NCBI GenBank assembly: GCA_964558645.1
Contig: CAZLEV010000001.1
Coordinates: 349,568-413,567, forward strand
Source of the DNA: an uncultured archaeon
GTDB lineage: Archaea; Asgardarchaeota; Thorarchaeia; Thorarchaeales; Thorarchaeaceae
DNA: 64,000 nucleotides
Direction: 5' to 3'
Shown here: in pieces, positions 1-64,000 of the stretch
Layout: each line of letters opens with the position of its first letter
How positions within the stretch are numbered: position 1 is the stretch's first letter
The notes under the pieces: model-generated
What the model was told of the DNA's origin: nothing
What the model saw: the letters and a program-made list of their open reading frames with translations, nothing else
Database searches by the model: none
Made by a program: the position numbers and the translations under genes

Positions 1-930
1 CTCCTCTTCACGTGCACTACTTGCGGCAGTTGTGAGGAGCAATGTCAGGCACCGCAGGCGCAGAGCATTGTGAAGATAATTGAGGAACTCCGTGAGAGAT
101 ATGTGAGCGAGATCGGTCCGCTACCGAAGCACGAAGCATTTGCTGACAACGTGGCTGAACATCACAACCCCTATGGGAACAACCACCACGCTCGAACAAT
201 GGTGGCCATGCACGGTCTGCCAGATAAGGCTGACACTGTCTTCTTCATTGGCTGCACCTCTAACTATCGTGAGACCTCTATCCGTGATGCTGCTGTCTCC
301 GTTCTGAAGAAGGCTGATGTTGACTTTACGGTTGTTGACGAGTATTGTTGTGGCTCGCCGCTGGTGCGTACCGGTCAGACACAGTCTGTCTTAGAACTGG
401 CGAAACACAATGCTGCAGAGTTTGAAGCTTGTGGATGCACCAGAATCATCACCGCCTGTGCAGGATGCTATAGGACGCTCTCAACGGAGTATCCTGAGAT
501 CCTGGGTTCTTTTGACTTAGAAGTCGTGCATATCTCACAACTCATCAAGGATCTTATTGAAAGTGGTCGTCTCTCCATAGAGCGTGAATTGGGGGGTGTA
601 TTCACCTATCACGACCCATGCCATCTCGGTCGACACGGTGCAGTGTATGACGAACCTCGAGTTGTCATGGAGCTTCTCGGGCTTGAACTCTCTGAGATGG
701 ACCTGAACCGAGAGAATGCATGGTGTTGTGGAGCGGGTGGAGGAGTTAGAAGTGCTTTTCGCGACATGTCCACGGCGACCGCTGAGAAGCGGATACAACA
801 AGCTCAAGCTACAGGAGCCGACAATCTCGTCACTTGCTGCCCATTCTGCGTCAACAATCTGCAAAGGGTGGCAGGCGAGGATATGCAGGTAGACGATTTG
901 GTAGAACTCGTTGATCGGCTCAGTGACTGA
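1..930 (+). CDS. Fe-S oxidoreductase, HdrD/GlpC-like (CCG domains); 5'-truncated by the window edge
   Basis: Frame is open from base 1 and reads LLFTCTTCGSCEEQC (CxxCxxCxxxC). Two cysteine-rich CCG domains follow (YCCG...ACAGC; HDPCH...WCCG...CCPFC). Confidence 0.85.
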   Translation, partial: LLFTCTTCGSCEEQCQAPQAQSIVKIIEELRERYVSEIGPLPKHEAFADNVAEHHNPYGNNHHARTMVAMHGLPDKADTVFFIGCTSNYRETSIRDAAVSVLKKADVDFTVVDEYCCGSPLVRTGQTQSVLELAKHNAAEFEACGCTRIITACAGCYRTLSTEYPEILGSFDLEVVHISQLIKDLIESGRLSIERELGGVFTYHDPCHLGRHGAVYDEPRVVMELLGLELSEMDLNRENAWCCGAGGGVRSAFRDMSTATAEKRIQQAQATGADNLVTCCPFCVNNLQRVAGEDMQVDDLVELVDRLSD

Positions 931-1022
931 AGACGCTGAGATGGTATCACGCAATCACTGACGGTTCTGTGAATGGAGGGTTTCCTATGTTTTGTGTCTT
1001 GATCTTATCCGGATTGACAGCC

Positions 1023-2018
1023 CTATCTTGGCTTTACGAAGCCGCCCCATTCAACCATATCCTTCACAGTTGACATGACATCCCACTCGGGTTCGTAGTC
1101 GAGCTCTTTGCGGATCTTTGAGTCATCGATCACATATTCGGAGCCAAGCATCTTGACCCTGAACGCAGTGATGAGCGGGGCTTTTGAACGATTGAAGGTT
1201 CTTGCCAATGCTCCCGAAATCTTCCCAAGCCCAACTGCCAAGCTGTAAGGAATTGACTTGACGGCTTCTTCAGCATCGAGTTCTTCTCTCAGGCTCTCAA
1301 CTAGTTCTCGGAATTTGACGGTGAATGAAGTTACATTGTATGCCTTTCCATCTGCCTTGTCTATGTTCTCCGCGGCAAGTATCAACGCCCTTGCTACATC
1401 TTCTGCATGGACGAAGCTCTGAGTGTTCTTGCCTCCGCTGAACCAGTACATGTTGCCGTTTCGGATCTTCTCAATGAGTATTGGGCCTGTGAACATATCA
1501 CCGTGTCCGAGAACAAGTGGCGGTCTGACTGCCGCGGCCTTGATGTCATAGTCATCTCTATACTGCCAGACGAGTTTCTCTGATTCCAGCTTGGATCTCT
1601 GGTACCAGTTGTCCGGGTTATATTCCTGATTCTCAGTCATTGGGTCTTCAGTATTCGGGAAGCCGTAAACAGCGGTTGATGACGTGAAGAGGACGTTGGG
1701 GATTCCTTTCTCGAGGATGACATCTAAGACGTTTCTCGTTCCCTCGACATTCACCGGGAAGAAGTGGGACTTGCCTCCCCAATCAGCCATGACTGCGGCA
1801 TTGTGAAAGAACCATTTGATGTCCTCAGACATAGATCTCTTGAGGCTTTCAATGTCTGTCACATCCCCGACAGTTGTTTCGATGTGTAATCCTTCCAAGA
1901 GGTCTAGCGACGAGTCCTCTCGGATCAGTACCGTGACATCGTGCCCCTTTTGGACGAGCATGCGAACGATATGGCTCCCTATGAAGCCAGTTCCGCCCGT
2001 GACAAAGCATTTGACCAT
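1023..2018 (-). CDS. NAD-dependent epimerase/dehydratase (extended SDR, 3-beta-HSD-like)
   Basis: TGGTGFIG Rossmann motif, HNAA, TSSTAVYG, YQRSK (YxxxK). Start placed at ATG 2018. Confidence 0.85.
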   Translation of the reverse strand: MVKCFVTGGTGFIGSHIVRMLVQKGHDVTVLIREDSSLDLLEGLHIETTVGDVTDIESLKRSMSEDIKWFFHNAAVMADWGGKSHFFPVNVEGTRNVLDVILEKGIPNVLFTSSTAVYGFPNTEDPMTENQEYNPDNWYQRSKLESEKLVWQYRDDYDIKAAAVRPPLVLGHGDMFTGPILIEKIRNGNMYWFSGGKNTQSFVHAEDVARALILAAENIDKADGKAYNVTSFTVKFRELVESLREELDAEEAVKSIPYSLAVGLGKISGALARTFNRSKAPLITAFRVKMLGSEYVIDDSKIRKELDYEPEWDVMSTVKDMVEWGGFVKPR

Positions 2019-2149
2019 TGATTGACCCAGTGTCCACAATGTCCCACGGTACTTCAGTGTTGCGACTCGATTATACGCTTCTTTCGCGAAGATGATTTTG
2101 CGGGTCTTCCTCTGTTTTCTCTATCACGGTTGTTTTCCACAATGCAATG

Positions 2150-2166
2150 ACTTAACTAGTAATTAA
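2150..2166. promoter_or_regulatory. AT-rich imperfect palindrome or promoter in the divergent SDR/pirin gap
   Basis: ACTTAACTAGTAATTAA lies 15-30 nt upstream of the pirin ATG. Confidence 0.3.
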
Positions 2167-2180
2167 CAATAGTAAAAAGG

Positions 2181-3041
2181 ATGAAGAATATGACTCGTGT
2201 GCGGCAAGTTGACTGGAAGCGAGAGAGTCGTGCGATGCGGGAGGGCGCAGGCGTTCTTGTACGTAGAGCTTTTGGTCATCAAGATACAGAGCGACTCGAT
2301 CCATTCCTCATGCTCGATGACTTTGGGTCAGAGCGGAAGGAAGCCTATCAAGGAGGTTTTCCCTCACACCCGCATCGTGGCTTTGAAACCGTCACCTACA
2401 TGTTGAAGGGAGAGATGGAACATAGAGACAGTACTGGTCGAAGCGGTGTGATTGGACCTGGCGATGTTCAGTGGATGACAGCCGGGAGTGGCATCATCCA
2501 TGAAGAGATGCCGAAGACAGATGATGGTGAAATGAGGGGCCTCCAGCTCTGGGCCAACTTACCCTCCGATAAGAAGATGACGGCGCCTACCTATCGTGGT
2601 TATGAGAGAGAATCGATTCCCGTAGTCATCACACCCAGTGGTGCTGAAGTGAGGGTGATAGCAGGCAATGTGTCCGGGGAGCGTGGGCCGGTGAGAGACG
2701 TCGCTATCGATCCAGAGTATCTTGACATATCGCTGGAACCGCATGCCGAATTTATCCACAGTATCCCCGAAGACCATACCGTTTTCGCATATGTGTTGGA
2801 AGGTGAGGCACAATTCGATGAGAACGGAGAAACAGCCTCATCTCGAATGCTGGTGGTGTTTGGAGCTGGCGACGAAGTGGCAATCACGACTGAGGAGAAC
2901 TCTGTACGTTTCATTCTAGTGTCTGGTAAGCCATTGAACGAGCCTGTGGCTTGGCGAGGTTCAGTCGTGATGAATACTGAAGATGAGGTGCTCAGGGCGT
3001 TCCAAGAGTTTCGAAACGGGAACTTCGTGAAAGAACACTAA
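2181..3041 (+). CDS. Pirin family protein
   Basis: DPFLMLD, HPHRGFETVTY, QWMTAGSGIIHEE and LQLWANLP motifs. Confidence 0.95.
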   Translation: MKNMTRVRQVDWKRESRAMREGAGVLVRRAFGHQDTERLDPFLMLDDFGSERKEAYQGGFPSHPHRGFETVTYMLKGEMEHRDSTGRSGVIGPGDVQWMTAGSGIIHEEMPKTDDGEMRGLQLWANLPSDKKMTAPTYRGYERESIPVVITPSGAEVRVIAGNVSGERGPVRDVAIDPEYLDISLEPHAEFIHSIPEDHTVFAYVLEGEAQFDENGETASSRMLVVFGAGDEVAITTEENSVRFILVSGKPLNEPVAWRGSVVMNTEDEVLRAFQEFRNGNFVKEH

Positions 3042-3326
3042 CGCCCTCGATGAATATGTATTACCGAACTCAGGTAAGAGCAGTCAAGATATCCGAGATG
3101 CTCAGATTGGGGTTGTTAACAGTTGCATAGAAGTGGGACAAAGTTGGACACTTCATAGATGAGCATCTGAATAAATATGTAGGTCTTTATATACTCCCGG
3201 AGAGAGATGAGAGTATGAGGTTGACTGACACGCCCTATGGCCTCACAGAGTCTCCCCAGTGCCGTTCTTGGGAGTACATCACTCTGGCGTCCAAGATTGT
3301 ACAATCTACAATGAACGATTCAATCG

Positions 3327-3548
3327 TCAAATGATTGCGATTGCGCCTTTGGGACATGCTTCTACACAGTCCTCACACCTTGTACACAGATCCGTGAAGG
3401 CGACGTCAACTCTCCAGTCCTCAGGATCGTTGCTCTCCTTATCTGGTGAATACATCATGAACAGCGCACCAGGGCAGATCCGCAGACATTTCTTGCACTC
3501 CCTCGGGTCGCCGCAGGTTTCGTAATCCACCAGTATCTGCGTCTTCAT
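3327..3548 (-). CDS. Small ferredoxin (two 4Fe-4S type motifs)
   Basis: CGDPRECKKCLRICP and CTRCEDCVEACP. ATG 3548 sits 1 nt after the upstream gene's stop. Confidence 0.8.
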   Translation of the reverse strand: MKTQILVDYETCGDPRECKKCLRICPGALFMMYSPDKESNDPEDWRVDVAFTDLCTRCEDCVEACPKGAIAII

Positions 3549-3549
3549 A

Positions 3550-4431
3550 TCACCACACATCCTTGAGCGCTGGGAGTTCGTTCCTATCAATCATCTCGAT
3601 GGCACCTTCAGGACATGATGTCGCACATAGACCACACCCGAAACATTTCCACTGATCTACGAAGGGTCTGTTCATTGAGTCACTAAAAGTCAGTGCGCCG
3701 AACTGACATCTGGAGAGGCATTCTCTGCAGCCTGTACAATCTGCTAAGTTCACCTTTGCTACATATTCCCCTTTCCAGAGCGCCTGCAGGTCGTAGGCTG
3801 TTCGGATGCGGGTCGCTGCACACTCTGGAAGTTCGCATGAGCAGAGCGCCGCGATATATGGCGAGGGTCCCATCCAGACAGTGTGTATTCTCCCGCCCTC
3901 GTCCATCTCGGTGACGAAATCCTTTGCCTCGTCGATATACATAGGCTTTGCGCCACTATCCGGTATGTACCTTGGCAGCTTTGGAACCATCTCCGCCAAT
4001 GCTCCAAAAGCCAGACAACACGGATCTTCGATTCCTCGCGTCATGTGCCTGCAAGCGCAGTTAACTCTCAGTATTGGTTCTGCGAGTTCAAGTATCTTCA
4101 GGGAATCCTCCAGTGTCACCACTTGCCCAGGGTGCCCTTCTGCCCTCCTCGGGTTCCTGTCCTTCAGGGGTTTCTCTTTGCGGAACCAGCTGTTGATGTA
4201 CCAATGCATAGCTCGGCCAATGAGAGGGGTGTCGAACTTGTAACCGGGCCCCTTGGTTGAAATGCCGTAAATCTTCTGCAGGTAGACCTTCTCGAAGTGT
4301 TTCCAGAGTTCAAAGATGTATTCATGCGCCCCGACCGCTTCCGCGGTTTCTTCAAGGTAGTTCCTCGAATTCAGGTACCAACGTTTTCCTGCCCCGTGTT
4401 TATAGCACCACTCACACAACTGACTCAACAT
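3550..4431 (-). CDS. 4Fe-4S dicluster protein with additional Cys/His ligand motifs
   Basis: C-terminal CTGCRECLSRC and CFGCGLCATSCP; also CEWCYKHG, CACR..CC and CSC...C. Confidence 0.8.
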   Translation of the reverse strand: MLSQLCEWCYKHGAGKRWYLNSRNYLEETAEAVGAHEYIFELWKHFEKVYLQKIYGISTKGPGYKFDTPLIGRAMHWYINSWFRKEKPLKDRNPRRAEGHPGQVVTLEDSLKILELAEPILRVNCACRHMTRGIEDPCCLAFGALAEMVPKLPRYIPDSGAKPMYIDEAKDFVTEMDEGGRIHTVWMGPSPYIAALCSCELPECAATRIRTAYDLQALWKGEYVAKVNLADCTGCRECLSRCQFGALTFSDSMNRPFVDQWKCFGCGLCATSCPEGAIEMIDRNELPALKDVW

Positions 4432-4508
4432 CCAAGGATTGCGCTCTTCGTCCTAACTGAAACTCAATGGCAAACGCACTAAATTGGGTTTCGGACGGAG
4501 CGTAAGAA

Positions 4509-4910
4509 CTACGTGTGCTCTGTTAGATGGATTCCTTTTTCCACAATCTCACGCGCGACGAAACTACTGGAATCCTGGAGAAGGGATTCGAACTCGTCTT
4601 TTGTGTATATGTGGAATTCAAACATCATACCCGTTTTGAGTCGACTGACTTCCTTCATTAAGTCGACTCCTCTCGTTTTGGAATCATTACGGACCACAAT
4701 GCACAGATCTAGATCGCTCTTGTGCATGAACTCATCTGTGGCATATGATCCAAATAGCCAGACATCCACAACACATCCTAGACTGAGCAAGTGCTCAGCA
4801 ACACGTCTGGTCTTCTTTATGACTTCACTCTTGGCCTCGGGCCAAAACACTCTCACAGAATTTGATGACTTCTCCTGCAGCGGTAACTGCCTCCTTCGCT
4901 TCGTCTTCAT
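4509..4910 (-). CDS. Minimal nucleotidyltransferase (MNT), partner of the HEPN gene
   Basis: LFGSYA...SDLDL motif. True start is probably ATG 4910 or GTG 4856; the longer ORF runs through the HEPN gene. Confidence 0.8.
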   Translation of the reverse strand: MKTKRRRQLPLQEKSSNSVRVFWPEAKSEVIKKTRRVAEHLLSLGCVVDVWLFGSYATDEFMHKSDLDLCIVVRNDSKTRGVDLMKEVSRLKTGMMFEFHIYTKDEFESLLQDSSSFVAREIVEKGIHLTEHT

Positions 4911-5235
4911 CAAAGGCGTCTCTAGGTGTGCCTCCAGGTAGTCCGTTAGGGTACCTTGCTGGGATATAGTGCCTGTCGAGTTCTCGTGCATATGAGAGAA
5001 TCTTCTCGTTTGGTACATAGTCCTCCGGGAGCGCGTCCAGCAACTGAGCGACAGAATGGCCCCAGGCTTCTGCACCAAGTGATCTGAAGATAGCCTTGAC
5101 AGCCATCTCGGCGGCTTGTTGAGCCGCAAAGCAGGCCCAATCATAGTGCCTGAGGCCTATACTCCCCTTAGCGTGCTCAAGGTTGAACTTGGCTTGATGC
5201 ATCCAGTCTTCAGCTCTTCTCAAATCGGCACCCAC
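4825..5235 (-). CDS. HEPN domain protein (archaeal COG2250-like)
   Basis: W..QA..L..A, ACFAAQQAAEMAVKA, GHSV and LDRHYIPARYP motifs; overlaps the MNT gene. Confidence 0.9.
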   Translation of the reverse strand: MGADLRRAEDWMHQAKFNLEHAKGSIGLRHYDWACFAAQQAAEMAVKAIFRSLGAEAWGHSVAQLLDALPEDYVPNEKILSYARELDRHYIPARYPNGLPGGTPRDAFDEDEAKEAVTAAGEVIKFCESVLARGQE

Positions 5236-5283
5236 CTATGGCTTGCAATTGACGCTTATCAACTCTTACACACTACACCATCT

Positions 5284-6048
5284 CTATGCTGTCAGGCGCC
5301 TGATGAATTCTACTAACCTCTCTATGACCACATCAGCGATTGCCTGACCCTTCTCCTTCGTTGCTTGAGTGGAGTATCCGACGTTCCCGGTATCGGTGAG
5401 CTGTTTCATCATTGTTGCCATCTGAGCCTTGGGTGATGCAGCTAACATATCCGGTACAACATAATCTGGAACTGGTGATTTTCCCGGCTCATCCACTAGT
5501 TCTTCATCCAGCACTCTTTGGTCGAGATACCACGCAACAGAGCTCTCCATGTCGCATGCATGATATACGGGCGGTGTTGCGACTTCTTTGATCTTGTCCA
5601 TGGCCAGGTTCCACCAATCCACTGAATAGGCGATGATTCCGTAATCATCTCGAAGGATGCGGAGGGCATTAGTGATAGCGCAGGTATTGCCCCCATGGCC
5701 GTTCAGTAGAATGATGGGGTCGAATCCATGAGTGTGCAGAGACCTACAGATGTCTACAAGAAGCATCGAGAGGGTCTGTTCACGGATAGAGACCGTGCCC
5801 GGAAACTCCATGTGATGCTGCGAGAATCCATAGACAACTGTCGGCGCCACGGTCACCTTCATTTCGTCCCAGATACGTTCTGCTGTCCTTGTGGCAAACT
5901 CGGTGGCGATGTAATGGTCGTTGTCAACTGGCAGGGCGGGTCCGTGTTGTTCTGTCGAACCGACAGGGACGAGTACGACGCCAGACTCTTCTAATCGCTT
6001 TTCCACCTCTTCCCATGTCATCTTGGCAAGCGAGTATTCCTTGTTCAC
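5284..6048 (-). CDS. Creatininase family amidohydrolase
   Basis: PVGSTEQHGPALP..D, HHMEFPGT, NGHGGN and HAC..E motifs. Confidence 0.92.
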   Translation of the reverse strand: MNKEYSLAKMTWEEVEKRLEESGVVLVPVGSTEQHGPALPVDNDHYIATEFATRTAERIWDEMKVTVAPTVVYGFSQHHMEFPGTVSIREQTLSMLLVDICRSLHTHGFDPIILLNGHGGNTCAITNALRILRDDYGIIAYSVDWWNLAMDKIKEVATPPVYHACDMESSVAWYLDQRVLDEELVDEPGKSPVPDYVVPDMLAASPKAQMATMMKQLTDTGNVGYSTQATKEKGQAIADVVIERLVEFIRRLTA

Positions 6049-6122
6049 TCTGAGTTCCTCCTCTCTAGTCGAAGTCCTACATCACATAAGGACGTATCGA
6101 AATCATCTGTGCTCTAACATGC

Positions 6123-6473
6123 TCACAGCTCAGTGACAGGGATGTTGATTGTCAGAAGCATCATTGGTTCTGCGGAGTCATTCCGATAACCATGAAATGT
6201 CCCCGCGGAAATGTGTACCGCTCTCCTAGGTTTGATTTGATATTCCTCGTTCTCTAGCCAGCCAACCCCTCTTCCGCTGATGAAGTAGAGTACATGATGA
6301 TATTCGTCTTTGTGAAGAGGGAACTCACCTCCAGGTTTCACCCGCGTGAGTGTGACTTTGACACCAGAGTTGAGCATGGGGACAATCGGGAGCCCGTGCA
6401 CTCCACTCGTAATGTCTTCTCTCACGGTTTGGAGATCTTCATCGACTAAATCTTTGATTCGTATCTGAACCAT
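6123..6473 (-). CDS. Cupin domain protein
   Basis: PGG...HKD..HH.LYFISG.G and I.AG.FH..RN cupin motifs. Confidence 0.85.
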   Translation of the reverse strand: MVQIRIKDLVDEDLQTVREDITSGVHGLPIVPMLNSGVKVTLTRVKPGGEFPLHKDEYHHVLYFISGRGVGWLENEEYQIKPRRAVHISAGTFHGYRNDSAEPMMLLTINIPVTEL

Positions 6474-6584
6474 GGTTGTATGGCCTCTCGTTGATTAGAC
6501 TGAATCGTTCTGATCGACCTTTCAAAGCCTGTAAGACAGGTCTAAGAGTCCTCCGATTGTAGGCTAGAACTCCCTCGCGCTCCT

Positions 6585-7382
6585 TCACGAAGGAAGGTTC
6601 TGACTGGGAATATCCATGATGAGCGTTTGAGTTACCTGTACCAGAGTTCTATCTCTCTCAAATGAGTATCCCGTTATGCTCCACTCTGTTGTTGCACGGA
6701 GTGTGAAGTTCAGACTGGCACCGTGAGTGACAACGATCAAGCTTTGGAAAACGATGTCAAAGGCAAGTATCCCGTGAACGCTGGCGTCAGGGCTTGACAG
6801 ACCACGGTCCCTAAAGCCGATGTCAAATGACAATTCCGTGCCATAATATGAATCATACCACTCTCGAACGAAGAATAGCCATTCTACGCTTCCATTCCAG
6901 TCGTGACTTGATCGTACAGCTATCCGAAGAGGCCCCTCGTCATGGGTTCCAGTATGGTCCTTTATCCGATTGCTATCTGAATGGAGGTCGAGCAGAGTCT
7001 GTCCTTTTTCAATCCACCCTGCGGCACCAGTTTCCGCCACGGTTCCTTCGACGCGTTCTACGAGAGAGAAACTGTAGTAGTCGTACTCAGTGCCTCTGAT
7101 GGAGTTGTTGCCCAGATATGTGAGCTGCCAACGAAGATCGACTGTACCCACAGAGATGGTGTGCCCTTTGATCTCCACTTCGTAGTCATTGCGCTGCTCA
7201 CCGTGTGTCGCATTGGCCACAAATACCGGGTCATTTATGCTGACAGGTTCAGTTGTGACTACAATACGCTGTCTTAGTAGGTCGGCTGGCAGAGCAGCTA
7301 GCACAATCATCATGATACTGAAGACTACGAACACTCTGAGACAAGTCGATGTTCTATCTGAATCAGGACGAGGTTGCTCCAT
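6585..7382 (-). CDS. Hypothetical N-terminally anchored extracellular beta-rich protein
   Basis: Hydrophobic segment VFVVFSIMMIVLAAL follows the ATG at 7382, then a beta-strand-like region with NxT/S sequons. Confidence 0.55.
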   Translation of the reverse strand: MEQPRPDSDRTSTCLRVFVVFSIMMIVLAALPADLLRQRIVVTTEPVSINDPVFVANATHGEQRNDYEVEIKGHTISVGTVDLRWQLTYLGNNSIRGTEYDYYSFSLVERVEGTVAETGAAGWIEKGQTLLDLHSDSNRIKDHTGTHDEGPLRIAVRSSHDWNGSVEWLFFVREWYDSYYGTELSFDIGFRDRGLSSPDASVHGILAFDIVFQSLIVVTHGASLNFTLRATTEWSITGYSFERDRTLVQVTQTLIMDIPSQNLPS

Positions 7383-7738
7383 GGGATTCCCTCCTCGTAA
7401 TTGTATAGAAACTGGCGCATAAAAACGCTTGTCAATCCAAGGAACGAGATCGAATGCTAAGCGGGTTTGTGCCCTGACCTCTGGACGTTCCGACATGAGG
7501 TCTTTGTCCAGAAGTGAAGGGCAGGGTATGGCGCTTCTGGGGATAGGTATTGGAAGCTTCTTGGGAGGAGCCGCCTTTGATATCATTTTACTTGTCCTTC
7601 GGGACAAATTCGGAAGCCAACTCCGACTGCCATGGATGGGAACTGATTAGAGCCGGATTCTGCAAGCTTTCCTCATCACCTCCCAGATGTCAATGTTGAT
7701 AAAACATACCTGGGACGAGAGTCAGGGCGAAGGCGAAA

Positions 7739-8638
7739 GTGATACGAATCGGGTATGCATGCATGAATACCTCTATCGAGTGTACATCGGCAAGCACCTT
7801 CAGGCTCGCTTCGTGGTCGGAGACGCGCTTCAAAGAGACCGTCAAGCAGAATCTCGACTGCTTGGAGAAGATCCTTCAGTGGAACATCAAGCATAACATT
7901 TACTTCTTTCGAATCACTTCAGACCTGATTCCTTTCGCGAGCCATCCTATCTGCTCTGTGGACTGGCAATCGATCTTTTCTGAGGGGTTTGCTCGAATAG
8001 GCGACTTCGTACGGGCAAACGGCATGAGAGTATCTATGCATCCTGGTCAGTACACTGTTCTTAATTCGAACCGGCATGATGTTGTCGAGAGGAGTATTCT
8101 CGAACTCGAATACCATACCAATGTTCTGAATCTCATGAATCAAGGCCCTGATGCCAAAATCGTCCTACACGTTGGAGGTGTCTATGGCGACCGGGAGAAT
8201 GCCATGAGGAGGTTCGTTGAGACCTATCAAGGTCTGCCGGATTCAGTAAAGGATCGGTTGATTATTGAGAACGATGAGCGGAGTTACACCGTCGCAGACT
8301 GTATCTCTATCCATGAAGAAACAGGTGTTCCCGTTGTGCTCGACAATCTGCATCACGAGGCAAACAATCATGGTGAGAGCATAGTCACTGCCTTCGAAAC
8401 GGTAAGGCGTAGTTGGACCTCGTCAGATGACCCTCCAATTGTTCATTACAGCACTCAAGAACCGGGCGGGCGGCCTGGAAAGCATGCTCTATCCATCGAT
8501 TCTCAACATTTTCAGACATTTCTCGATTCGTTTCGTAGATATGACTTCGATGTGATGCTGGAGGTCAAGGACAAAGAACGCTCTGCCATCGAAGGCATCA
8601 GGGTGCGAGAGATGATTGAGTCCTATAATGAAGCCTGA
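7739..8638 (+). CDS. uvsE: UV DNA damage endonuclease
   Basis: RIGYAC, FFRITSDLIPFASHP, SMHPGQY, HVGG, ENDE, DNLHH and MLEVKDKE motifs. Confidence 0.93.
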   Translation: MIRIGYACMNTSIECTSASTFRLASWSETRFKETVKQNLDCLEKILQWNIKHNIYFFRITSDLIPFASHPICSVDWQSIFSEGFARIGDFVRANGMRVSMHPGQYTVLNSNRHDVVERSILELEYHTNVLNLMNQGPDAKIVLHVGGVYGDRENAMRRFVETYQGLPDSVKDRLIIENDERSYTVADCISIHEETGVPVVLDNLHHEANNHGESIVTAFETVRRSWTSSDDPPIVHYSTQEPGGRPGKHALSIDSQHFQTFLDSFRRYDFDVMLEVKDKERSAIEGIRVREMIESYNEA

Positions 8639-8724
8639 AAAGCGGTCCTTTCACACATTGGTCTACCAGCAACAGAACTATATCTCCTACATTCAGTTCT
8701 GTTGTATCATAGGTTGAGTTTCAG

Positions 8725-9240
8725 ATGCGGCCGAAAGTCTACAAGGTGATTCTCGTTGGTGAGGGTGGTGTCGGCAAGACGAGTCTGGCCTTGCGATACA
8801 CAGACGACAGGTTCGAGCAAGACATGCGTATGACAATTGGGGTGAACTTCGCATCTAAGAAGGTCTGCACTGACATGGGCGACATCACTCTGCTACTCTG
8901 GGATCTCGGCGGCCAACCACGGTTCCAAGAAGTAGTGTCTGATTATTTTCGGGGGGCAAGTATGGGTGTGGCCGTCTTCGATGTGACTCGGAAGTTCACT
9001 CTGTATAGGCTAGACGATTGGATTGATCGGCTCAGAAAGGCGGCTCCTCAATGCAGACTGGTTCTTGTTGGGAATAAAATCGACGAGCGAGATGAGGGGG
9101 AAGGTGTGTCACCTGAAATGGGCCGCAGCCGCGCACAGGAACTGTCTGCGCCGTACTTCGAGGTATCAGCAAAGACCGGCGAACATGTAGATGAGATGTT
9201 CAACTATGTTGCTCGACGGCTCTGCCAGACCCAGATGTGA
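8725..9240 (+). CDS. Rab-like small GTPase (Ras superfamily)
   Basis: G1 GEGGVGKT, G2 TIGVNF, G3 WDLGGQPRF, YFRGA, G4 NKID, G5 SAK. Confidence 0.93.
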   Translation: MRPKVYKVILVGEGGVGKTSLALRYTDDRFEQDMRMTIGVNFASKKVCTDMGDITLLLWDLGGQPRFQEVVSDYFRGASMGVAVFDVTRKFTLYRLDDWIDRLRKAAPQCRLVLVGNKIDERDEGEGVSPEMGRSRAQELSAPYFEVSAKTGEHVDEMFNYVARRLCQTQM

Positions 9241-9248
9241 TAGGCTTT

Positions 9249-10616
9249 TCAGTCTTGCTTCTTAGTTAGAAGCCTGTCAAGTCTACCCGTCAAGCCCAAC
9301 CAGAAGAGAGCAATCGCAGCTGCCTGAATTGCGTAAACCAGATCAGTTCCAAGCATCTCCGGAAAGAGAGAGTAGAGTGATTTCACTGTCAGCATAATGA
9401 GAAGCCCGATAGACAGTCCTAAGGCTCGTAGTGCGGCACCGCCCTCTCTTCTTGCTCTGATGTACACCATTCCGAATATTGCGGCCGGAATGAGAAGAAG
9501 GAACATGATCCCGGCTCCGAATGATAAGAGGACCAGCGGATTATCAAGAGGATTCAGTGGATACGAGAACAACAGAACCATCATAGCTGGAACTGCTACC
9601 AGAACAGGCAAGAGAACTACGTTCTTCCATCCCGCAGCCAAAATCGCTGTTGCCGAGAAGGTAACGCCAAGTATTAACCCCATAACATAGTCAATGTAAA
9701 GCGCATTCACGAAGGTGACGTAACCTCGTGGGGCGATCAGGCCAACTAACTGACTTACTGCTGTCGTGCTTGTCCCAATTGTGAGTAGTGCAGTCGGAAT
9801 TGCCTTCGACTCCTTCCAACGTCCATAGAGAAACGCCGATGTTCCCGCGCCCATAGCTGCACCGGCAGCGCCGGTGGCGATAAGCAGTGCTGAAGATACA
9901 TCAGTACCTGTCAGTTGCGTTTGAACCATGGCCAGAACCACGGCGGGAGCTGCATACGCAGCACCGTAACCAATGATTTCAAGGGACAAGTTCATCTCCG
10001 GGCGGGCAAAGGCAAAGAAGATCATTGCTGGCCCCATAAGGACGAAGAACATCAGGACAATGATAACATCTGACCAGACAATGTGGTAGAGCAGATACAC
10101 ATGGGCAAGCTGGACAATCAGTGCTGCGGCAATCGACAGGCTTGTTGGTCGACGAGTCGCCCGTGCGATGTATCCAAAGAGAAGTGATTCGCCAAGAAGA
10201 AGCATCATGAGCATGACCTCCTGAAGCTGGATGATGCCTGGGAGCGTTGGGTATAGTGATGGGATGAAGACCGTGAGAAGGAGAACCAAAACAAACGCGC
10301 CAACACCCACGTAGTATGACATACGAGCATTCACAATCTTGAGGGCTGCACCCGCAATCACAATTGCTTCTATTATCATCATCAGTCTTGGGATGATTAG
10401 GGGATAGTAGATCCCAATGCTTGTTGCCAGCGAAATCCACATCATGGAGAGCCCATAGACAAAGAAGGCTCCTGCAATGATGTACAATAGCGATAGGGCT
10501 GACCTAGTTTCTTCATCAGCTGATACTGATCTTCTGTAGACATAATGCGACATTGATCCTACCGCAAATAGCATCGCGATGCCGACATAGAACAGGTTGG
10601 TTTCATATATTGTCAA
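9249..10616 (-). CDS. Polytopic membrane protein (~14 TM), function unknown
   Basis: Nearly continuous hydrophobic helices separated by short basic loops. Confidence 0.8.
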   Translation of the reverse strand: MTIYETNLFYVGIAMLFAVGSMSHYVYRRSVSADEETRSALSLLYIIAGAFFVYGLSMMWISLATSIGIYYPLIIPRLMMIIEAIVIAGAALKIVNARMSYYVGVGAFVLVLLLTVFIPSLYPTLPGIIQLQEVMLMMLLLGESLLFGYIARATRRPTSLSIAAALIVQLAHVYLLYHIVWSDVIIVLMFFVLMGPAMIFFAFARPEMNLSLEIIGYGAAYAAPAVVLAMVQTQLTGTDVSSALLIATGAAGAAMGAGTSAFLYGRWKESKAIPTALLTIGTSTTAVSQLVGLIAPRGYVTFVNALYIDYVMGLILGVTFSATAILAAGWKNVVLLPVLVAVPAMMVLLFSYPLNPLDNPLVLLSFGAGIMFLLLIPAAIFGMVYIRARREGGAALRALGLSIGLLIMLTVKSLYSLFPEMLGTDLVYAIQAAAIALFWLGLTGRLDRLLTKKQD

Positions 10617-10628
10617 GACTTGTTCCTC

Positions 10629-11069
10629 CTAGAATACTCTCTTACCCCACTCTTTTGCCTGACTCTTTAGACTGTCAAGCTCCTTTTCGATATCCGATTT
10701 CATCTCTTCCCTACCCTCCTTTGTGAGTGCCTCGGTCTCAATCATCTCTTTCGCAAGCGTGAGCACGCCGTCGTTGAGACCATGTTTCACTCGGTTTCGG
10801 ATGAGTTCAGTTACTGCTCGGTTTTTTGCTTCTGCATCTGAATCATCTTCGCTGTGCAACGTGACGATGTAGTTATCTCCAGCCGTGGATATGAGCAACC
10901 GCGTCTTTCCGAACTTGAGTTCTTTCACCTGGTTTCCCGATATCCTCTGAACGAAGACCTGAATAGCCGATAGGAATCCTCCGAACAGCGCTGTGTCTCC
11001 TCTGAGTGAGTCGAATCCCACCGATGCGACCGTTACCCCTGCTTCGTCTACAACGCATATGCCTTCCAA
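10629..11069 (-). CDS. Longin/roadblock-like (profilin-like fold) protein
   Basis: ICVVDEAG...DTALFGGFLSAIQVF...VKELKFG..RLLI pattern, characteristic of Asgard longin-like domains. Confidence 0.7.
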   Translation of the reverse strand: MEGICVVDEAGVTVASVGFDSLRGDTALFGGFLSAIQVFVQRISGNQVKELKFGKTRLLISTAGDNYIVTLHSEDDSDAEAKNRAVTELIRNRVKHGLNDGVLTLAKEMIETEALTKEGREEMKSDIEKELDSLKSQAKEWGKRVF

Positions 11070-11118
11070 CGTGGTGACCTCGATGATGTTTTACACTGAA
11101 TGATTCATCGCCAGCATG

Positions 11119-11379
11119 TCAGAGTGTGTCGAGCCAGCTCTTAGTTTTGGCAACCCCATCCACCTTTTCGCTCTTTGCTTCTGCTGCGGCCTCTACATCC
11201 CGCACCTGAAAGTTCGCATCCACAAAGGCAACTAGCGCATGGCCCTTCTCGCACCTGCATGTGACCATGACAGGATGTCGTCTTGCGCTGAGAATCGTAG
11301 TGTCCTCAACCTCAAGCCGGACAAGAGTTCCATCGGCACATGTTGGGCATGAGAAAGGTTGTAGTATTCTTATGGCCAA
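11119..11379 (-). CDS. Small zinc-ribbon protein
   Basis: CPTC...CEKGH ligand set followed by FVDANFQVR. Confidence 0.7.
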   Translation of the reverse strand: MAIRILQPFSCPTCADGTLVRLEVEDTTILSARRHPVMVTCRCEKGHALVAFVDANFQVRDVEAAAEAKSEKVDGVAKTKSWLDTL

Positions 11380-11455
11380 TTTCTGACCCTCTCACTAGGT
11401 GTTGCTGACCCAGATGAAGGATACAGAGCACCGTTTAATCACTTTCTCTTATGTC

Positions 11456-12886
11456 CTAATGATTGTGATGATGGTGATGCTCCTCACCCAGAGGTTGCAT
11501 TCGTCCGAACGCACGTTGCACAATCTCCGGCAATGCTGGATGGATGTGCATGGCCCTAAAGACAGGAACATAGGACCTCCTCTCTGTGTACATCAAGTTG
11601 ATGACCTCTTGGATGAGAATTGGTGCATGGGGTCCTATGATGGTAGCACCGAGGATTTCTTGGGTCTCTGCATCACATATCACTCGAGCAAATCCGGGCG
11701 GGTATCCCATGGCGGCACCTTTGGCAACATCTCCGTAGCCTGCCTTTCCTACGAGGAGACTTCGGTCTGTGGTTTTTGCCTCGGCTAGAGTCATCCCTAC
11801 AGTGGCAATCTGAGGGTTGCTGAACACCGCTCTGGGAACTGCATGATAGCTCATGGAGAGGAGCTCAGGTTCCTCATCCTTTTTCGCATTCATTGTCTGC
11901 TGGATATTGTACCACACGACCTGTGACTCATCGTTTGCCACGTGGCGAAACATATGACGACCTATTGCGTCACCAAAAGCCCAGATTCCTGTCTTTGTTG
12001 TCCTGAAGTAGTCATCGACTTTGATGAAGCCGTGATCATCTGTGTCAACTCCAGTATTCTTGGGTTTGAAGAGGTCTGCGTTTGACCGCCGTCCTGCTGC
12101 TATCAGAATGTGTTCTGCATGGAACTCGGTTTCATTGCCGTCAGAGCGATTCTTGGCAACGATGATCTTCTCTTCGCCCTCTTCTCGTGCCTCAGTGACT
12201 TCCCAGTTGGTGAATACCTTCATTCTTTTCGATAACTCATCCTTGAGTAGTTCTGAGACATCTTGGTCCTCATTCTTAACAAGATACGGATTCCTGCCGA
12301 CTATTGTTACATCGGTTCCCACTGCAGAGAAGAAATGCCCAAGCTCGGCTGCAATGTACCCTCCGCCAACGATGATCATGGAGTCGGGTTTTTCCTTCAG
12401 CTCAAGGACGGTCTTATTTGTTAGGTACTCGATATCCTCAATTCCCTTGATTGGCGGAATGAGTGGCCGTGAACCCGCAGCAAGTACGATGATGGGCGCG
12501 GTGATCTTCTCATCTCCTACTTTCATCACATGATCCTCCACAAACTCTCCGGTCACCTGATACCAGTCGTAGCCCTCTACGGACCGAATCGATTCGCCCA
12601 TCTTCTCCGCCTCGCCCAGAGTTTCTTCTCTCATGCGGTTCATGAGTTTCTCAAAATCAACTGAGTTCACTTCTGCGCGAAGATTGATTCTCTCGGCATG
12701 CTGTATCTGTGTAATCGTGTCGGCGACATAGGTGAGTATCTTTGTGGGAATACATCCCCGCAACAGGCATGTGCCTCCGAGCGCCCCCCTCTCGACCAGG
12801 GCCACTTCCATGCCTTGTTCGAAGGCGGCCGAAGCGATATTCATGCCAGCACCTGCACCGAGAACCATCATGTCGTATTCTTTCAT
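11456..12886 (-). CDS. Flavoprotein disulfide reductase (lipoamide dehydrogenase/mycothione reductase-like) with His-rich tail
   Basis: GAGAG, GGTCLLRGCIP, GGGYIAAE and HIHPALPE motifs; ends EEHHHHHNH. Start placed at ATG 12886. Confidence 0.88.
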   Translation of the reverse strand: MKEYDMMVLGAGAGMNIASAAFEQGMEVALVERGALGGTCLLRGCIPTKILTYVADTITQIQHAERINLRAEVNSVDFEKLMNRMREETLGEAEKMGESIRSVEGYDWYQVTGEFVEDHVMKVGDEKITAPIIVLAAGSRPLIPPIKGIEDIEYLTNKTVLELKEKPDSMIIVGGGYIAAELGHFFSAVGTDVTIVGRNPYLVKNEDQDVSELLKDELSKRMKVFTNWEVTEAREEGEEKIIVAKNRSDGNETEFHAEHILIAAGRRSNADLFKPKNTGVDTDDHGFIKVDDYFRTTKTGIWAFGDAIGRHMFRHVANDESQVVWYNIQQTMNAKKDEEPELLSMSYHAVPRAVFSNPQIATVGMTLAEAKTTDRSLLVGKAGYGDVAKGAAMGYPPGFARVICDAETQEILGATIIGPHAPILIQEVINLMYTERRSYVPVFRAMHIHPALPEIVQRAFGRMQPLGEEHHHHHNH

Positions 12887-12952
12887 ATCTCTCTCAGTTC
12901 GTAATGTAGCTGATAAGGCTGGTGATATCTGTCTCAAGGGAAAGGCAATGCT

Positions 12953-13900
12953 TCATGCCTCATGAGAAACATTCTGTTCTTTGTCGTCGGATTGCCTATA
13001 TCGGTATACTACAATGGCCAGTATGATGATGGGCGCAGAAATCGCTATTCCAATCAGACGTGAGTCGACGGCGGTCGTCTGAACCTCATCGCACGCCAGC
13101 GATAGTTCCCCCGCATACATATCCATCATGACCGGTTCAGGAGCGGAGCCATTGCAGAGTTCCTCGTACTCGGGAAATGCAGGGAAGACAGTTTCTACGA
13201 TATACTCTTGGGTCTGTGGAAGCGCAAACAGAAAGGCCTCTTCAACGCTCACATCTCCATTCCCATCGGCATCTGCGCTTTCATTCAAGAACGCTGAAGT
13301 GAAGAAATGGTTGAAGACCTCTCCAATCACCGGTAGATTCTCCTCTGGAATGCCGGCCCAAGCCAACTCGTCTCTCTTCACCGACCCAACGCGAATCTCG
13401 GATCCAGCACCAGGGATTCCGGCTATGAACTCGCCAGCGCTGCACGCCGAGAAGACCATAAGTCTCTTTGCACTCGGAATCTCTTCCCATGCTGCTCCAA
13501 CAGCAATTCCATCACCTATGACAGTTCTCAACCAGTTTCCGTGAGAGAAGACGAAAAGAACAACAACATCATTGTCGTCAGATTTCTCTACGAGCCACTC
13601 AATCCCGTCCACCAACCCGGGACGCGTGATTTCTCCACGGAGGATGTTGATGTGACTGGCAGGCCATCCAAGTGAACGAAGTGTGTCATCCCATTTCTCA
13701 CTGTCGGCATAGCCGGTTGGAATGTCGCTCCAGCCCTCTGGATAGTAGAGCATCTCCATAATGACTGCCCACCCTTCAACTGGATTTGAATGTGCAGAAA
13801 CAGACTGTACTAATAGAGGTGATAACCCGTGAGCGAACAAGAGCCCAATCACCATAGTGAGGGCCAATCTTCTCTTGCTATTGGAGGGCACAGGATTCAT
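12953..13900 (-). CDS. Secreted, membrane-anchored clan CD (caspase/legumain-like) cysteine peptidase
   Basis: Signal peptide, catalytic-dyad context FVFSHG ... FSACSAG, DADGNGDVSVEE loop and a C-terminal TM followed by basic residues. Confidence 0.75.
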   Translation of the reverse strand: MNPVPSNSKRRLALTMVIGLLFAHGLSPLLVQSVSAHSNPVEGWAVIMEMLYYPEGWSDIPTGYADSEKWDDTLRSLGWPASHINILRGEITRPGLVDGIEWLVEKSDDNDVVVLFVFSHGNWLRTVIGDGIAVGAAWEEIPSAKRLMVFSACSAGEFIAGIPGAGSEIRVGSVKRDELAWAGIPEENLPVIGEVFNHFFTSAFLNESADADGNGDVSVEEAFLFALPQTQEYIVETVFPAFPEYEELCNGSAPEPVMMDMYAGELSLACDEVQTTAVDSRLIGIAISAPIIILAIVVYRYRQSDDKEQNVSHEA

Positions 13901-14150
13901 GGTCTGAGTTTCCGTTTGACTCTAGTAATGGTACCTTCTCTGCGAAAATAAACCTTCCAGCTCTTCTCTTTCCCAGCATACTTCAACAGATTCAGCTACC
14001 CCCATTCCCTCTATGGGCAGTCCCGTTCTATATGAAATCAATCCTTCGTTCAGGCGTGCCAGAATTGTGTGGTCTGTGGCACAACAAGCTTTACAATCTC
14101 TGGTTACATAGTCAGAACAGTACGCTTGTTGTGTTGAGGTGTGGCGGGAC

Positions 14151-16277
14151 ATGCGAAGCAAAAGGCGATTGACCTCTCTGTTCTTATTCACAGTCCTCAT
14201 CATGTTTCTCGTAGCCACAGGGTTTCCGAGAATAACCAACGCCACAAGACTGAATTCTTCACTTGCTGGACCGTACGTGAACAAGCTCCAGTACAGAGTA
14301 ATCGGGGGGAATGATAATCTGGTGGAAGCAATTCTGGATGACAGGATAGACTTGATCGACGATACCATTCCAGAAGCTTCTCTTGCCGCGCTTGAACAGT
14401 CGGACGACATAGTCGTTTCAAAGAACCTGAAAAACAGCTATGGAATGTTTGTGATCAACTGCGAGAAGTACCCCCTGAATATCACGGCTTTCAGACGAGC
14501 AGCCGCATTCGCTCTTGATAAGCGAGCATTGTCAGCTGAAGTGCTTGATGGCCAAAGCGAGCCGCTCGATTCTTGTGTACCAAAGATCAACCCCTTGTCC
14601 GTCGAAGGCATGCTTGACTATTCTTACTACGACCAACAGTTGTACAAAGGGAATAGCTTACTTTATCACGCAGGTTTCTACGATGTTGATGGGGATGGGT
14701 ACCGCGAGGCTCCGGACGGCACTAGTTTCAGCGTAATGATCGAAGTAGATGAAATGTCTGCTGAGGCCATCACTGCTGGCGAATTCTTGGAGGAGGCCCT
14801 ACAGTCACTTTCTATTGATGCTCGGTTCGTTCTTCGATACTACTACGAATATCTATCAAGGCTGTATTATCACGGTGATTATGATATAGCTTTCAAGTCC
14901 ATGAGTCGGGGAGAGGAGAATCTCGGCGTTCAGTGGCTTGCATACGAATTTGCATCTCAATATGCTGATGTGGACTACTGGAACTCGCCAAACTTCAGGA
15001 ATGAAACATACGATTACTGGGCAGACAGACTCCTCTACTCAGTTGACTATGAGGATATCAAACTGGCTGCCGCTGAGATGCAGAAGATCTGGATATATGA
15101 GTCACCCGGCATAGTCTGCTATGAGCCTTATTTCTGCAACGCCTATCGGACTGACAGATTCGAGGGATTTGTGTCAACTCCTGTGGAGGGTATGGCCAGT
15201 TGGTGGACGAACTACCGAGTTTACTTGAAGCAAGCTAGGGATCATCCTTTCGGTGGAACGCTCCGGATTAGTTCGTCCTATGACCGTGGTTCCACTTTCA
15301 ATATGTTCACTCTGGCTGATGCAATCGGATATCGTCAACCATTGCCCCTGTATGACACTCTCATCACAGCCGATGTGAATGGCTATGATATCCCGTGGTT
15401 GGCTGAGTCAGTGATGGTTCAGACCCACTCTGACAATCCATTGGTACCTGAAGGATACACACGTTTCAGAGTGGATATTGTTCAGAATGCAACCTGGACT
15501 GATGGCCGTGCCCTGACTGCTGAAGATGTTGCGTTTTCTTTCAACTACTATCGGGATGCACCGGGGCACCCCTATGGGCCGTCATTGAGCGAGCTCCGTG
15601 CCTGTTACTCGATGACAGATACTTCTTTGATCATGGAATTCGAATCCGAGTCGTATTGGCATGTCCACACGATAAGCACCTTACCAATCATCCCGAAACA
15701 TATCTTCGTAGAGGTTGACCTAGAAGGATGGTCGGACTGGAGTCCTAATCCCCCTGATGAAGAGATGACCACTTCGGGTCCATTCAATGTATCAGCTTAC
15801 GCTGAATCTGATTATCTTGAGCTGGTAGCAAACCAAGACTACTTCAGAAGACCGGGTAATTGGCCGTCTCCATATCGACCTTTGCCCACTATACAATCTT
15901 CACCGCGCGTTATCGTGCCTTCTGATTCAGTCGGCTTTACCCTCAACTGGTCAATCGAGAACGGGACTGGCTCAGAATATACTATCTATGTCAACTCAGC
16001 CTCGGAGGACACGGGAACCATCACCTCCAGTCATCAAGTGATTGTCTTGTCACTTGATAGTCTTGATCCGGGTTCTTACAATTGCACAATAGAAGTCATC
16101 ACATCATACAGGTACACGCTTTCGGATACTGTATGGGTCCCCGTCCAAGGGCCGAAGGACGAAGGGATCGAGGAACTGTCTTGGCTAATCAACCCTGTAA
16201 GCTTCGCAGTAACTGTTGCTTCTCTCCTAGTGATCTTTCTGGTAAGCACGAAGGCCTTGTTGGAACATCGAACGTGA
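14151..16277 (+). CDS. ABC-type peptide/nickel solute-binding protein (family 5), permuted, with C-terminal Ig-like domain and TM anchor
   Basis: FRRAAAFALDK, GGTLR, PWLAES, WTDGRALTAEDVAFS and SGPF motifs; signal peptide; C-terminal hydrophobic helix. Confidence 0.85.
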   Translation: MRSKRRLTSLFLFTVLIMFLVATGFPRITNATRLNSSLAGPYVNKLQYRVIGGNDNLVEAILDDRIDLIDDTIPEASLAALEQSDDIVVSKNLKNSYGMFVINCEKYPLNITAFRRAAAFALDKRALSAEVLDGQSEPLDSCVPKINPLSVEGMLDYSYYDQQLYKGNSLLYHAGFYDVDGDGYREAPDGTSFSVMIEVDEMSAEAITAGEFLEEALQSLSIDARFVLRYYYEYLSRLYYHGDYDIAFKSMSRGEENLGVQWLAYEFASQYADVDYWNSPNFRNETYDYWADRLLYSVDYEDIKLAAAEMQKIWIYESPGIVCYEPYFCNAYRTDRFEGFVSTPVEGMASWWTNYRVYLKQARDHPFGGTLRISSSYDRGSTFNMFTLADAIGYRQPLPLYDTLITADVNGYDIPWLAESVMVQTHSDNPLVPEGYTRFRVDIVQNATWTDGRALTAEDVAFSFNYYRDAPGHPYGPSLSELRACYSMTDTSLIMEFESESYWHVHTISTLPIIPKHIFVEVDLEGWSDWSPNPPDEEMTTSGPFNVSAYAESDYLELVANQDYFRRPGNWPSPYRPLPTIQSSPRVIVPSDSVGFTLNWSIENGTGSEYTIYVNSASEDTGTITSSHQVIVLSLDSLDPGSYNCTIEVITSYRYTLSDTVWVPVQGPKDEGIEELSWLINPVSFAVTVASLLVIFLVSTKALLEHRT

Positions 16278-16335
16278 GAGCCATGCCATTACCGCCTAAC
16301 GGAGGACAGGTCTCTGGTGACGAGAGTCTACCGTT

Positions 16336-17925
16336 TCAATCAATGGCCTCTGAAAATTCGCTCTCGACACTTTCACGATGAACGTTGTTGTAGGTGCAGA
16401 ATGGAATGACTCGGCCATCCGGCGTTGCGTAGTTGATCGTACAGTGTCTGACCCTTTCAAGGTCAATATTGAAAGGATCTTGGAAGTGCATCATACCAAG
16501 CATGATGACACGATGCATGAAGGCTGCTAGGGAGTCGTAGCTACCTTTCTTCAAGAATGAGGTAATGATAGGTCGCATGAAGTTCTTCTTCTTGACATGG
16601 CGTAGGAATCCGAGCAGCTTGAGTTTGGCCCTTGCTCCAGAAAGCATGGCTCCATCCGCGTAAAGGTTACATACATCGCTTAAGGTGTCGATCAGCGCCT
16701 CAATGTCGATCACATCTGTTATTGGATAGACTGTACCATCGTCTTCAACAAACAGGAAGGTCGCCATTCCGCAGGCAAAATGAGAATGGAGTTCAACAGT
16801 GGGCACACCTTTCATGAGCCCGAGAGCACGCCCTACACCCAGCATAGAAGCAACAGGATACCAGTCATCCGTTTTGACCAGCGCGTCGGTCTGTTCCTCA
16901 ATGTACTTGATGGCGTCGGGCAATGTGATGCGCATCTTTTGTCTTTCTTCATAGTCTATCCTGCCGGTGATGCTCACAGGCTGGAAGTTGATGCAGCGCA
17001 CTATGTCGCGATTCTTAATCCCATATCTGACGATATCTCCCAATTCCTGGTCATTGAGACCTCTCACCACAGTTGGCACCAAGACAACTCCATCGAGTCC
17101 GATGGTCCGGCAATGCTCCAATACCTTGTCTTTGATAGGACGGAGATCTCGATTCCTGGCAGCCAGATATGGCTCCTCCGTGACGCCATCAAACTGGAGG
17201 TATATCGTATTGAGACCAGCGTCCTTCAGCTCTTGGAGATAATCAACAGTCTTCGCCATACGGATTCCATTCGTGGCAATCATGATATGATCGAAGCCCA
17301 GTTGCTTTGCCCATCCGACGTACTGGATCAGATGGTCGCTCATAGTAGGCTCCCCTCCTGCGAACTGCACGGCAGGACATGACACAGGCAGATTCCTTCG
17401 TAGATTCTTCATCATTTCAAGGATTTCTTCGGGTGATGGTTCGTAGACTCGCCCTGATGCCGCGGCGTTTGCGAAGCAGATTGGGCACTTGAGATTGCAT
17501 CGGTTGGTCACGTCGATCAGCCCGAGTGCAGTATGGGCCAAATGGTTCTCACACAGCCCGCAGTCCAATGGACACCCCTCCTTGCACTCAGTACGAGGAT
17601 TGTCAATACCGACCGACTTGAACCAGTAGTGCATCGAACGTCTGAACATCTCCGCATCAGACCAATAGAGCTCCTTGAACTCACCATGTTGGGGGCAGGT
17701 CTTCCTCATCATGACCTTTCCCTCTTCTTCATATACGGTCGCATCAATCACGTTCACCTCCTTGTCCTGAAGAAGACAATCAGGACACAGCGACTTAGTG
17801 TGATAGGGAAGGGTCTTTGGCTCGATGATCTCAATGCGATATCTATTCATCTCCTCGTCAAGATGGCGCAGGGGGCTTTCTGGTACTGCTTCGACCTCAA
17901 TACGATTCGTGGGCACCTGCAACAC
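16336..17925 (-). CDS. tes: Radical SAM tetraether lipid synthase (Tes/GDGT-MAS family)
   Basis: SLCPDC...KTCPQHG, CPLDCGLCENH, CNLKCPIC (CxxxCxxC), HFACG and MHFQD...C...PDGRVIPFCTYN. The exact start may be a few codons later. Confidence 0.85.
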   Translation of the reverse strand: MLQVPTNRIEVEAVPESPLRHLDEEMNRYRIEIIEPKTLPYHTKSLCPDCLLQDKEVNVIDATVYEEEGKVMMRKTCPQHGEFKELYWSDAEMFRRSMHYWFKSVGIDNPRTECKEGCPLDCGLCENHLAHTALGLIDVTNRCNLKCPICFANAAASGRVYEPSPEEILEMMKNLRRNLPVSCPAVQFAGGEPTMSDHLIQYVGWAKQLGFDHIMIATNGIRMAKTVDYLQELKDAGLNTIYLQFDGVTEEPYLAARNRDLRPIKDKVLEHCRTIGLDGVVLVPTVVRGLNDQELGDIVRYGIKNRDIVRCINFQPVSITGRIDYEERQKMRITLPDAIKYIEEQTDALVKTDDWYPVASMLGVGRALGLMKGVPTVELHSHFACGMATFLFVEDDGTVYPITDVIDIEALIDTLSDVCNLYADGAMLSGARAKLKLLGFLRHVKKKNFMRPIITSFLKKGSYDSLAAFMHRVIMLGMMHFQDPFNIDLERVRHCTINYATPDGRVIPFCTYNNVHRESVESEFSEAID

Positions 17926-18058
17926 TCCTCTCCACCTGATTATCAGGTGTTTTCTTGGTTCGTGTCATTTTCAGCATATTACTCTATCCCAATTCCTGCT
18001 GATGCGTGCATATCTCAATGCTTTTAGGATGGCTCGTTGTAAACTATAGTGAAGAATA

Positions 18059-18301
18059 ATGATAGTTTTGTCGAAAAACACAACTCGCAGTGAGAGCGAA
18101 GTGCTTGATTTGGCCCGCGACTTCTTTGATGGTCATTTTGGCCTGAAGAAGCGAGATGAGATTGAGGATTGCTGTGTCGTGTTTGTTTCGGAACTCGGCC
18201 ATGTGACGGTTCAGGCTATTCCGCGTGGGAAGAAGACCGAAGCAATTCTGAGGACTCGTGAGTTTGATCATCAGGTCAAAGAATTCGCGCAGAAACTCTA
18301 G
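18059..18301 (+). CDS. Small hypothetical protein
   Basis: ATG start, globular-looking alpha/beta composition, fills the gap before thrS on the same strand. Confidence 0.65.
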   Translation: MIVLSKNTTRSESEVLDLARDFFDGHFGLKKRDEIEDCCVVFVSELGHVTVQAIPRGKKTEAILRTREFDHQVKEFAQKL

Positions 18302-18388
18302 TCAACAATGCCACACTACAGACGTAACCCATTTCGCCAAGCTTAAGTGTCCTCCTTGACGGCATGTTATAACTGAGAGGACTAACCA

Positions 18389-20275
18389 ATGAGAATGCTC
18401 CAGATACACTCTGACGGATTCTCTTACGAGACCAAGAGAAAAGCGATCAAATCTGCAGAAGAGGTAGAATCTGACAAGTATGAGACTGATGAATCATGCC
18501 TTGTCAACTTCATAGCAGCAGAGACCTCAGACCAGAGCGACATCGCGACAGCGTCTCAGATGACTGCCGACATGATTGCGGCCGCAGCAGATGAAGTCAA
18601 GGAGAAGAACATCGTTGTCTACCCATGGGTGCATCTGAGTGAATCTCCCTCTCGGCCTGATGTGGCATTGAAGCTTCTTCGGAGTGTTTCTAAGATTCTC
18701 TCCGAGAAGGGATATAATGTGGTTAGGGTTCCTTTTGGCTGGTACAAGTCATTTGGGATACACTGCAAGGGCCATCCGCTGGCCGAACGGTCAAAGGTGC
18801 TAGACGTTACCACCATGTCTGTAGAGGATGCCGACCAGACCATGGGCGAGGACCTTACAGCCCTCAAAGCCGAAGAGAGTGCCGCCTCGAATTTCTACAT
18901 CATACAACCGGACGGAGAGCTGACTGAATATGATCGATTCGACTATAGCGGATACGAGGAACTGAGGCTCTATGTCAACTATGAGACCGCAAAGGATCGT
19001 ACTGCTCACGATCCTCCGCCCCATATTGACTTGATGAAGAGTCTCGAGCTTGTGGACTATGAACCGGGTTCAGATGCAGGGAACTTCAGGTGGCCACCAC
19101 GCGGCTTCACACTGAAGAAGGCAGTGGAGAAGAGAGTCGTCCAGGAAATGCTAGACTATGGTGCACACATTGTTCAGACCCCCTTGGTTTACGACTACGC
19201 ACACCCCTCGCTGAAGTCTTATCTGCAGCGATTTCCATCAAGACAGTATGTGGTCAGGTCTGGTACCAGTGACTACTTCATGCGGTTCTCTGCGTGCTTT
19301 GGCCAGTTTCTCATGTTATCTCAGGCGCAAGTGTCGTACAGGCAGCTTCCCCTCAAGATGTTTGAGATTGCTCCGTCGTATCGCCGCGAGCAGAGCGGTG
19401 AGCTTGCCGGGATGAGACGTCCTCGGGCCTTTACGATGCCGGACATCCATGAATTTGTTGCTGACGAGGAGATGGCGATGGCTTCCGTATTGAATCAGAT
19501 GGAGTTCGTTGGTAAGCTGATGGATGAGCTTGACGTTGACTATGAGGTCTCTTTCAGAATTTTGAAGTCCTTCTATGATGAGAATGAGGATTTTGTCAAG
19601 AAGGTTGTCAAGATGATTGGGAAGCCTGTGATGCTTGAGATATTCGAAGAGCGGTACGCCTACTTCGTATTCAAAGGCGAATGGAATGTGGTTGATGAGC
19701 AGGAGAAAGCAGCATGTCTGGCAACCGTACAGATAGATGTTGAGAATGCAGAACGATTTGATATCTCGTATGTTGATGAGAATGGTGAGCAGAGACGGCC
19801 TCTCATTCTTCACACATCTCCTTCAGGCTCGATTGAGCGTATTCTCTACGGCGTGTTGGAGCAAGCCCACAAAGACATGAAACGGGGCAAGAAGCCCATG
19901 TTGCCTCTTTGGATGTCCCCGGTACAGGTGAGGTTTGTTCCTGTGGATGACAGCAATCTGGAGCACTGTCTTGAACTTGGATCAGAGCTGGACAGCGCGA
20001 AGATACGGTACGAAATTGATGACCGGCAGCTCACGGTAGGGAAGAAGATACGCGCATCTGAGAAGCTATGGACCCCATATACAGTTGTCATCGGGGATAA
20101 GGAAGAAGAGAGCGGTAAGATTTCAGTACGCAGAAGGGCTGAGGGCGATCAGGTCAAGATGACGCTCGATGAACTCATAGCGGAGATTGATGGGAAGACC
20201 CAGTTTGCTCCGAAGCAGCGACTCTTGCTTCCTAGTCTAGTTTCCAAACAGGCCATATTCTCGCGAGAGGTCTGA
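18389..20275 (+). CDS. thrS: Threonine--tRNA ligase, archaeal type
   Basis: Archaeal editing domain (LQIHSD, YPWVHLS, PFGWYK, CKGHPLAE), RFSACFG, YRREQSGEL, MPDIH, ILHTS and an anticodon-binding domain. Confidence 0.97.
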   Translation: MRMLQIHSDGFSYETKRKAIKSAEEVESDKYETDESCLVNFIAAETSDQSDIATASQMTADMIAAAADEVKEKNIVVYPWVHLSESPSRPDVALKLLRSVSKILSEKGYNVVRVPFGWYKSFGIHCKGHPLAERSKVLDVTTMSVEDADQTMGEDLTALKAEESAASNFYIIQPDGELTEYDRFDYSGYEELRLYVNYETAKDRTAHDPPPHIDLMKSLELVDYEPGSDAGNFRWPPRGFTLKKAVEKRVVQEMLDYGAHIVQTPLVYDYAHPSLKSYLQRFPSRQYVVRSGTSDYFMRFSACFGQFLMLSQAQVSYRQLPLKMFEIAPSYRREQSGELAGMRRPRAFTMPDIHEFVADEEMAMASVLNQMEFVGKLMDELDVDYEVSFRILKSFYDENEDFVKKVVKMIGKPVMLEIFEERYAYFVFKGEWNVVDEQEKAACLATVQIDVENAERFDISYVDENGEQRRPLILHTSPSGSIERILYGVLEQAHKDMKRGKKPMLPLWMSPVQVRFVPVDDSNLEHCLELGSELDSAKIRYEIDDRQLTVGKKIRASEKLWTPYTVVIGDKEEESGKISVRRRAEGDQVKMTLDELIAEIDGKTQFAPKQRLLLPSLVSKQAIFSREV

Positions 20276-20341
20276 AAACGGGACATCCCAGCACGCGACG
20301 ATACTGTTAATAGCTCGCTTGCCATTTGGTATTCTGCTGGG

Positions 20342-21493
20342 GTGTATCTGGTGAGAGTACTGGTTCTGGGTTCCGGCTTGATGGGCTCGGCAGCTGCTTT
20401 TGATCTTGCTCGTAACGATGATGTTGAAGGGGTTATTGTTGCTGATATTGACCTAGGTTCAGCAGAAGCAGTTGCAAAAAAACTCGGCTCAAAGGTTGAG
20501 GCTCGAAAGGTTGATGCAACCAAGAAAGCCGATCTGGTGGAGGTCTTCTCCGATGTTGATGCTGTTGTGAGTTGTGTCAGCTACAAAGTCAATCTGCTTC
20601 ACACAGAAGCAGCAATTGAGACCGCCACTCATCTCTGCGACCTTGGGGGCAATTTCAAGGTTGTCGAGAAACAATTGGAGCTAGACTCTCAAGCCAAAGA
20701 TGCAGGCATCACAGTTGTTCCCGATTGCGGTCTCGCACCTGGGATGGTGAATGTGCTCGTGGGGGACGGAATAAGTTATCTGGATAAGACGGATTGTGTC
20801 CGGATAAGAGTTGGAGGTCTTCCACAGAAACCTAGACCCCCCCTCAATTATGCAATGGTATTCTCAGTAGAGGGGCTCATCAATGAGTATGTCGAACCCT
20901 GCATGGTTCTGAGAGATGGCAAAATTACGTATGAAGACCCTCTCGTGGGCTTTGAACAGGTAGAGTTTCCTGACCCATTCGGCAGACTGGAAACCTTCAA
21001 CACAAGTGGTGGCACCTCAACCCTTCCTCTGACATACGAGGGTGTTGTGGACAATCTTGATTACAAAACGATTCGCTATCCCGGACACGGCCATACAATG
21101 TGGGTCCTCATGAAGCTTGGTCTGATGGACAGCAATCAGTATGACTTTGATGGCATCAAAATATCTCCCAGGGCCGTGCTTGAAGGCATCCTCGCCAAGA
21201 ACCTTCCAAAGGCCGAGAAGGATGTGACTCTTATGCGAATATCTATCGAGGGTTGGAAGGGAACAGAATCACGCAAGCTCGAGTACAACATGGTTGACTA
21301 CTATGACGATGAAACTGGTCTCACCTCGATGATGCGAACGACAGCCTTCCCTGCGACCACGACTGCTGTCATGCTCGCTGACGGCAGAGTGAAGGAGAGC
21401 GGTGTGCTTCCCCCAGAACGCGTGATTCCTCCGGAGCCGTTCATTGATGCTTTGAGAGCGAAGGGCATCGATATAGAGAAGCGTGTTGTCTAA
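20342..21493 (+). CDS. Saccharopine dehydrogenase / lysine 6-dehydrogenase family
   Basis: GSGLMG, DLGGN, DCGLAPG, VGGLPQ, EGLINEY, TSGGTST and KTIRYPGH motifs. Confidence 0.9.
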   Translation: MYLVRVLVLGSGLMGSAAAFDLARNDDVEGVIVADIDLGSAEAVAKKLGSKVEARKVDATKKADLVEVFSDVDAVVSCVSYKVNLLHTEAAIETATHLCDLGGNFKVVEKQLELDSQAKDAGITVVPDCGLAPGMVNVLVGDGISYLDKTDCVRIRVGGLPQKPRPPLNYAMVFSVEGLINEYVEPCMVLRDGKITYEDPLVGFEQVEFPDPFGRLETFNTSGGTSTLPLTYEGVVDNLDYKTIRYPGHGHTMWVLMKLGLMDSNQYDFDGIKISPRAVLEGILAKNLPKAEKDVTLMRISIEGWKGTESRKLEYNMVDYYDDETGLTSMMRTTAFPATTTAVMLADGRVKESGVLPPERVIPPEPFIDALRAKGIDIEKRVV

Positions 21494-21543
21494 CTGGGAG
21501 GATTAATCAGAGACCACGCCTCTGCAAAGTCTAGGCAATCACA

Positions 21544-22767
21544 ATGAGTGAATACTCCGACATATATGACAGGATTCGGAATGCTGTTGAAGTGATAGCT
21601 GACATCGCGCGAGTTACTCCTCTAGATCGTTCCTACACTTTCAGCAAGATGAGCGGGGGAGAGGTCTACCTGAAGCTTGAGAATCTTCAGAAGACAGGCT
21701 CGTTCAAGGTCCGAGGAGCATCTTATGCTATCTCGCAGCTGAGCGATTCGGAAAAGAAGGCAGGGGTTGTCGCTGCATCTGCTGGCAATCACGCCCAAGG
21801 TGTTGCCCATGCTGCGACCCGTCTGGGTATCAAATCTAAGATTGTGATGCCGGTGTTCTCTCCCGTGGCCAAGATTCAGGCAACAAAAGGTTACGGTGCC
21901 GAAGTTGTCCTTCACGGAACAACCTTTGATGAATCACTTGAACATGTCTATGAGATTGCTGAGACTACGAGCGCTACCTTTCTTCATCCGTTCAACGACA
22001 AGAACGTAATTGCTGGTCAGGGAACAATAGGGCTGGAGATAATCCAAGCACTGCCCGAAGTGGATGTGATAGCTGTACCAGTTGGCGGGGGTGGGCTTGT
22101 GAGCGGGATTGCGATAGCTGTCAAGACGCAGAAACCCGACGTAGAGATTTATGGAGTTGAAGCGTCTAATGCAGCCGCGATGAGGAGATCAATGCAGATC
22201 GGTGAACCTACATCTATTGAAGGATTGGATACCATAGCAGATGGCATTGCAGTTAAGAAACCGGGAAGGCTGACCTACGGCATTGCAAGAGATCTTCTCA
22301 CCGATGTGGTGACCGTCGAAGAGCTCGAGATTACTCGGACGTTGTTTCATCTACTAGAGCGTGCAAAGCTTGTTGTAGAACCCGCAGGTTGTGTGGGCCT
22401 TGCTGCTCTCCAACATCATAAGATAGACATTGAGGGAAAGAACGCCGTTGCAGTCTTGTCTGGAGGAAATGTTGACATGAGCTTTCTCTCCCGTGTTATT
22501 GACAAGGAACTCTTCAGATTAGGACGACGAGTCCGTGTGCGAGGCTGCATCTTGGATCGGATTGGAACCTTGAACAAAGTGCTGAGCGTTGTGGCTGAGT
22601 CTGGCGTGAGTCTAGTAGAGGTAACACACGACAGGGCGGATCCAGACATTGCACCGAATAAGGCTGAGCTAGAAATCACACTTGAGGTGGCTGACGAAGC
22701 CGCGTTGACAGGGATGCTCAAACTCTTGAAGAAACGCGGAATGGACTTTGAGGTCTTCGAGGACTGA
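21544..22767 (+). CDS. ilvA: Threonine ammonia-lyase with C-terminal ACT domain
   Basis: KLENLQKTGSFKVRG (PLP lysine), SAGNHAQG, PVGGGGL, SGGNVD and a single ACT domain. Confidence 0.93.
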   Translation: MSEYSDIYDRIRNAVEVIADIARVTPLDRSYTFSKMSGGEVYLKLENLQKTGSFKVRGASYAISQLSDSEKKAGVVAASAGNHAQGVAHAATRLGIKSKIVMPVFSPVAKIQATKGYGAEVVLHGTTFDESLEHVYEIAETTSATFLHPFNDKNVIAGQGTIGLEIIQALPEVDVIAVPVGGGGLVSGIAIAVKTQKPDVEIYGVEASNAAAMRRSMQIGEPTSIEGLDTIADGIAVKKPGRLTYGIARDLLTDVVTVEELEITRTLFHLLERAKLVVEPAGCVGLAALQHHKIDIEGKNAVAVLSGGNVDMSFLSRVIDKELFRLGRRVRVRGCILDRIGTLNKVLSVVAESGVSLVEVTHDRADPDIAPNKAELEITLEVADEAALTGMLKLLKKRGMDFEVFED

Positions 22768-22810
22768 TGTTGGAGCACTGTGAAAGGGACGGCCTGTCTG
22801 CTGTTGTGAC

Positions 22811-24550
22811 CTAGATTAGAGGAATAGCGGAAATCATAACCCAGGCTAGGATGAAGGCACTGGTGAATATGGCTGGCCAAGGATTGTCCATGCATTCTGC
22901 AGACCATGCAATCAGGACAGTAGTCAATGAAGACACGATGATGAAGAGCATTACCAGAAGCCCGAGCAATACCATGGGTCCAGCTATGTATCCAAGAGCA
23001 GTTGTTGCGGCAACCATGACCGCAGCGGCGAGAGCAGATGCCGCTAGTCTACCTATCAGAGAGAAGACCATCTTCTTTGAGAAACTCTTGCCATTCCAAT
23101 CTCTGTCCACAAAGAGCAGACCTTTGATCCAGACTGTGTCCGCGACGAAGAATGGAATTGCGATGAGTGACAGGATTACTACGTTAGTGAACCGCATTCC
23201 CACAGGATATCGAACCATTGAAAACACGGTCCAAGGTTCCATTTGGTCCGGCAGTCCACCAAGGGCCATCCATCCAATCAACCAGGCAATCGCGATGAGA
23301 GCCACTACAGCTCCTTTTCCGACGTCCTGAATCAGGTGTGAGGTCTTGCCGTGCACATTGGCTCTTCTTATCACTAATTCTAGACCATCTCTGCCAAGGC
23401 TGAGCCGTATCCCAAGAAATATGCTGATGGTTGCAAAGATGAAGAACAAAGCCATACCTGTGGCAAACATCGAGTTGGGCCAATAAAGTCCGGCACTCTC
23501 CAGTATGAAGGTGGCATAGGATGCGACCCCAAAGACAATGATTATTGCGGCTCCTATGATGGTGCTTATCATGACCGACTCGCGTGTAGTGGCCGGTACC
23601 TCTTCTGGCTGGTCGCTCTTCCGTCCTCCCACCAAGGTTGGACCAATCAACGCGAGTAATGGAATGGTTGACACTAGCAAGGCGAAAACGCCAGTCGCCG
23701 TCGCTAACACTTTGTAGGCGAAGATCTGATCTGTGGGGTCTCGTGTTCGACTGAGTTGCTGTTCACCCTGCACGCCTCTCACAAGCCACGTTGTGGACTC
23801 TCTGACAATCGTTGTGTCAATAGCCGCAAACACGTGATCTGTTGGTGCCAGAGCAAGCTTGTACGCTGTACCGTCACTGAAAGACCCATACATTACATCT
23901 TCGCGGGCGGATTCGTTCCCGGTTGCTGTTCTTATCGCCTCACGTGCCACATGGGGGGCTATCATCTCGTCGTATTGACCAAGTGCGATTAGCAGGTTCC
24001 CAGGGTACTCTATGTCATTCCCAAGACCCATATCTGCTACGGCTCCTACGGCAACGTGTACACTGGGCGCATTGTCAAAATGACTCAATGCCATTGATAC
24101 CTGGAATCCCATTGAATGGGTCAGTACTCCGTATACGGAGCTATTGACGCCCGGCCTCTGCTGAACGAACTCTACAGCTGCAAGGCAGTCCAATGCCATG
24201 TTATTGAAGTCACTCACCTCGAATGAGAGCAATGAATCGCCATGGCCGGGAAGGTCTACTGAAACGACTGTGAAATTCCTTCTGGCCAGTTCTATGTTGA
24301 AGGAGTACATCCCCTCTTTTGAACCAGCAATTCCGTGGGTTGTCAGGACCAAAGGAAGCGGTCCTTCGAAGGTTGGACGTTTCGGAGAGTAGATCATGAA
24401 GTCAACTGGTCTGCCTGGTTCCCTCTCTATGACATGACGTTCTATGGTCAGTTCCCCTAGTCCCCTATCTGTTGTCCACGAAAGATAGAGCGATGAGGCA
24501 ATGACGATTGATAGTATTAGTAGTGAGTATAGATGAACCTGCTTGTCCAA
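22811..24550 (-). CDS. Alpha/beta hydrolase fused to a multi-TM C-terminal domain
   Basis: N-terminal TM, HG oxyanion motif, DLPGHG, THSMG nucleophile, YDE and DH triad candidates, then about 7-8 TM helices. Confidence 0.8.
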   Translation of the reverse strand: MDKQVHLYSLLILSIVIASSLYLSWTTDRGLGELTIERHVIEREPGRPVDFMIYSPKRPTFEGPLPLVLTTHGIAGSKEGMYSFNIELARRNFTVVSVDLPGHGDSLLSFEVSDFNNMALDCLAAVEFVQQRPGVNSSVYGVLTHSMGFQVSMALSHFDNAPSVHVAVGAVADMGLGNDIEYPGNLLIALGQYDEMIAPHVAREAIRTATGNESAREDVMYGSFSDGTAYKLALAPTDHVFAAIDTTIVRESTTWLVRGVQGEQQLSRTRDPTDQIFAYKVLATATGVFALLVSTIPLLALIGPTLVGGRKSDQPEEVPATTRESVMISTIIGAAIIIVFGVASYATFILESAGLYWPNSMFATGMALFFIFATISIFLGIRLSLGRDGLELVIRRANVHGKTSHLIQDVGKGAVVALIAIAWLIGWMALGGLPDQMEPWTVFSMVRYPVGMRFTNVVILSLIAIPFFVADTVWIKGLLFVDRDWNGKSFSKKMVFSLIGRLAASALAAAVMVAATTALGYIAGPMVLLGLLVMLFIIVSSLTTVLIAWSAECMDNPWPAIFTSAFILAWVMISAIPLI

Positions 24551-24662
24551 GAGTGGTCCCCCAGACTAACGGCACCCTCTTGGTGCTCTACATAAGCATA
24601 GCGGTAACGTACAAGTATCTGAATGAAACAGCGTTCATCTCAGGGAGTCGCAGACGGAGGAA

Positions 24663-24685
24663 AGGCGGGGCACGGTACCCCGCTT
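24663..24685 (-). terminator. GC-rich stem-loop after the Thr dehydrogenase gene
   Basis: Minus strand reads AAGCGGGG-TACCGTG-CCCCGCCT followed by pyrimidines, 17 nt after the stop. Confidence 0.5.
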
Positions 24686-24702
24686 GTGTTGGCCTGGCTC
24701 AG

Positions 24703-25659
24703 TTAATAGTCGATTCCAAGTCGTTTGGAGAGGGTCTTCAGCATGTCCTCAGTCATAGCTGCGAGATCATATTCAGGTTCCCATCCCCATTCCTCTTGTG
24801 CTGCGCTGTCATCGATTGAACTTGGCCACGACTCTGCAATCTCTTGTCGATAGTCTGGCTCATAGTTCATTTCGAAGTCGGGGATGTGTTTCTTGATCTC
24901 ACTCGCGATATCCTCAGGCGTGAAGCTCATCGCTGTGATGTTAAAGCTTCGATGCTTCAGAGTTGACTCGTTTGCCTCCATGAGGTCGATTGTGCACTTC
25001 AGGCAATCAGGCATGTACATCATGGGCAGCATCGTGTCCTTCTTCAGGAAAGACGTGTATTTTTTGTTCTTCAGGGCCTCGTAGAATATCTCGACGGCGT
25101 AATCAGTAGTCCCTCCGCCAGGCAACGCCTCAGAGCTGATGATGCCAGGGTATCTCAGTGAACGGAAGTCAACGTTGAATCGTTTTGCATAGTATTCGCC
25201 GAGCAACTCGATGAAGACCTTGGTGACGCCGTACATGCTTGTTGGTCGCATGATAACGTCGTTTGGAGTGTTCTCCTTGGGTGTGCTGGGGCCGAAGGCG
25301 GCAATGGAACTTGGGATTTGCACTTGATCCAGCTTCAGAACTCGTGCCGCCTCCAGAACATTGTAGCCGCCCTCAACGTTTGTTCTGTAGGCAAGCTGGG
25401 GATTCTTCTCGCCCGTGGCTGAAAGGACTGAAGCGTTGTGGATGATAATGTCAATGTCCTCGTCCACAATCAGCGTATGTAGTTGAGTTGTATCCAGAAC
25501 GTCAAGTCTTCGATAGGGACCATTCCTTTCCAATACCTGTGGGGGCTTCTTTCTGCCTGTTGCCACCACATTTTCGCCTCCGTATCGCTCACGGAGTTCC
25601 ACAACCAGCTCGGTACCAATCTGGCCGTATGAACCTGTAACCAATATCCGCTTTGTCAT
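24703..25659 (-). CDS. L-threonine 3-dehydrogenase (SDR type)
   Basis: TGSYGQIGTEL, LSATGE, PSSIAAFG, MYGVTK, PGGGTTDYAV, LPMMYMPD and RQ.IA.SWP motifs. Confidence 0.9.
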   Translation of the reverse strand: MTKRILVTGSYGQIGTELVVELRERYGGENVVATGRKKPPQVLERNGPYRRLDVLDTTQLHTLIVDEDIDIIIHNASVLSATGEKNPQLAYRTNVEGGYNVLEAARVLKLDQVQIPSSIAAFGPSTPKENTPNDVIMRPTSMYGVTKVFIELLGEYYAKRFNVDFRSLRYPGIISSEALPGGGTTDYAVEIFYEALKNKKYTSFLKKDTMLPMMYMPDCLKCTIDLMEANESTLKHRSFNITAMSFTPEDIASEIKKHIPDFEMNYEPDYRQEIAESWPSSIDDSAAQEEWGWEPEYDLAAMTEDMLKTLSKRLGIDY

Positions 25660-25806
25660 TGTCCAACACTGGGCTGAGGCCAGAAAGTCATACATTAAAG
25701 GGTTGTGCCTAAGATTATACCTGACTATTCGCCTTCCTCATTCTCGAATGCGTTCATCGATCTCTCCTGCCGATTCACCGCCTTTATGAGTGGCCTATCC
25801 TTCTAG

Positions 25807-27195
25807 ATGGCTATGCAAGAGTACGATCTCATTGTTATAGGTGGAGGAACTGGAAACCATATTACCTGTGAGGGACAGAAGGCAGGCTTGGCCGTAGCTC
25901 TGATTGAGCCCGGCCCGCTGGGTGGCACATGCTTGAATCGGGGTTGTGTCCCGAGTAAGATGCTCATCTATCCTTCTGATGTGATAATGGAGGCAGAGCG
26001 GGCAAAGTCGATAGATACAAATCTGACTTACAAAGGTACAGACTTTCGGTCACTTATGGAACGTGTGGTTGAGCGCGCAGAAAGGGCTAGCCGGAAGAAA
26101 GCTGAATACGTGAATGCAGCTGATAACTACCACTGGTTTCAGAAGGAGTGCGAGTTCATAGATGAGTACGTACTTGATGTGAGTGGGCAAGAGATTACTG
26201 CGCCCCAGATTGTGATTGCCTCAGGAACGCGGCCTGTGGTTCCTCCGATTGACGGGTTGAAATCCGTAGACTACCTGGATAACAGGTCGGTTCTCAATCT
26301 TCGTGAACAACCCAAGTCCATTGCCATGATTGGCGGAGGGTACATTGCAGTTGAGTACGGGCACTTCTTCAGTGCTATAGGTACCGACGTGACAATAATC
26401 GGGCGAAGTTCACATCTCGTGGAAAACGAGGACGAGGAGGCCTCCGAGATCCTTGAAAAGAACCTTTCAAGGCGAATGAGGGTTCTCACATCACATGAGG
26501 CTGTGAAGGTTTCGCAGAGCGGATCCATGAAACATGTCACTGCAGTAAATGTAGACAGTGGGGAGGAATTGGAAGTGGAGGTTCAAGAAGTGATGTTGGC
26601 TGCTGGACGGCGCCCCAATTCCGACAGAGTAAAGCCCGAGAATTCTGGAGTCAAGATCGATGACCATGGATTTGTCGAAACTGATGAGTATCTTCGAACG
26701 AACAAGAAGGGAATCTGGTCAGTGGGCGATGCAAACGGTAGGTACCCCCTGAAACACGTCGGAGACCGTGAGGCCGAGATAGTGTGGGAGAATATCCATA
26801 GAACAAGAGCTGGAAGGACCGATCTCGTGGCGATGGACTACTCTGCTATCCCTCGTGCGGTCTTTAGTGATCCACCGATTGCGAGAGTTGGCCTCACTTT
26901 GAACGAGGCAAGGAAATCGAAGACGAAAATCATGGTTGGTGTTTCAAACTACACCGATGTTGCAAAAGGCGATGCACTGGGGGGACCACCCGGCTTCTGT
27001 AGAATCATCGTTGATAGCCAAAGCGACCGGATACTGGGTGCAACCATAGTCGGCCCTGATGCTCCGCACCTGATACAATGTATCGTCAACGTCATGCACA
27101 TCGGGGACAGGTCTTACAAGCCACTGGCTGATGCCATCTACATCCATCCCGCACTTCCCGAAGTTGTGAGGGATGCGGCACGGAGCATTCAGTGA
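25807..27195 (+). CDS. Flavoprotein disulfide reductase, paralogue of 11456-12886
   Basis: GGGTG, GGTCLNRGCVPSK, GGGYIAVE and YIHPALPE motifs. Confidence 0.88.
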   Translation: MAMQEYDLIVIGGGTGNHITCEGQKAGLAVALIEPGPLGGTCLNRGCVPSKMLIYPSDVIMEAERAKSIDTNLTYKGTDFRSLMERVVERAERASRKKAEYVNAADNYHWFQKECEFIDEYVLDVSGQEITAPQIVIASGTRPVVPPIDGLKSVDYLDNRSVLNLREQPKSIAMIGGGYIAVEYGHFFSAIGTDVTIIGRSSHLVENEDEEASEILEKNLSRRMRVLTSHEAVKVSQSGSMKHVTAVNVDSGEELEVEVQEVMLAAGRRPNSDRVKPENSGVKIDDHGFVETDEYLRTNKKGIWSVGDANGRYPLKHVGDREAEIVWENIHRTRAGRTDLVAMDYSAIPRAVFSDPPIARVGLTLNEARKSKTKIMVGVSNYTDVAKGDALGGPPGFCRIIVDSQSDRILGATIVGPDAPHLIQCIVNVMHIGDRSYKPLADAIYIHPALPEVVRDAARSIQ

Positions 27196-27241
27196 ATAGA
27201 GAAAGTCCTGTGGCGAGTGTCTTCCTTGTACAGTCGACGTT

Positions 27242-27838
27242 CTAGTCTTGTATCTCATCTAGTCGACGTTCAATCCTCTGGATTTGCTCCTGTAGCTTGC
27301 TGACCATATTCTTCAGGTCTTCAAGATCGCTGCTGGACGTGAGTCGTGTCTGAGACGCCTGTGAGAACTGGGGGTCCAATCCGGCTCCGACGTAGCGCCT
27401 CATGCCTGTTCCCCGAACTCCACCCCGGCCGCCGCCTCTTCCTCTCCCCAATCCGTATCCTCCACCCATACCCATTCCAATGCTCTGTCCCGTAGGTGAA
27501 GCGGTTGGCTTTTCGGCCTGTACATTGCCGCTCTTGAACTGCTCCACTGCCTCCTTCACGGTACCTGACGTTCCCAATGCCACCTCAAGCCCGGCAGCCG
27601 CGAGTGCCTGAGTCGCATTTGGGCCGAGGCTCCCAGTGAGAACAGCCTGTGCTCCTCTTTGGGCCACCATCTGTGCGGCCTGAATGCCTGCTCCTCCTGA
27701 GGCCATTGCTGCGGTGTTCTGAATCGCCTCTGCATGCATGGTATCAGTTTCAACAATCAAGAAATACTGGCATCTTCCGAAACGTGGATCAACTTGGGAG
27801 TTGATATCTGGTCCTGTAGATGATACTGCTACTTTCAT
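27242..27838 (-). CDS. NifB/NifX-like (FeMo-cofactor-binding fold) protein with Gly/Arg-rich segment and coiled-coil tail
   Basis: VDPRFGRCQYF, GAGIQAAQ and G..GPNA motifs, then GMGMGGG..GRGRGGGRGG and a heptad tail. Confidence 0.88.
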   Translation of the reverse strand: MKVAVSSTGPDINSQVDPRFGRCQYFLIVETDTMHAEAIQNTAAMASGGAGIQAAQMVAQRGAQAVLTGSLGPNATQALAAAGLEVALGTSGTVKEAVEQFKSGNVQAEKPTASPTGQSIGMGMGGGYGLGRGRGGGRGGVRGTGMRRYVGAGLDPQFSQASQTRLTSSSDLEDLKNMVSKLQEQIQRIERRLDEIQD

Positions 27839-27872
27839 TGTTACTCTCTCTTCTGTTCCGAACTTCGCATCG

Positions 27873-27908
27873 TTATCTAATTATAGAAACATGCACAAAA
27901 TAAGATAA
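27873..27908. promoter_or_regulatory. Imperfect 36-bp inverted repeat, putative operator
   Basis: TTATCTAATTAT...AAAATAAGATAA; 10 of the outer 12 positions pair. It lies 35 nt upstream of the NifX-like start. Confidence 0.5.
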
Positions 27909-28201
27909 GGCTTGTGTTGTCACAGAAGAGCTTCAGAATCTTGAATACCACCGGATAGACCTTCCGTATCAGTGGTTATCTGGCTGTTTCTTGTGAAGCA
28001 ATAGAGCCCGGATTCGTTTGTCATGTAGTTTCTGCTCTGTGGCCGCGTCGTCGCCTCTGAAAGTATGTCTGCATGGCCTATTTCTGGTGCCCGAAGGTGT
28101 TCTGAAATTATGTGAGAACTCCTAAGGCTCGATTGAATATCTTTAACTCGATGTCTTCCATAGGTTACGGGTGGATGAAACTGAGCTCGGCGTTGACAAG
28201 T

Positions 28202-29782
28202 ATGCAAGGCACCAGAATCAGTCTAGTGAGTGTCACCGTTAGTCTGCTACTTCTCCCTCTCCTCCTCTTTCCAGTTCAGGTTGTATCACCCACCGTCAAT
28301 CAGCGGTTGCCATGTTGCCCTTCCATAGTGAGTCAGGAGCAATTCGAGATGACTTGGGCCTCTCGCGAAACACCTGAGCCACAGCTTGTCGAGGATGGAA
28401 TCTCGTTGGTTGGAGATGGAATCAGGATGAATGTGACATATCTGGGTGAGGCTCAGTCCATGAATGTCACGTTCACCTCGTCAATTGACTTCTGCAGCTA
28501 TGATCAGCTCGTGAAACCCAATGATGAATACAGTGCATTTTCAGGATCCATTGACACCACCCAGTTCGCATGGGAACGCATTGAGGGCATCCAGATGGGG
28601 GATGTTGTCGATCTCAGATGCGCCTTTTCGGGCGGGAATAGTGATGTTATGGCTTGGTGGGCTGATACAGAGAACTACACATGGACATACGAGAACAACA
28701 TAATTGAAGACTCAATGGTCACTGCGGCCAATCCCGAGACCGCTACCTTTCAGCCTGACAGGTCTGGTACATTGATGGTGGGAATCTACAACACTCAGAA
28801 GCAGGGAGGCATCTATACCCTAAACGCAAGCTCTACGACCACGTTCTTCGAAAGCAACGACAACAGCATTCTGATTAACGCATCTGTATGGGGGATAGCG
28901 ACGACCACTAACATGTCTGTCGCCGCGCGCGACAACCTTGGTAGTATGGCCTATGCTTCAAGGTATAGTCTGTATGTTGAGAACTTCTTTAGACCCGAGG
29001 TCTCCCATGTGGAGGTCTCGGGGAATGAGACGGCCAAGATGATCAGTTGGAACCTGAGTGACCGGAACACACTCGAAAGCCACTTTGCAGAGGTATACCT
29101 GTCGGCGGATCTTGGTGTGACCTACCAGCTGCTAGCCTCTGGCATAGCCGAAGACCGATTCTTCATGGACTTCTCAGGTTTTTCATATCGAGAGGACTAC
29201 AGGATACGAATCCGTATCACTGACAGTCGAGGACTTAGGGATACTGGAGAGTCCGAACCCTTTTCGGCAGGCGACTTGTCTTTGTCAGTTGAATGGAATC
29301 TGACATGGAATGGTTCTTCAGGTAACTTCAGTGCTGGGACACCTCTCACATTCAACTGGACTCTCGATTACTACGTTCCTACCAGCACATTCATCGCCTA
29401 TTTCGAGATCTATGTGAATGGAAGCTTCGAAGCAGGATGGTCCGATGGTTATGACGGTGGCCAAGGTCAGGTTCCAATCTCCTATCGATTTGAGGGATTT
29501 CCCTCGGGCCGCCATAATATCACACTCTGGACTGCACTCATGTATCCTTATGTTGAAACACATAGCTCTACTATTGTTAGCGTGATGGCTTCCTCGCCAA
29601 CAAGCAATACAACTCTCACCTGGTCGCCAACAACGGAACCAGGGTCGACAACCCGAGGAACTCCTAGAACGACAACCCCTTCGGAGATTTCTCCGCTTTC
29701 ACTTGCTGTCACAGCTCTAGGCGTGGGAATCATGATCGCGTTCGGCATTCCGCTGTATCGCGAGAGAACCCGATCAAGATGA
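28202..29782 (+). CDS. Cell-surface glycoprotein (beta-sandwich domains, Ser/Thr linker, C-terminal TM)
   Basis: Signal-like LVSVTVSLLLLPLLLFP, many NxT/S sequons, SSPTSNTT..TTEPGSTT linker, and a TM followed by RERTRSR. Confidence 0.75.
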   Translation: MQGTRISLVSVTVSLLLLPLLLFPVQVVSPTVNQRLPCCPSIVSQEQFEMTWASRETPEPQLVEDGISLVGDGIRMNVTYLGEAQSMNVTFTSSIDFCSYDQLVKPNDEYSAFSGSIDTTQFAWERIEGIQMGDVVDLRCAFSGGNSDVMAWWADTENYTWTYENNIIEDSMVTAANPETATFQPDRSGTLMVGIYNTQKQGGIYTLNASSTTTFFESNDNSILINASVWGIATTTNMSVAARDNLGSMAYASRYSLYVENFFRPEVSHVEVSGNETAKMISWNLSDRNTLESHFAEVYLSADLGVTYQLLASGIAEDRFFMDFSGFSYREDYRIRIRITDSRGLRDTGESEPFSAGDLSLSVEWNLTWNGSSGNFSAGTPLTFNWTLDYYVPTSTFIAYFEIYVNGSFEAGWSDGYDGGQGQVPISYRFEGFPSGRHNITLWTALMYPYVETHSSTIVSVMASSPTSNTTLTWSPTTEPGSTTRGTPRTTTPSEISPLSLAVTALGVGIMIAFGIPLYRERTRSR

Positions 29783-30151
29783 GCCACTCTTCACATTTGG
29801 GTCAACACTCATCCCTGAAAATGACATTACTTCTACCTGAGAACTATCCATCTATTAAGATACGCTTCTGCAGCCGCTTTGGTTGACTGCTTTCTCTGAG
29901 CTGCCTCTATGTTACCTTTCTTCACAGTCGTCACCTTCCTCGGGATTCGTAGTCTACTGCAAGTGATACAACGGTGTTCTTCGTAGCACCATTTGTGATG
30001 TTCGTCTTAGCTTCGGGTACATGTTTCCACATCTTCTAGCACCAAGAAGTACTATGGATGGTCACTCCTATTGGCGTTGATGAGAACTTCTGACCAGAAG
30101 ACTGACCAGTGCGTGACCAGAAACAGACAGCTCTACGAAAGAAAGCGAAAG

Positions 30152-30175
30152 AACTCCGGAGCAGACCCCGGAGTC
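30152..30175 (-). terminator. Stem-loop plus U-rich tract after ppdK
   Basis: Minus strand reads GACTCCGGG-GTCTGC-TCCGGAGTT then CTTTCGCTTTCTTTC, 12 nt after the stop. Confidence 0.6.
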
Positions 30176-30187
30176 TCTACTAGTTGC

Positions 30188-32905
30188 TTATTCGTTCTGT
30201 TTTGCCTCGATGGCCGCTTGGGCCGCAGCAAGTCGTGCGATTGGCAGTCTGAATGGAGAACAAGACACGTAGTCCAGTCCAATCTCATAGAAGAATTTGA
30301 CGGAGCGTGGGTCTCCTCCATGCTCACCGCAGACTCCAAGCTTGATGTCTGGACGGGTGCTTCTTCCCCTTCTGATAGCCTCCACAATGAGGTTTCCGAT
30401 GCCTCTCTTGTCGATGCTCTGGAATGGATCATTCCTCAGAATGTGTCTATCAAGGTACTCGGGGAGAAACGAGTCAATATCATCCCGGCTGAAACCGAAG
30501 CCCATCTGGGTCAAATCGTTGGTTCCGAATGAGAAGAATTCTGCTGTTTCTGCCATGTCGTTGGCTCTCATGCAGGCGCGAGGCAACTCGATCATCGTGC
30601 CAAGCATGAAGTCGATCTTCTCACCAGTATCCTCTTCGACCTCCCTGTGGGTTTTGTCTACTACCATCTTCATAGTCTTCAACTCTGCAGAGCCGACAGT
30701 GACTGGTATCATAATCTCAAGATGAACCTTCTTTCCTTCCTTCTGGAGCTCGATGGCGGCCTCAAGGATTGCCCTCACCTGCATCTCATAGATTTCGGGG
30801 TAGGTTATCGCAAGGCGAGCACCGCGATGCCCCATCATTGGATTGCTCTCACGTAGACCTTCTCCTCTTCTCCTGACCTCTTCAAGGGTGATGTTAAGCG
30901 CATGGGCCAGTCGCTCCTGCCCAATCTTGCTTTGAGGAACGAATTCATGAAGTGGTGGGTCTAGTAGTCTGATGGTCACCGGCTTATCCTCCATCACGGC
31001 CAATGTCGATCTTATGTCTGCTTTCACATAAGGTTCAAGATCTTCCAACGCAGAGAGCCTCTCTGTCCTTGTCTGGCTCATGATCATCTTTCTCAGAAGG
31101 AAAAGTGGTTCGTCGGACCCCTCGCCATAGAACATATGTTCAGTTCTCAAGAGGCCGATTCCCTCAGCTCCGAAATCCAGAGCTGTCTGAGCATCTTCAG
31201 GGTTATCCGCGTTGGCCCTGACACCCATATCACGATACCTGTCGACAACCTGCATGAAGCGCTGAAGTCTGGGATTCTTGGTCGAGTCCATCATCGGAAT
31301 CTCTTCATCATAGACAAGACCTTGGGTGCCATTGAGTGTGAAGATATCTCCCTCCTTGTATGTCTTGCCTTTGACCGTGACCTTCTTCTGGAATGGGTCG
31401 ATGCGTAGGGCACCCGCACCAACGATGCAACACTTACCCCAACCTCGCGTAACCAAGGCAGCATGGCTGGTCATTCCACCGCGGGCAGTGAGCAGGCCAT
31501 TTGCAGCACGCATTCCCTCTATGTCCTCGGGTGAGGTCTCTTCCCGGATAAGAATAACCTTCTTCCCATCTTCTGCCCATTCAACTGCATCTTCGGATGT
31601 GAACACGATGTGTCCCACCGCTCCCCCTGGTCCTGCGGGAAGCCCCTCTGCAATGGGCTGGGCCTTTGCCTCTTCATCGGGGTCTAGAATTGGATAGAGC
31701 AGCTGCCCAAGCTGATCGGGCTTCAGACGAAGCACCATTGTGGGTTCATCGATGAGCCCCTCTTTGAGCATGTCCATTGCGATGTTGAGCGCCGCTGTAG
31801 CAGTACGTTTTCCAACACGATGTTGGACTAAGAAGAGATTTCCTTCCTGAATTGTGAACTCCAGGTCCAGCATATCCTTGGAGTGTTCTTCCAATGTGTT
31901 TCGAATCTCACATAGTTCCTGGTAAATCTCTGGCATCTTCTCCTCGAGGGTTGGAAGATGTTTGTTCTGCTCATTCTTTGAAGCTTCATTCATCGGATTG
32001 GGCGTTCGGATACCGGCAACCACATCCTCTCCTTGCGCGTTGAACAGGCACTCTCCGTAGTATATGTTCTCTCCCGTTGCCGGATTTCTTGTGAAGGCGA
32101 CACCCGTTGCCGAGTTCTCTCCCATGTTACCGAATACCATTGTCTGGACCGTGCATCCAGTTCCCCACTCATCTGGGATGTTCTCTATGCGACGATAAGA
32201 CACCGCACGCGCCCCGTTCCAGCTCTTGAAGACCGCAGTGATCGCACCCCAGAGTTGTTCATGAGGATCGTCAGGAAATTCCTTTCCAAGAACGTCTTTG
32301 ACACGTTGCTTGAACTCCACGATTAGTTCCTTTAGCATGTCAGTGGTGAGCTCGGTATCTAGCGTGATTCCCGCCTCTTCCTTCTTCTTGTTCATGAGCC
32401 ACTCGAGCTGGTTTCTAATGCCTTCTCCTTCCTCTGGACGTATTCCTTCCGCCTTTTCCATCACTACGTCTGCGTACATCATTATCAGGCGTCTGTATGT
32501 ATCATAGGCAAACTTCTCATTGTTGGTTCGTTCTATCAGGCCTTTGATGGTTTCTGATGTGAGCCCAATATTCAGGACCGTGTCCATCATTCCTGGCATT
32601 GATACTCTTGCACCTGACCGACAGGACACGAGCAGAGGGTTCTTGTCATCGCCGAATGTTTCCCCCATGATGCCTTCGACCCACTTGAGTGCGTCTTCTA
32701 CCTGCTTCTGAACATTCTCGGGAATCTCGTCTGTCTTCATGTAGTCCACACAGACGTTAGTAGAAATCGTGAATCCCGGTGGCACTGGAAGGCCCAGAAG
32801 CGTTGCACTGGCAAGGGACGCTCCTTTTCCTCCTAGTGTATTCTTCATGGTTCCATCGCCATCAGCGTGGCCATCGCCAAATCTGTAAACTTCTCTATCA
32901 CTCAT
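30188..32905 (-). CDS. ppdK: Pyruvate, phosphate dikinase
   Basis: LGGKGA, PLLVSCRSGA..SMPGMMDT, GGMTSHAA (phospho-His), RTEHMF, NPMMGHRG, SFGTNDLTQ and CGEHGG motifs. Confidence 0.97.
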   Translation of the reverse strand: MSDREVYRFGDGHADGDGTMKNTLGGKGASLASATLLGLPVPPGFTISTNVCVDYMKTDEIPENVQKQVEDALKWVEGIMGETFGDDKNPLLVSCRSGARVSMPGMMDTVLNIGLTSETIKGLIERTNNEKFAYDTYRRLIMMYADVVMEKAEGIRPEEGEGIRNQLEWLMNKKKEEAGITLDTELTTDMLKELIVEFKQRVKDVLGKEFPDDPHEQLWGAITAVFKSWNGARAVSYRRIENIPDEWGTGCTVQTMVFGNMGENSATGVAFTRNPATGENIYYGECLFNAQGEDVVAGIRTPNPMNEASKNEQNKHLPTLEEKMPEIYQELCEIRNTLEEHSKDMLDLEFTIQEGNLFLVQHRVGKRTATAALNIAMDMLKEGLIDEPTMVLRLKPDQLGQLLYPILDPDEEAKAQPIAEGLPAGPGGAVGHIVFTSEDAVEWAEDGKKVILIREETSPEDIEGMRAANGLLTARGGMTSHAALVTRGWGKCCIVGAGALRIDPFQKKVTVKGKTYKEGDIFTLNGTQGLVYDEEIPMMDSTKNPRLQRFMQVVDRYRDMGVRANADNPEDAQTALDFGAEGIGLLRTEHMFYGEGSDEPLFLLRKMIMSQTRTERLSALEDLEPYVKADIRSTLAVMEDKPVTIRLLDPPLHEFVPQSKIGQERLAHALNITLEEVRRRGEGLRESNPMMGHRGARLAITYPEIYEMQVRAILEAAIELQKEGKKVHLEIMIPVTVGSAELKTMKMVVDKTHREVEEDTGEKIDFMLGTMIELPRACMRANDMAETAEFFSFGTNDLTQMGFGFSRDDIDSFLPEYLDRHILRNDPFQSIDKRGIGNLIVEAIRRGRSTRPDIKLGVCGEHGGDPRSVKFFYEIGLDYVSCSPFRLPIARLAAAQAAIEAKQNE

Positions 32906-33049
32906 CTAATCACAGCCTATTGCTAGCCAGATTCGATTCTCGTAGCGGGTGTCCGTACATTCGGAACTTACCTGCACGGCGAAACTGCATTGGGTGTGCC
33001 GTTGGAGTACTATCTCTCAACCTATTGTAGTCAATCTGGCCCGAGCAAT

Positions 33050-33057
33050 TTTATATA
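33050..33057 (-). promoter_or_regulatory. Candidate TATA box for ppdK
   Basis: TATATAAA on the minus strand about 145 nt upstream of the ppdK ATG. Confidence 0.35.
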
Positions 33058-33082
33058 TCCAACTGAAGGGGAACTTCCTCTA

Positions 33083-33847
33083 TTAATATGCGGTCTTCAG
33101 GAATTTTGTGATGTGAGGAAGCACCAGTTCGCTACGGTATGCGGCATCCACATGATTGAGCTCTGGGATGGAAACAAAGGTAACGTTAGGCATTTCCTTA
33201 GCGCCTTTAAGTGCCCCGGGATAAGATGGGTCCTCCTCACCCACGAATATCATACATGGCATGGTTATAGTTGGAAGAACATCCTCAAAACCGATTCTCC
33301 AGTCCCTCGATGAAACCAAGGCAATCAAGGCCGCGAGGTCATTAGATCTGAACTGGGACTTTAATCCGGGTGTCATCCATTTCCCAAATATCTTGTCTGT
33401 CATAGCAAGTGTGGCTTCCATGCCCTTCTCGTAGACTTCACGAAAGAAGTTCGGCTTGTCTGGGTCACCTTCATGCGGATCCACTCCGCCAATAATGATG
33501 GAACTAAGGCGCTTAGGAGCGTGCTTAGCTATGCCAAATCCTATCCATCCCCCCATCGAATATCCTAGAAAATGGGCTTGTTGCATTTCAACGGCATCCA
33601 GAACAGCAACAACATCAGCGGATAATAGATCCAATGTATAGGATTCTGGACTATGAGGCTTGTCGCTGGCACCGTGCCCCCTGGCATCCACCAAAATGAG
33701 CTGGTGATTCCTTTTCAGTTCGACAACATAGCCAGCATCATGCCAAAACCGCAGGCTACCTCCCAAACCATGCAGAAGAATGAGTGGCGGGCCTTCGCCT
33801 TCGATTTCGTAATGAATACGAACTTCTTCATTATTTGCATAAGGCAT
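33083..33847 (-). CDS. Alpha/beta fold hydrolase
   Basis: LLHGLGG, DARGHG, GYSMGG, GEED and NH motifs give a complete triad. Confidence 0.92.
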   Translation of the reverse strand: MPYANNEEVRIHYEIEGEGPPLILLHGLGGSLRFWHDAGYVVELKRNHQLILVDARGHGASDKPHSPESYTLDLLSADVVAVLDAVEMQQAHFLGYSMGGWIGFGIAKHAPKRLSSIIIGGVDPHEGDPDKPNFFREVYEKGMEATLAMTDKIFGKWMTPGLKSQFRSNDLAALIALVSSRDWRIGFEDVLPTITMPCMIFVGEEDPSYPGALKGAKEMPNVTFVSIPELNHVDAAYRSELVLPHITKFLKTAY

Positions 33848-34126
33848 GCTTCAGTTCACCGTTTAGATTGTTTTAGTTCGAAATCATTTGACTGAAATTT
33901 CAGAAGAGTTTTTCCTTTTCTATTTATGTAAGAGAGGAATGGATGCCGAAGATGCTATATTGAAAAACAAGATGCTACGCTAATATATGGAAGACCTATC
34001 GAGACTCTGCTTAGGACGGCTGTCCAGACATTGGTTCTGGTGTTCCGCCATCTATTCTCGAATCGAGCCATAATGGAATCCTTTTTCTTGCTGACCTTTA
34101 TGTCAGGACTATAAGTCCAGAGAGGA

Positions 34127-35599
34127 ATGACAATGATTGACCTTACAGTTCACCCTGAGCAGCTCGAGAGGACCATTGAGCGATGCCGAGAGCGGAGCAT
34201 CGTGGTCCCCACCTTCGAACAGATGAAACACCCGGAGAAGACTCCTGACCAGATCAAAGAGGAGCTCAAGGATATCGGTCTCTGGGACATCGTTCCCCAG
34301 AATCTGTTCCGCATCACCTGGAAGAACGAACCAGTAGAAGAAGGTGGTCTCTTCAGGGATGTCGCGAACTACATGGAGATCCCCTCCGAGCTTACGGGAG
34401 TGGATGCACGGATCATTGCCCTGGTTGGCAAATGGTTCCCCACAGGTGCTCACAAGGTGGGTGCCACTTTTGGTTGTCTAGTCCCTCCTCTTGTTACGGG
34501 GCAGTTCGACCCAACCAGGCACAAGGCGGTCTGGCCGTCAACCGGGAATTACTGTCGGGGTGGTGCCTATGACGCCACCCTGTTGGCCTGTGAGAGCATC
34601 GCCGTCCTCCCGGAGGAGATGTCGCAGGAGCGGTTTGACTGGCTCAAGAAGGTGGCTGGTGAGATCATTGCCACACCGGGTTCTGAGAGCAATGTTAAGG
34701 AGATCTATGACAAGGTGTGGGAGCTCCGTCGTACCCGAGAGGACATTTTTGTGTTCAACCAGTTCAGCGAGTTCGGCAATTATCTCTGGCACTATGATGT
34801 GACCGGCCACGCAATGGAGGAGGTGCTTGAGCGGGAGCTGGGTAACGATAGATACCACGGTCTCTGTCTGACCACGGGGTCTGCTGGAACGCTGGGCTGC
34901 GGCGACTACATGAAGCAGGCCTTTCCGACATCCAAGGTTGCGGCTGGTGAGGCACTGCAGTGTCCGACCCTGCTTCTCAACGGCTACGGTGCCCATCGCA
35001 TCGAGGGTATCGGGGACAAGCATGTGCCTTGGATCCACAACGTCCGGAACACAGACATGGTCATAGCCATCGATGATAATGACACGATGAGTCTCATCCG
35101 TCTGTTCAACGAGCCTGCCGGACGAGATTACTTGGTTGACGAGGTGGGTCTCAGTGAGGAGTTTGTGAATCAGCTGGACCTGCTGGGTATCTCAAGCGTT
35201 GCGAATCTGCTCATGTGCATCAAGTACGCCAAGTACTACGAGCTCACCGAGAACGATGTGATCCTCACGGTGTTCACTGATTCCATGGAGCTCTATCAGT
35301 CTCGGCTGAAACAGGCAAGAGAGCAATACGGCGAGTACATCCGTGACGATGCGGTTCGGGACTACCACCGACACCTTCAGGCCATGAAGACTGACGCGAT
35401 GCAAGAGCTCACGTTCTATGAGCGGAAGCGGATCCATCATCTGAAGTACTTCACGTGGATCGAGCAGCAGCAGTTCCCCTTGGAGGAGCTCAACCGTCAG
35501 TGGTACGAGTACGATGAGTACTGGTCAGATATCCAGAACTCGGTGCCGAAGATTGATGAAAAGATTGAGGAGTTCAATAAGAGTGTGGGATTGGTATGA
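34127..35599 (+). CDS. PLP-dependent fold-type II enzyme (TrpB/cysteine synthase-like)
   Basis: FPTGAHKVG (PLP lysine), STGNY, TTGSAGT and HRIEGIGD motifs. Confidence 0.85.
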   Translation: MTMIDLTVHPEQLERTIERCRERSIVVPTFEQMKHPEKTPDQIKEELKDIGLWDIVPQNLFRITWKNEPVEEGGLFRDVANYMEIPSELTGVDARIIALVGKWFPTGAHKVGATFGCLVPPLVTGQFDPTRHKAVWPSTGNYCRGGAYDATLLACESIAVLPEEMSQERFDWLKKVAGEIIATPGSESNVKEIYDKVWELRRTREDIFVFNQFSEFGNYLWHYDVTGHAMEEVLERELGNDRYHGLCLTTGSAGTLGCGDYMKQAFPTSKVAAGEALQCPTLLLNGYGAHRIEGIGDKHVPWIHNVRNTDMVIAIDDNDTMSLIRLFNEPAGRDYLVDEVGLSEEFVNQLDLLGISSVANLLMCIKYAKYYELTENDVILTVFTDSMELYQSRLKQAREQYGEYIRDDAVRDYHRHLQAMKTDAMQELTFYERKRIHHLKYFTWIEQQQFPLEELNRQWYEYDEYWSDIQNSVPKIDEKIEEFNKSVGLV

Positions 35600-35711
35600 T
35601 GCCTGCCTGCGAGTGCTAGAACACCCTTATGGGAGAGGCTCTCAATGATGGTTTCCTCCTGATTGCAAGACGCGGCACTGCCGTCCAAAACACCTGCCGT
35701 TATCCTTGGGA

Positions 35712-37160
35712 TTAAGCTGACTTGGCTCCCGACCGTGCATCTCTTCTCTCGTAATAGTCCCAAGCTCGTGAGAGTGCATGTATGGCTTCTGCCATGCTCC
35801 GGAATACCGGAAGGTTGTGCTTGACGAAGATCTCCCAGGCATCGGCCCGGGACTCGTGGTATGCGAAATCCGGGATTGCGACTAGGACTGGTTTCTTCTG
35901 ATTCCTCATGACATCCGCCCCAGCCTCTGCCATGGCCTCCCAGAATCCATCAATCACGTCAAGAGCTCCCATGATTGTCGCGACTTGGTGGATATTATGC
36001 ACGTCCGCCTCTAGAATGAGGGAGTCAAACCGGGGATCGCTTCCTGCAACCCGCACGACTTCTGACATTGTCTGATCCTGATAGTAGTCTGCCGCCATAT
36101 CTATAGGATTAGTCAGTCCAGTCCCCACATCTTTGATTAATGGATCGAGCTTCTCTATCGTTTCCTTGGATGTGGGAGGCACCTTGAGACCCGCTTCTAT
36201 ACAGAGGTCCGTGTATACTACGCTGGTACCGCCACTTATGGCAACGAGCCCGATTCGTGGACTCTTCGGTATTGGACACTGTGCAAACACTGCCAATGTG
36301 GCTACCAAGTCTTCGATGGTTCCTACTGTGGCGATGTTTGCCTGTCTGAATGCTGCTGACCATATTTGGTTGCTGCCCGCGAGTGCTCCTGTGTGCGATG
36401 AGGCTGCCCGTGAACCCTCAGATGAACGACCTCCTTTCAACGCCACCACCGGTTTCGTGGAAGCCAGCTCGCGAAGGGAGAAGAGCAGGTCCCTTGCTTG
36501 TGGGGAGCCTTCTAGATACATACCAACAACGGAGGTTTCGTCGTCATCAATGAAGTAGTCCACAATCTCCTTTGGCTTTATATCCATCTGATTTCCGAAG
36601 CTGAAGAGCTTGCTGAATCCTATTCCTCCCTCCGCTCCGACGGTGTACGTTGCTATGGCAATGCCGCCCGATTGTGAGAGAAACCCTACATCACCAATCG
36701 AGCGCTTTACGGTGGGCATGAACGCAAATCCGAGCTTGGGGTAACAGAGACCCATACAGTTGGGTCCTAGGACTCTGATTGGTAACGAGTTGACCAGCTG
36801 TGAGAGTTCCTCTTCTCGCTGTCTTCCCTCTTCGGTTCCTAATTCTGAATACCCACTGGTGAACACAGTGAATCCCTTGGCCCCCTTCTCTGTACAGTCA
36901 CGTATTATTTCCGGAACGTAGGGGTAGGGAACGCGCACAATTGCGTAGTCAATTTTCTCAGGAATGTCGTGAACGGTCGGGTATATCGTGTGGCCCAACG
37001 CTTCTCCAGTCCTCTTGGAAACAAGCCAGACCCTCAAATCATGATCCCACTGGAGCATCGAGTGCGCCCAGTAGTAACCCATCTTCATAGAGGCCCCAAC
37101 AATGGCCACTGACTGAATATCAAGCATCTCTCGGATTGAGGGTTTCTTAACAGAACTCAA
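35712..37160 (-). CDS. ADP-forming acyl-CoA synthetase alpha subunit (CoA-binding/ligase)
   Basis: VAIVGAS, GPNCMG, SQSGG, SHTGALAG (phospho-His) and NPID motifs. No beta subunit is present in the window. Confidence 0.85.
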   Translation of the reverse strand: MSSVKKPSIREMLDIQSVAIVGASMKMGYYWAHSMLQWDHDLRVWLVSKRTGEALGHTIYPTVHDIPEKIDYAIVRVPYPYVPEIIRDCTEKGAKGFTVFTSGYSELGTEEGRQREEELSQLVNSLPIRVLGPNCMGLCYPKLGFAFMPTVKRSIGDVGFLSQSGGIAIATYTVGAEGGIGFSKLFSFGNQMDIKPKEIVDYFIDDDETSVVGMYLEGSPQARDLLFSLRELASTKPVVALKGGRSSEGSRAASSHTGALAGSNQIWSAAFRQANIATVGTIEDLVATLAVFAQCPIPKSPRIGLVAISGGTSVVYTDLCIEAGLKVPPTSKETIEKLDPLIKDVGTGLTNPIDMAADYYQDQTMSEVVRVAGSDPRFDSLILEADVHNIHQVATIMGALDVIDGFWEAMAEAGADVMRNQKKPVLVAIPDFAYHESRADAWEIFVKHNLPVFRSMAEAIHALSRAWDYYERRDARSGAKSA

Positions 37161-37428
37161 CAGGTTGGCTCCTAGTATTGTGTGGAGGTTTTCTTGTGTG
37201 ATTTAAGCATAGCGACCTTAGGAGTGTGTATGGCTCTATGAGTCCTGAGTACCTCTTGACAGAACAAAGCAAATGATTGTTAGAACACAACCTTTAACCG
37301 AACAAGGATAGACGAAGCAGTAAGTGCTGAGACGGGCTATCGAAAGCGATTAATACAGCCCAGAATACGAAAGGCCAACTGAAGGGTCTGTCCCATCGAC
37401 TCGGCAAAGACGATAAATACGGAGTAAC

Positions 37429-39252
37429 ATGACAGTGCGAGTATATCTAGATGCAAATTTCTTCATATCAGGATTCAGCGAAAGACCAAAGGATGTCCAT
37501 TTGATTAAGCAGGCGGCTGATCAGCTGGACATGGAGCTGTGGATTAGCAGGCAGGTCTTTCATGAGCTGCGCTGGTATCTTAGGCGAGAGGTTGAAACCA
37601 TTATACAAATCGATGAGACGCTCATGAAAGATATCAAGCGTTTGATTGAGGACATCAAACGTCCCGAGAGCAGTCTCCCACAGCCGAATGATATGTCTCT
37701 CGTGCTCGCGGCCATGAGGGCCAAGAATGCGAAGATTGTGACATCTGATATGAAACTCCTCAACACAATCCAGGATTTGAAGATCGAAGTGGATGGGATT
37801 GTAGGTTCTGCTTTCGTGCTTGAACTCATAGAGTCCTTGGAAGATGACGATTTGAAGAAGAAGTTGGCTTCGATTCGTGAAAGGATCTACGCCGAGGAGG
37901 TCAGATACAGCATATCAAGGAGGGAGGCATATGACCCTGTTACGAGGATCAGAATCATTGAAGAACATGCGCTAAGAGTCATCAAGACAGTGAAGCGTCC
38001 AGTCCACGACTTGGACCGGAAGCTATCAAAGGGTCAACCCCTGTTCGTTCTGGACTTCTTGGAGGATATCAAGGCGGGCATCCCCGACATGTTTGATGAC
38101 TTCAAATTGGGTCGCTATGACACGCTAGCTGACGAGATAGAAGCAGTGCAGAATGAAATAGAGCGTCTGTTGATTGTATCAACTCTTACGCAAGACAGTG
38201 CGACCCATCAGGCACTTATAGAGCATGCCTCCAACCTCACGCTATTCCTCTACTATCTTCAGATGGTCTGTCAGCTGTACCGCGGAACTCGTGAAGGAAT
38301 CGACGAGGCCATTGTGGTCAGTGACGAGGCCTTTAGGTTGCTAATGTTTGCTGCCGTGACCAATGACGAACTCAAAGCACTGGTGTTCTTCGTGCGGATC
38401 ATACTTGGTCTGATTCGTGAAGACTACGAAGAGATAGACTACTACTATTCTCTCTACGACGGAATGCTAGATCGTGCCGGTCTGGATCAGATGAAAGAAA
38501 CATCTGAGGGTCTCTATGTGACCATGCAGATACTGCGCAAGTTCATGGGCGGTTTCTCTCTGAGAAAGACCAAGCTCGATTACCCAGAGGTGACCATTGC
38601 AATGCTGAATGATATTGCGAAATACTTCATCCAGTTCAACCAACACCAGAACGCCTGGCAGCTTTCTGCCAACGCGTACAAAATCGGTGTAGCCTACAAT
38701 ATCGAGGAGGGAGCCAGACAGTCCTTCTTGATGCTCTATAAGGTCTCGTCATCTGCAGACGACAAGTACAACAGCGGTCTTGAGAAGATAGCAGAGAACG
38801 CTCTGAAAATGTTCATCAAGAAACAGTGGAACACAAATCAGGTCACTCCGATTCTGAATCAAGTGCAAGGTAATCCAAATCCTGTTGGTGACATAGGCAC
38901 CGAAGGACCTGTCCCGCTTGAGGAGCTACCAGAGGAATTGCACGGATGGATGGACGTTCTCTCTGTTCAAGCTATTGAGGGACATGAGACCCTCGTGGTA
39001 TTCAATGAGAAGATGAAAGCACGTGTTGGCGTAGATGTTTCAATGCACCCTGAACTCAGGGGGTTGAAGACGGGACACAAGATTGCCCTTGCAAGCGGTG
39101 AGTTTGCTTTGTCGATCGCACCCGATTATGTGGTTTCTAATTACTCAGTAATGCTCCTGGTTACACCAAGTGAGGGTTCGGAGATATCATATGAGGGAGA
39201 ATACGGATTTCGGTATCTCGAGGTCGCAGAGCCAGAAGAGATTGAAAACTGA
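37429..39252 (+). CDS. PIN-domain protein with long helical region and C-terminal beta domain
   Basis: YLDANF, VFHEL, NDMSL and VTSD give the PIN acidic set in the first ~130 aa. Confidence 0.7.
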   Translation: MTVRVYLDANFFISGFSERPKDVHLIKQAADQLDMELWISRQVFHELRWYLRREVETIIQIDETLMKDIKRLIEDIKRPESSLPQPNDMSLVLAAMRAKNAKIVTSDMKLLNTIQDLKIEVDGIVGSAFVLELIESLEDDDLKKKLASIRERIYAEEVRYSISRREAYDPVTRIRIIEEHALRVIKTVKRPVHDLDRKLSKGQPLFVLDFLEDIKAGIPDMFDDFKLGRYDTLADEIEAVQNEIERLLIVSTLTQDSATHQALIEHASNLTLFLYYLQMVCQLYRGTREGIDEAIVVSDEAFRLLMFAAVTNDELKALVFFVRIILGLIREDYEEIDYYYSLYDGMLDRAGLDQMKETSEGLYVTMQILRKFMGGFSLRKTKLDYPEVTIAMLNDIAKYFIQFNQHQNAWQLSANAYKIGVAYNIEEGARQSFLMLYKVSSSADDKYNSGLEKIAENALKMFIKKQWNTNQVTPILNQVQGNPNPVGDIGTEGPVPLEELPEELHGWMDVLSVQAIEGHETLVVFNEKMKARVGVDVSMHPELRGLKTGHKIALASGEFALSIAPDYVVSNYSVMLLVTPSEGSEISYEGEYGFRYLEVAEPEEIEN

Positions 39253-39276
39253 TGCTAAGAAGAGGGTGGATACTAG

Positions 39277-39726
39277 GTGGATGCTCTCACATTTGCTCTG
39301 GTCAGTCTTGGTGTAGCTGTTGCATCTCTGTTCAACTACTATCTCAATAGAGCGCACGGTTCGGACCCAGATGATTTCTCGATAGGCCCTCCACAATTGG
39401 GCATAAGATGTGATTGTATCTTCAATATTCTGATCTTGGGCGGAATCGTGGTTGTTGCCCTCGCTGTCTCTTCTTCCATTTTCTCAACACGATCAGAGCT
39501 TTATGTCGTTGGCATCTCTGCCTTTTGTGTGATTACTGCAGCTGGATACCTTGGACGGAGGCGACGATACCAAGAGTGGCAAGAAATGGCCAAAGTCTTC
39601 AAAAGAGCCCTGCCGGACTCGAGTTTCAGCTACTCTTCTGACAGGCAACAGGCAGGTCTCTCGTTCGACGATTATCCCTACGATGATGATGACGAAGACG
39701 AGTCTGACTATTGGTTTGAGGATTAG
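39277..39726 (+). CDS. Small 3-TM membrane protein with acidic tail
   Basis: Three hydrophobic helices, GRRRR after the last one, DDDDEDESD tail. Confidence 0.7.
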   Translation: MDALTFALVSLGVAVASLFNYYLNRAHGSDPDDFSIGPPQLGIRCDCIFNILILGGIVVVALAVSSSIFSTRSELYVVGISAFCVITAAGYLGRRRRYQEWQEMAKVFKRALPDSSFSYSSDRQQAGLSFDDYPYDDDDEDESDYWFED

Positions 39727-39731
39727 CTCGT

Positions 39732-40085
39732 TTAGCCCACTTTGTCATTCTTCAGGTTTGGTGTTTTTATGGCAATCACTCGGAGAGGAGTTTCGTCATC
39801 TGCTTGGAACCAGTGTGTTTCACCCCGTTCCACAACAACCACATCTCCTCCTTTGAGCGCGATCCTCTTGCCATCAATGCCTATGATTCCTTGGCCCAAC
39901 GGAATGAAGATCTCTTCAAGATGATTGTGCGCATGTGGTTTGGTCTGCTTACCAGCCTCAATGTCAACGAGTATCACTCCTGCACTTCCAACCGCCTTAC
40001 TGAACAGCAAGTCTGCGACATACGTTGCAGAATATCCCTCTTTCATCACTGGGTCAACATCGTCCGTTCTATAGATTCTCGCCAT
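39732..40085 (-). CDS. Cupin domain protein
   Basis: PHAHNHLEEIF and GDVVVV..GETHWF motifs. Confidence 0.88.
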   Translation of the reverse strand: MARIYRTDDVDPVMKEGYSATYVADLLFSKAVGSAGVILVDIEAGKQTKPHAHNHLEEIFIPLGQGIIGIDGKRIALKGGDVVVVERGETHWFQADDETPLRVIAIKTPNLKNDKVG

Positions 40086-40166
40086 TCTACTATCCCCCAG
40101 AAACCTTCAACTGGGCTTGTGTTCTAGTTCGTTGGTCTTTCTGATTAGAGTCTGATGGTAGCAGTA

Positions 40167-40394
40167 TTATTCATGTTCATCTTCGTCTGTTTCCGGAATG
40201 ATATCCGGAAAGTCATCGTATTTGGTTTCTCTATCGTCTCTGCAACGGAACATGTGTTTGTTGAATCTGATTCTTGACAATGGCAAGTTTTCTCCTTTTG
40301 TGGTATATACAGTGCTCTGACGCAAGTCATAGCTTGGACATGCTATCCACACATGCTGCGTGAATATGCATCCCTTCCCGGTTGAGCCCTGCAC
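40167..40394 (-). CDS. Possible small hypothetical protein
   Basis: 75-aa ORF with acidic C-terminus filling an otherwise empty gap; no motif recognised. Confidence 0.3.
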   Translation of the reverse strand: MQGSTGKGCIFTQHVWIACPSYDLRQSTVYTTKGENLPLSRIRFNKHMFRCRDDRETKYDDFPDIIPETDEDEHE

Positions 40395-40509
40395 GACCTT
40401 CTTCCCTTATAGTCGTTGTCACTACAAGGTATTTATCATCATTCGAAAAACATGAAGCAGCACCGGATTATGCGGTGAGTTGTCGGTTTTGACTTGGATG
40501 TGACTTGAA

Positions 40510-41013
40510 TTGAAACAAATGATTGCGGTAATCGGCGGGTCCTCGGCTGGAGACAAGGCACTCACATACGCTGAGCAACTTGGAAAGGAGATTGCATCAC
40601 GCGGGGCAGTCTTGGTTTGTGGTGGCCTCGGAGGTGTGATGGAAGCGGCTTGTAAGGGCGCGAAGAGCATGGGCGGCACCACGGTGGGGATTCTGCCCAC
40701 CGATGTACATAGCCATGCGAACCAGTTCGTTGATATTGCAATTCCCACGGGGCTGGGATACGCTCGCAATTTCCTTGTTGCCAAGAGCGGCCATGCAGTG
40801 ATAGCCATTGATGGATCGGCTGGAACCCTGAGTGAGATGGCGATTGCATGGTTCTCCGACCGTCCAGTCGTGGCGCTCGAACCATCAGGAGGATGGGCCG
40901 CTGAATTAGCCGGCAAGAAGATTGATAACCGACGGGATGACAGGGTATACGCGGCTACCACTCCCAAGGACGCAGTCGATTTTGCCTTGGAAGCATTGTC
41001 GCGAGACTCTTGA
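40510..41013 (+). CDS. LOG-family Rossmann protein (TIGR00725-like)
   Basis: CGGLGGVMEAACKGA, TGLGYARN and GTLSEMA motifs. Confidence 0.92.
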   Translation: MKQMIAVIGGSSAGDKALTYAEQLGKEIASRGAVLVCGGLGGVMEAACKGAKSMGGTTVGILPTDVHSHANQFVDIAIPTGLGYARNFLVAKSGHAVIAIDGSAGTLSEMAIAWFSDRPVVALEPSGGWAAELAGKKIDNRRDDRVYAATTPKDAVDFALEALSRDS

Positions 41014-41071
41014 TTGGGAAGGAACCATAAGGAACAACGAATACTCACCTTGTGTGAGCGTGTAAGGCTTC

Positions 41072-41917
41072 ATGAAGATAGCACGTGATTTGTTAGAGAG
41101 AGGTATTGCGCCCGAAGGAGATGAGGTTCGACAGTTGATCAAACAGGTCTCAGACCAGCTGGTATCTGAACCTAACGTTGTGCGAATACCGAAAGGAAAT
41201 CTGGTCCTAATAGGTGACTTGCATGGCGAATACTCTTCTCTGGACGCAATAGTGGGAGAATACCTTCGAACTGATCGACATCTCGTCTTCTTGGGGGACT
41301 ACGCCGACAGAGGGCCGCAACAGGTTCGCACTATCAACACTGTGATTGCTCTCTCGTTGCTCTACCCTGACCGCGTGACGATAATAAGGGGCAATCATGA
41401 ATCGAGAGAGATTGCTCAGGTGTACGGATTCTATAATGCTGTCAATCGAGAGTATGGGCGAGACCTATTCAGAGAGTACTGCCGGTTTTTCGAGGTAATC
41501 CCTCTTGCTGCCTGCAGCACCTCCGGCATCTTTTGTTGTCATGGTGGTATTCCCGAGGAACTCGAATCTCTTGACCAACTCCAGTCGATTGACCGCTTTG
41601 ATGAGAATTTTAGGAATGATATCGTTTTTCAGATGGTCTGGAACGACCCGCAAGAGGGTGACTTCATGTTCCGACCCAACAGCAGGTCCGCTAGGGCACG
41701 GGTATACGGGAAAAAGGCCTTTGACAGATTCAGTGAGAATCTGGGCGTTTCTCTTATGTTTCGAGCCCACGAGGTCTTTGCCAATGGGTACCAGACGTTC
41801 TTCGACAATCGTCTCGTCAGTGTGTTCTCTGCCTCATACAGAGGCATGGCTGAACCAAAGGTTGTTCTGGCGAACACTGATGGCACTTTCCACCCCCGTA
41901 GCATTGATTTAGAGTGA
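41072..41917 (+). CDS. PPP-family Ser/Thr protein phosphatase
   Basis: GDLHG, GDYADRG, RGNHE, HGG, WNDP, RAHE and SVFSA motifs. Confidence 0.92.
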   Translation: MKIARDLLERGIAPEGDEVRQLIKQVSDQLVSEPNVVRIPKGNLVLIGDLHGEYSSLDAIVGEYLRTDRHLVFLGDYADRGPQQVRTINTVIALSLLYPDRVTIIRGNHESREIAQVYGFYNAVNREYGRDLFREYCRFFEVIPLAACSTSGIFCCHGGIPEELESLDQLQSIDRFDENFRNDIVFQMVWNDPQEGDFMFRPNSRSARARVYGKKAFDRFSENLGVSLMFRAHEVFANGYQTFFDNRLVSVFSASYRGMAEPKVVLANTDGTFHPRSIDLE

Positions 41918-42036
41918 TTCCAAACGTGACAGATCCCGAGTAGTGCAGCTGTACAATGCCTTACATTGAGGCAAATTATTAAGGCAAGTCGTTCGAACAG
42001 ACTCGTCATGCAAGACCCACCAGAGCAGCTTGAGAG

Positions 42037-43125
42037 ATGAATGCAATGCCCAAAGTCGCAGTGGTGAAGACCTCACCAAAGACAATCTTCGATGATATCG
42101 CCCGATTGATGGATCTGGCGGACTACGACCAGCATATGTCGAAGGATGTTATGACAACCATCAAGCTGAACCTCTCTTGGAGCAAGTTCTATCCTGCCTG
42201 TTCTACGAATCCATACATCCTGGATGGCGTGCTTCGAAAACTCATCTCTGATGGATTTGACAGCCGATCGATTCAGGCTGTTGAGAATGAGACTGTTGTC
42301 ACAAACATCTACGAGGGCGTCAAGAAGAACAACTGGTATCCTGTGATGCGCAAGCACAAGATCAGCTTTCTCCCGCTCATCAATGCCAACTATGTTGATG
42401 TCGAACTCCCACAAGAGACCCTTGTCCTTGAAGATATCTTTCGAGAAGTCATCGCTCCTGAGGAGATATTTGACACAAACATCATGCATCTTCCAACCAT
42501 AAAGACACATGGTCATACTCAGATGACCGGTGCGATGAAGGACTCATTTGGTCTATATCTCACGAAGAACCGCCATCTTGCTCATCTGAAGATACACGAA
42601 GTCCTTGTTGACCTCTTGCTTCTTCAGAAGACAATCTCACACTCCGAGTTCGTTGTGACCGATGGAACAGTGATGGGTGACGGCGCGGGACCAAGAACAA
42701 TGGAACCTAAGATCGGCAACATTCTCCTGGCTACACATGACATGGTTGCTGCGGACGCAGTTCAGACGAGGCTCATGGGTCTCGACCAAAGCCTGGTCAG
42801 AAAGCTTCAGATTGCGAAGGAACTAGGTCTGGGTGAGAATGATCCTGAAAGCATCGAGATCGTCGGAGATTTCGAGTCTTGGAAGGATCTGCCAAATTTC
42901 CATCTCAAGACCGGCAAGAGCCCAGTGATAACATGGAATCGAGGATTCTTACGTTTCCCCGGGATGGAAACATTTCTATTCCGGTCCCCTCTCATGTGGG
43001 TGCCTACTCAGCTATCGGGCCTCTATCATGATGGTATCTGGCTTCCTCTATTCGGAAAGAAATGGGTCAACTGGTTCCTTGAAGAAACTGAGTGGGGCGA
43101 GCTGTGGAAATCATACTCTCAGTAG
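42037..43125 (+). CDS. DUF362 domain protein
   Basis: IKLN, HLPTIKTHGH..MTGAMK, DGT...G.GP and D.VAAD motifs; no ferredoxin domain. Confidence 0.85.
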   Translation: MNAMPKVAVVKTSPKTIFDDIARLMDLADYDQHMSKDVMTTIKLNLSWSKFYPACSTNPYILDGVLRKLISDGFDSRSIQAVENETVVTNIYEGVKKNNWYPVMRKHKISFLPLINANYVDVELPQETLVLEDIFREVIAPEEIFDTNIMHLPTIKTHGHTQMTGAMKDSFGLYLTKNRHLAHLKIHEVLVDLLLLQKTISHSEFVVTDGTVMGDGAGPRTMEPKIGNILLATHDMVAADAVQTRLMGLDQSLVRKLQIAKELGLGENDPESIEIVGDFESWKDLPNFHLKTGKSPVITWNRGFLRFPGMETFLFRSPLMWVPTQLSGLYHDGIWLPLFGKKWVNWFLEETEWGELWKSYSQ

Positions 43126-43128
43126 AAG

Positions 43129-44085
43129 GTGAAAAGCATGGTGTTCAGAGACTATCTTAAAATGATGCGGCCACATCAATGGTACAAGAATACTCTTGTC
43201 TTCCTAGCTATCATCTTTGGGAGGATTACGATAGATGACATTGAGTATCCCACTCTGTTTCTCCTCGACAAGTATTTTCCATTGTTTGTGGGCTTCGCAA
43301 TTCTATGCATGATTTCGAGTGCAGGCTATCTATTGAATGATATAGCGGATCTAGAAAAGGACGCTGCTCACCCCGAAAAGAAGGAACGACCTCTTCCATC
43401 GGGTTCTGCGTCCCCTCGGATTGCGACTGCCTTGGCGTCAGTTCTGATGGTCGGCGGCCTGATTCTTTCCACATTCAATACCATGTTCTTGCTGGTTGTC
43501 ATTCTCTACATCATCAACTCTCAAGCATACAATCACTTCCTGCGCAACTATGCTGTCGTTGATGTTTCTACAATAGCCATTGGTTTCATACTTCGAGCTG
43601 TTGCCGGAGCGTTCCTGATACGAGTTCCCTTCACCTCTTGGTTGGTTATTGGGGTCTACTTCGTTGCGCTTGTGCTCGGATTTGGAAAGCGAAAGAATGA
43701 GTTACAGCTCATGGGCGAAGATGCTGCTGAGCACAAACCCGTGTTTACGCAATACACCGAGCAGATGCTCGATCAAGGTGTTCAGATGTCTGCAACATGG
43801 GTGGTCCTCTTCTATGCGCTCTACTGCTATGAGAACTACCGTACAGTCATGCTAGAACAACCGGTCATGCTTACGATTCCGTTTGTTGCTGGATTGGTAT
43901 TGCGCTACCTGTATCTTCTCAACAATGGGAGCCCCGTTGGCCGGAAACCACATCTTGCAATCCGTGATAAGGGCATACTGGTGGGCGGCATCTTATTCGG
44001 ACTTGTGCTCTTCTGGACTCTCTTCTTCTGGGTTCCGGTTTTGGAATTCTTTCTGGAGCTGTTTCCACCGCTCTACTATTGGTGA
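43129..44085 (+). CDS. UbiA-superfamily polyprenyl-phosphate phosphoribosyltransferase-like protein
   Basis: MRPHQWYKN, YLLNDIAD...D..HPEK..RPLPSG, GFILRAVAG, GKRKNEL and Y.LY, the motif set of the DPPR synthase subfamily. Confidence 0.85.
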   Translation: MKSMVFRDYLKMMRPHQWYKNTLVFLAIIFGRITIDDIEYPTLFLLDKYFPLFVGFAILCMISSAGYLLNDIADLEKDAAHPEKKERPLPSGSASPRIATALASVLMVGGLILSTFNTMFLLVVILYIINSQAYNHFLRNYAVVDVSTIAIGFILRAVAGAFLIRVPFTSWLVIGVYFVALVLGFGKRKNELQLMGEDAAEHKPVFTQYTEQMLDQGVQMSATWVVLFYALYCYENYRTVMLEQPVMLTIPFVAGLVLRYLYLLNNGSPVGRKPHLAIRDKGILVGGILFGLVLFWTLFFWVPVLEFFLELFPPLYYW

Positions 44086-44090
44086 GATCT

Positions 44091-44762
44091 ATGAGCGGAC
44101 GTATGTCAGCCTTTGATATGCATAGTCACAGTTTCCACTCAAAAGACGGGATGATTCACCTGAGCGACTTTTTCCCCTTGATGAAGAGGCGAGGTCTCAG
44201 GGGAATGGCACTCACAGAGCATGAGAAACCATCCATCCTGAAACCGATACAGCACGATGACTGTTTTCTGCTGAATGGTTGCGAGTTCAAGTCCACGGAT
44301 TATGGTGAACTCATCGGATTGTTCATCTCAGAACCTATCAAGAATCGATCCTTCAGTGAGATAGCCGAAGACATCCATGACCAGAATGGCCTCACCATCC
44401 TACCTCATCCATGCGACCCACTGCGGAAACATACAGCCCTGCGTAGAGGATTGCCGAAGGACTTGATTGTCAAACATGTTGATCTGATTGAGGGTATCAA
44501 CTCTAGGTGCATCATAGACCTATTCAACAAGAAAGCCCAGAAGCTTGCAAAGCAACTTGATAAGCCTATGACCGCGGGGAGTGATGGTCATAGCTTCCTT
44601 GAGGTAGGACATGCAAAGACTTGGCTACAAGATGTTGAAGATGTGGGAGATATCTATGAGGCGTTGAAAGCAGGGAGGACACAGATCTCTGGATATTGCT
44701 CACTTCCTTTATGGCACGTACCTACTGTTATCTGGCAACGGGTAAGGAAGCTGGGAAGATGA
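44091..44762 (+). CDS. PHP-domain phosphoesterase
   Basis: DMHSHS..S.DG, TEH, PHP, EGINSR and GSDGH motifs. Confidence 0.9.
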   Translation: MSGRMSAFDMHSHSFHSKDGMIHLSDFFPLMKRRGLRGMALTEHEKPSILKPIQHDDCFLLNGCEFKSTDYGELIGLFISEPIKNRSFSEIAEDIHDQNGLTILPHPCDPLRKHTALRRGLPKDLIVKHVDLIEGINSRCIIDLFNKKAQKLAKQLDKPMTAGSDGHSFLEVGHAKTWLQDVEDVGDIYEALKAGRTQISGYCSLPLWHVPTVIWQRVRKLGR

Positions 44763-45802
44763 CCGAAGAATCGGAACTTGACGAAGGGAACGGGAAACCT
44801 CTCATCAGCGTTCGCCACCTGATTCTGTTTGTGTTCATTGGAATGATCATTTACTTGGTCATCTTATTCTATGGGCGGATTGATGAAGTCCTATCTGCAA
44901 TAGGGGCTATTCCATGGTGGTGGGCTATCCCTGCAATGATGGGGTTGTCTCTCATCAATTATGGGATTCGTTATCTGAAATGGAACTACTATCTTAGACG
45001 CATCGACATCAATCTTTCACACGTAGACTCCTTCAGTATATTTTTAGCTGGGTTCACATTGACTGTATCACCTGGAAAGATGGGGGAGGCAATCAAAGGC
45101 TACTTCTGTAACGAGCTTGATGGAACACCCGTAGCTAAGACCGCTCCAGTGGTGATATCTGAGCGAGTGACCGACCTGTTGGCTATGGTCTTGCTTGCGG
45201 GGCTTGCTTTCATCATTGGATTCGGTGGAGAGAACCAACTTGTCCTCCTTGGTCTTGTTGGAGTTGTAGTGGTGGTTGGGGCCCTACTACTCGGTAATCG
45301 AACATTTTATGAGAGGATTTTGCAGAGGCTGACCTCAATTGGTCCATTGAAGCGATTTCAGGATAGCTGTGAACACATCGAAGAGACCATGACAAGCACC
45401 CTTTCACCGAAACCCCTTGTGGTGAGCACTCTGATCAGCATCCCTGGCTGGTTCATGGAGTGCCTTGAGCTCTGGCTTCTGCTTAGTCTTATCACAGGCG
45501 GAGGGCTACCGAGTCTGGCTCCTTCATCACTTGCACTGCTTGTTCAGGCGACATTTGTGCATGCCACCGCCTCTTCGGTAGGGGCAGTCCTGATCTTCCT
45601 ACCCGGTGGTCTTGGAGGTTACGAGGGCGTGGCTATATCCATAATGGAGATTCTTGTCGGCATTGCAAGGAATCTCGCTGTTGCTTCGACAATAATCATC
45701 CGTTTTGTGACTCTATGGTTCAGTGTGGCGGTTGGATTTGTCGGTCTTGGAATCGTTCAGCATAGGAAACGCTCTCGAGAAGCGGCCATGCACCAAGCTT
45801 AA
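44759..45802 (+). CDS. Flippase-like membrane protein (lysylphosphatidylglycerol synthase TM / UPF0104)
   Basis: R..KW, PGKMGE..K, ERVTD, PGGLGGYE and IRFVTLW motifs; ATGA overlap with the PHP gene. Confidence 0.88.
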   Translation: MTEESELDEGNGKPLISVRHLILFVFIGMIIYLVILFYGRIDEVLSAIGAIPWWWAIPAMMGLSLINYGIRYLKWNYYLRRIDINLSHVDSFSIFLAGFTLTVSPGKMGEAIKGYFCNELDGTPVAKTAPVVISERVTDLLAMVLLAGLAFIIGFGGENQLVLLGLVGVVVVVGALLLGNRTFYERILQRLTSIGPLKRFQDSCEHIEETMTSTLSPKPLVVSTLISIPGWFMECLELWLLLSLITGGGLPSLAPSSLALLVQATFVHATASSVGAVLIFLPGGLGGYEGVAISIMEILVGIARNLAVASTIIIRFVTLWFSVAVGFVGLGIVQHRKRSREAAMHQA

Positions 45803-45829
45803 AACATCGTCAAGATTTCATTCGCAATT

Positions 45830-46876
45830 GTGAGGCAAATGAAGGGAACTAAGGACTCTCTGAATCCATCATTCGAAATTGCGGTCAGGAATGCTGAAGA
45901 AGTCGTGACCGAGGAAGAAATTCGTACAATAGTCGAAGGCAAATCTGGATTCAACTTCTATTATGGCACTGCACCTACAGGCCCTTTTCATTTTGCATAT
46001 CTCATTCCACTCAACAAACTCGTCCAGTTGTCTGACATAGGCGGCCGAGGGACAATTCTGCTTGCTGACTATCACTCCCATCTGGACTCTCAGAAGACTT
46101 CCTTTGAGCTCATGGAGCTTCGATCCAAATACTATGAGGAATGCATCCGTGGAGTGCTAGGTAAGCATTCAGACAAAATGGATTTCCGTCTTGGTTCCAG
46201 CTATCAGCATAAGCGCGATTATGTCGAGGACCTATACCGCGTAGCGGCCAAGGTCACAACAACACGAGCAAAACGAGCTGCTAGTGAAGTCGTCAGGATG
46301 CGAGGAGAGGCAAAGGTTTCTGAGCTTCTGTACCCTCTTCTACAGATTCTTGATGTCAAGTACCTCCAGGCGGACATTACGGTTGGGGGCATCGATCAAC
46401 GGAACATCTACATGCTGGGTCGTGAAGTCCTCGAGGATGTGGGCTTCAAGAAGGGCAGCTACATCTTCATGCCTTTGCTTCCATCTCTTAGAGGTGGGGG
46501 AGCCAAGATGTCCGCCAGTGATCCGTTGTCCCATATCCGGGTGACGGATGAACCTGCTGCGATTCGTCGAACAATCAAGAAGGCATATTGTCCTGCAGGT
46601 GATCTAAAAGCAAACGCAATCACATCCACAGTCCGCTACATCGTCATGCCCCGCTTTGGGAAGCTTGAGATTGAGAGAAAGGAGAAGTTCGGCGGGGATG
46701 TAAGCTTCGATTCGATTGACGTGTTCGAAAAAGCATATGTCAACGAAGATATTCATCCCATGGACGTGAAGAAGGCTGTTTCCGAGGCACTTATTGACCT
46801 GCTCGAGCCTGCCCGTAAGTACTTCGAGAAGCATCAGGACTTGCTCGAAGAAGTAGAGAAGACATTTGAGACCTAG
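45830..46876 (+). CDS. tyrS: Tyrosine--tRNA ligase (archaeal/eukaryotic type)
   Basis: YYGTAPTG..HFAY (HIGH equivalent), YPLLQ.LD, GGIDQR, KMSAS and HPMDVK motifs. Confidence 0.95.
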   Translation: MRQMKGTKDSLNPSFEIAVRNAEEVVTEEEIRTIVEGKSGFNFYYGTAPTGPFHFAYLIPLNKLVQLSDIGGRGTILLADYHSHLDSQKTSFELMELRSKYYEECIRGVLGKHSDKMDFRLGSSYQHKRDYVEDLYRVAAKVTTTRAKRAASEVVRMRGEAKVSELLYPLLQILDVKYLQADITVGGIDQRNIYMLGREVLEDVGFKKGSYIFMPLLPSLRGGGAKMSASDPLSHIRVTDEPAAIRRTIKKAYCPAGDLKANAITSTVRYIVMPRFGKLEIERKEKFGGDVSFDSIDVFEKAYVNEDIHPMDVKKAVSEALIDLLEPARKYFEKHQDLLEEVEKTFET

Positions 46877-46877
46877 A

Positions 46878-46895
46878 GGGAGTATCGGGACTCCC
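46878..46895. terminator. Short hairpin between convergent tyrS and giant protein A
   Basis: GGGAGT-ATCGGG-ACTCCC in a 28-bp convergent gap. Confidence 0.4.
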
Positions 46896-46904
46896 CCGTT
46901 GGTT

Positions 46905-49900
46905 CTAGTCTATGTCGATGCCAAGACTCTCCAGTAACGCCTTCAGATCAGCCTTTGAGAGGTTCTCGGCCTCTTCAAGTATCGTATCTATCTCATCCGA
47001 TGACATGCCCTTCTTTTCGAGTTTCATCTTCAGGTCCTGAAGTTCCTCCGGTAGGTCTCCGAGGGTCAGTTCTTCTTTGACCTCCAGCTCCTCTACGCCT
47101 GCGAGTTCGTCCGCTCGTCTTGCCTCCTCTTGGATAATGACCTCTTTGATGAATCCCGGTCTCTCACTCGGCTTCATCCTTGCGAGGTCAAGTCTGAAGG
47201 CCTCAATCTCTTCATCGCCTAGGCCAGTAATCTCAGCAAGCCTCTTGAGGAGTTCGTCCACCTCAGGCACAATCGCTCGGATGGTCTCACCTTCTACCTC
47301 CTCCAATGTCTTGGTTACGCCAGAAGGTCGTAGCTCCTCATTTGCAATCTGAAGAATCGTCTTCCTACGAGATGGAACGTCTGCAGGCTTCGGCACTCCT
47401 CCTCGAGCTAGTTTACGAATCATTGCGTTCATTACGCGTACTAGTTTGGGAACGCTCCAGATTCTCACATACAGGAAGAGAAGGGCGGCAAAAAGGATGA
47501 GCCCTATGCTTCCGTAGGTTGTTAGCGCCTGAGTCAGGACTTGTGCCGCAGATGGGTCTGAACGTATCTCGAATTGGATCGATTGAGTTTCATAGAGCTC
47601 CTTTGTGAAGGCGACGCTCATAATAAAGGTACCTGCCTCGTTCACTTGGAGTAGTAGAATGTATGTACCGTTACCTAGAGATTGAAGCCTGTCCGGATAG
47701 TATGTGAGACTGCCAGTCCCAAAGCTCACATCTGGAACTACGTTTTCTATTCCTACTCCGTGGTCTAAGTCCCAATAGGTGATGGTGACCTGGATTGCTG
47801 AGCCCGGTATCGTCTGGACAGTTGTGTTGGATACCATTAATGTGGTACGGATTCTTCGTACATCAAGGTCAATCGTGTGAACGGGGACAGAGTACATGGT
47901 GCCAGTGAAGCTTACTTCTATGGTGTAGAGACCTATGGGGAGGTCACTGGGAACGTTCAATACGAAGCTCCCGTTCCCGAGCTGTGTGAGTTCCGCTTGA
48001 CCAATACCCTCGAAGAAAGCCAGCCCATTCACGTCCGAAATCGTTACCTGTGTCAGGTCATTGACAACTGTCAGAACAGCGCTAGTTCCCTCACCAATGG
48101 GTATCGATAGGCTCTCTGTTCCTTCGACATGAGCAGGCGTTCTAGCCATGGCAAGAATTAGCCTGATCGATGCAGTGTCGTAGTTGTCCAGAGAACCCTG
48201 AATCTGGATTTCATAGTTGCGCGGAACTGTGACATTGATGAACACTGTGACCGTATAAGTTCCATTGGCATCATCAGTGACAAGTCCTGATCCGCCATCC
48301 CAGATAACCACCAGTTCAGCACCGACTACTGGTTGGTTGTTATAGGTGTCATTCAGATACAGTGAGTATGTGACATTGTAGCCATGGTATCCGGATTGAG
48401 TTGACGTGTCTGTTTCGAACTTCGTCGGCAACGGAACAATACTTGCGAGAGACCTCAACTGAGATGTTGAATAACCCTCTCTTGATGCGGTCAATCTCAG
48501 ATAGAGTGTTTGTGAGCCTATTGGAGTTGTGTTGATGTTTGCCCTGTAGCTCCCGTCAGGTTGCTCAATAAGCTCCCCTGACAGAGTACCTAGAGTATAC
48601 GTAAGATTCGCTCCAAGTATCTTCTGGTTGTTGTCTTCGTTCATGTAGTCTACAGATATGACTATTGAGCTACCGTAGTAGACAGTAAGGTGAGTGATGT
48701 CTTCATCTATCTGTAACCTCGTCGGAACTGGCACGATGTTGATATCGACAGAGGTTTCCAAGAATGCGAAGTTTGTTTCTATCGCCCGAACTATCAACTC
48801 GTATTCTCCCAATGGGAACCCTGACATATTTAGACTCACGATGTAGAAGCCTGGTGTTCCGTTATTGGGAACAAGGTAGTCCGTTCCGTTCCACTCGATT
48901 GATACTTCATCTGCAGTGACAGGCTCGTTTCGACCAGTATCATTGAGATAGACCCAGAAAACAAGGTTGGTGTCGGTGACCACATTAAGTATCGATTGTT
49001 CGAGTACTATCTGACCGGTTCCTCTCGATACTGACAGTGTGAATGTTCTCTGTCGTGTCTGATAAAACTCCCGTGATACTGTTATTTGGGGCTGGTAGGT
49101 ACCATAGTCGTTATCACGTGTGTTCAGATACAGCTCGTAGGTGCCGTCCTCGTTGTCCGAGAAGGTGTATTCTGTGTCGTTCCAGACGAGTACCGCATCC
49201 ATGCCTGGTACCAGCGTGCCGTGATAGGGTTCTTCCACTTCAATGATAATATGAACCATACTGCCCCAATCGGCATAATATGTCGTTCTGTCCATCACTA
49301 TCTCAACTGTGAGGGCACCCGGTTGGATGGTAACAGATGCAATACCAGTCGAATAGTTCTCAAGCTGAGCTTGGATCTCGAATGGGTATTTCTGCGCTAT
49401 CAGGCCAGTAGTATTGATTGCGATTTGATAGATGCCTGCAGCAGTTTCTGTTATGGTCACTTCAGTCGCATAGAGCGCTTCCCAGTTGGTCGTTACAAGT
49501 GCGTCACTCAGCACACCTCCATGGTCTGCATCAGTGAATGTTACATTGACTCGGTGAATGTCACCCAATGGTAGCGATCCGAGTGGAGGTGCTTCTGCAC
49601 TAAGCGCAGTCTGTATCAGCCTGATTGTTGCTGGAACATCGGTTGTGGTTCTATTCGAGTAGAATGGTATTCCGGTCTTGCCCATTGTTATGTTGAAGAA
49701 TATGACACCTGCACCTCCAAACTGGGAGGTGGGAATCAGAATCCTGTAGGTTCCTTCACCTATCTCTTCCAAGTAGTAAGTTGCAGAAGTCAGGTTTGTG
49801 AACGAGATTGTTGCAGAGGCATTCTCTATCCCAGCATCAGACAGATAGTCTACAAACTCGAATTCAACAGTGATATTGCTCAATAGAGGAGTTTCGTCAA

Positions 49901-52900
49901 CCAATGGGAACAGTATTTGTGTAGGCCTTTCGGTTGTCGTTGCTTGGGTCGTCTTTTCGCGACTAGCATAGTATGGCTCGACACCGGACTTGTTGACCAG
50001 AAGGCGAATCTCATGAGCAGTAACCAAGTTCTCCGAATCAAGAACCGTAGACTTGAGGCTTATGTGATATACATCTTCTGTCATATCTAGGCTGTATTCG
50101 GCTGAAGTGATTATCGTACTTGTCGGACCATGAAACAGAGTAATGTGTGTCTTATTGATACTAATGACTTGTCCTGTCAGGTAATCGGTGAAACGAAATG
50201 AGAATGTCACGTTTTCTTCGAACGGCGTTTCGCCGGGCGTCTGAGTGATCAATATCTGAGTTGGCCGCTCGACAACTCTTGCGTTTATGAACCTGCCAGA
50301 GGTCGCGTAGTATGGCTCTCCACTCCATGACAGAGTCACATTTAGTGAATAAGTCGCAAGCCCACCGAGAGCTTGAGTTTCAATGCGTATCAGGTAGTCG
50401 CCATTTCCGATATCAGTGAACCAGTAATTGACGCCTGGCTCCAGCGAATCCGTTGAATCATCACAAGAAACAAGCACCGCTGCCCCGCTGATCTGGGTTC
50501 CAGTAGTGTCATCAGAGTACGAGACTGTGAAGCTCACGTTAGTACCATAGGGTGCGGGGTCCGGGCTGTCATAGCCAAGTTGCGTGACTCTATCCAATAT
50601 TGAAAGACTGAGTATCTCTCCGGCATCAGCAGCGAAGTTAGTCCCGTTGTAGACTATGGTGGCGTTGATTATGAAGATGCCAGTTGTGGAGAAGGAGGTG
50701 TTGAGTTTCACCATATAGTGACCGTTTCCTAGTCCTGTAACCGTATACCATCCTTCTAGAGTGGTGTTTAGCATCAAGTTACCTGTCATGCCGGAGCTAC
50801 TGCCTGCAATCAGGTCTGTATAGACAAACTCGATTGATACGTCGTTCCCCCACTGTGGAGGAGTGAACGAGAGATGTGTCAGCTGGGTGCTGCGTAGGGT
50901 CACGGTGATGCCAAATGACTTGCTACTGATCGACGTGTAGTATGGCTCTCCTACCCATGATAGGTTCAGGTGGAGTGTAAAAGTACCCGTACCACCGAGT
51001 GTTGCTGTGTCTATCGCTATTGTGAATGTTCTTGTTCCGGAATCATAATTCAGTGAGTAAATGACGCCGCCTTCATTTAGAGATATGGAGAGAGAACTAG
51101 AATTCTCGATTCTCACACTCGTCAGAGAGTCTATGTAGCCAAACTGGAAGTATGCATCTTCTCCGTATGGCGTGATATCCGCAGATGAGTAATCAACATA
51201 AGTTGGTCTTTCAAGTATGATTAGACTCACTGTCAGAGTCTTGTTCTCATAGAGTGGACTCACGCCCTCGCTCCATTCGAAATCTATTTGGAACTTGAAA
51301 GTACCCACAAGCCCAAAGCGCGATGAATCGAGAGAGAACCTGTAGGTTCCGGGGTTGCCCACGAGCTCTGTTACTTCGAAATCATTTTGCGCCACAGAAT
51401 GTCCGGAGGTTATTGTTGTGATTCTGAGCCAGACGTCTCCTGTGGATGCATTTGAGATGCGAGTTCCATTCACAGCGTCATAGTAGACGACTGTAAACGT
51501 GAAGTTATTCAAGTAGTAGGTTGCTGTTGGCGCTTGTTCAAGATAGAGGTCGGTCGCCGTCCCAAGGACTCTGACTTCCGTCAATATGGTCTGATTGTAG
51601 TACTTCTCCACTGCTCCTATCCACTTTGCTTCTATGGTCAAATCTTTCCATCCGATGCTTCCCCATTGGTCGCTTGCGATCGTGATGTTATAGTGTCCCT
51701 CACCCAAGCTGGATTCAGAGACTGAATATAGGAGATCGAGTACTCCTGAGGAGCTGACCGATATCTGAACGTTTCCGGAGTTGTTGTTGATTCCCGTTCC
51801 CAGATCTGTGTCACGATACTCGACAAGTACGATTATGCTCTGCCCGTAGGGTGTCTGCTCCACAGGGCTATCAAGAACAAATAGCGTGTTATGACTTCGG
51901 ACCTGTACACCAATAGAGAAGGTGTGATTTTGATAATTCTGTCGTCTGACATTGAACTCGACGTTGTAGAACTCATCTGTCCCTGTTATTTCGTCGTCAT
52001 CCTCAGTGAAGATTGTTATCTCATATACTCCATCATCTATCTCGACTACAGTGTAGTTCTGTTCACCGCTCTCGTGGAACGGAGTCCAATTGCAGGTTAT
52101 GTAAGATGCGCCACCTGTTATCGGAACGTCGAGCTCGCTGTCAAACCATGTCAGTGTGAAGGAGTCCGATTCTCCTACAGGAATCGACAATCGGTTGGCG
52201 GAATACGAGACGCGATTGTAGATCTCACGTACCTCCACATATATGACCATTTCAGCAATCTCAACGAAAGGGGCATTTGCTTGAACTAGCACAGGATATT
52301 CATCCAGAGGCACTGTTGAGCTATCAAGGTCGATTCTATATACTCCCAATCCCTGTTCGGTCACAGTGTAAGACTGGCTCCAGTTAGACGTGACAAGTGC
52401 TCCCACTATCCCGGTTCCGTTCACGTTCTTGAAGGAAACGTTGAAGCTTTGGTCGCTCCCTATTGCTCCGGATATTCCCGGGTATTGTGGTGATTCAAGT
52501 GTTGAAGCATAATTCACATTGAGCGTGATGGTGGCCTGGGCAGCATCGTAACTACTCTTCGACCAAGTGAGATCCACATCATATTGTCCCTTTCCGGGAA
52601 GCATGGATGTGTCCAGTACTTTGGTGTACTCGCCGTTGCCGCTGTCATCAAATGAATCTGCACCGTCATACCATGAATACTGTAGATTGCCCCCAGGAAC
52701 TAAGATGTCACTATCGGTGTCATTGGCCTCTACGATAAGAAGAACAAGGTCTCCGAAGGTTACGTTGGTGGTCCATGTGCCCACTGCATCATCTGGGTAG
52801 CTGATTACTAGCTCAGAGGAGTGAGTCACTGTGAAGGGCCTTCTGAAGAATCCAGTGTTTTGCCATTCGCCGTTTGCGGCCAAGTCATTAGTAGATGCCT

Positions 52901-54644
52901 GAACCATCCAACTTCCTGCCGAAGAGTTGCTGCCTGCGAGGTTGAAGAAGGGCGTGGTTGCATAACCTGTTCCATCTGCAGTGGCATTGACAGAGTACAT
53001 CTTGACTCCAGCAGGGTCGTAGATTGTGATATTGACAATGGCGTCTTGGAATGTGCTCCCAACATAAGCACGGACACGGGTGCTATTTCCTGCCCTCAAG
53101 TCAGTCGTCCGTTTCCAAGAGGTATCATTGGGATCATATAACTCCAAATCTTGAATCATGTTGGGCGCTGACGAGCGAATTCTCCAGTAACCGTAGCGAC
53201 CTGCCTCTGTAGCTACATCATAAGCTGATACATTGAGATAGCCGTTTCCGGGCTGACCGCCATTCCATCCAGAAGTGAGGTTTGTCGACGGCGCTAGGGG
53301 TTTCGCTACGAAGAACACATCTCTATTCAGAGGAATCGTCTGATTGAAGTAGTATCTGTTGACGTAGCCCGTTGGAATTGCGGCATAGAAATAGGTCGTG
53401 TAGTTCACTTCAGTTGCATTCTGCACCACATATCTCTGCCCGTAAGAATTGGGACTTATCTCATATACCGTGGGTATATCAAGGCGTCTTGCAAACATGT
53501 TGCTCTCGACATCGAACTCAACGATTATCTTGCGATTCGGGTCTGGGTTGGTTGGTGTTGGACTCCATGTGAAGTTGAGCACCACAGGATCATCGGTCCA
53601 AGGTGAATCAGCCATCTCGGTTACATAACCGGAACCGTATCCCGGGGCAGAGCTGACACTGATACCGTTCATTGCAAGACTCACGTCAGAAGGTGCTGCT
53701 CTTGTCTTGACATAGAGTTCGAAGTTGTCAACTTTGGCTCTTGGTCCAATCTCGGGGTCATAACCCACAGATGCCTTACTCCAGAGTCCTATCTCGACGT
53801 TAACATCCTGGTCTGCAGGTAGACTGAATATGTCAGGGGAAACATCGGTGAGTCCCGAGTCATACCATGTTTCTTCAGCATCTATGTCGGTGAAGACCTT
53901 CTGCCAGACCTGTGAACCTTCAATGTTCAGATAGACGGCAAATGAGCCGGTCATTCCATAGTGGGTATCATCTTGGGTATCAGCCCAGTAGTCTGTTCTG
54001 AATGCGGCCCATACAACTTGCCCTCTAGGTATGGACATGGTCTGGGTCACATAGGCACGGTCGCCTTGATCATAGTAGAACGGTGCACTCGCTGAGTTGG
54101 AATCTATCTCGAAGTCGAAGGTACCATCTCCCGCCCCACGACCCGATGAGTTGTATGATGATATTGGTGTGCTGTATGAACCGACGTCCGTCAAGCCTGC
54201 CGTCCAGTCTGAGATGGTCGGTTCGCTGTTGAAATCCCAGTTCCTTACCCAAGACCTGTTCTCTGTCAACTGGGATATCTGTGCTTCAACACGGTATCCT
54301 TCCCACCCGCTTCCGGTAGGAACACTGACGTTTGTTCCTGTTGTAGTGTTCGATGCAAGATACGTCATCAGCTTGTTCCGGAAGTGGTCTGTTGCATTCC
54401 CGAACTCACTACTGATCAGCGGATCTGTAGTACCTACCCATTCCAGACTACCTTGTTCGCTAACGACGAATTTGTGAAGCAACTCCCCAGGCTCCACGTC
54501 AACAGTCTGTCCATTGCCAACATCCACAGGAATGCCCTTGGTGAGATCAGGTTCAATAGCTGATAGGCTATTCAGATTTGAGAGTATTGGGACAAGGAAC
54601 AGGAATACAACTGCGAATGTTGGGATTAGTCTGCGTCTATTCAT
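46905..54644 (-). CDS. Giant type-I membrane protein A (2579 aa): head, ~17 Ig-like modules, TM, ~187-aa cytoplasmic tail
   Basis: Signal peptide, repeated ~100-120-aa beta modules (T.L...PYG.N.T..Y.D...I.GA...G.G.Y), TM near 47469-47516, charged helical tail. Confidence 0.9.
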   Translation of the reverse strand: MNRRRLIPTFAVVFLFLVPILSNLNSLSAIEPDLTKGIPVDVGNGQTVDVEPGELLHKFVVSEQGSLEWVGTTDPLISSEFGNATDHFRNKLMTYLASNTTTGTNVSVPTGSGWEGYRVEAQISQLTENRSWVRNWDFNSEPTISDWTAGLTDVGSYSTPISSYNSSGRGAGDGTFDFEIDSNSASAPFYYDQGDRAYVTQTMSIPRGQVVWAAFRTDYWADTQDDTHYGMTGSFAVYLNIEGSQVWQKVFTDIDAEETWYDSGLTDVSPDIFSLPADQDVNVEIGLWSKASVGYDPEIGPRAKVDNFELYVKTRAAPSDVSLAMNGISVSSAPGYGSGYVTEMADSPWTDDPVVLNFTWSPTPTNPDPNRKIIVEFDVESNMFARRLDIPTVYEISPNSYGQRYVVQNATEVNYTTYFYAAIPTGYVNRYYFNQTIPLNRDVFFVAKPLAPSTNLTSGWNGGQPGNGYLNVSAYDVATEAGRYGYWRIRSSAPNMIQDLELYDPNDTSWKRTTDLRAGNSTRVRAYVGSTFQDAIVNITIYDPAGVKMYSVNATADGTGYATTPFFNLAGSNSSAGSWMVQASTNDLAANGEWQNTGFFRRPFTVTHSSELVISYPDDAVGTWTTNVTFGDLVLLIVEANDTDSDILVPGGNLQYSWYDGADSFDDSGNGEYTKVLDTSMLPGKGQYDVDLTWSKSSYDAAQATITLNVNYASTLESPQYPGISGAIGSDQSFNVSFKNVNGTGIVGALVTSNWSQSYTVTEQGLGVYRIDLDSSTVPLDEYPVLVQANAPFVEIAEMVIYVEVREIYNRVSYSANRLSIPVGESDSFTLTWFDSELDVPITGGASYITCNWTPFHESGEQNYTVVEIDDGVYEITIFTEDDDEITGTDEFYNVEFNVRRQNYQNHTFSIGVQVRSHNTLFVLDSPVEQTPYGQSIIVLVEYRDTDLGTGINNNSGNVQISVSSSGVLDLLYSVSESSLGEGHYNITIASDQWGSIGWKDLTIEAKWIGAVEKYYNQTILTEVRVLGTATDLYLEQAPTATYYLNNFTFTVVYYDAVNGTRISNASTGDVWLRITTITSGHSVAQNDFEVTELVGNPGTYRFSLDSSRFGLVGTFKFQIDFEWSEGVSPLYENKTLTVSLIILERPTYVDYSSADITPYGEDAYFQFGYIDSLTSVRIENSSSLSISLNEGGVIYSLNYDSGTRTFTIAIDTATLGGTGTFTLHLNLSWVGEPYYTSISSKSFGITVTLRSTQLTHLSFTPPQWGNDVSIEFVYTDLIAGSSSGMTGNLMLNTTLEGWYTVTGLGNGHYMVKLNTSFSTTGIFIINATIVYNGTNFAADAGEILSLSILDRVTQLGYDSPDPAPYGTNVSFTVSYSDDTTGTQISGAAVLVSCDDSTDSLEPGVNYWFTDIGNGDYLIRIETQALGGLATYSLNVTLSWSGEPYYATSGRFINARVVERPTQILITQTPGETPFEENVTFSFRFTDYLTGQVISINKTHITLFHGPTSTIITSAEYSLDMTEDVYHISLKSTVLDSENLVTAHEIRLLVNKSGVEPYYASREKTTQATTTERPTQILFPLVDETPLLSNITVEFEFVDYLSDAGIENASATISFTNLTSATYYLEEIGEGTYRILIPTSQFGGAGVIFFNITMGKTGIPFYSNRTTTDVPATIRLIQTALSAEAPPLGSLPLGDIHRVNVTFTDADHGGVLSDALVTTNWEALYATEVTITETAAGIYQIAINTTGLIAQKYPFEIQAQLENYSTGIASVTIQPGALTVEIVMDRTTYYADWGSMVHIIIEVEEPYHGTLVPGMDAVLVWNDTEYTFSDNEDGTYELYLNTRDNDYGTYQPQITVSREFYQTRQRTFTLSVSRGTGQIVLEQSILNVVTDTNLVFWVYLNDTGRNEPVTADEVSIEWNGTDYLVPNNGTPGFYIVSLNMSGFPLGEYELIVRAIETNFAFLETSVDINIVPVPTRLQIDEDITHLTVYYGSSIVISVDYMNEDNNQKILGANLTYTLGTLSGELIEQPDGSYRANINTTPIGSQTLYLRLTASREGYSTSQLRSLASIVPLPTKFETDTSTQSGYHGYNVTYSLYLNDTYNNQPVVGAELVVIWDGGSGLVTDDANGTYTVTVFINVTVPRNYEIQIQGSLDNYDTASIRLILAMARTPAHVEGTESLSIPIGEGTSAVLTVVNDLTQVTISDVNGLAFFEGIGQAELTQLGNGSFVLNVPSDLPIGLYTIEVSFTGTMYSVPVHTIDLDVRRIRTTLMVSNTTVQTIPGSAIQVTITYWDLDHGVGIENVVPDVSFGTGSLTYYPDRLQSLGNGTYILLLQVNEAGTFIMSVAFTKELYETQSIQFEIRSDPSAAQVLTQALTTYGSIGLILFAALLFLYVRIWSVPKLVRVMNAMIRKLARGGVPKPADVPSRRKTILQIANEELRPSGVTKTLEEVEGETIRAIVPEVDELLKRLAEITGLGDEEIEAFRLDLARMKPSERPGFIKEVIIQEEARRADELAGVEELEVKEELTLGDLPEELQDLKMKLEKKGMSSDEIDTILEEAENLSKADLKALLESLGIDID

Positions 54645-57600
54645 TCTGCATCCCCTCCTAGTTGGTCAAGAAGAGCATCTATCTCCGCTTTGGAGAGGTT
54701 CCTAGCTTGTTCTATCATCAGTTCGGCTTCTGCTCCGTCAATGCCCATCTCAACGAGTCTCTCCCGTAGATGATCCAGTTCTTCCTCGGTGAGTTTCCTC
54801 TCTAGGTCTAGTGTTTCCTTCTCTGGTTCGGCAAGTTTCTCTGCCTCCACAATGTCCTTGGCACGTCGTGCACGTTCTTGTTTTAGGACTTCGCTGATGA
54901 AGCCTGCACGTTCACTGGGCCTCATCTTCTCAAGATCTCCTCTTAGCGTGTCTACATCTTCAGGTGCCAATCCGACAACAACAGCGAGCTCTTTCAAGAG
55001 TTCTTCAATATCAAGAATGGATATGTCAACGGTTGAGGGCGCAACATCGGCCGACCCTTTCACAACTCTCACCGGCCGCAAATCCTCGTTCATCATATCA
55101 ATGATCACCTGTTTTCTGTTACGGACAGGAGCTGGCTCAGGTATCTTCCCTCTAGATAGCTGTCGGACCATCGCTCTGATTCTCCTCAGCATCTTGGGAA
55201 CTGACCAAACCCGAATGTAGGCTGCTGCAAAGGCGACAAGGCCAAGAATGGCAAGCGCCAGATAGCCGAAGCTTGTATAGAGGGCCTGTTGCTCAGGACT
55301 GAGTGTGACGTATACGATACCAGAATACGTGCTGGACTCGTAGTTGGTCTTGTTCAGTTGAATCCTGTACTCGTAACCCTGCACGTTAGTTCCTACGAAA
55401 GCGAACACATACGTGCCATTCCCGAAGTCGATAGATGATTCTGGCAATACCTGAAGTGATGTTCCAGATGTTGAGTTGACAGCCATGGGAATCCCTGTTT
55501 CATGGTCGACATCCCAGTATGTTACTCTCACGAATACTGTCTGACCTGAGAATACTGTGCCCGGCGGAGGTGTGACTTGTAGTTCAGTCCTGATCTGTCT
55601 GATAGTCATCTCCACAATGATCTCTCCCCTACTGTAGTTCCCCCGAGTGAATGTAACTCGTATTATGTATGGATTCTCGCGAACGTCGAGTGACTGAATA
55701 CCTGACTCAACGGCCCCGAATCGGTATGACCCATTTCCTAGGTTTGTGAGTGGGTCGGCACCGAATTCCCAGATCGCAGTTGCCGTAGCATCTGTGACTA
55801 GAACGTGGTTCAAGGTATCATTGAATTGGAACAACTGTGTGTAGTCATCACTTACAGGGATGTCAACCTCTAGTGTTCCTATCACTTCTGTTGGAATGGG
55901 CAAGACTCGCAGTTTCACCGAGCTATAACCAAACTCATAGCGGGTCTTCTGGAATGAAACAGATATGTCGTATGGAATGATACCCGCTTGAACTAATGAG
56001 GTATCCAGGGTGAAGGAATAGGTGCCGTTTTCTCCCTCAAGAAGTATTCCGGTGTAGTCGCCAATGGTAAATGATGTTGTTGCATCTTCAACACTCATTG
56101 AATTTGTCTCATCCCAGAATGAAAACGAGAATGTCGCCAATTGTCCGTAGTAGACGTCTTGAGAAGCATCAGTGAGGATCTCAACTGTCGTCCGAATCCT
56201 TGTGACTGTTAGTGTGAATTGGAGTGACGCAGAAGCATACCCGTCTTTGGTGCTTGACACTCTCAAGATGTACTCTTGGATGGCTAATTCGGTCGTGTTC
56301 ACCAGAGCGTAATACCACCCATCCTCAATCTCGGAGAGATTACCGGAGATGCCTGATATGCTGTAGATCAGGTTGGCACCTGTTACCCCCGTGCCAAGAT
56401 CTGTATTGTTTAGGTGGACAGTGATATTCGCAAGAGCTCCTGCAACGGCGCTTAGCACTGTCCGTCCGTCAACGGGTGTGATTTCTGTATTTATCTCTCG
56501 AACCTCAATCGTAAGCTGGATGCTGATACTCTTGTAGTTTGTAGAGGTTGCTTGGACTTGAATCTGATAGTTGCGTATACTAACTCCTTCGATTGTGAAA
56601 TGGCCGACATATCTTGAGAGGGTGGAGTTCCAAATCAAGATGCCAGAGCCTCCCGTCCAAGCAAATGAAAGCGAGCCGTCTGGGATGACAGTGTCATTGG
56701 CTTGGATTAGGTATTGCGCTTCAATAGTGACATTCTGCCCATTCACGACCACCAATTTGTCGAGAGCCCCGGTAAGACGGGCGGGAACCTTGGATATTCG
56801 TACTTGGAATTCCCTCTGTCTAGATTCGTAATTGGCGAGAGCGAAGCTTATCGAGAGCGTGTATTCTCCTGCGTTATAGGCCAGCGTCGACAGATTCAGT
56901 GAGTAGGCACCGTTTTCGATCTCGATCATCGCAAACGTGTCTGACAGGACCGTTAGGTTGACGTTTCCGCCAACAACACCAGTGCCATTTCTTGCATTCG
57001 TGACGTTTACATTGATTGTGACAATTGTTCCCCATTCTGGACTCTCGGGATGAGCATCCAAATCGATGTCAACAGGAAGGGCTGCCAGAACTATGTCCGC
57101 CGTTATCGTCCTGTTGTAGTGGAGATATGATGAAGCATATACTTCGAAGGGGTACTCTCCAGCATCTAGAGGCCGTGTGTCAATGGTGAGGTAGTATACT
57201 CCACCGACGCCTTCTAGTATTGTGGCTGTAGAGCCGTAGAGTGACTGCCAGTTTGTCGTGACATTTGCTCCTTCGATACCAAGACCTGTGTTTATGCTTG
57301 TGAAAGTAACATTCGCCTCAAGGGTGTCGCCAAGATAGTATGTAACACCTGTTGGAACAACAAGAGCGAGCTCTGTTGACACGGGATTCAATGTGATACT
57401 GAATGACAGTTGGGTCTTATTCTGATAGAAGGGGGTTCCCAACCAGGTGAAGTTCGCAGAAAAGCGATACTTGCCGAGGGTTGGAAACTCGGTTGTGTTT
57501 ATCCTAACTTCATAGGATCCGTCAGCACCGACGAGAACCCAGTACTCGATTACTGACACATTCGAACAAGATACTGTGACTTCGGCTCCGGATATCCCGT

Positions 57601-60600
57601 TTCCTGTCAGATAGTCCGTGTATTTCAAAACGGCGGTTGCATTGTAGAATATGTCTGCAGGGGGAGTTGAGAGAACACTGGCTTGAGTGAGCCTCTGGGT
57701 GATAGTTGCTTCTGTGGAGGTACTAGAGTTGGCATAGAATGGTATTGAATCGCCCCAGAAGAACTTGACAGAGACTGGATGTTTGCTTACCAGTTCGGAT
57801 ACGAGCAACGTGGACTGGATCGAGATCGAGTATACCCCATTGGTGCCAGAGAGTGAGTACTGGCTGCTGGTGAGCGTTTCGCCTGCTCCATGGCCGAGAA
57901 GGAGTTCCAGTTTGCTCAGGGATATCCCCGAACCATCGAGATCATCTGTGACTGTTATTTCGAATGTGACGTTCGAAAGATATGGGGTGTTGAGTGGCGA
58001 TTTTGATATGGTAATCGTTGCGGGTCGGCGAGATACCTCTACTTCAGCTGTTCTGGTTCTATTCTGGTAGTACGGGCTCCCGGTATAGCTTGCTTCAATC
58101 GCTATAGAATAAGTGCCGAATCCGCCAAGTGCCTCAGTAGAGATTCTGACTCTGTACTGACCATCTCCAAGATAATCAACGAAGTAGTTCACACCCAGTT
58201 CTAGGGGTTCATAAGATGAACTGCATGATGCAAGGATGGTCGCATCTGGTATACCTTCGTCGGTGTTATCATCAGAGTACGTTACTGTGATGTTTGCCTG
58301 TGTGAGATAGGGTGCCAGATCTGGAAGGTCACTCGTTAGTTGTGCCCTTCTTCTTGTGACCGTGAGATAGAAGTAGTCGCCTGCGTCCTGACAGTATCTG
58401 CTTCCGCCGTAAATGATGGTCACATTTATTGTGAAAGTGCCCAATGTTTCCAATGCACTTGTGTTAAGGACGACTGTGTAGGTTCCGTCCAGATTGTCAT
58501 AAGATGTGTAATTTCCCTCGAGTGAGGCATCAAGCGTGAGAGTGCCTCCCTGCATGCCCGTACTGGTGAAGTCATCCAAGTCTGTGTAAGTGAATAACAG
58601 GGTAAGATTGTTTGCAAACTGTATCGGCCCATATGCTCCGTGAGTGAGCTCAGTGAATCTTTCTCTCACTGTGATAGGAATCTCTACAGATGTTCTGTTT
58701 TGGTAGAAAGGCTCGCCAGTCCATGTGAAATTCAAGTGGAATGAGTGACTTCCGGGTATCCAAGAAGAGGTATCAATCTCTATGAAGAATGTTCCAGTTC
58801 CATCTCCTTCGTAGTAAATGGTGTATCCTATTACCTCTTGAATCGAAAGGTAGAGGGTCGATGCATTTAGAATTGCCTCTCCTAATAGAACATCCCTGTA
58901 GACTACGGTCAGGTTCACGAGCTCATCATATGGCACTGTAGGAAGTGGTGTCCAGTCAACATTAGTCTGCCGCTGTGTCGTATAGACCGTGATTATGAGG
59001 GTCTGATTCTCGTACAGCGGGAGTTGACCTTTTGTCCAGTTGAACTGAATCCGCAAGTCGCAGGAAATGAGCCCACTGAGATAGGATGTGTCGAACTCGA
59101 TCTGGTACTCTCCTGGATTATTGACAGGATCGAGTTCCGTTATGACCATGAGGCCTTGAGATAGGGCCTGGCCAGCTGTCAACACATCGATGTATAGGTG
59201 AACATTGAATGGATATGAGCCAGTTGCGTTCACTATCCCCGTGTCATTTGCGACATCGTAATATATCACGCTGAATGTGAGATTCTCTCCGTATGGTGTC
59301 ATGACTGGATTTTGTCCAATGAAGATGTCAGTCGGGGTACTCGTGATTCTCACACTTGTTGTAACGGTCTCATTGGAGAACTTGACTGTAGGTCCAGTCC
59401 AGTTAGCGTAGATGATCAGGTCTTTTGTTCCAGTGGAACCCCACTGGCTTGCAGGTAGTGATATAATGTATTCTCCTGATTGGGTTCCATTCGCCACATC
59501 ATAGATGATTGATGGGAACCCTGGGCTCTCAACGTATATCAAGGCATTAGAGCCAACAATCCCGGTATCCGCATCTACGTCATAGTAGACAACAGATATG
59601 ACAACATCTGCTGTGTACGGTGTCGGGTCGATTGGGTTTGTAAGATAGAATGATGTGAGATGGGTTCTAAGCTGCACCTTCACATTGAACGTATGATTTT
59701 GGGCGCCGTATTTCTTAACATTGAACTCCACTGTGTACGTGTCAAGAATGTCATCATCCAGCGAGTACAGATCGACACGATAGACTCCGGGTGTGGCCGT
59801 TTCTGTGACATTGTAATCATCGAAGGTATAGCCATGGAGTGCTGACCAGTTGCAAGTTATGGCATCAGCTGAGTCCGTGATTGGCTGGTCATGATCCGTG
59901 TCAGTATAGGTTATGGTGAATGAGGTTGTGTATCCCACTGGAAGTGACAGCTGGCTTGTTGAGGGAATGGCCGATGTAAACAACTCGCGTACTTCTAGAG
60001 AGAGGACAATCGTGCGTGATTCGTAGTAGTCCTTTGCGGCAGTGATGGCAACATCATACTCGCCGATGCTGACTCCGTCAGTGCCCAGTGTCAGAGTGTA
60101 ATAGCCCGGATTTCCTGTCTGTGGTGCTACGGAGTAGCTGTCATGTGTCCAATCCGTAGTGATCTGTGCGTCAGTTATGGGGTCCCCTTTTTGGTCCTTG
60201 AACTGCACTGTCATCTCGGCGTCGTAACTCATGGGAACGTCTACTCCTGGAGCATCAGGAGAGAGAAGGTCCGTAGTGTAGATGGCGTTGATGATGAAGT
60301 TTCTCGACAATGGGTCATAGAAGTCCTTGTTCCACTCGAGAGAGACGTTGAACGCACCGTTTGATGCAAGCTCTCCCGTGTCCAGTGTTATGCTATACTC
60401 TCCCGTTCCCAGATCATTCATCGTTCCCGACCCGGCAGCCCAAGAGTAGGTCATAACACCCCCGGCAAGCAGATCTGTGTTATCAGCATCTTGGACTCTT
60501 AGCTGCAGAAGAATCAGGTCACCATGAGTCACATTTTTCGTCCACGTTGCTGCAGACCCAACTGGATACTTAACGCTCATGTCAGTGGAGTGTGTTACGC

Positions 60601-63319
60601 TGAACTTCCTTCTGAAGAAGCCGACATTATGGACTGCAGATCCTGAATTCTGATCTGTAACAAATGCTTGGACTTCCCAGTTTCCCACTGATGCGTTGTA
60701 AGGGTTAAGGTTAACGAACTCGGTGACTGCATATCCAGAGCTGTTCACGGTAGCCTGAAGGGATGTCCAGAGCGTGCCATTAGGCAGATATACCGAGAAA
60801 TAGACAATATCTGAGGCGTAGTCTGGCGCGAGAGATACCATGAACCGAGTATCATCATCTGCTCTGAAGTTATTTGTGATGAGCCAAGATGTCGTATATT
60901 CATCCCAAACCTTCAAGCTATCGATTATGTTGGGCGAAGATCCCTTTAGGTACCAGAAGCCGTTTTGGGCACTGGTCGTTATGTCATAGACTGAAACGTT
61001 TAGAGAACCGTCGCCTGGTTCTCCCAAACTCCAACCGGATGTGAGATTATCCAAGCGATAACTTGGCTCTCCCACATGATCTATATCTCGGTTTTCCGGT
61101 ATTGAAACATTGAAGAAGAAGCGATTCTCATAGCCGCCCGGGACAGCAGCGTAGTGGTTCGTGTCCCACCTTATGTCGGTACTATTTTGGGCGAGATAGT
61201 TATCACCATTTGTGAAGGTTTCCGTCTCAGATACAGTCTGTATATCGTATCTTCTTGCAAAGGCAGTCACGAGAACGTCGATCTCAACTGTTATCTCCTC
61301 ATCCGGGTCTGGAGGATTGGGAGTTGGGGTCCATGAGAAGTTGGCGTATACACTGCCCTCAGTCCATGGGGTTGACGGTCGATATGAAACAGTTCCAAGT
61401 CCCAGGATGGGAGTTGACCCCTCAAGTACATTTGAAACATCTTCCCCATTCATCTGTAAATTGATTGATTCAGGAGCCGCCTTGGCTTTTATATAGACGG
61501 CAATATTGTCAAAACGCCCCTCAGGCTTGATGTCGTCTGTTCGATACCATTCAGAATCAGTCACTCGCAGTCCAACCATAATCGAAACATTGGGGAGTGT
61601 GAAATAAGCGGGATCGGTCGGAATCAAACCGGTTGAGTACCAAGTGTTATCATCAGCAATCCCATCAAACGCCATATTCCAGAGATAGTCTCCTCCTTCG
61701 TCTGGGTCACCGACAGTCACGAACAGCTCAAAGAATCCTGTTGGATTGTAGTTCTCCCACCATCTCCCACGGATATCGGCATAGTAGTCAAGTGAAACTC
61801 CGGCCCAAGTGATTTCTCCTCGGTCTATCGTAATGTCTTGTTGGATAAACGCCTTGTCACCAGGATTATACCAGAAACCATAGAGTCCTCCCTCATTTCT
61901 GTGATAATATCCATCTATCATCGCTGTCGCAGCAGCGTCGCCGTCTCCTCCATTTGGCATCCGTCTTGCTATCTTGCGGGTGGTCCCGCTTCTCTCACTT
62001 GTGAATACATAATCAGATCCGTTAAGGGCTATCCCGTAGTTGAATCTGAATTGACCATTACCGCTTCCATCAGAACCCCACTGACCTAGATATGAACCCG
62101 TTGAGGAGAAGTACTGCACTCTGTCGTTCCCAACGTCTGCGACGTAGATGGTGCCGCCTGAGCTTACTGCGACCCCCACTGGAGTCCTGAAGTATCCATT
62201 TCCTCCACTACCATAAAACGAATTCTGGCTACCGACTAGACTCTGGTAGCTACCCGTTGAGCTGAACCTCTGTACTCTGCAGTTGCTAGTATCTGAAACA
62301 ATGATCTCGTCGTTGTTTTGGTTGATTGCGATGCCCGTTGGGCGACGGAGCTGCCCTGTACTTGTTCCGGTTCCTCCAAATTGCCCCTGATAGACCCCGT
62401 GCATATTGAAATACTGTACTCTATCATTGCCCATGTCGGCGACATAGACGTATCCGTTCGAGTTGCGGATTGCAACTCCCATCGGACCGTGGAATTCGGA
62501 TGCTACTTCCCCTGTGCTTCCCCACTGGCTGACGTATTGGCCTTGAGAATCAAAGAGTTGGATTCTGTCATTCCCAGAATCTGCAACATACACATGTCCG
62601 GTCGAGTTGATTGCGATGCCAGTCGGATAACTGAACTCACCATCCCCCGTGCCTGCACTTCCCCATTGAAACTGAAAGGTACCCGTGGCATCGAAGACCT
62701 GTATTCGATTATTGTAACTGTCAGCAACGTAGACATGACCAGAGCTGTTAATGGCAATCCCCCAGGGATCGGTGAAATTACCGCTTTCGCTGCCCCTTGC
62801 TCCCCACTGGCCCTGGTAACCGCCACCAGAAGTGAAGTATTGGACTCTGTTGTTTCCGTTGAAGGCCCCCTCGAGTTGGGAGCTTCCATACACCCAGGCG
62901 CCAGATTCCTCGAAGTCGTTGTTTACTAACCATGTGCGATTCTCAGTGATGCTTGTCAAATTCCCGAAGACCTCATAGCCCTCCCAGTTGTCGCCTAGTG
63001 GAACCGACAGGTTTGCAGTTGTGGTAGTTCCTGAGGGATGATAGACCATCTGTTCACTTGAGAACGAATCGGTGCGTTTACCATATTCTGATGCGATGAG
63101 TGGATCTCCAATACCTGTTACTTGATCTGGAGCAGAAGCTATTTCATACTTCATGAGTACTTCGTCTGGGCCCACGTGTATTTGGGTTCCATCATCAAGC
63201 GTTACCGTTTCACCTTCAGCCTGGTTCCATCCAAGTCCCAAGTCGGGGAACAGACTAGTGGAACTAAACAACAGGGAAACAATAGCCACGAATACTAGTA
63301 TTGTCTTTCGCTTCTGCAT
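54641..63319 (-). CDS. Giant type-I membrane protein B (2892 aa): NHL propeller in the head, ~17 Ig-like modules, TM, ~191-aa cytoplasmic tail
   Basis: Signal peptide, NHL repeats at residues ~156-442, modules collinear with protein A, TM near 55218-55272, ATGA overlap with protein A. Confidence 0.9.
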   Translation of the reverse strand: MQKRKTILVFVAIVSLLFSSTSLFPDLGLGWNQAEGETVTLDDGTQIHVGPDEVLMKYEIASAPDQVTGIGDPLIASEYGKRTDSFSSEQMVYHPSGTTTTANLSVPLGDNWEGYEVFGNLTSITENRTWLVNNDFEESGAWVYGSSQLEGAFNGNNRVQYFTSGGGYQGQWGARGSESGNFTDPWGIAINSSGHVYVADSYNNRIQVFDATGTFQFQWGSAGTGDGEFSYPTGIAINSTGHVYVADSGNDRIQLFDSQGQYVSQWGSTGEVASEFHGPMGVAIRNSNGYVYVADMGNDRVQYFNMHGVYQGQFGGTGTSTGQLRRPTGIAINQNNDEIIVSDTSNCRVQRFSSTGSYQSLVGSQNSFYGSGGNGYFRTPVGVAVSSGGTIYVADVGNDRVQYFSSTGSYLGQWGSDGSGNGQFRFNYGIALNGSDYVFTSERSGTTRKIARRMPNGGDGDAAATAMIDGYYHRNEGGLYGFWYNPGDKAFIQQDITIDRGEITWAGVSLDYYADIRGRWWENYNPTGFFELFVTVGDPDEGGDYLWNMAFDGIADDNTWYSTGLIPTDPAYFTLPNVSIMVGLRVTDSEWYRTDDIKPEGRFDNIAVYIKAKAAPESINLQMNGEDVSNVLEGSTPILGLGTVSYRPSTPWTEGSVYANFSWTPTPNPPDPDEEITVEIDVLVTAFARRYDIQTVSETETFTNGDNYLAQNSTDIRWDTNHYAAVPGGYENRFFFNVSIPENRDIDHVGEPSYRLDNLTSGWSLGEPGDGSLNVSVYDITTSAQNGFWYLKGSSPNIIDSLKVWDEYTTSWLITNNFRADDDTRFMVSLAPDYASDIVYFSVYLPNGTLWTSLQATVNSSGYAVTEFVNLNPYNASVGNWEVQAFVTDQNSGSAVHNVGFFRRKFSVTHSTDMSVKYPVGSAATWTKNVTHGDLILLQLRVQDADNTDLLAGGVMTYSWAAGSGTMNDLGTGEYSITLDTGELASNGAFNVSLEWNKDFYDPLSRNFIINAIYTTDLLSPDAPGVDVPMSYDAEMTVQFKDQKGDPITDAQITTDWTHDSYSVAPQTGNPGYYTLTLGTDGVSIGEYDVAITAAKDYYESRTIVLSLEVRELFTSAIPSTSQLSLPVGYTTSFTITYTDTDHDQPITDSADAITCNWSALHGYTFDDYNVTETATPGVYRVDLYSLDDDILDTYTVEFNVKKYGAQNHTFNVKVQLRTHLTSFYLTNPIDPTPYTADVVISVVYYDVDADTGIVGSNALIYVESPGFPSIIYDVANGTQSGEYIISLPASQWGSTGTKDLIIYANWTGPTVKFSNETVTTSVRITSTPTDIFIGQNPVMTPYGENLTFSVIYYDVANDTGIVNATGSYPFNVHLYIDVLTAGQALSQGLMVITELDPVNNPGEYQIEFDTSYLSGLISCDLRIQFNWTKGQLPLYENQTLIITVYTTQRQTNVDWTPLPTVPYDELVNLTVVYRDVLLGEAILNASTLYLSIQEVIGYTIYYEGDGTGTFFIEIDTSSWIPGSHSFHLNFTWTGEPFYQNRTSVEIPITVRERFTELTHGAYGPIQFANNLTLLFTYTDLDDFTSTGMQGGTLTLDASLEGNYTSYDNLDGTYTVVLNTSALETLGTFTINVTIIYGGSRYCQDAGDYFYLTVTRRRAQLTSDLPDLAPYLTQANITVTYSDDNTDEGIPDATILASCSSSYEPLELGVNYFVDYLGDGQYRVRISTEALGGFGTYSIAIEASYTGSPYYQNRTRTAEVEVSRRPATITISKSPLNTPYLSNVTFEITVTDDLDGSGISLSKLELLLGHGAGETLTSSQYSLSGTNGVYSISIQSTLLVSELVSKHPVSVKFFWGDSIPFYANSSTSTEATITQRLTQASVLSTPPADIFYNATAVLKYTDYLTGNGISGAEVTVSCSNVSVIEYWVLVGADGSYEVRINTTEFPTLGKYRFSANFTWLGTPFYQNKTQLSFSITLNPVSTELALVVPTGVTYYLGDTLEANVTFTSINTGLGIEGANVTTNWQSLYGSTATILEGVGGVYYLTIDTRPLDAGEYPFEVYASSYLHYNRTITADIVLAALPVDIDLDAHPESPEWGTIVTINVNVTNARNGTGVVGGNVNLTVLSDTFAMIEIENGAYSLNLSTLAYNAGEYTLSISFALANYESRQREFQVRISKVPARLTGALDKLVVVNGQNVTIEAQYLIQANDTVIPDGSLSFAWTGGSGILIWNSTLSRYVGHFTIEGVSIRNYQIQVQATSTNYKSISIQLTIEVREINTEITPVDGRTVLSAVAGALANITVHLNNTDLGTGVTGANLIYSISGISGNLSEIEDGWYYALVNTTELAIQEYILRVSSTKDGYASASLQFTLTVTRIRTTVEILTDASQDVYYGQLATFSFSFWDETNSMSVEDATTSFTIGDYTGILLEGENGTYSFTLDTSLVQAGIIPYDISVSFQKTRYEFGYSSVKLRVLPIPTEVIGTLEVDIPVSDDYTQLFQFNDTLNHVLVTDATATAIWEFGADPLTNLGNGSYRFGAVESGIQSLDVRENPYIIRVTFTRGNYSRGEIIVEMTIRQIRTELQVTPPPGTVFSGQTVFVRVTYWDVDHETGIPMAVNSTSGTSLQVLPESSIDFGNGTYVFAFVGTNVQGYEYRIQLNKTNYESSTYSGIVYVTLSPEQQALYTSFGYLALAILGLVAFAAAYIRVWSVPKMLRRIRAMVRQLSRGKIPEPAPVRNRKQVIIDMMNEDLRPVRVVKGSADVAPSTVDISILDIEELLKELAVVVGLAPEDVDTLRGDLEKMRPSERAGFISEVLKQERARRAKDIVEAEKLAEPEKETLDLERKLTEEELDHLRERLVEMGIDGAEAELMIEQARNLSKAEIDALLDQLGGDAE
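61994..62854 (-). repeat. NHL repeats (5 full plus 2 half) within protein B
   Basis: Repeats of F..P.GIA....G.VYVAD.GN.R.Q.F...G.Y..QWG..G...G of about 47-53 aa. Confidence 0.92.
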
Positions 63320-63417
63320 AGCATTTTCACCGGCAAGTTTCGCTTGACGAAGCTCGGATAACCACTGGATAGCTGGGTTTGTCCTCTCTTCTCAATGATG
63401 CAGTGTAATCCGTACAG

Positions 63418-63430
63418 TCTTTTTAATAAT
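63418..63430 (-). promoter_or_regulatory. Candidate TATA element for the giant-protein operon
   Basis: Minus strand ATTATTAAAAAGA about 100 nt upstream of the protein B ATG. Confidence 0.3.
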
Positions 63431-63491
63431 GTCATCATCTTGTCGTTCCCTAAAAAGAACGTTCTGTCATTTTTTCGAAACGTGATACAGT

Positions 63492-63998
63492 CTATGTTCT
63501 TGCCTCACGCCTCTTGAACCAGACCAGTATGAGAACCACCAACACGAAGGTGTACGGAACGATGAACATCATACTGTAGAGAGCATGTGCTCCATTCGAG
63601 GTGCCAGATGTGGGTTCGACAAGTGTCACCCATTCAGTCGTCGCAGAGTTGAGTCCTCTATCATAGGCCTGTACCATAAGAAGGACTCCATGTTCTGGCT
63701 CGAACGCACGGATGCTGAACTGGGTCGTCCACAGACTTCCGTTGTAGGTGCAGAGGAACTCGAGGGTTGTTTCATTAAGACTCACCACGGCCGTGACATT
63801 CTTCACCCCCGCAATGTCGTCCGATACTTCTGCCCACACGGAGAGGTTTCCACCGGCGAAGTCGTGAGGCTCATATCCCCAGTTCCATATTGTCGGCGGA
63901 AGGGTATCTGCTACCGAGAAAACCATGTCATGCTTTCTCTGCTTAGCCTGTTGAAGCGCATCGTAGCAGCCATGCCAGTCCATGGATTCGTATCTCTC
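63492..63998 (-). CDS. C-terminal part of a membrane-anchored surface protein (5'-truncated by the window edge)
   Basis: Frame is open to the window end; Ig-like segment (DTLPP...VSDD.AGV..V...AYD) and a TM followed by KRREART. Confidence 0.7.
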   Translation of the reverse strand, partial: ERYESMDWHGCYDALQQAKQRKHDMVFSVADTLPPTIWNWGYEPHDFAGGNLSVWAEVSDDIAGVKNVTAVVSLNETTLEFLCTYNGSLWTTQFSIRAFEPEHGVLLMVQAYDRGLNSATTEWVTLVEPTSGTSNGAHALYSMMFIVPYTFVLVVLILVWFKRREART

Positions 63999-64000
63999 AC

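Follow-up and report, generated by a model that had tools for sequence, protein, structure and literature searches.

A tandem pair of giant paralogous proteins, each with 17 Ig-like modules and a long cytoplasmic tail, as a candidate surface structure of Thorarchaeia

The window analyzed here is a stretch of 64,000 nucleotides from the genome of an uncultured archaeon of the Thorarchaeaceae (contig CAZLEV010000001.1, positions 349,568 to 413,567). Close to its end it contains two very large genes on the reverse strand, B and A, and, upstream of B, the 3' part of a third gene, M (Table 1). A hydropathy scan revealed an N-terminal hydrophobic segment, a signal peptide of the Sec type, and one transmembrane helix in each of A and B. 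A BLASTP comparison of B with A yielded 36% identity over 2441 columns with an E value of 0, and thus the two proteins are paralogues. The initial annotation had described a module-by-module alignment of the two proteins, and all four motif pairs quoted for it, e.g., DPLIASEYG/DPLISSEFG, occur in the translations. The number of N-glycosylation sequons is 68 in B and 65 in A versus expected values of 29.5 and 26.4, i.e., they are enriched more than two-fold, and nearly all of them are extracellular. The T-run and the A/T-rich box in the spacer between M and B are possibly the terminator of M and the promoter of B-A, respectively.

Table 1. Features of the B-A locus. Positions are counted from the first nucleotide of the window.
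Feature	Position	Strand	Description and basis
Hairpin GGGGGAGT/ACTCCCTC	46876..46897		Putative; between the stop codons of A and of the convergent TyrRS gene; read from sequence
Gene A	46905..54644	-	ORF, 2579 aa; architecture of B without NHL
A cytoplasmic tail	46908..47447	-	180 aa; juxtamembrane basic helix and two helical units; AF2
A transmembrane helix	47448..47528	-	aa 2373-2399; hydropathy scan
A stalk	47565..52781	-	aa 622-2360; 17 Ig-like modules; iterated profile HMM
A head	53481..54398	-	Carbohydrate-binding-module-type beta jelly-roll, aa 83-388; AF2, pLDDT >90 across these residues
Gene B	54641..63319	-	ORF, 2892 aa; signal peptide, CBM-like head carrying the NHL insert, stalk of 17 Ig-like modules, transmembrane helix, helical tail
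ATGA	54641..54644	-	Overlap of B stop codon and A start codon; read from sequence
B cytoplasmic tail	54644..55198	-	185 aa, all-helical; alignment
GGAGGGG	54652..54658	-	Shine-Dalgarno-like; within the last B codons (..LGG..)
B transmembrane helix	55199..55285	-	aa 2679-2707; hydropathy scan
B stalk	55325..60547	-	aa 925-2665; 17 Ig-like (Big-type) modules; iterated profile HMM
NHL insert of B	61955..62842	-	Six-bladed beta-propeller, ~aa 160-455; Pfam NHL, E = 9.9e-39
M-B spacer	63320..63491	-	T-run (~63452-63459) and A/T-rich box ATTATTAAAAAG (63419-63430); read from sequence
Gene M, 3' part	63492..64000	-	725 aa, runs beyond the window; membrane-anchored, HExxHxxGxxH and SPMGY

The overlap of the two genes and the GGAGG element just upstream, both named in the initial annotation, are indeed present, and 7 nt separate the element from the ATG of A. 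This arrangement had been taken as an indication of translational coupling, and a comparison of 20 B-A junctions strengthened this view. A 4-nt overlap (ATGA or GTGA) was retained in 17 of them, two had the sequence TAATG, and GGAGG was present in 19.

In about 43 Thorarchaeia genomes (a count of search rows) B was found immediately upstream of A, with both genes on one strand. A match was present in 81 of 87 Thorarchaeia genomes and in 24 of 24 of high quality. The A orthologues comprise more than 70 clusters with 44-55% identity and lengths of 2553-2629 aa, and the B orthologues have 49-51% identity. A and B form separate clades with a support of 1.0, and the two subtrees look congruent. The identity between A and B was 33.6% within the same genome versus 32.8% across genomes, indicating that gene conversion has not taken place between them. 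The dN/dS values were 0.083 for B and 0.112 for A and uniform along the length, and both genes are under strong purifying selection over their full length. The duplication that gave rise to B and A is ancient, and the two genes are inherited together and kept as a pair by almost all Thorarchaeota. A predominance of single homologues, unmatched module numbers, or a recent lineage-specific duplication, which had been named as evidence against a functional pair, were not observed. In the genome G024 three frameshifts interrupt B and A is intact, which may be due to an assembly error or may mean that A does not depend on B. The closed genome G010 has lost the B-A pair together with M.

The initial annotation had counted 17 Ig-like modules in the stalk of each protein, and exactly this number was obtained with an iterated profile HMM for A as well as for B. 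The same number was found in 21 of 21 A and 21 of 21 B orthologues. The stalk length was 1779 +/- 6 aa in the A and 1787 +/- 13 aa in the B orthologues, the standard deviation of the module pitch was about 1 aa, and the pitch profiles of A and B were highly correlated (r = 0.97). The correlation of the stalk lengths within pairs was r = 0.28, and the difference in stalk length between A and B was 13.4 aa in the same genome versus 14.1 aa across genomes; with almost no variance, these values are uninformative. The co-variation of module counts within pairs, which had been proposed as a check, is likewise uninformative, because the counts never vary. The module profile matched the intimin-like FdeC (4e9l, E = 2.9e-7) and the Pfam families Big_3_5 (1.1e-6), Big_1, Big_6, and Invasin_D3, and weak matches were found to the S-layer protein chains 4uj7 and 4uid (E = 0.06-0.1) and to the NOMO chain 9c7v_B (E = 0.026). 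Judged from the profiles, the stalk repeats are predicted to be tandem Big-type beta-sandwich modules. NOMO, a subunit of the BOS complex, also has a fixed number of Ig-like domains (CarboxypepD_reg-type), one transmembrane helix, and a rod that possibly sets a distance. However, it resides in the ER lumen of eukaryotes, has 12 domains and a short tail, and is encoded by a single gene, and the relation does not go beyond membership in one fold class.

The modeled head of A was compared with known structures using Foldseek, which retrieved CBM61, CBM4, CBM11, and CBM27 with a probability of 1.0 and a target TM of 0.5-0.58, at 10-16% sequence identity to CBMs. According to the model, the head has a jelly-roll fold like that of CBM4, CBM11, CBM27, and CBM61. 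A fold search of the ESM Atlas with the head gave no informative match (TM <= 0.36 normalised to the query). In B, residues ~138-472 are an insert opposite residues ~154-183 of A, and the insertion point is a loop of the CBM-like domain. Pfam recognized NHL in four scored stretches of this insert, and also the six-bladed propeller DUF5128, SGL, and TEN_NHL (E = 2.7e-7). The propeller had been proposed to account for most of the 313-aa length difference between A and B. This is true for the pair in the window, but it cannot be generalized to the class. NHL was detected in five of five long and in none of five short B orthologues, and only about a third of the B orthologues contain it. In the others A and B have nearly the same length, and thus the difference is lineage-specific. 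Teneurins and other NHL-propeller receptors likewise are single-pass proteins with an extracellular six-bladed NHL propeller. In contrast to B, teneurins are type-II proteins with YD shells, and the propeller of B is an optional insert.

Both proteins end with a long cytoplasmic tail, which had been said to set them apart from other anchored surface proteins, and M indeed ends 8 residues past its transmembrane helix. The AF2 model of the A tail comprises nine helices with a mean pLDDT of 85. The tail is the best-conserved part of both proteins, while conservation is otherwise uniform. No Pfam family was matched at E values up to 10 (sub-threshold noise only), no fold in the PDB was matched at E <= 0.001, and an hhalign comparison of the tail with itself, which would reveal an internal duplication, gave a probability of 40% over 20 columns only. 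Among 1.84 billion proteins only 167 representatives were found, always C-terminal and in large proteins. The tail was present in 69 of 71 Thorarchaeia genomes and in one additional Asgard family (13 of 14 genomes), and in none of the 215 other Asgard genomes searched; it is nearly restricted to Thorarchaeia.

The interpretation that we favor, with a probability of about 0.5, is that B and A are a coupled, N-glycosylated pair of type-I membrane proteins that forms one core surface structure of Thorarchaeia. The two proteins probably work together at the cell surface, and their assembly into a heterodimer is plausible but unproven. Coupled translation would deliver the two chains in a ratio of about 1:1 to the same membrane site, where they could associate side by side and form either a heterodimer or the unit from which a larger array is built by repetition. 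The assembly would form a projection of fixed length, roughly 65-75 nm if fully extended. Outside the cell the heads might bind a glycan or a protein as ligand, inside the cell the tails might engage a cytoplasmic partner, and M may process or shed the pair. A complex prediction for A and B fragments comprising the last Ig module, the transmembrane helix, and the tail, based on alignments of only 20 sequences each, had a score of 0.02 versus a mark of 0.32, which speaks neither for nor against a contact. At 29 sites A and B are fixed for different residues, and these sites are scattered and do not form an interface-like cluster. The initial annotation knew of no described system of this kind in Asgard archaea, and full-text literature searches likewise found no published description of the family.

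Paralogues that share one operon can act independently. B and A might therefore be independent adhesins or receptors that are co-transcribed and co-regulated, each acting alone or as a homo-oligomer and with different ligand specificities, e.g., via the NHL propeller of B. We regard this explanation as possible, but rather doubtful. It would fit with the divergence of the heads, which have a cross-identity of 0.17-0.40, and with the gain of NHL by B only. In addition, single tail-bearing relatives exist, i.e., a 1294-aa protein with 10 modules in the closed genome G010 and other single proteins of 3-6.5 kaa, and therefore the family has no intrinsic need for a paralogous partner. In the other Asgard family the large tail-bearing proteins are encoded in tandem arrays and have unequal sizes, resembling expanding adhesin families. 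However, adhesins that act independently are usually variable with respect to their presence, copy number, and number of repeats, whereas gene order, overlap, the 17 modules, and the length of each module are fixed throughout the class. Furthermore, the pair was duplicated as a unit in one genome (B'-A'-B-A in G061), A without an upstream B was not found in any contiguous assembly searched, and no stretch of relaxed or diversifying selection was detected along either gene. The giant Ig-repeat adhesins of bacteria and the intimin/invasin family (Big_1, Big_3_5, Invasin_D3) have matching modules and also present an N-terminal ligand-binding head on a long stalk. They differ in that A and B are anchored by a C-terminal transmembrane helix with a cytoplasmic tail instead of a beta-barrel, a sortase signal, or T1SS retention, in that their repeats are fixed in number and individually conserved instead of variable or homogenised, and in that they are a fixed pair of paralogues.

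The pair could also be the main structural coat of the cell, in which two glycoproteins would build an S-layer-like lattice or canopy and hold it at a constant distance from the membrane. The tail would then act as an anchor only, and the pair would have no receptor or signalling role. The near-universal presence in the class, the enrichment of sequons, and the weak module matches to S-layer chains are consistent with this unlikely explanation, and a lattice in which each module makes contacts would account for the conservation of every module. A and B share the signal peptide, the C-terminal membrane anchor, and the sequon enrichment with archaeal S-layer glycoproteins. A precedent for two genes is slaA/slaB of the Sulfolobales, which are likewise adjacent and co-directional and encode a membrane-anchored stalk, with N-glycosylation potential and class-wide conservation. 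However, SlaA and SlaB are not paralogues, only SlaB is anchored, and they have no sequence family in common with A and B. The conserved, folded cytoplasmic tail is foreign to known S-layer proteins, and the closed genome without the pair also argues against this explanation. In addition, cultured Asgard archaea (Lokiarchaeia) have no ordered S-layer, but unordered protruding proteins instead (PMC9834061).

A more specific version of a joint function would be an obligate heterodimeric transmembrane receptor, the tails of which couple binding by the CBM/NHL heads to a machine in the cytoplasm, e.g., ESCRT or the Asgard cytoskeleton, either mechanically or via signalling. We consider this quite improbable; if true, the archaeal lineage closest to eukaryotes would have independently evolved an equivalent of the adhesion receptors of the integrin or cadherin type. 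The analogy to integrin alpha/beta that had been drawn for the pair holds as a logic only, with no homology: two single-pass type-I chains of similar height, a propeller on one head, Ig-like legs, and tails that possibly link to the inside. Integrins are non-covalent heterodimers of unrelated subunits. The alpha subunit has a seven-bladed FG-GAP propeller and a short tail with GFFKR, and the beta subunit has beta-I (VWA-like) and PSI domains, I-EGF repeats, and a short tail with NPxY. In contrast, A and B are paralogues, and a Pfam scan, in which only NHL and weak MG2 matches were seen, found no FG-GAP, beta-I/VWA, PSI, or EGF domain in them. Their long tails are helical and folded, and NPx[YF] was present in none of 42 tails. 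The propeller of B is of the NHL type, inserted, and missing in most orthologues, and the A/B heterodimer is a proposal.

Very improbable is a surface-tethered system of M, B, and A for substrate capture and degradation, in which detrital polymers would be kept close to the cell by the CBM-like and NHL heads and a metzincin-like M would cleave them for uptake. In about 32 genomes M is the direct upstream neighbor of B, its HExxHxxGxxH zinc motif is unchanged in all 13 of 13 orthologues, as is SPMGY 16 residues further on, the head has a CBM-type fold, and Thorarchaeota have been inferred to be peptide-based heterotrophs (PMC12993045). However, M is present in only 60 of 87 genomes and is missing or non-adjacent in many that keep B-A, and the fixed stalk of ~1750 aa and the conserved cytoplasmic tail would be superfluous for substrate capture. 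M is a candidate metzincin-like protease on the basis of its motifs; it had no Pfam and no PDB sequence match, and an Atlas feature search retrieved its own Thorarchaeota cluster only. Lastly, a functionally meaningless recent tandem duplication or an assembly artefact, for which the tandem arrangement alone would speak, is refuted by the low A-B identity, the separate class-wide clades, dN/dS values of ~0.1 in both genes, and the occurrence of the same tandem pair in so many genomes, including MAGs from many independent studies.

To our knowledge, the gene of a protruding surface protein is not known for Thorarchaeota. In cultured Asgard archaea, cryo-tomography revealed an envelope with unidentified protruding surface proteins instead of an S-layer, and these proteins are thought to mediate cell-cell contacts relevant to eukaryogenesis (PMC9834061). 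Because the B-A pair has been preserved throughout the class with both genes intact, their coupling retained, and their length fixed, it is a leading candidate for such a structure. Should the two chains pair, they would represent a single-pass receptor that is a heterodimer of paralogues, which is rare in prokaryotes. Handles for experiments are the tail, which matches no known fold or family, as a bait for cytoplasmic partners, the fixed 17-domain stalk as a feature to look for in tomograms, and the linked candidate protease.

A potential second giant pair in the same genome was rejected, because its two reading frames (L032) are one gene of ~4.9 kaa that is split by a run of N. The B-A pair spans 16.4 kb, which is about 0.45% of the 3.63-Mb genome.

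Genes B and A, two neighbouring minus-strand genes with B located upstream, were shown to encode giant glycoprotein-type single-pass surface proteins. Each has one N-terminal hydrophobic signal segment, and N-x-S/T sequons are enriched in both (68 in B versus 29.5 expected from composition, 65 in A versus 26.4); all but one per protein are extracellular. The initial annotation had described an ATGA overlap behind a GGAGG element, a module-by-module alignment with several shared motif pairs, and long tails behind both transmembrane segments. All of this was recovered: the junction and the tails are listed in the table, BLASTP of B against A was collinear from head to C-terminus (36% identity, 2441 columns), and every quoted motif pair was found in both translations.

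Features of the B-A gene pair and of the upstream gene M (nucleotide positions in the window; transmembrane (TM) segments in amino acid positions; G000, the window's own genome; L031, a fetched locus)
Feature	Position	Strand	Remark
Gene M	63492-64000 in window, continuing to G000:C1:415236 (L031:60-2237)	-	725 aa
Gene B	54641..63319	-	ORF, 2892 aa
Gene A	46905..54644	-	ORF, 2579 aa
GGAGGGG, 7 nt before A ATG	54652-54658	-	read from sequence
ATGA overlap, B stop codon/A start codon	54641-54644	-	read from sequence
B TM	2679-2707 (aa)		single, then 185 residues
A TM	2373-2399 (aa)		single, then 180 residues

A profile HMM seeded with a single module was run iteratively on A, B, and the orthologues of both; it converged on exactly 17 stalk modules, each about 100 aa long, in A (residues 622-2360) and in B (residues 925-2665), the number counted in the initial annotation. 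The 34-module profile matched the intimin-like FdeC structure 4e9l (E = 2.9e-7) and, more weakly, invasin and S-layer chains, while single modules matched Pfam Big_3_5, Big_1, Big_6, Invasin_D3, and CarboxypepD_reg. Because of the FdeC/invasin and Big-type matches, the stalk is assigned to the bacterial-type Ig-like β-sandwiches, as judged from sequence profiles.

For the head of A (residues 83-388, pLDDT above 90) a jelly roll of the carbohydrate-binding-module type was predicted (Foldseek probability 1.0, target TM 0.5-0.58 to CBM61, CBM4, CBM11, and CBM27), a fold that also matches MAM and ephrin-receptor ligand-binding domains. Pfam revealed just a weak MG2 match in A, and NHL repeats (E = 9.9e-39) together with six-bladed-propeller families in B (residues about 165-455). 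In the A/B alignment the propeller is an insert facing A residues of about 154-183, and the 313-aa difference in length is almost entirely explained by it, as had been proposed. This explanation holds for the window pair, but it is not general. The class genome scan contained 11 complete B frames of 2882-2916 aa and 24 of 2568-2649 aa, Pfam detected NHL repeats in five of five long and in none of five short forms, and both forms are interleaved in the A/B tree. Thus, the A and B lengths differ by only 1-2% in most lineages.

The transmembrane segment and the tail were predicted to form nine helices (mean pLDDT 85), i.e., the TM helix, a basic juxtamembrane helix, and two helical units parted by an acidic linker. 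No Pfam family and no PDB fold matched the tail. Its family has 167 representatives among 1.84 billion proteins; each is a large protein, or a fragment of one, with the tail at its C-terminus. A search of 301 Asgard genomes revealed the tail in 69 of 71 from Thorarchaeia. One further Asgard family gave weak matches (E about 1e-13 to 1e-17) in 13 of its 14 genomes, and 215 other genomes gave none. In the family with weak matches, the tail-bearing proteins are unequal in size and arranged in tandem arrays; in four of its genomes (G096, G131, G142, G157) a distant version of the TM with the first tail unit ends large proteins of 745-4511 aa, often encoded in arrays of two to four genes. A third paralogue with this tail is encoded in the window's own genome; it is about 4.9 kaa long and has about 30 Ig-like modules (L032, G000:C1:24000-40000). 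A reading of its two frames as separate genes was rejected, as they are split only by a run of N.

All named homologues stem from Candidatus Thorarchaeota MAGs (SMTZ1-45, AB_25, OWC2/3/5, and BC among them) and two closed chromosomes. A match was present in 81 of 87 genomes of the class, in all 24 high-quality genomes, and in all 17 genera. According to the scan-table coordinates, 43 genomes have an A-type gene (41-91% identity to A) that is directly preceded, in the same orientation, by a B-type gene (33-39%); thus, the tandem pairs to be sought in relatives exist, and homologues do not usually occur singly. Where B and A were on different contigs, the break cut into one of the two genes or coincided with its end. 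Among 20 fetched orthologous junctions, 17 had a 4-nt overlap (11 ATGA, 6 GTGA), two had TAATG, and that of the single second-family genome had a 4-nt gap. GGAGG preceded the A start in 19 of 20, and the conserved B C-terminus ..LGG.. encodes this Shine-Dalgarno element. One closed chromosome (G010) is without M, B, and A, and has a lone 1294-aa, 10-module protein with a strongly similar tail (E = 2.3e-77; L034, G010:C1:2239261-2243142). In G024, A is intact and the collinear B orthologue is spread over four frames by three frameshifts (L048, G024:C3:351500-371499), which may reflect a mistake in the assembly or recent pseudogene formation.

When 21 A and 21 B sequences were placed in one tree, A separated from B with a support of 1.0, the outgroup-family pair was basal on both sides, and the groupings were alike in the two subtrees. 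The A-B identity was no higher within one genome (33.6%) than between genomes (32.8%), and therefore there is no gene conversion and the duplication is older than the class radiation; the recent duplication that the initial annotation had named as a refuting case does not apply. G061 carries four consecutive genes B'-A'-B-A (L020, L035, G061:C22:15-30111), which shows that both genes were duplicated together.

All 42 analysed orthologues had 17 modules, and thus the counts are matched within pairs; however, they never vary, and therefore the proposed co-variation check cannot discriminate. Measured from module 1 to the S-V/I-P motif next to the membrane, the stalk spanned 1779 ± 6 aa in A and 1787 ± 13 aa in B; across the class, the individual module pitch had an SD of about 1 aa, and the pitch profiles of A and B were correlated with r = 0.97. 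Column conservation was even along the length (0.35-0.66) and highest in the tail. Between the window genome and a congener, dN/dS was 0.083 for B and 0.112 for A, and 0.05-0.14 in every 300-codon window, with no indels. Taken together, B and A were shown to be inherited jointly throughout the class as a translationally coupled pair, with a geometry that is fixed and strong purifying selection on both genes. In repeat adhesins the repeat number drifts and the repeats homogenise; in contrast, the module number is fixed here and each module has kept its own identity. This is expected if each module makes specific contacts, with the partner chain or within an array. That B and A are independent paralogues sharing only their regulation is less likely than their joint assembly.

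The most economical reading is one jointly assembled structure of about 1:1 composition. B and A would be made in about equal amounts at the same site and would assemble, either as a heterodimer or as the building unit of a larger array. The CBM-like heads, with NHL in some lineages, would be held far from the membrane; at the usual length of about 4 nm per Ig-like domain, an extended 17-domain projection is estimated at about 65-75 nm. In the cytoplasm, the folded tail would be free to engage a partner. Comparative genomics strengthened the heterodimer hypothesis, and the probability of a physical A/B association is put at about 0.5.

An archaeal envelope encoded by two genes has a precedent in SlaA/SlaB, which are, however, unrelated to A/B and tail-less. 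In published cryo-ET of a lokiarchaeon no S-layer was seen, and the proteins protruding from the surface were unordered and complex (PMC9834061; review PMC12993045). A purely structural, S-layer-like coat, which overlaps with joint assembly, is seen as unlikely. The analogy to integrin alpha/beta stands as a logic only: A and B have no integrin domain in Pfam, the chains are paralogues of each other, and their long, helical tails are without NPxY. With bacterial adhesins the stalk shares the Big/invasin-type fold class, but anchoring, invariant repeat number, and pairing differ. B-A is a real, strongly conserved Thorarchaeota surface system, a variant among the giant Ig-repeat surface proteins. 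It is apparently undescribed so far, as had been claimed; a literature search found no description of the family.

The M product has a signal peptide and a C-terminal TM followed by only 8 residues, in line with the short ends noted before for other anchored surface proteins. HExxHxxGxxH, with SPMGY 16 residues later, was kept in 13 of 13 orthologues and resembles a metzincin zinc site and Met-turn. As M matched nothing in Pfam or in PDB sequences, this likeness is a lead rather than an assignment. M was found in 60 of 87 genomes of the class, and in about 32 it immediately precedes B (M and B-A scans compared); that it forms a capture-and-degrade system with the pair is improbable. M ends 172 nt upstream of B, and a T-run and an A/T-rich box in the spacer indicate that B-A may have its own promoter. 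Upstream of M, about 2.5-4.5 kb past the window end, a GAF-PAS-PAS histidine kinase of 675 aa is encoded (L031:2494-4521, minus strand).

At the other end, A and the TyrRS gene converge with 28 nt between their stops, a gap filled by an 8-bp GC-rich hairpin (46876-46897). Beyond the TyrRS gene, about 1.1 kb from the A 3' end, four tightly packed plus-strand genes (42037-45802) encode a DUF362 protein, a UbiA-type prenyltransferase, a PHP-associated protein, and an LPG_synthase_TM-type membrane protein. They could constitute a lipid-linked sugar pathway, and a tie to A/B glycosylation would be pure speculation.

Follow-up and report, generated by a model that had tools for sequence, protein, structure and literature searches.

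A conserved, predicted cytoplasmic tail on paired giant surface proteins of Asgard archaea: a candidate docking module

Our analysis indicated that two adjacent genes for giant surface proteins of an uncultured Asgard archaeon of the Thorarchaeota, A and B, each end in a conserved tail that is predicted to form a folded module in the cytoplasm. The function that we propose for it, tentatively and at a little short of an even chance, is that of a docking end: inside the cell, the tail of a receptor-like surface giant would bind a conserved cytoplasmic partner. Archaeal surface giants normally end just past the membrane anchor. A folded cytoplasmic module that appears to be held under tighter constraint than the ectodomain, and that is carried by 1-11 giants per genome, usually in coupled pairs, would make this architecture that of a transmembrane receptor rather than that of a passive coat protein.

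The coordinates of both genes and of their parts in the window, by which we mean the whole stretch of 64,000 nucleotides that was analysed, are collected in Table 1. Gene B lies directly upstream of A on the same strand, and its stop codon overlaps the start codon of A by 4 nt. Both proteins begin with a hydrophobic, signal-peptide-like segment, and an NHL propeller insert is present in gene B. P0012 and P0014 are full-length orthologues of A. A previous sequence-only reading of this DNA had located the tails correctly to within a codon or two, and every pair of A/B motifs that it quoted was found in the translations.

Table 1. Positions of genes A and B and of their tail segments in the window.
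Feature	Residues	Window position	Strand	Description and basis
Gene A	1-2579	46905..54644	minus	2579 aa, giant surface protein of type I, with a signal peptide, an ectodomain rich in sequons, one membrane helix and the tail (ORF and translation)
A membrane helix	2372-2393	47466..47531	minus	Kyte-Doolittle hydrophobicity peak
A tail	2394-2579 (186 aa)	46908-47465	minus	stop codon 46905-46907
A membrane-proximal basic segment	tail 1-48	47322..47465	minus	predicted helix 4-20, G-x-x-P-x-P turn, predicted helix 33-48 (AlphaFold2)
A unit 1	tail 64-118	47112..47276	minus	predicted three-helix bundle, most conserved part of the tail
A acidic linker	tail 119-133	47067..47111	minus	low model confidence; length varies across the family
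A unit 2	tail 134-186	46908..47066	minus	predicted C-terminal three-helix unit, G153 invariant
Gene B	1-2892	54641..63319	minus	2892 aa, type-I paralogue of A (ORF and translation)
B membrane helix	2679-2702	55214..55285	minus	hydrophobicity peak
B tail	2703-2892 (190 aa)	54644-55213	minus	alignment to the A tail; B-type orthologue alignment A3
B membrane-proximal segment		55070-55213	minus	
B unit 1		54860-55024	minus	
B linker		54803-54859	minus	
B unit 2		54644-54802	minus	

The distribution of N-x-S/T sequons and of charged residues was used to orient the tail. The ectodomain of A contains 64 sequons and its tail only 1, and the corresponding numbers for B are 67 and 1. Across 60 family members, the ectodomains had 2.33 sequons per 100 aa and the tails 0.34, and the first 35 residues past the membrane helix contained on average 10.4 K+R against 1.4 D+E. 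Because of this excess of basic residues after the helix, the drop in sequons and the N-terminal signal, the positive-inside rule assigns the tail to the cytoplasm, a placement that is well supported by these sequence features. An extracellular tail, which the earlier reading had named as the finding that would speak against it, is not what the pattern points to. The calculated pI of tail residues 1-48 was 11.9, and that of the remainder of the tail was 4.3.

The gene order around the pair is conserved, and consists of a 725-751-aa HExxHxxGxxH membrane protein, the B-type giant, the A-type giant (with the 4-nt overlap), TyrRS and an operon of the lipid-linked-sugar type. Loci that share this order are only about 43-53% identical in protein sequence. 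The B-then-A arrangement with the 4-nt overlap recurs in loci L025-L027, and the lipid-linked sugar operon adjoins the giants in orthologous loci as well as in the window. In other genomes, two tail matches often lay on the same strand, spaced by about 7.7 kb (A/B type) or 9.6 kb (C type).

Reading from the membrane, the tail starts with a basic membrane-proximal segment; the three-helix unit 1 comes next and is joined by an acidic linker to unit 2, which likewise has three helices. AlphaFold2 modelling of the A tail with a 69-row alignment gave nine helices at a pLDDT of 89.7 and a pTM of 0.51, and residues 1-128 folded alone gave a pTM of 0.49. These results indicated that the tail is predicted to be folded, and not disordered, the second finding that would have weakened the earlier reading. 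The helices of unit 1 were modelled at residues 69-80, 84-95 and 102-116, the last one running on to 128, and those of unit 2 at 139-151, 156-166 and 171-180. Within the linker, the block 121-130 had a pLDDT of 63. Although the local pLDDT was high, the low pTM values (0.49-0.51) and the low-confidence linker suggest that the tail consists of loosely joined modules rather than one compact domain, with an uncertain overall arrangement in the model. Invariant positions were concentrated in the membrane-proximal motif and in helix 3 of unit 1. In the membrane-proximal segment, P6, R10, P25 and R33 are invariant, and so is the G22/P25 turn between its two helices. In unit 1, the invariant residues are L76, M97, S100, F105, V109, Q112 and E113, and in helix 3 both hydrophobic (F105, V109, I110) and polar residues (S100, E101, E108, Q112, E113, R116) are nearly invariant.

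We then compared the conservation of the tail with that of the ectodomain. The tails of A and B are 43% identical (BLASTP E 3e-52), which is far beyond chance. When the A/B alignment was divided into segments of 100 residues, the identity ranged from 19% to 48% overall; it was 42-44% in the tail, up to 48% in the N-terminal half of the ectodomain and 19-35% in the membrane-proximal ectodomain. Compared with orthologues in other Thorarchaeota assemblies, unit 1 (tail 62-118) was 77-79% identical, whereas the last ~975 ectodomain residues were 42-48% identical; the values for unit 2, the membrane-proximal segment and the linker were 55-66%, 46-50% and 20-53%, respectively. The earlier description of the tail as being among the best conserved parts was therefore correct with respect to the membrane-proximal ectodomain, and unit 1 stands out against the orthologues, but in the A/B comparison the tail is conserved no better than the N-terminal half of the ectodomain. 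Alignment of the A-type tails left 56 columns invariant and that of the B-type tails 46, and each type carries its own conserved differences. The tail was conserved in every homologue found. Collectively, these alignments lend good support to the view that the tail is under stronger constraint than the neighbouring ectodomain, probably through strong purifying selection.

A phmmer search with the A tail against 1.84 billion representative proteins yielded only 100 matches (clusters) at E <= 0.001, and nearly all of them lay at the C-terminus of a long protein or of a contig-truncated fragment of one. In addition, we built a profile from 69 tails (A1) and searched it against 301 genomes of the phylum, of which it hit 100, the own genome being counted. 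Among the 300 other genomes, the tail was found in 73 of the 76 that belong to the window's own family and in the single genome (1/1) of its sister family. Each of these genomes contained 1-11 tail matches, and most matches stood at the end of an ORF. These ORFs measured up to about 5600 aa, and many were truncated by contig ends. In another Asgard family, 17 of 19 genomes carried tails that are divergent but full-length (E 1e-7 to 1e-12). Only the membrane-proximal segment was recognisable in a third family, which has 1.4-Mb genomes, and in one genome of a fourth, and the motif P6/R10/G22/P25/R33 is the part of the tail most widely kept across Asgard families. Further matches came from MAGs labelled Hodarchaeota, Hermodarchaeota and Promethearchaeota. 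A single-protein scan of genome contigs returned four archaeal loci, three of them labelled Thorarchaeota, and one chance match, a bacterial HsdR gene (L009) that shares the common word GDEEIEAF. Since the ectodomain stalks of all these tail-bearing giants are also homologous (24-27% identity), the tail is part of one large family of giant proteins and not a domain shuffled among unrelated ones. Its confinement to giant single-pass proteins of Asgard archaea is well supported by these searches.

The own genome contains a third copy, C, at about 29.7-37.8 kb of G000:C1, with a longer linker. Copies A, B and C matched profile A1 at E 1.5e-66, 5.9e-68 and 2.9e-71, respectively, and all three show the features by which we define the family: a C-terminal position after the single membrane helix of a giant, the residues of the membrane-proximal segment and of unit 1 (M97/S100/E101/F105/V109/Q112/E113), and at least one unit 2. 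Tail lengths ranged from 180 to 414 aa and fell into three classes of about 187, 245 and 408 aa. The 245-aa class has a longer charged linker, and the 408-aa class has four tandem copies of unit 2, which were observed in six relatives and indicated that unit 2 is a module able to duplicate on its own.

The sequence-only reading had described units 1 and 2 as two related units within each tail. In the AlphaFold2 model, both are helix-loop-helix-loop-helix units of about 50 aa each, and each could be superposed on the same three helices of 8eov_A, a designed protein (Z 4.5 and Z 5.5). The best profile-profile match between the two units covered 21 columns and scored 25.1, above all of 150 column shuffles (mean 9.7, maximum 19.3). 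This match paired helix 2 of unit 1 with helix 1 of unit 2, a register unlike the one previously proposed, and the unit-1 HMM matched a unit-2 copy of P0101 in the same shifted register (E 3.4e-4). In an ungapped scan, the register of the earlier reading reached 14.9 + 12.9 with a single gap, and a number of alternative offsets scored 13-14. Because every helix shows one pattern, an acidic cap leading into an amphipathic stretch, the sequence leaves the register between the units ambiguous. Thus, the relatedness of the units is only partly supported, by the common layout and the short match above all shuffles; the register originally claimed was not the best one, and descent of both units from one ancestor is plausible but not proven.

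The tail was further compared with known families and folds. Nothing in Pfam matched A, B or the 69 tails above the cut-offs, and neither an enzyme family nor a catalytic motif was detected in any of them, in agreement with the earlier observation that no catalytic motif is visible. The combination of structure prediction and Foldseek that had been recommended as a check produced a folded model but no PDB match at E <= 0.001, for either the whole A tail or residues 1-128. VIA-align against 48,161 chains gave best Z values of 6.4 and 7.1, within the background for helical models, and its top matches were adenovirus protein VIII, KIX and protein-A-like bundles. No matching model was found in the ESM Atlas, where the shape search reached TM <= 0.31 and the feature search 0.83, under the useful range. 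A profile search against PDB sequences returned PBP2 MrdA as its best match (E 0.012, 42 columns), which we took as chance. By eye, a MIM1-type ESCRT motif in helix 1 of unit 2 was also considered and rejected; only the L, L+4, L+7 spacing fits, and the flanking acidic and basic positions do not. A literature search found no paper describing the tail, and no link of the tail to any eukaryotic domain was found. On the basis of these comparisons, the tail belongs to no described protein family; it lacks an entry in Pfam, where it could be set up as a new family.

The weak resemblance to death-fold helices suggested in the earlier reading was not supported. A death fold (DD, DED, CARD or PYRIN) needs a compact six-helix bundle of ~80-90 residues, whereas the model consists of two three-helix units and a linker; the variable length of this linker and the variable copy number of unit 2 also argue against one compact bundle. 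PYRIN matched 8 of the 69 tails with a best E of 0.018, below the cut-off. Death-domain or CARD structures reached only Z 4.2-4.6, with 4.2 for the Pelle death domain and 4.3-4.6 for the Drosophila apoptosome, all within the generic helical background.

Three other explanations of the tail were weighed against docking, and one of them, which we regard as highly improbable, is a released or nucleic-acid-binding helical domain whose HTH-, helix-hairpin-helix- or RecX-type units would bind DNA, RNA or a filament, perhaps once cleaved from the membrane. RecX_HTH1 (PF21982) was the most frequent weak Pfam match, with sub-threshold scores for 23 of 69 tails (best E 0.0024); the JGI automatic names include 'HTH antitoxin' and 'RecX'. 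Similar to RecX repeats, the tail has tandem three-helix units of ~50 aa with a K-G-hydrophobic-S/P-x-x-E-I turn between helices 1 and 2, and up to four units in some relatives. However, the A tail scored only 14.6 bits (E 0.034, profile positions 19-38) against a gathering cut-off of 26 bits for the 40-position profile, and B is likewise far under the cut-off. The matches are some 20 residues long, lie at the first turn of unit 2 and are limited to positions 17-38 of the 40 in the profile. Taken one stretch at a time, hardly any of them is significant; in two four-repeat relatives, totals of 29.1 and 29.9 bits arise only by summing over the repeats, and no individual stretch is significant. 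Unlike RecX repeats, the tail units are strongly acidic (calculated pI 4.3) and stand at the end of an archaeal membrane protein. Unit 1 also has an L-x-x-I-x-G-L-G hairpin pattern, which is nearer the helix-hairpin-helix consensus in a second Asgard family, but no HhH Pfam family matched the A tail at E up to 1, the 69 tails among their 25 commonest families, or 7 distant tails at E up to 0.1, and neither a helix-hairpin-helix nor a RecX structure was among the top structural matches.

A pairing or lattice module, in which tails bind each other (A with B, or like with like) and so join two chains or cluster many under the membrane, is rather unlikely in our estimate. It would fit the typical arrangement of tail genes in same-strand tandem pairs, the translational coupling and conserved order of B and A, and the type-specific conserved differences between their tails. 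No other protein of the own genome was found to contain unit 2. The lack of a soluble protein with this unit favours pairing, and it also means that a simple like-with-like adaptor is not evident, which counts against docking. On the other hand, many of the conserved residues in helix 3 of unit 1 are polar or acidic, and the acidity of the tail past its membrane-proximal segment (pI 4.3) would work against contacts between like tails unless these were bridged by cations or basic partners. We consider it distinctly unlikely that the tail is a biogenesis, sorting or turnover signal, recognised in membrane insertion, glycosylation hand-over, localisation or regulated proteolysis, a process in which the metalloprotease-like membrane protein encoded upstream could take part. 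The wide conservation of the membrane-proximal motif (P6, R10, G22, P25, R33) across Asgard families, the membrane-anchored HExxHxxGxxH protein as a conserved upstream neighbour and the lipid-linked sugar operon beside the genes are consistent with such a role. Sorting signals are usually short, though, and a pair of folded units, the first of them 77-79% identical between orthologues, exceeds the needs of a signal; moreover, the predicted protease domain lies outside the cell, across the membrane from the tail.

Docking thus remains the function that we prefer, and the previous proposal of a protein-interaction or oligomerisation module, itself inferential, stays the most reasonable reading, because the tail is conserved, is predicted to be cytoplasmic and folded, and matches neither a catalytic motif nor an enzyme family. 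In the proposed mechanism, the basic amphipathic membrane-proximal helix would lie on the inner leaflet and orient the tail. The three-helix bundle of unit 1 would then present, through its conserved helix 3, a specific binding surface for the conserved cytoplasmic partner. The acidic linker may serve as a flexible spacer of variable length, and unit 2, in one to four copies, may provide a second, repeatable contact that adds reach or avidity. Both members of the coupled B-A pair carry type-specific tails, so that the paired chains may offer a pair of related docking sites next to each other. Against this reading, small acidic units of three helices are of a generic kind, and conservation by itself does not distinguish docking from self-assembly or a role in biogenesis. 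Unit 1, of about 55 residues, would make a small soluble bait for whatever these cells connect to their surface.

A more specific possibility is that the tail forms the inside end of an Asgard outside-in adhesion receptor, in which unit 1 and the repeatable unit 2 would recruit a conserved cytoplasmic machine, for example an actin-type cytoskeleton, ESCRT or a small-GTPase module; we hold this to be very unlikely. Asgard archaea are the closest relatives of eukaryotes. If the receptor reading were true, contact of the ectodomain pair would be coupled to cell shape or membrane remodelling, and the system would be a prokaryotic functional analogue of integrin/cadherin signalling that arose independently in these closest relatives.

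The topology of units 1 and 2 resembles that of three-helix bundles such as the B-domain of staphylococcal protein A, KIX and segments of adenovirus protein VIII. Protein A domains gave TM values of about 0.5-0.58 by target, and 8roq_N gave a Z of 7.1 with an rmsd of 2.8 over 62 residues. With an identity of 6-20% and scores within the helical background, these generic bundles permit no functional inference. The giants also resemble PGF-CTERM/archaeosortase giant adhesins and S-layer-type proteins in their huge Ig-like repeat ectodomain, many sequons and C-terminal membrane anchor. However, PGF-CTERM proteins end a few basic residues past the anchor, whereas in the A/B family 186-408 conserved residues follow the helix; a PGF motif was present within 40 aa upstream of the tail in 0 of 69 cases.

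The closest known analogy of the A and B tails appears to be with the cytoplasmic tails of paired eukaryotic adhesion receptors, and it extends to architecture only. NPxY motifs were found in 0 of 69 tails, and the Pfam cadherin and integrin cytoplasmic families gave no match. Unlike integrin alpha/beta and classical cadherin tails, to which they have no sequence or fold relationship, and which are short or disordered peptide motifs with talin- or catenin-type partners, the A and B tails are predicted to contain folded three-helix units. Like these receptors, the giants are single-pass proteins whose glycosylated repeat ectodomain is very large and whose basic membrane-proximal segment leads into a conserved, non-enzymatic cytoplasmic region, and their two related chains are encoded and probably made together.

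Of the two giant surface proteins, B contained an NHL-repeat beta-propeller that was absent from A and accounted for most of the length difference between them. In P0023, a B-type orthologue, no alignable sequence was found over this stretch, where the identity was 4-8%. The MG2 match in A (E 5.2e-5) reached 24 bits and lay below the cut-off of 32.8.

Features in and around the A/B locus and in related loci (L022 and L023, stretches of the same contig, G000:C1; other L numbers, loci in other assemblies)
Feature	Location	Strand	Remarks
Operon DUF362, UbiA-type prenyltransferase, PHP, LPG_synthase_TM, with TyrRS	window 42037-46876		flanks gene A
Open frame, 91 codons	window 47077-47352	+	antisense to A tail
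MG2 (alpha-2-macroglobulin-type) domain, weak match	A residues 525-587; window about 52880-53070		head region of A
Open frame, 143 codons	window 54789-55220	+	antisense to B tail
NHL-repeat beta-propeller	B residues about 180-440; window about 61990-62860		Pfam NHL, E 9.9e-39
725-aa protein	window 63492-64000, on into G000:C1 (L022:560-2737)	minus	same strand as B, directly upstream
GAF-PAS-PAS histidine kinase	L022:2994-5021; G000:C1 about 415.5-417.5 kb	minus	
C, third tail-bearing giant	L023:5677-13779		within G000:C1 24000-42000 (L023)
Divergent tails on giant proteins	L010, L012, L015-L017, L019-L021		another Asgard family
Divergent tails on giant proteins	L013, L018		family with 1.4-Mb genomes

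The operon and TyrRS gene beside gene A kept their position in the orthologous loci L024-L027, and the operon is possibly connected with the glycosylation of the giants, which are rich in sequons. The 725-aa protein upstream of B carried a signal peptide, a membrane helix at its C-terminal end and a metzincin-type HExxHxxGxxH motif; no Pfam match was obtained for it, and a 751-aa ORF occupied the equivalent position in L025-L027. This protein is a candidate surface protease that may process the giants. The histidine kinase gene had the same orientation as B and lay two genes upstream of it. The antisense frames over both tails are probably by-products of a Glu/Asp/Leu-rich coding strand rather than genes.

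The third giant, C, was preceded on L023 by a second giant ORF, 1878 aa or longer, which entered an assembly gap (a run of N) shortly before its end; thus, a fourth tail may be concealed there. In other genomes, C-type genes occurred in pairs about 9.6 kb apart. A RadB/Rad51-like gene was observed downstream in L023.

The divergent tails of other Asgard families had in common the membrane-proximal motif and a unit-1-like G-L-G hairpin, to which a K-I-P-x-K-D-R-x-W-F helix was joined. Beyond this helix lay short helical repeats of a different kind, with the pattern L-[ST]-x-E-E. In the family with 1.4-Mb genomes, the tail was recognisable in its membrane-proximal part only.
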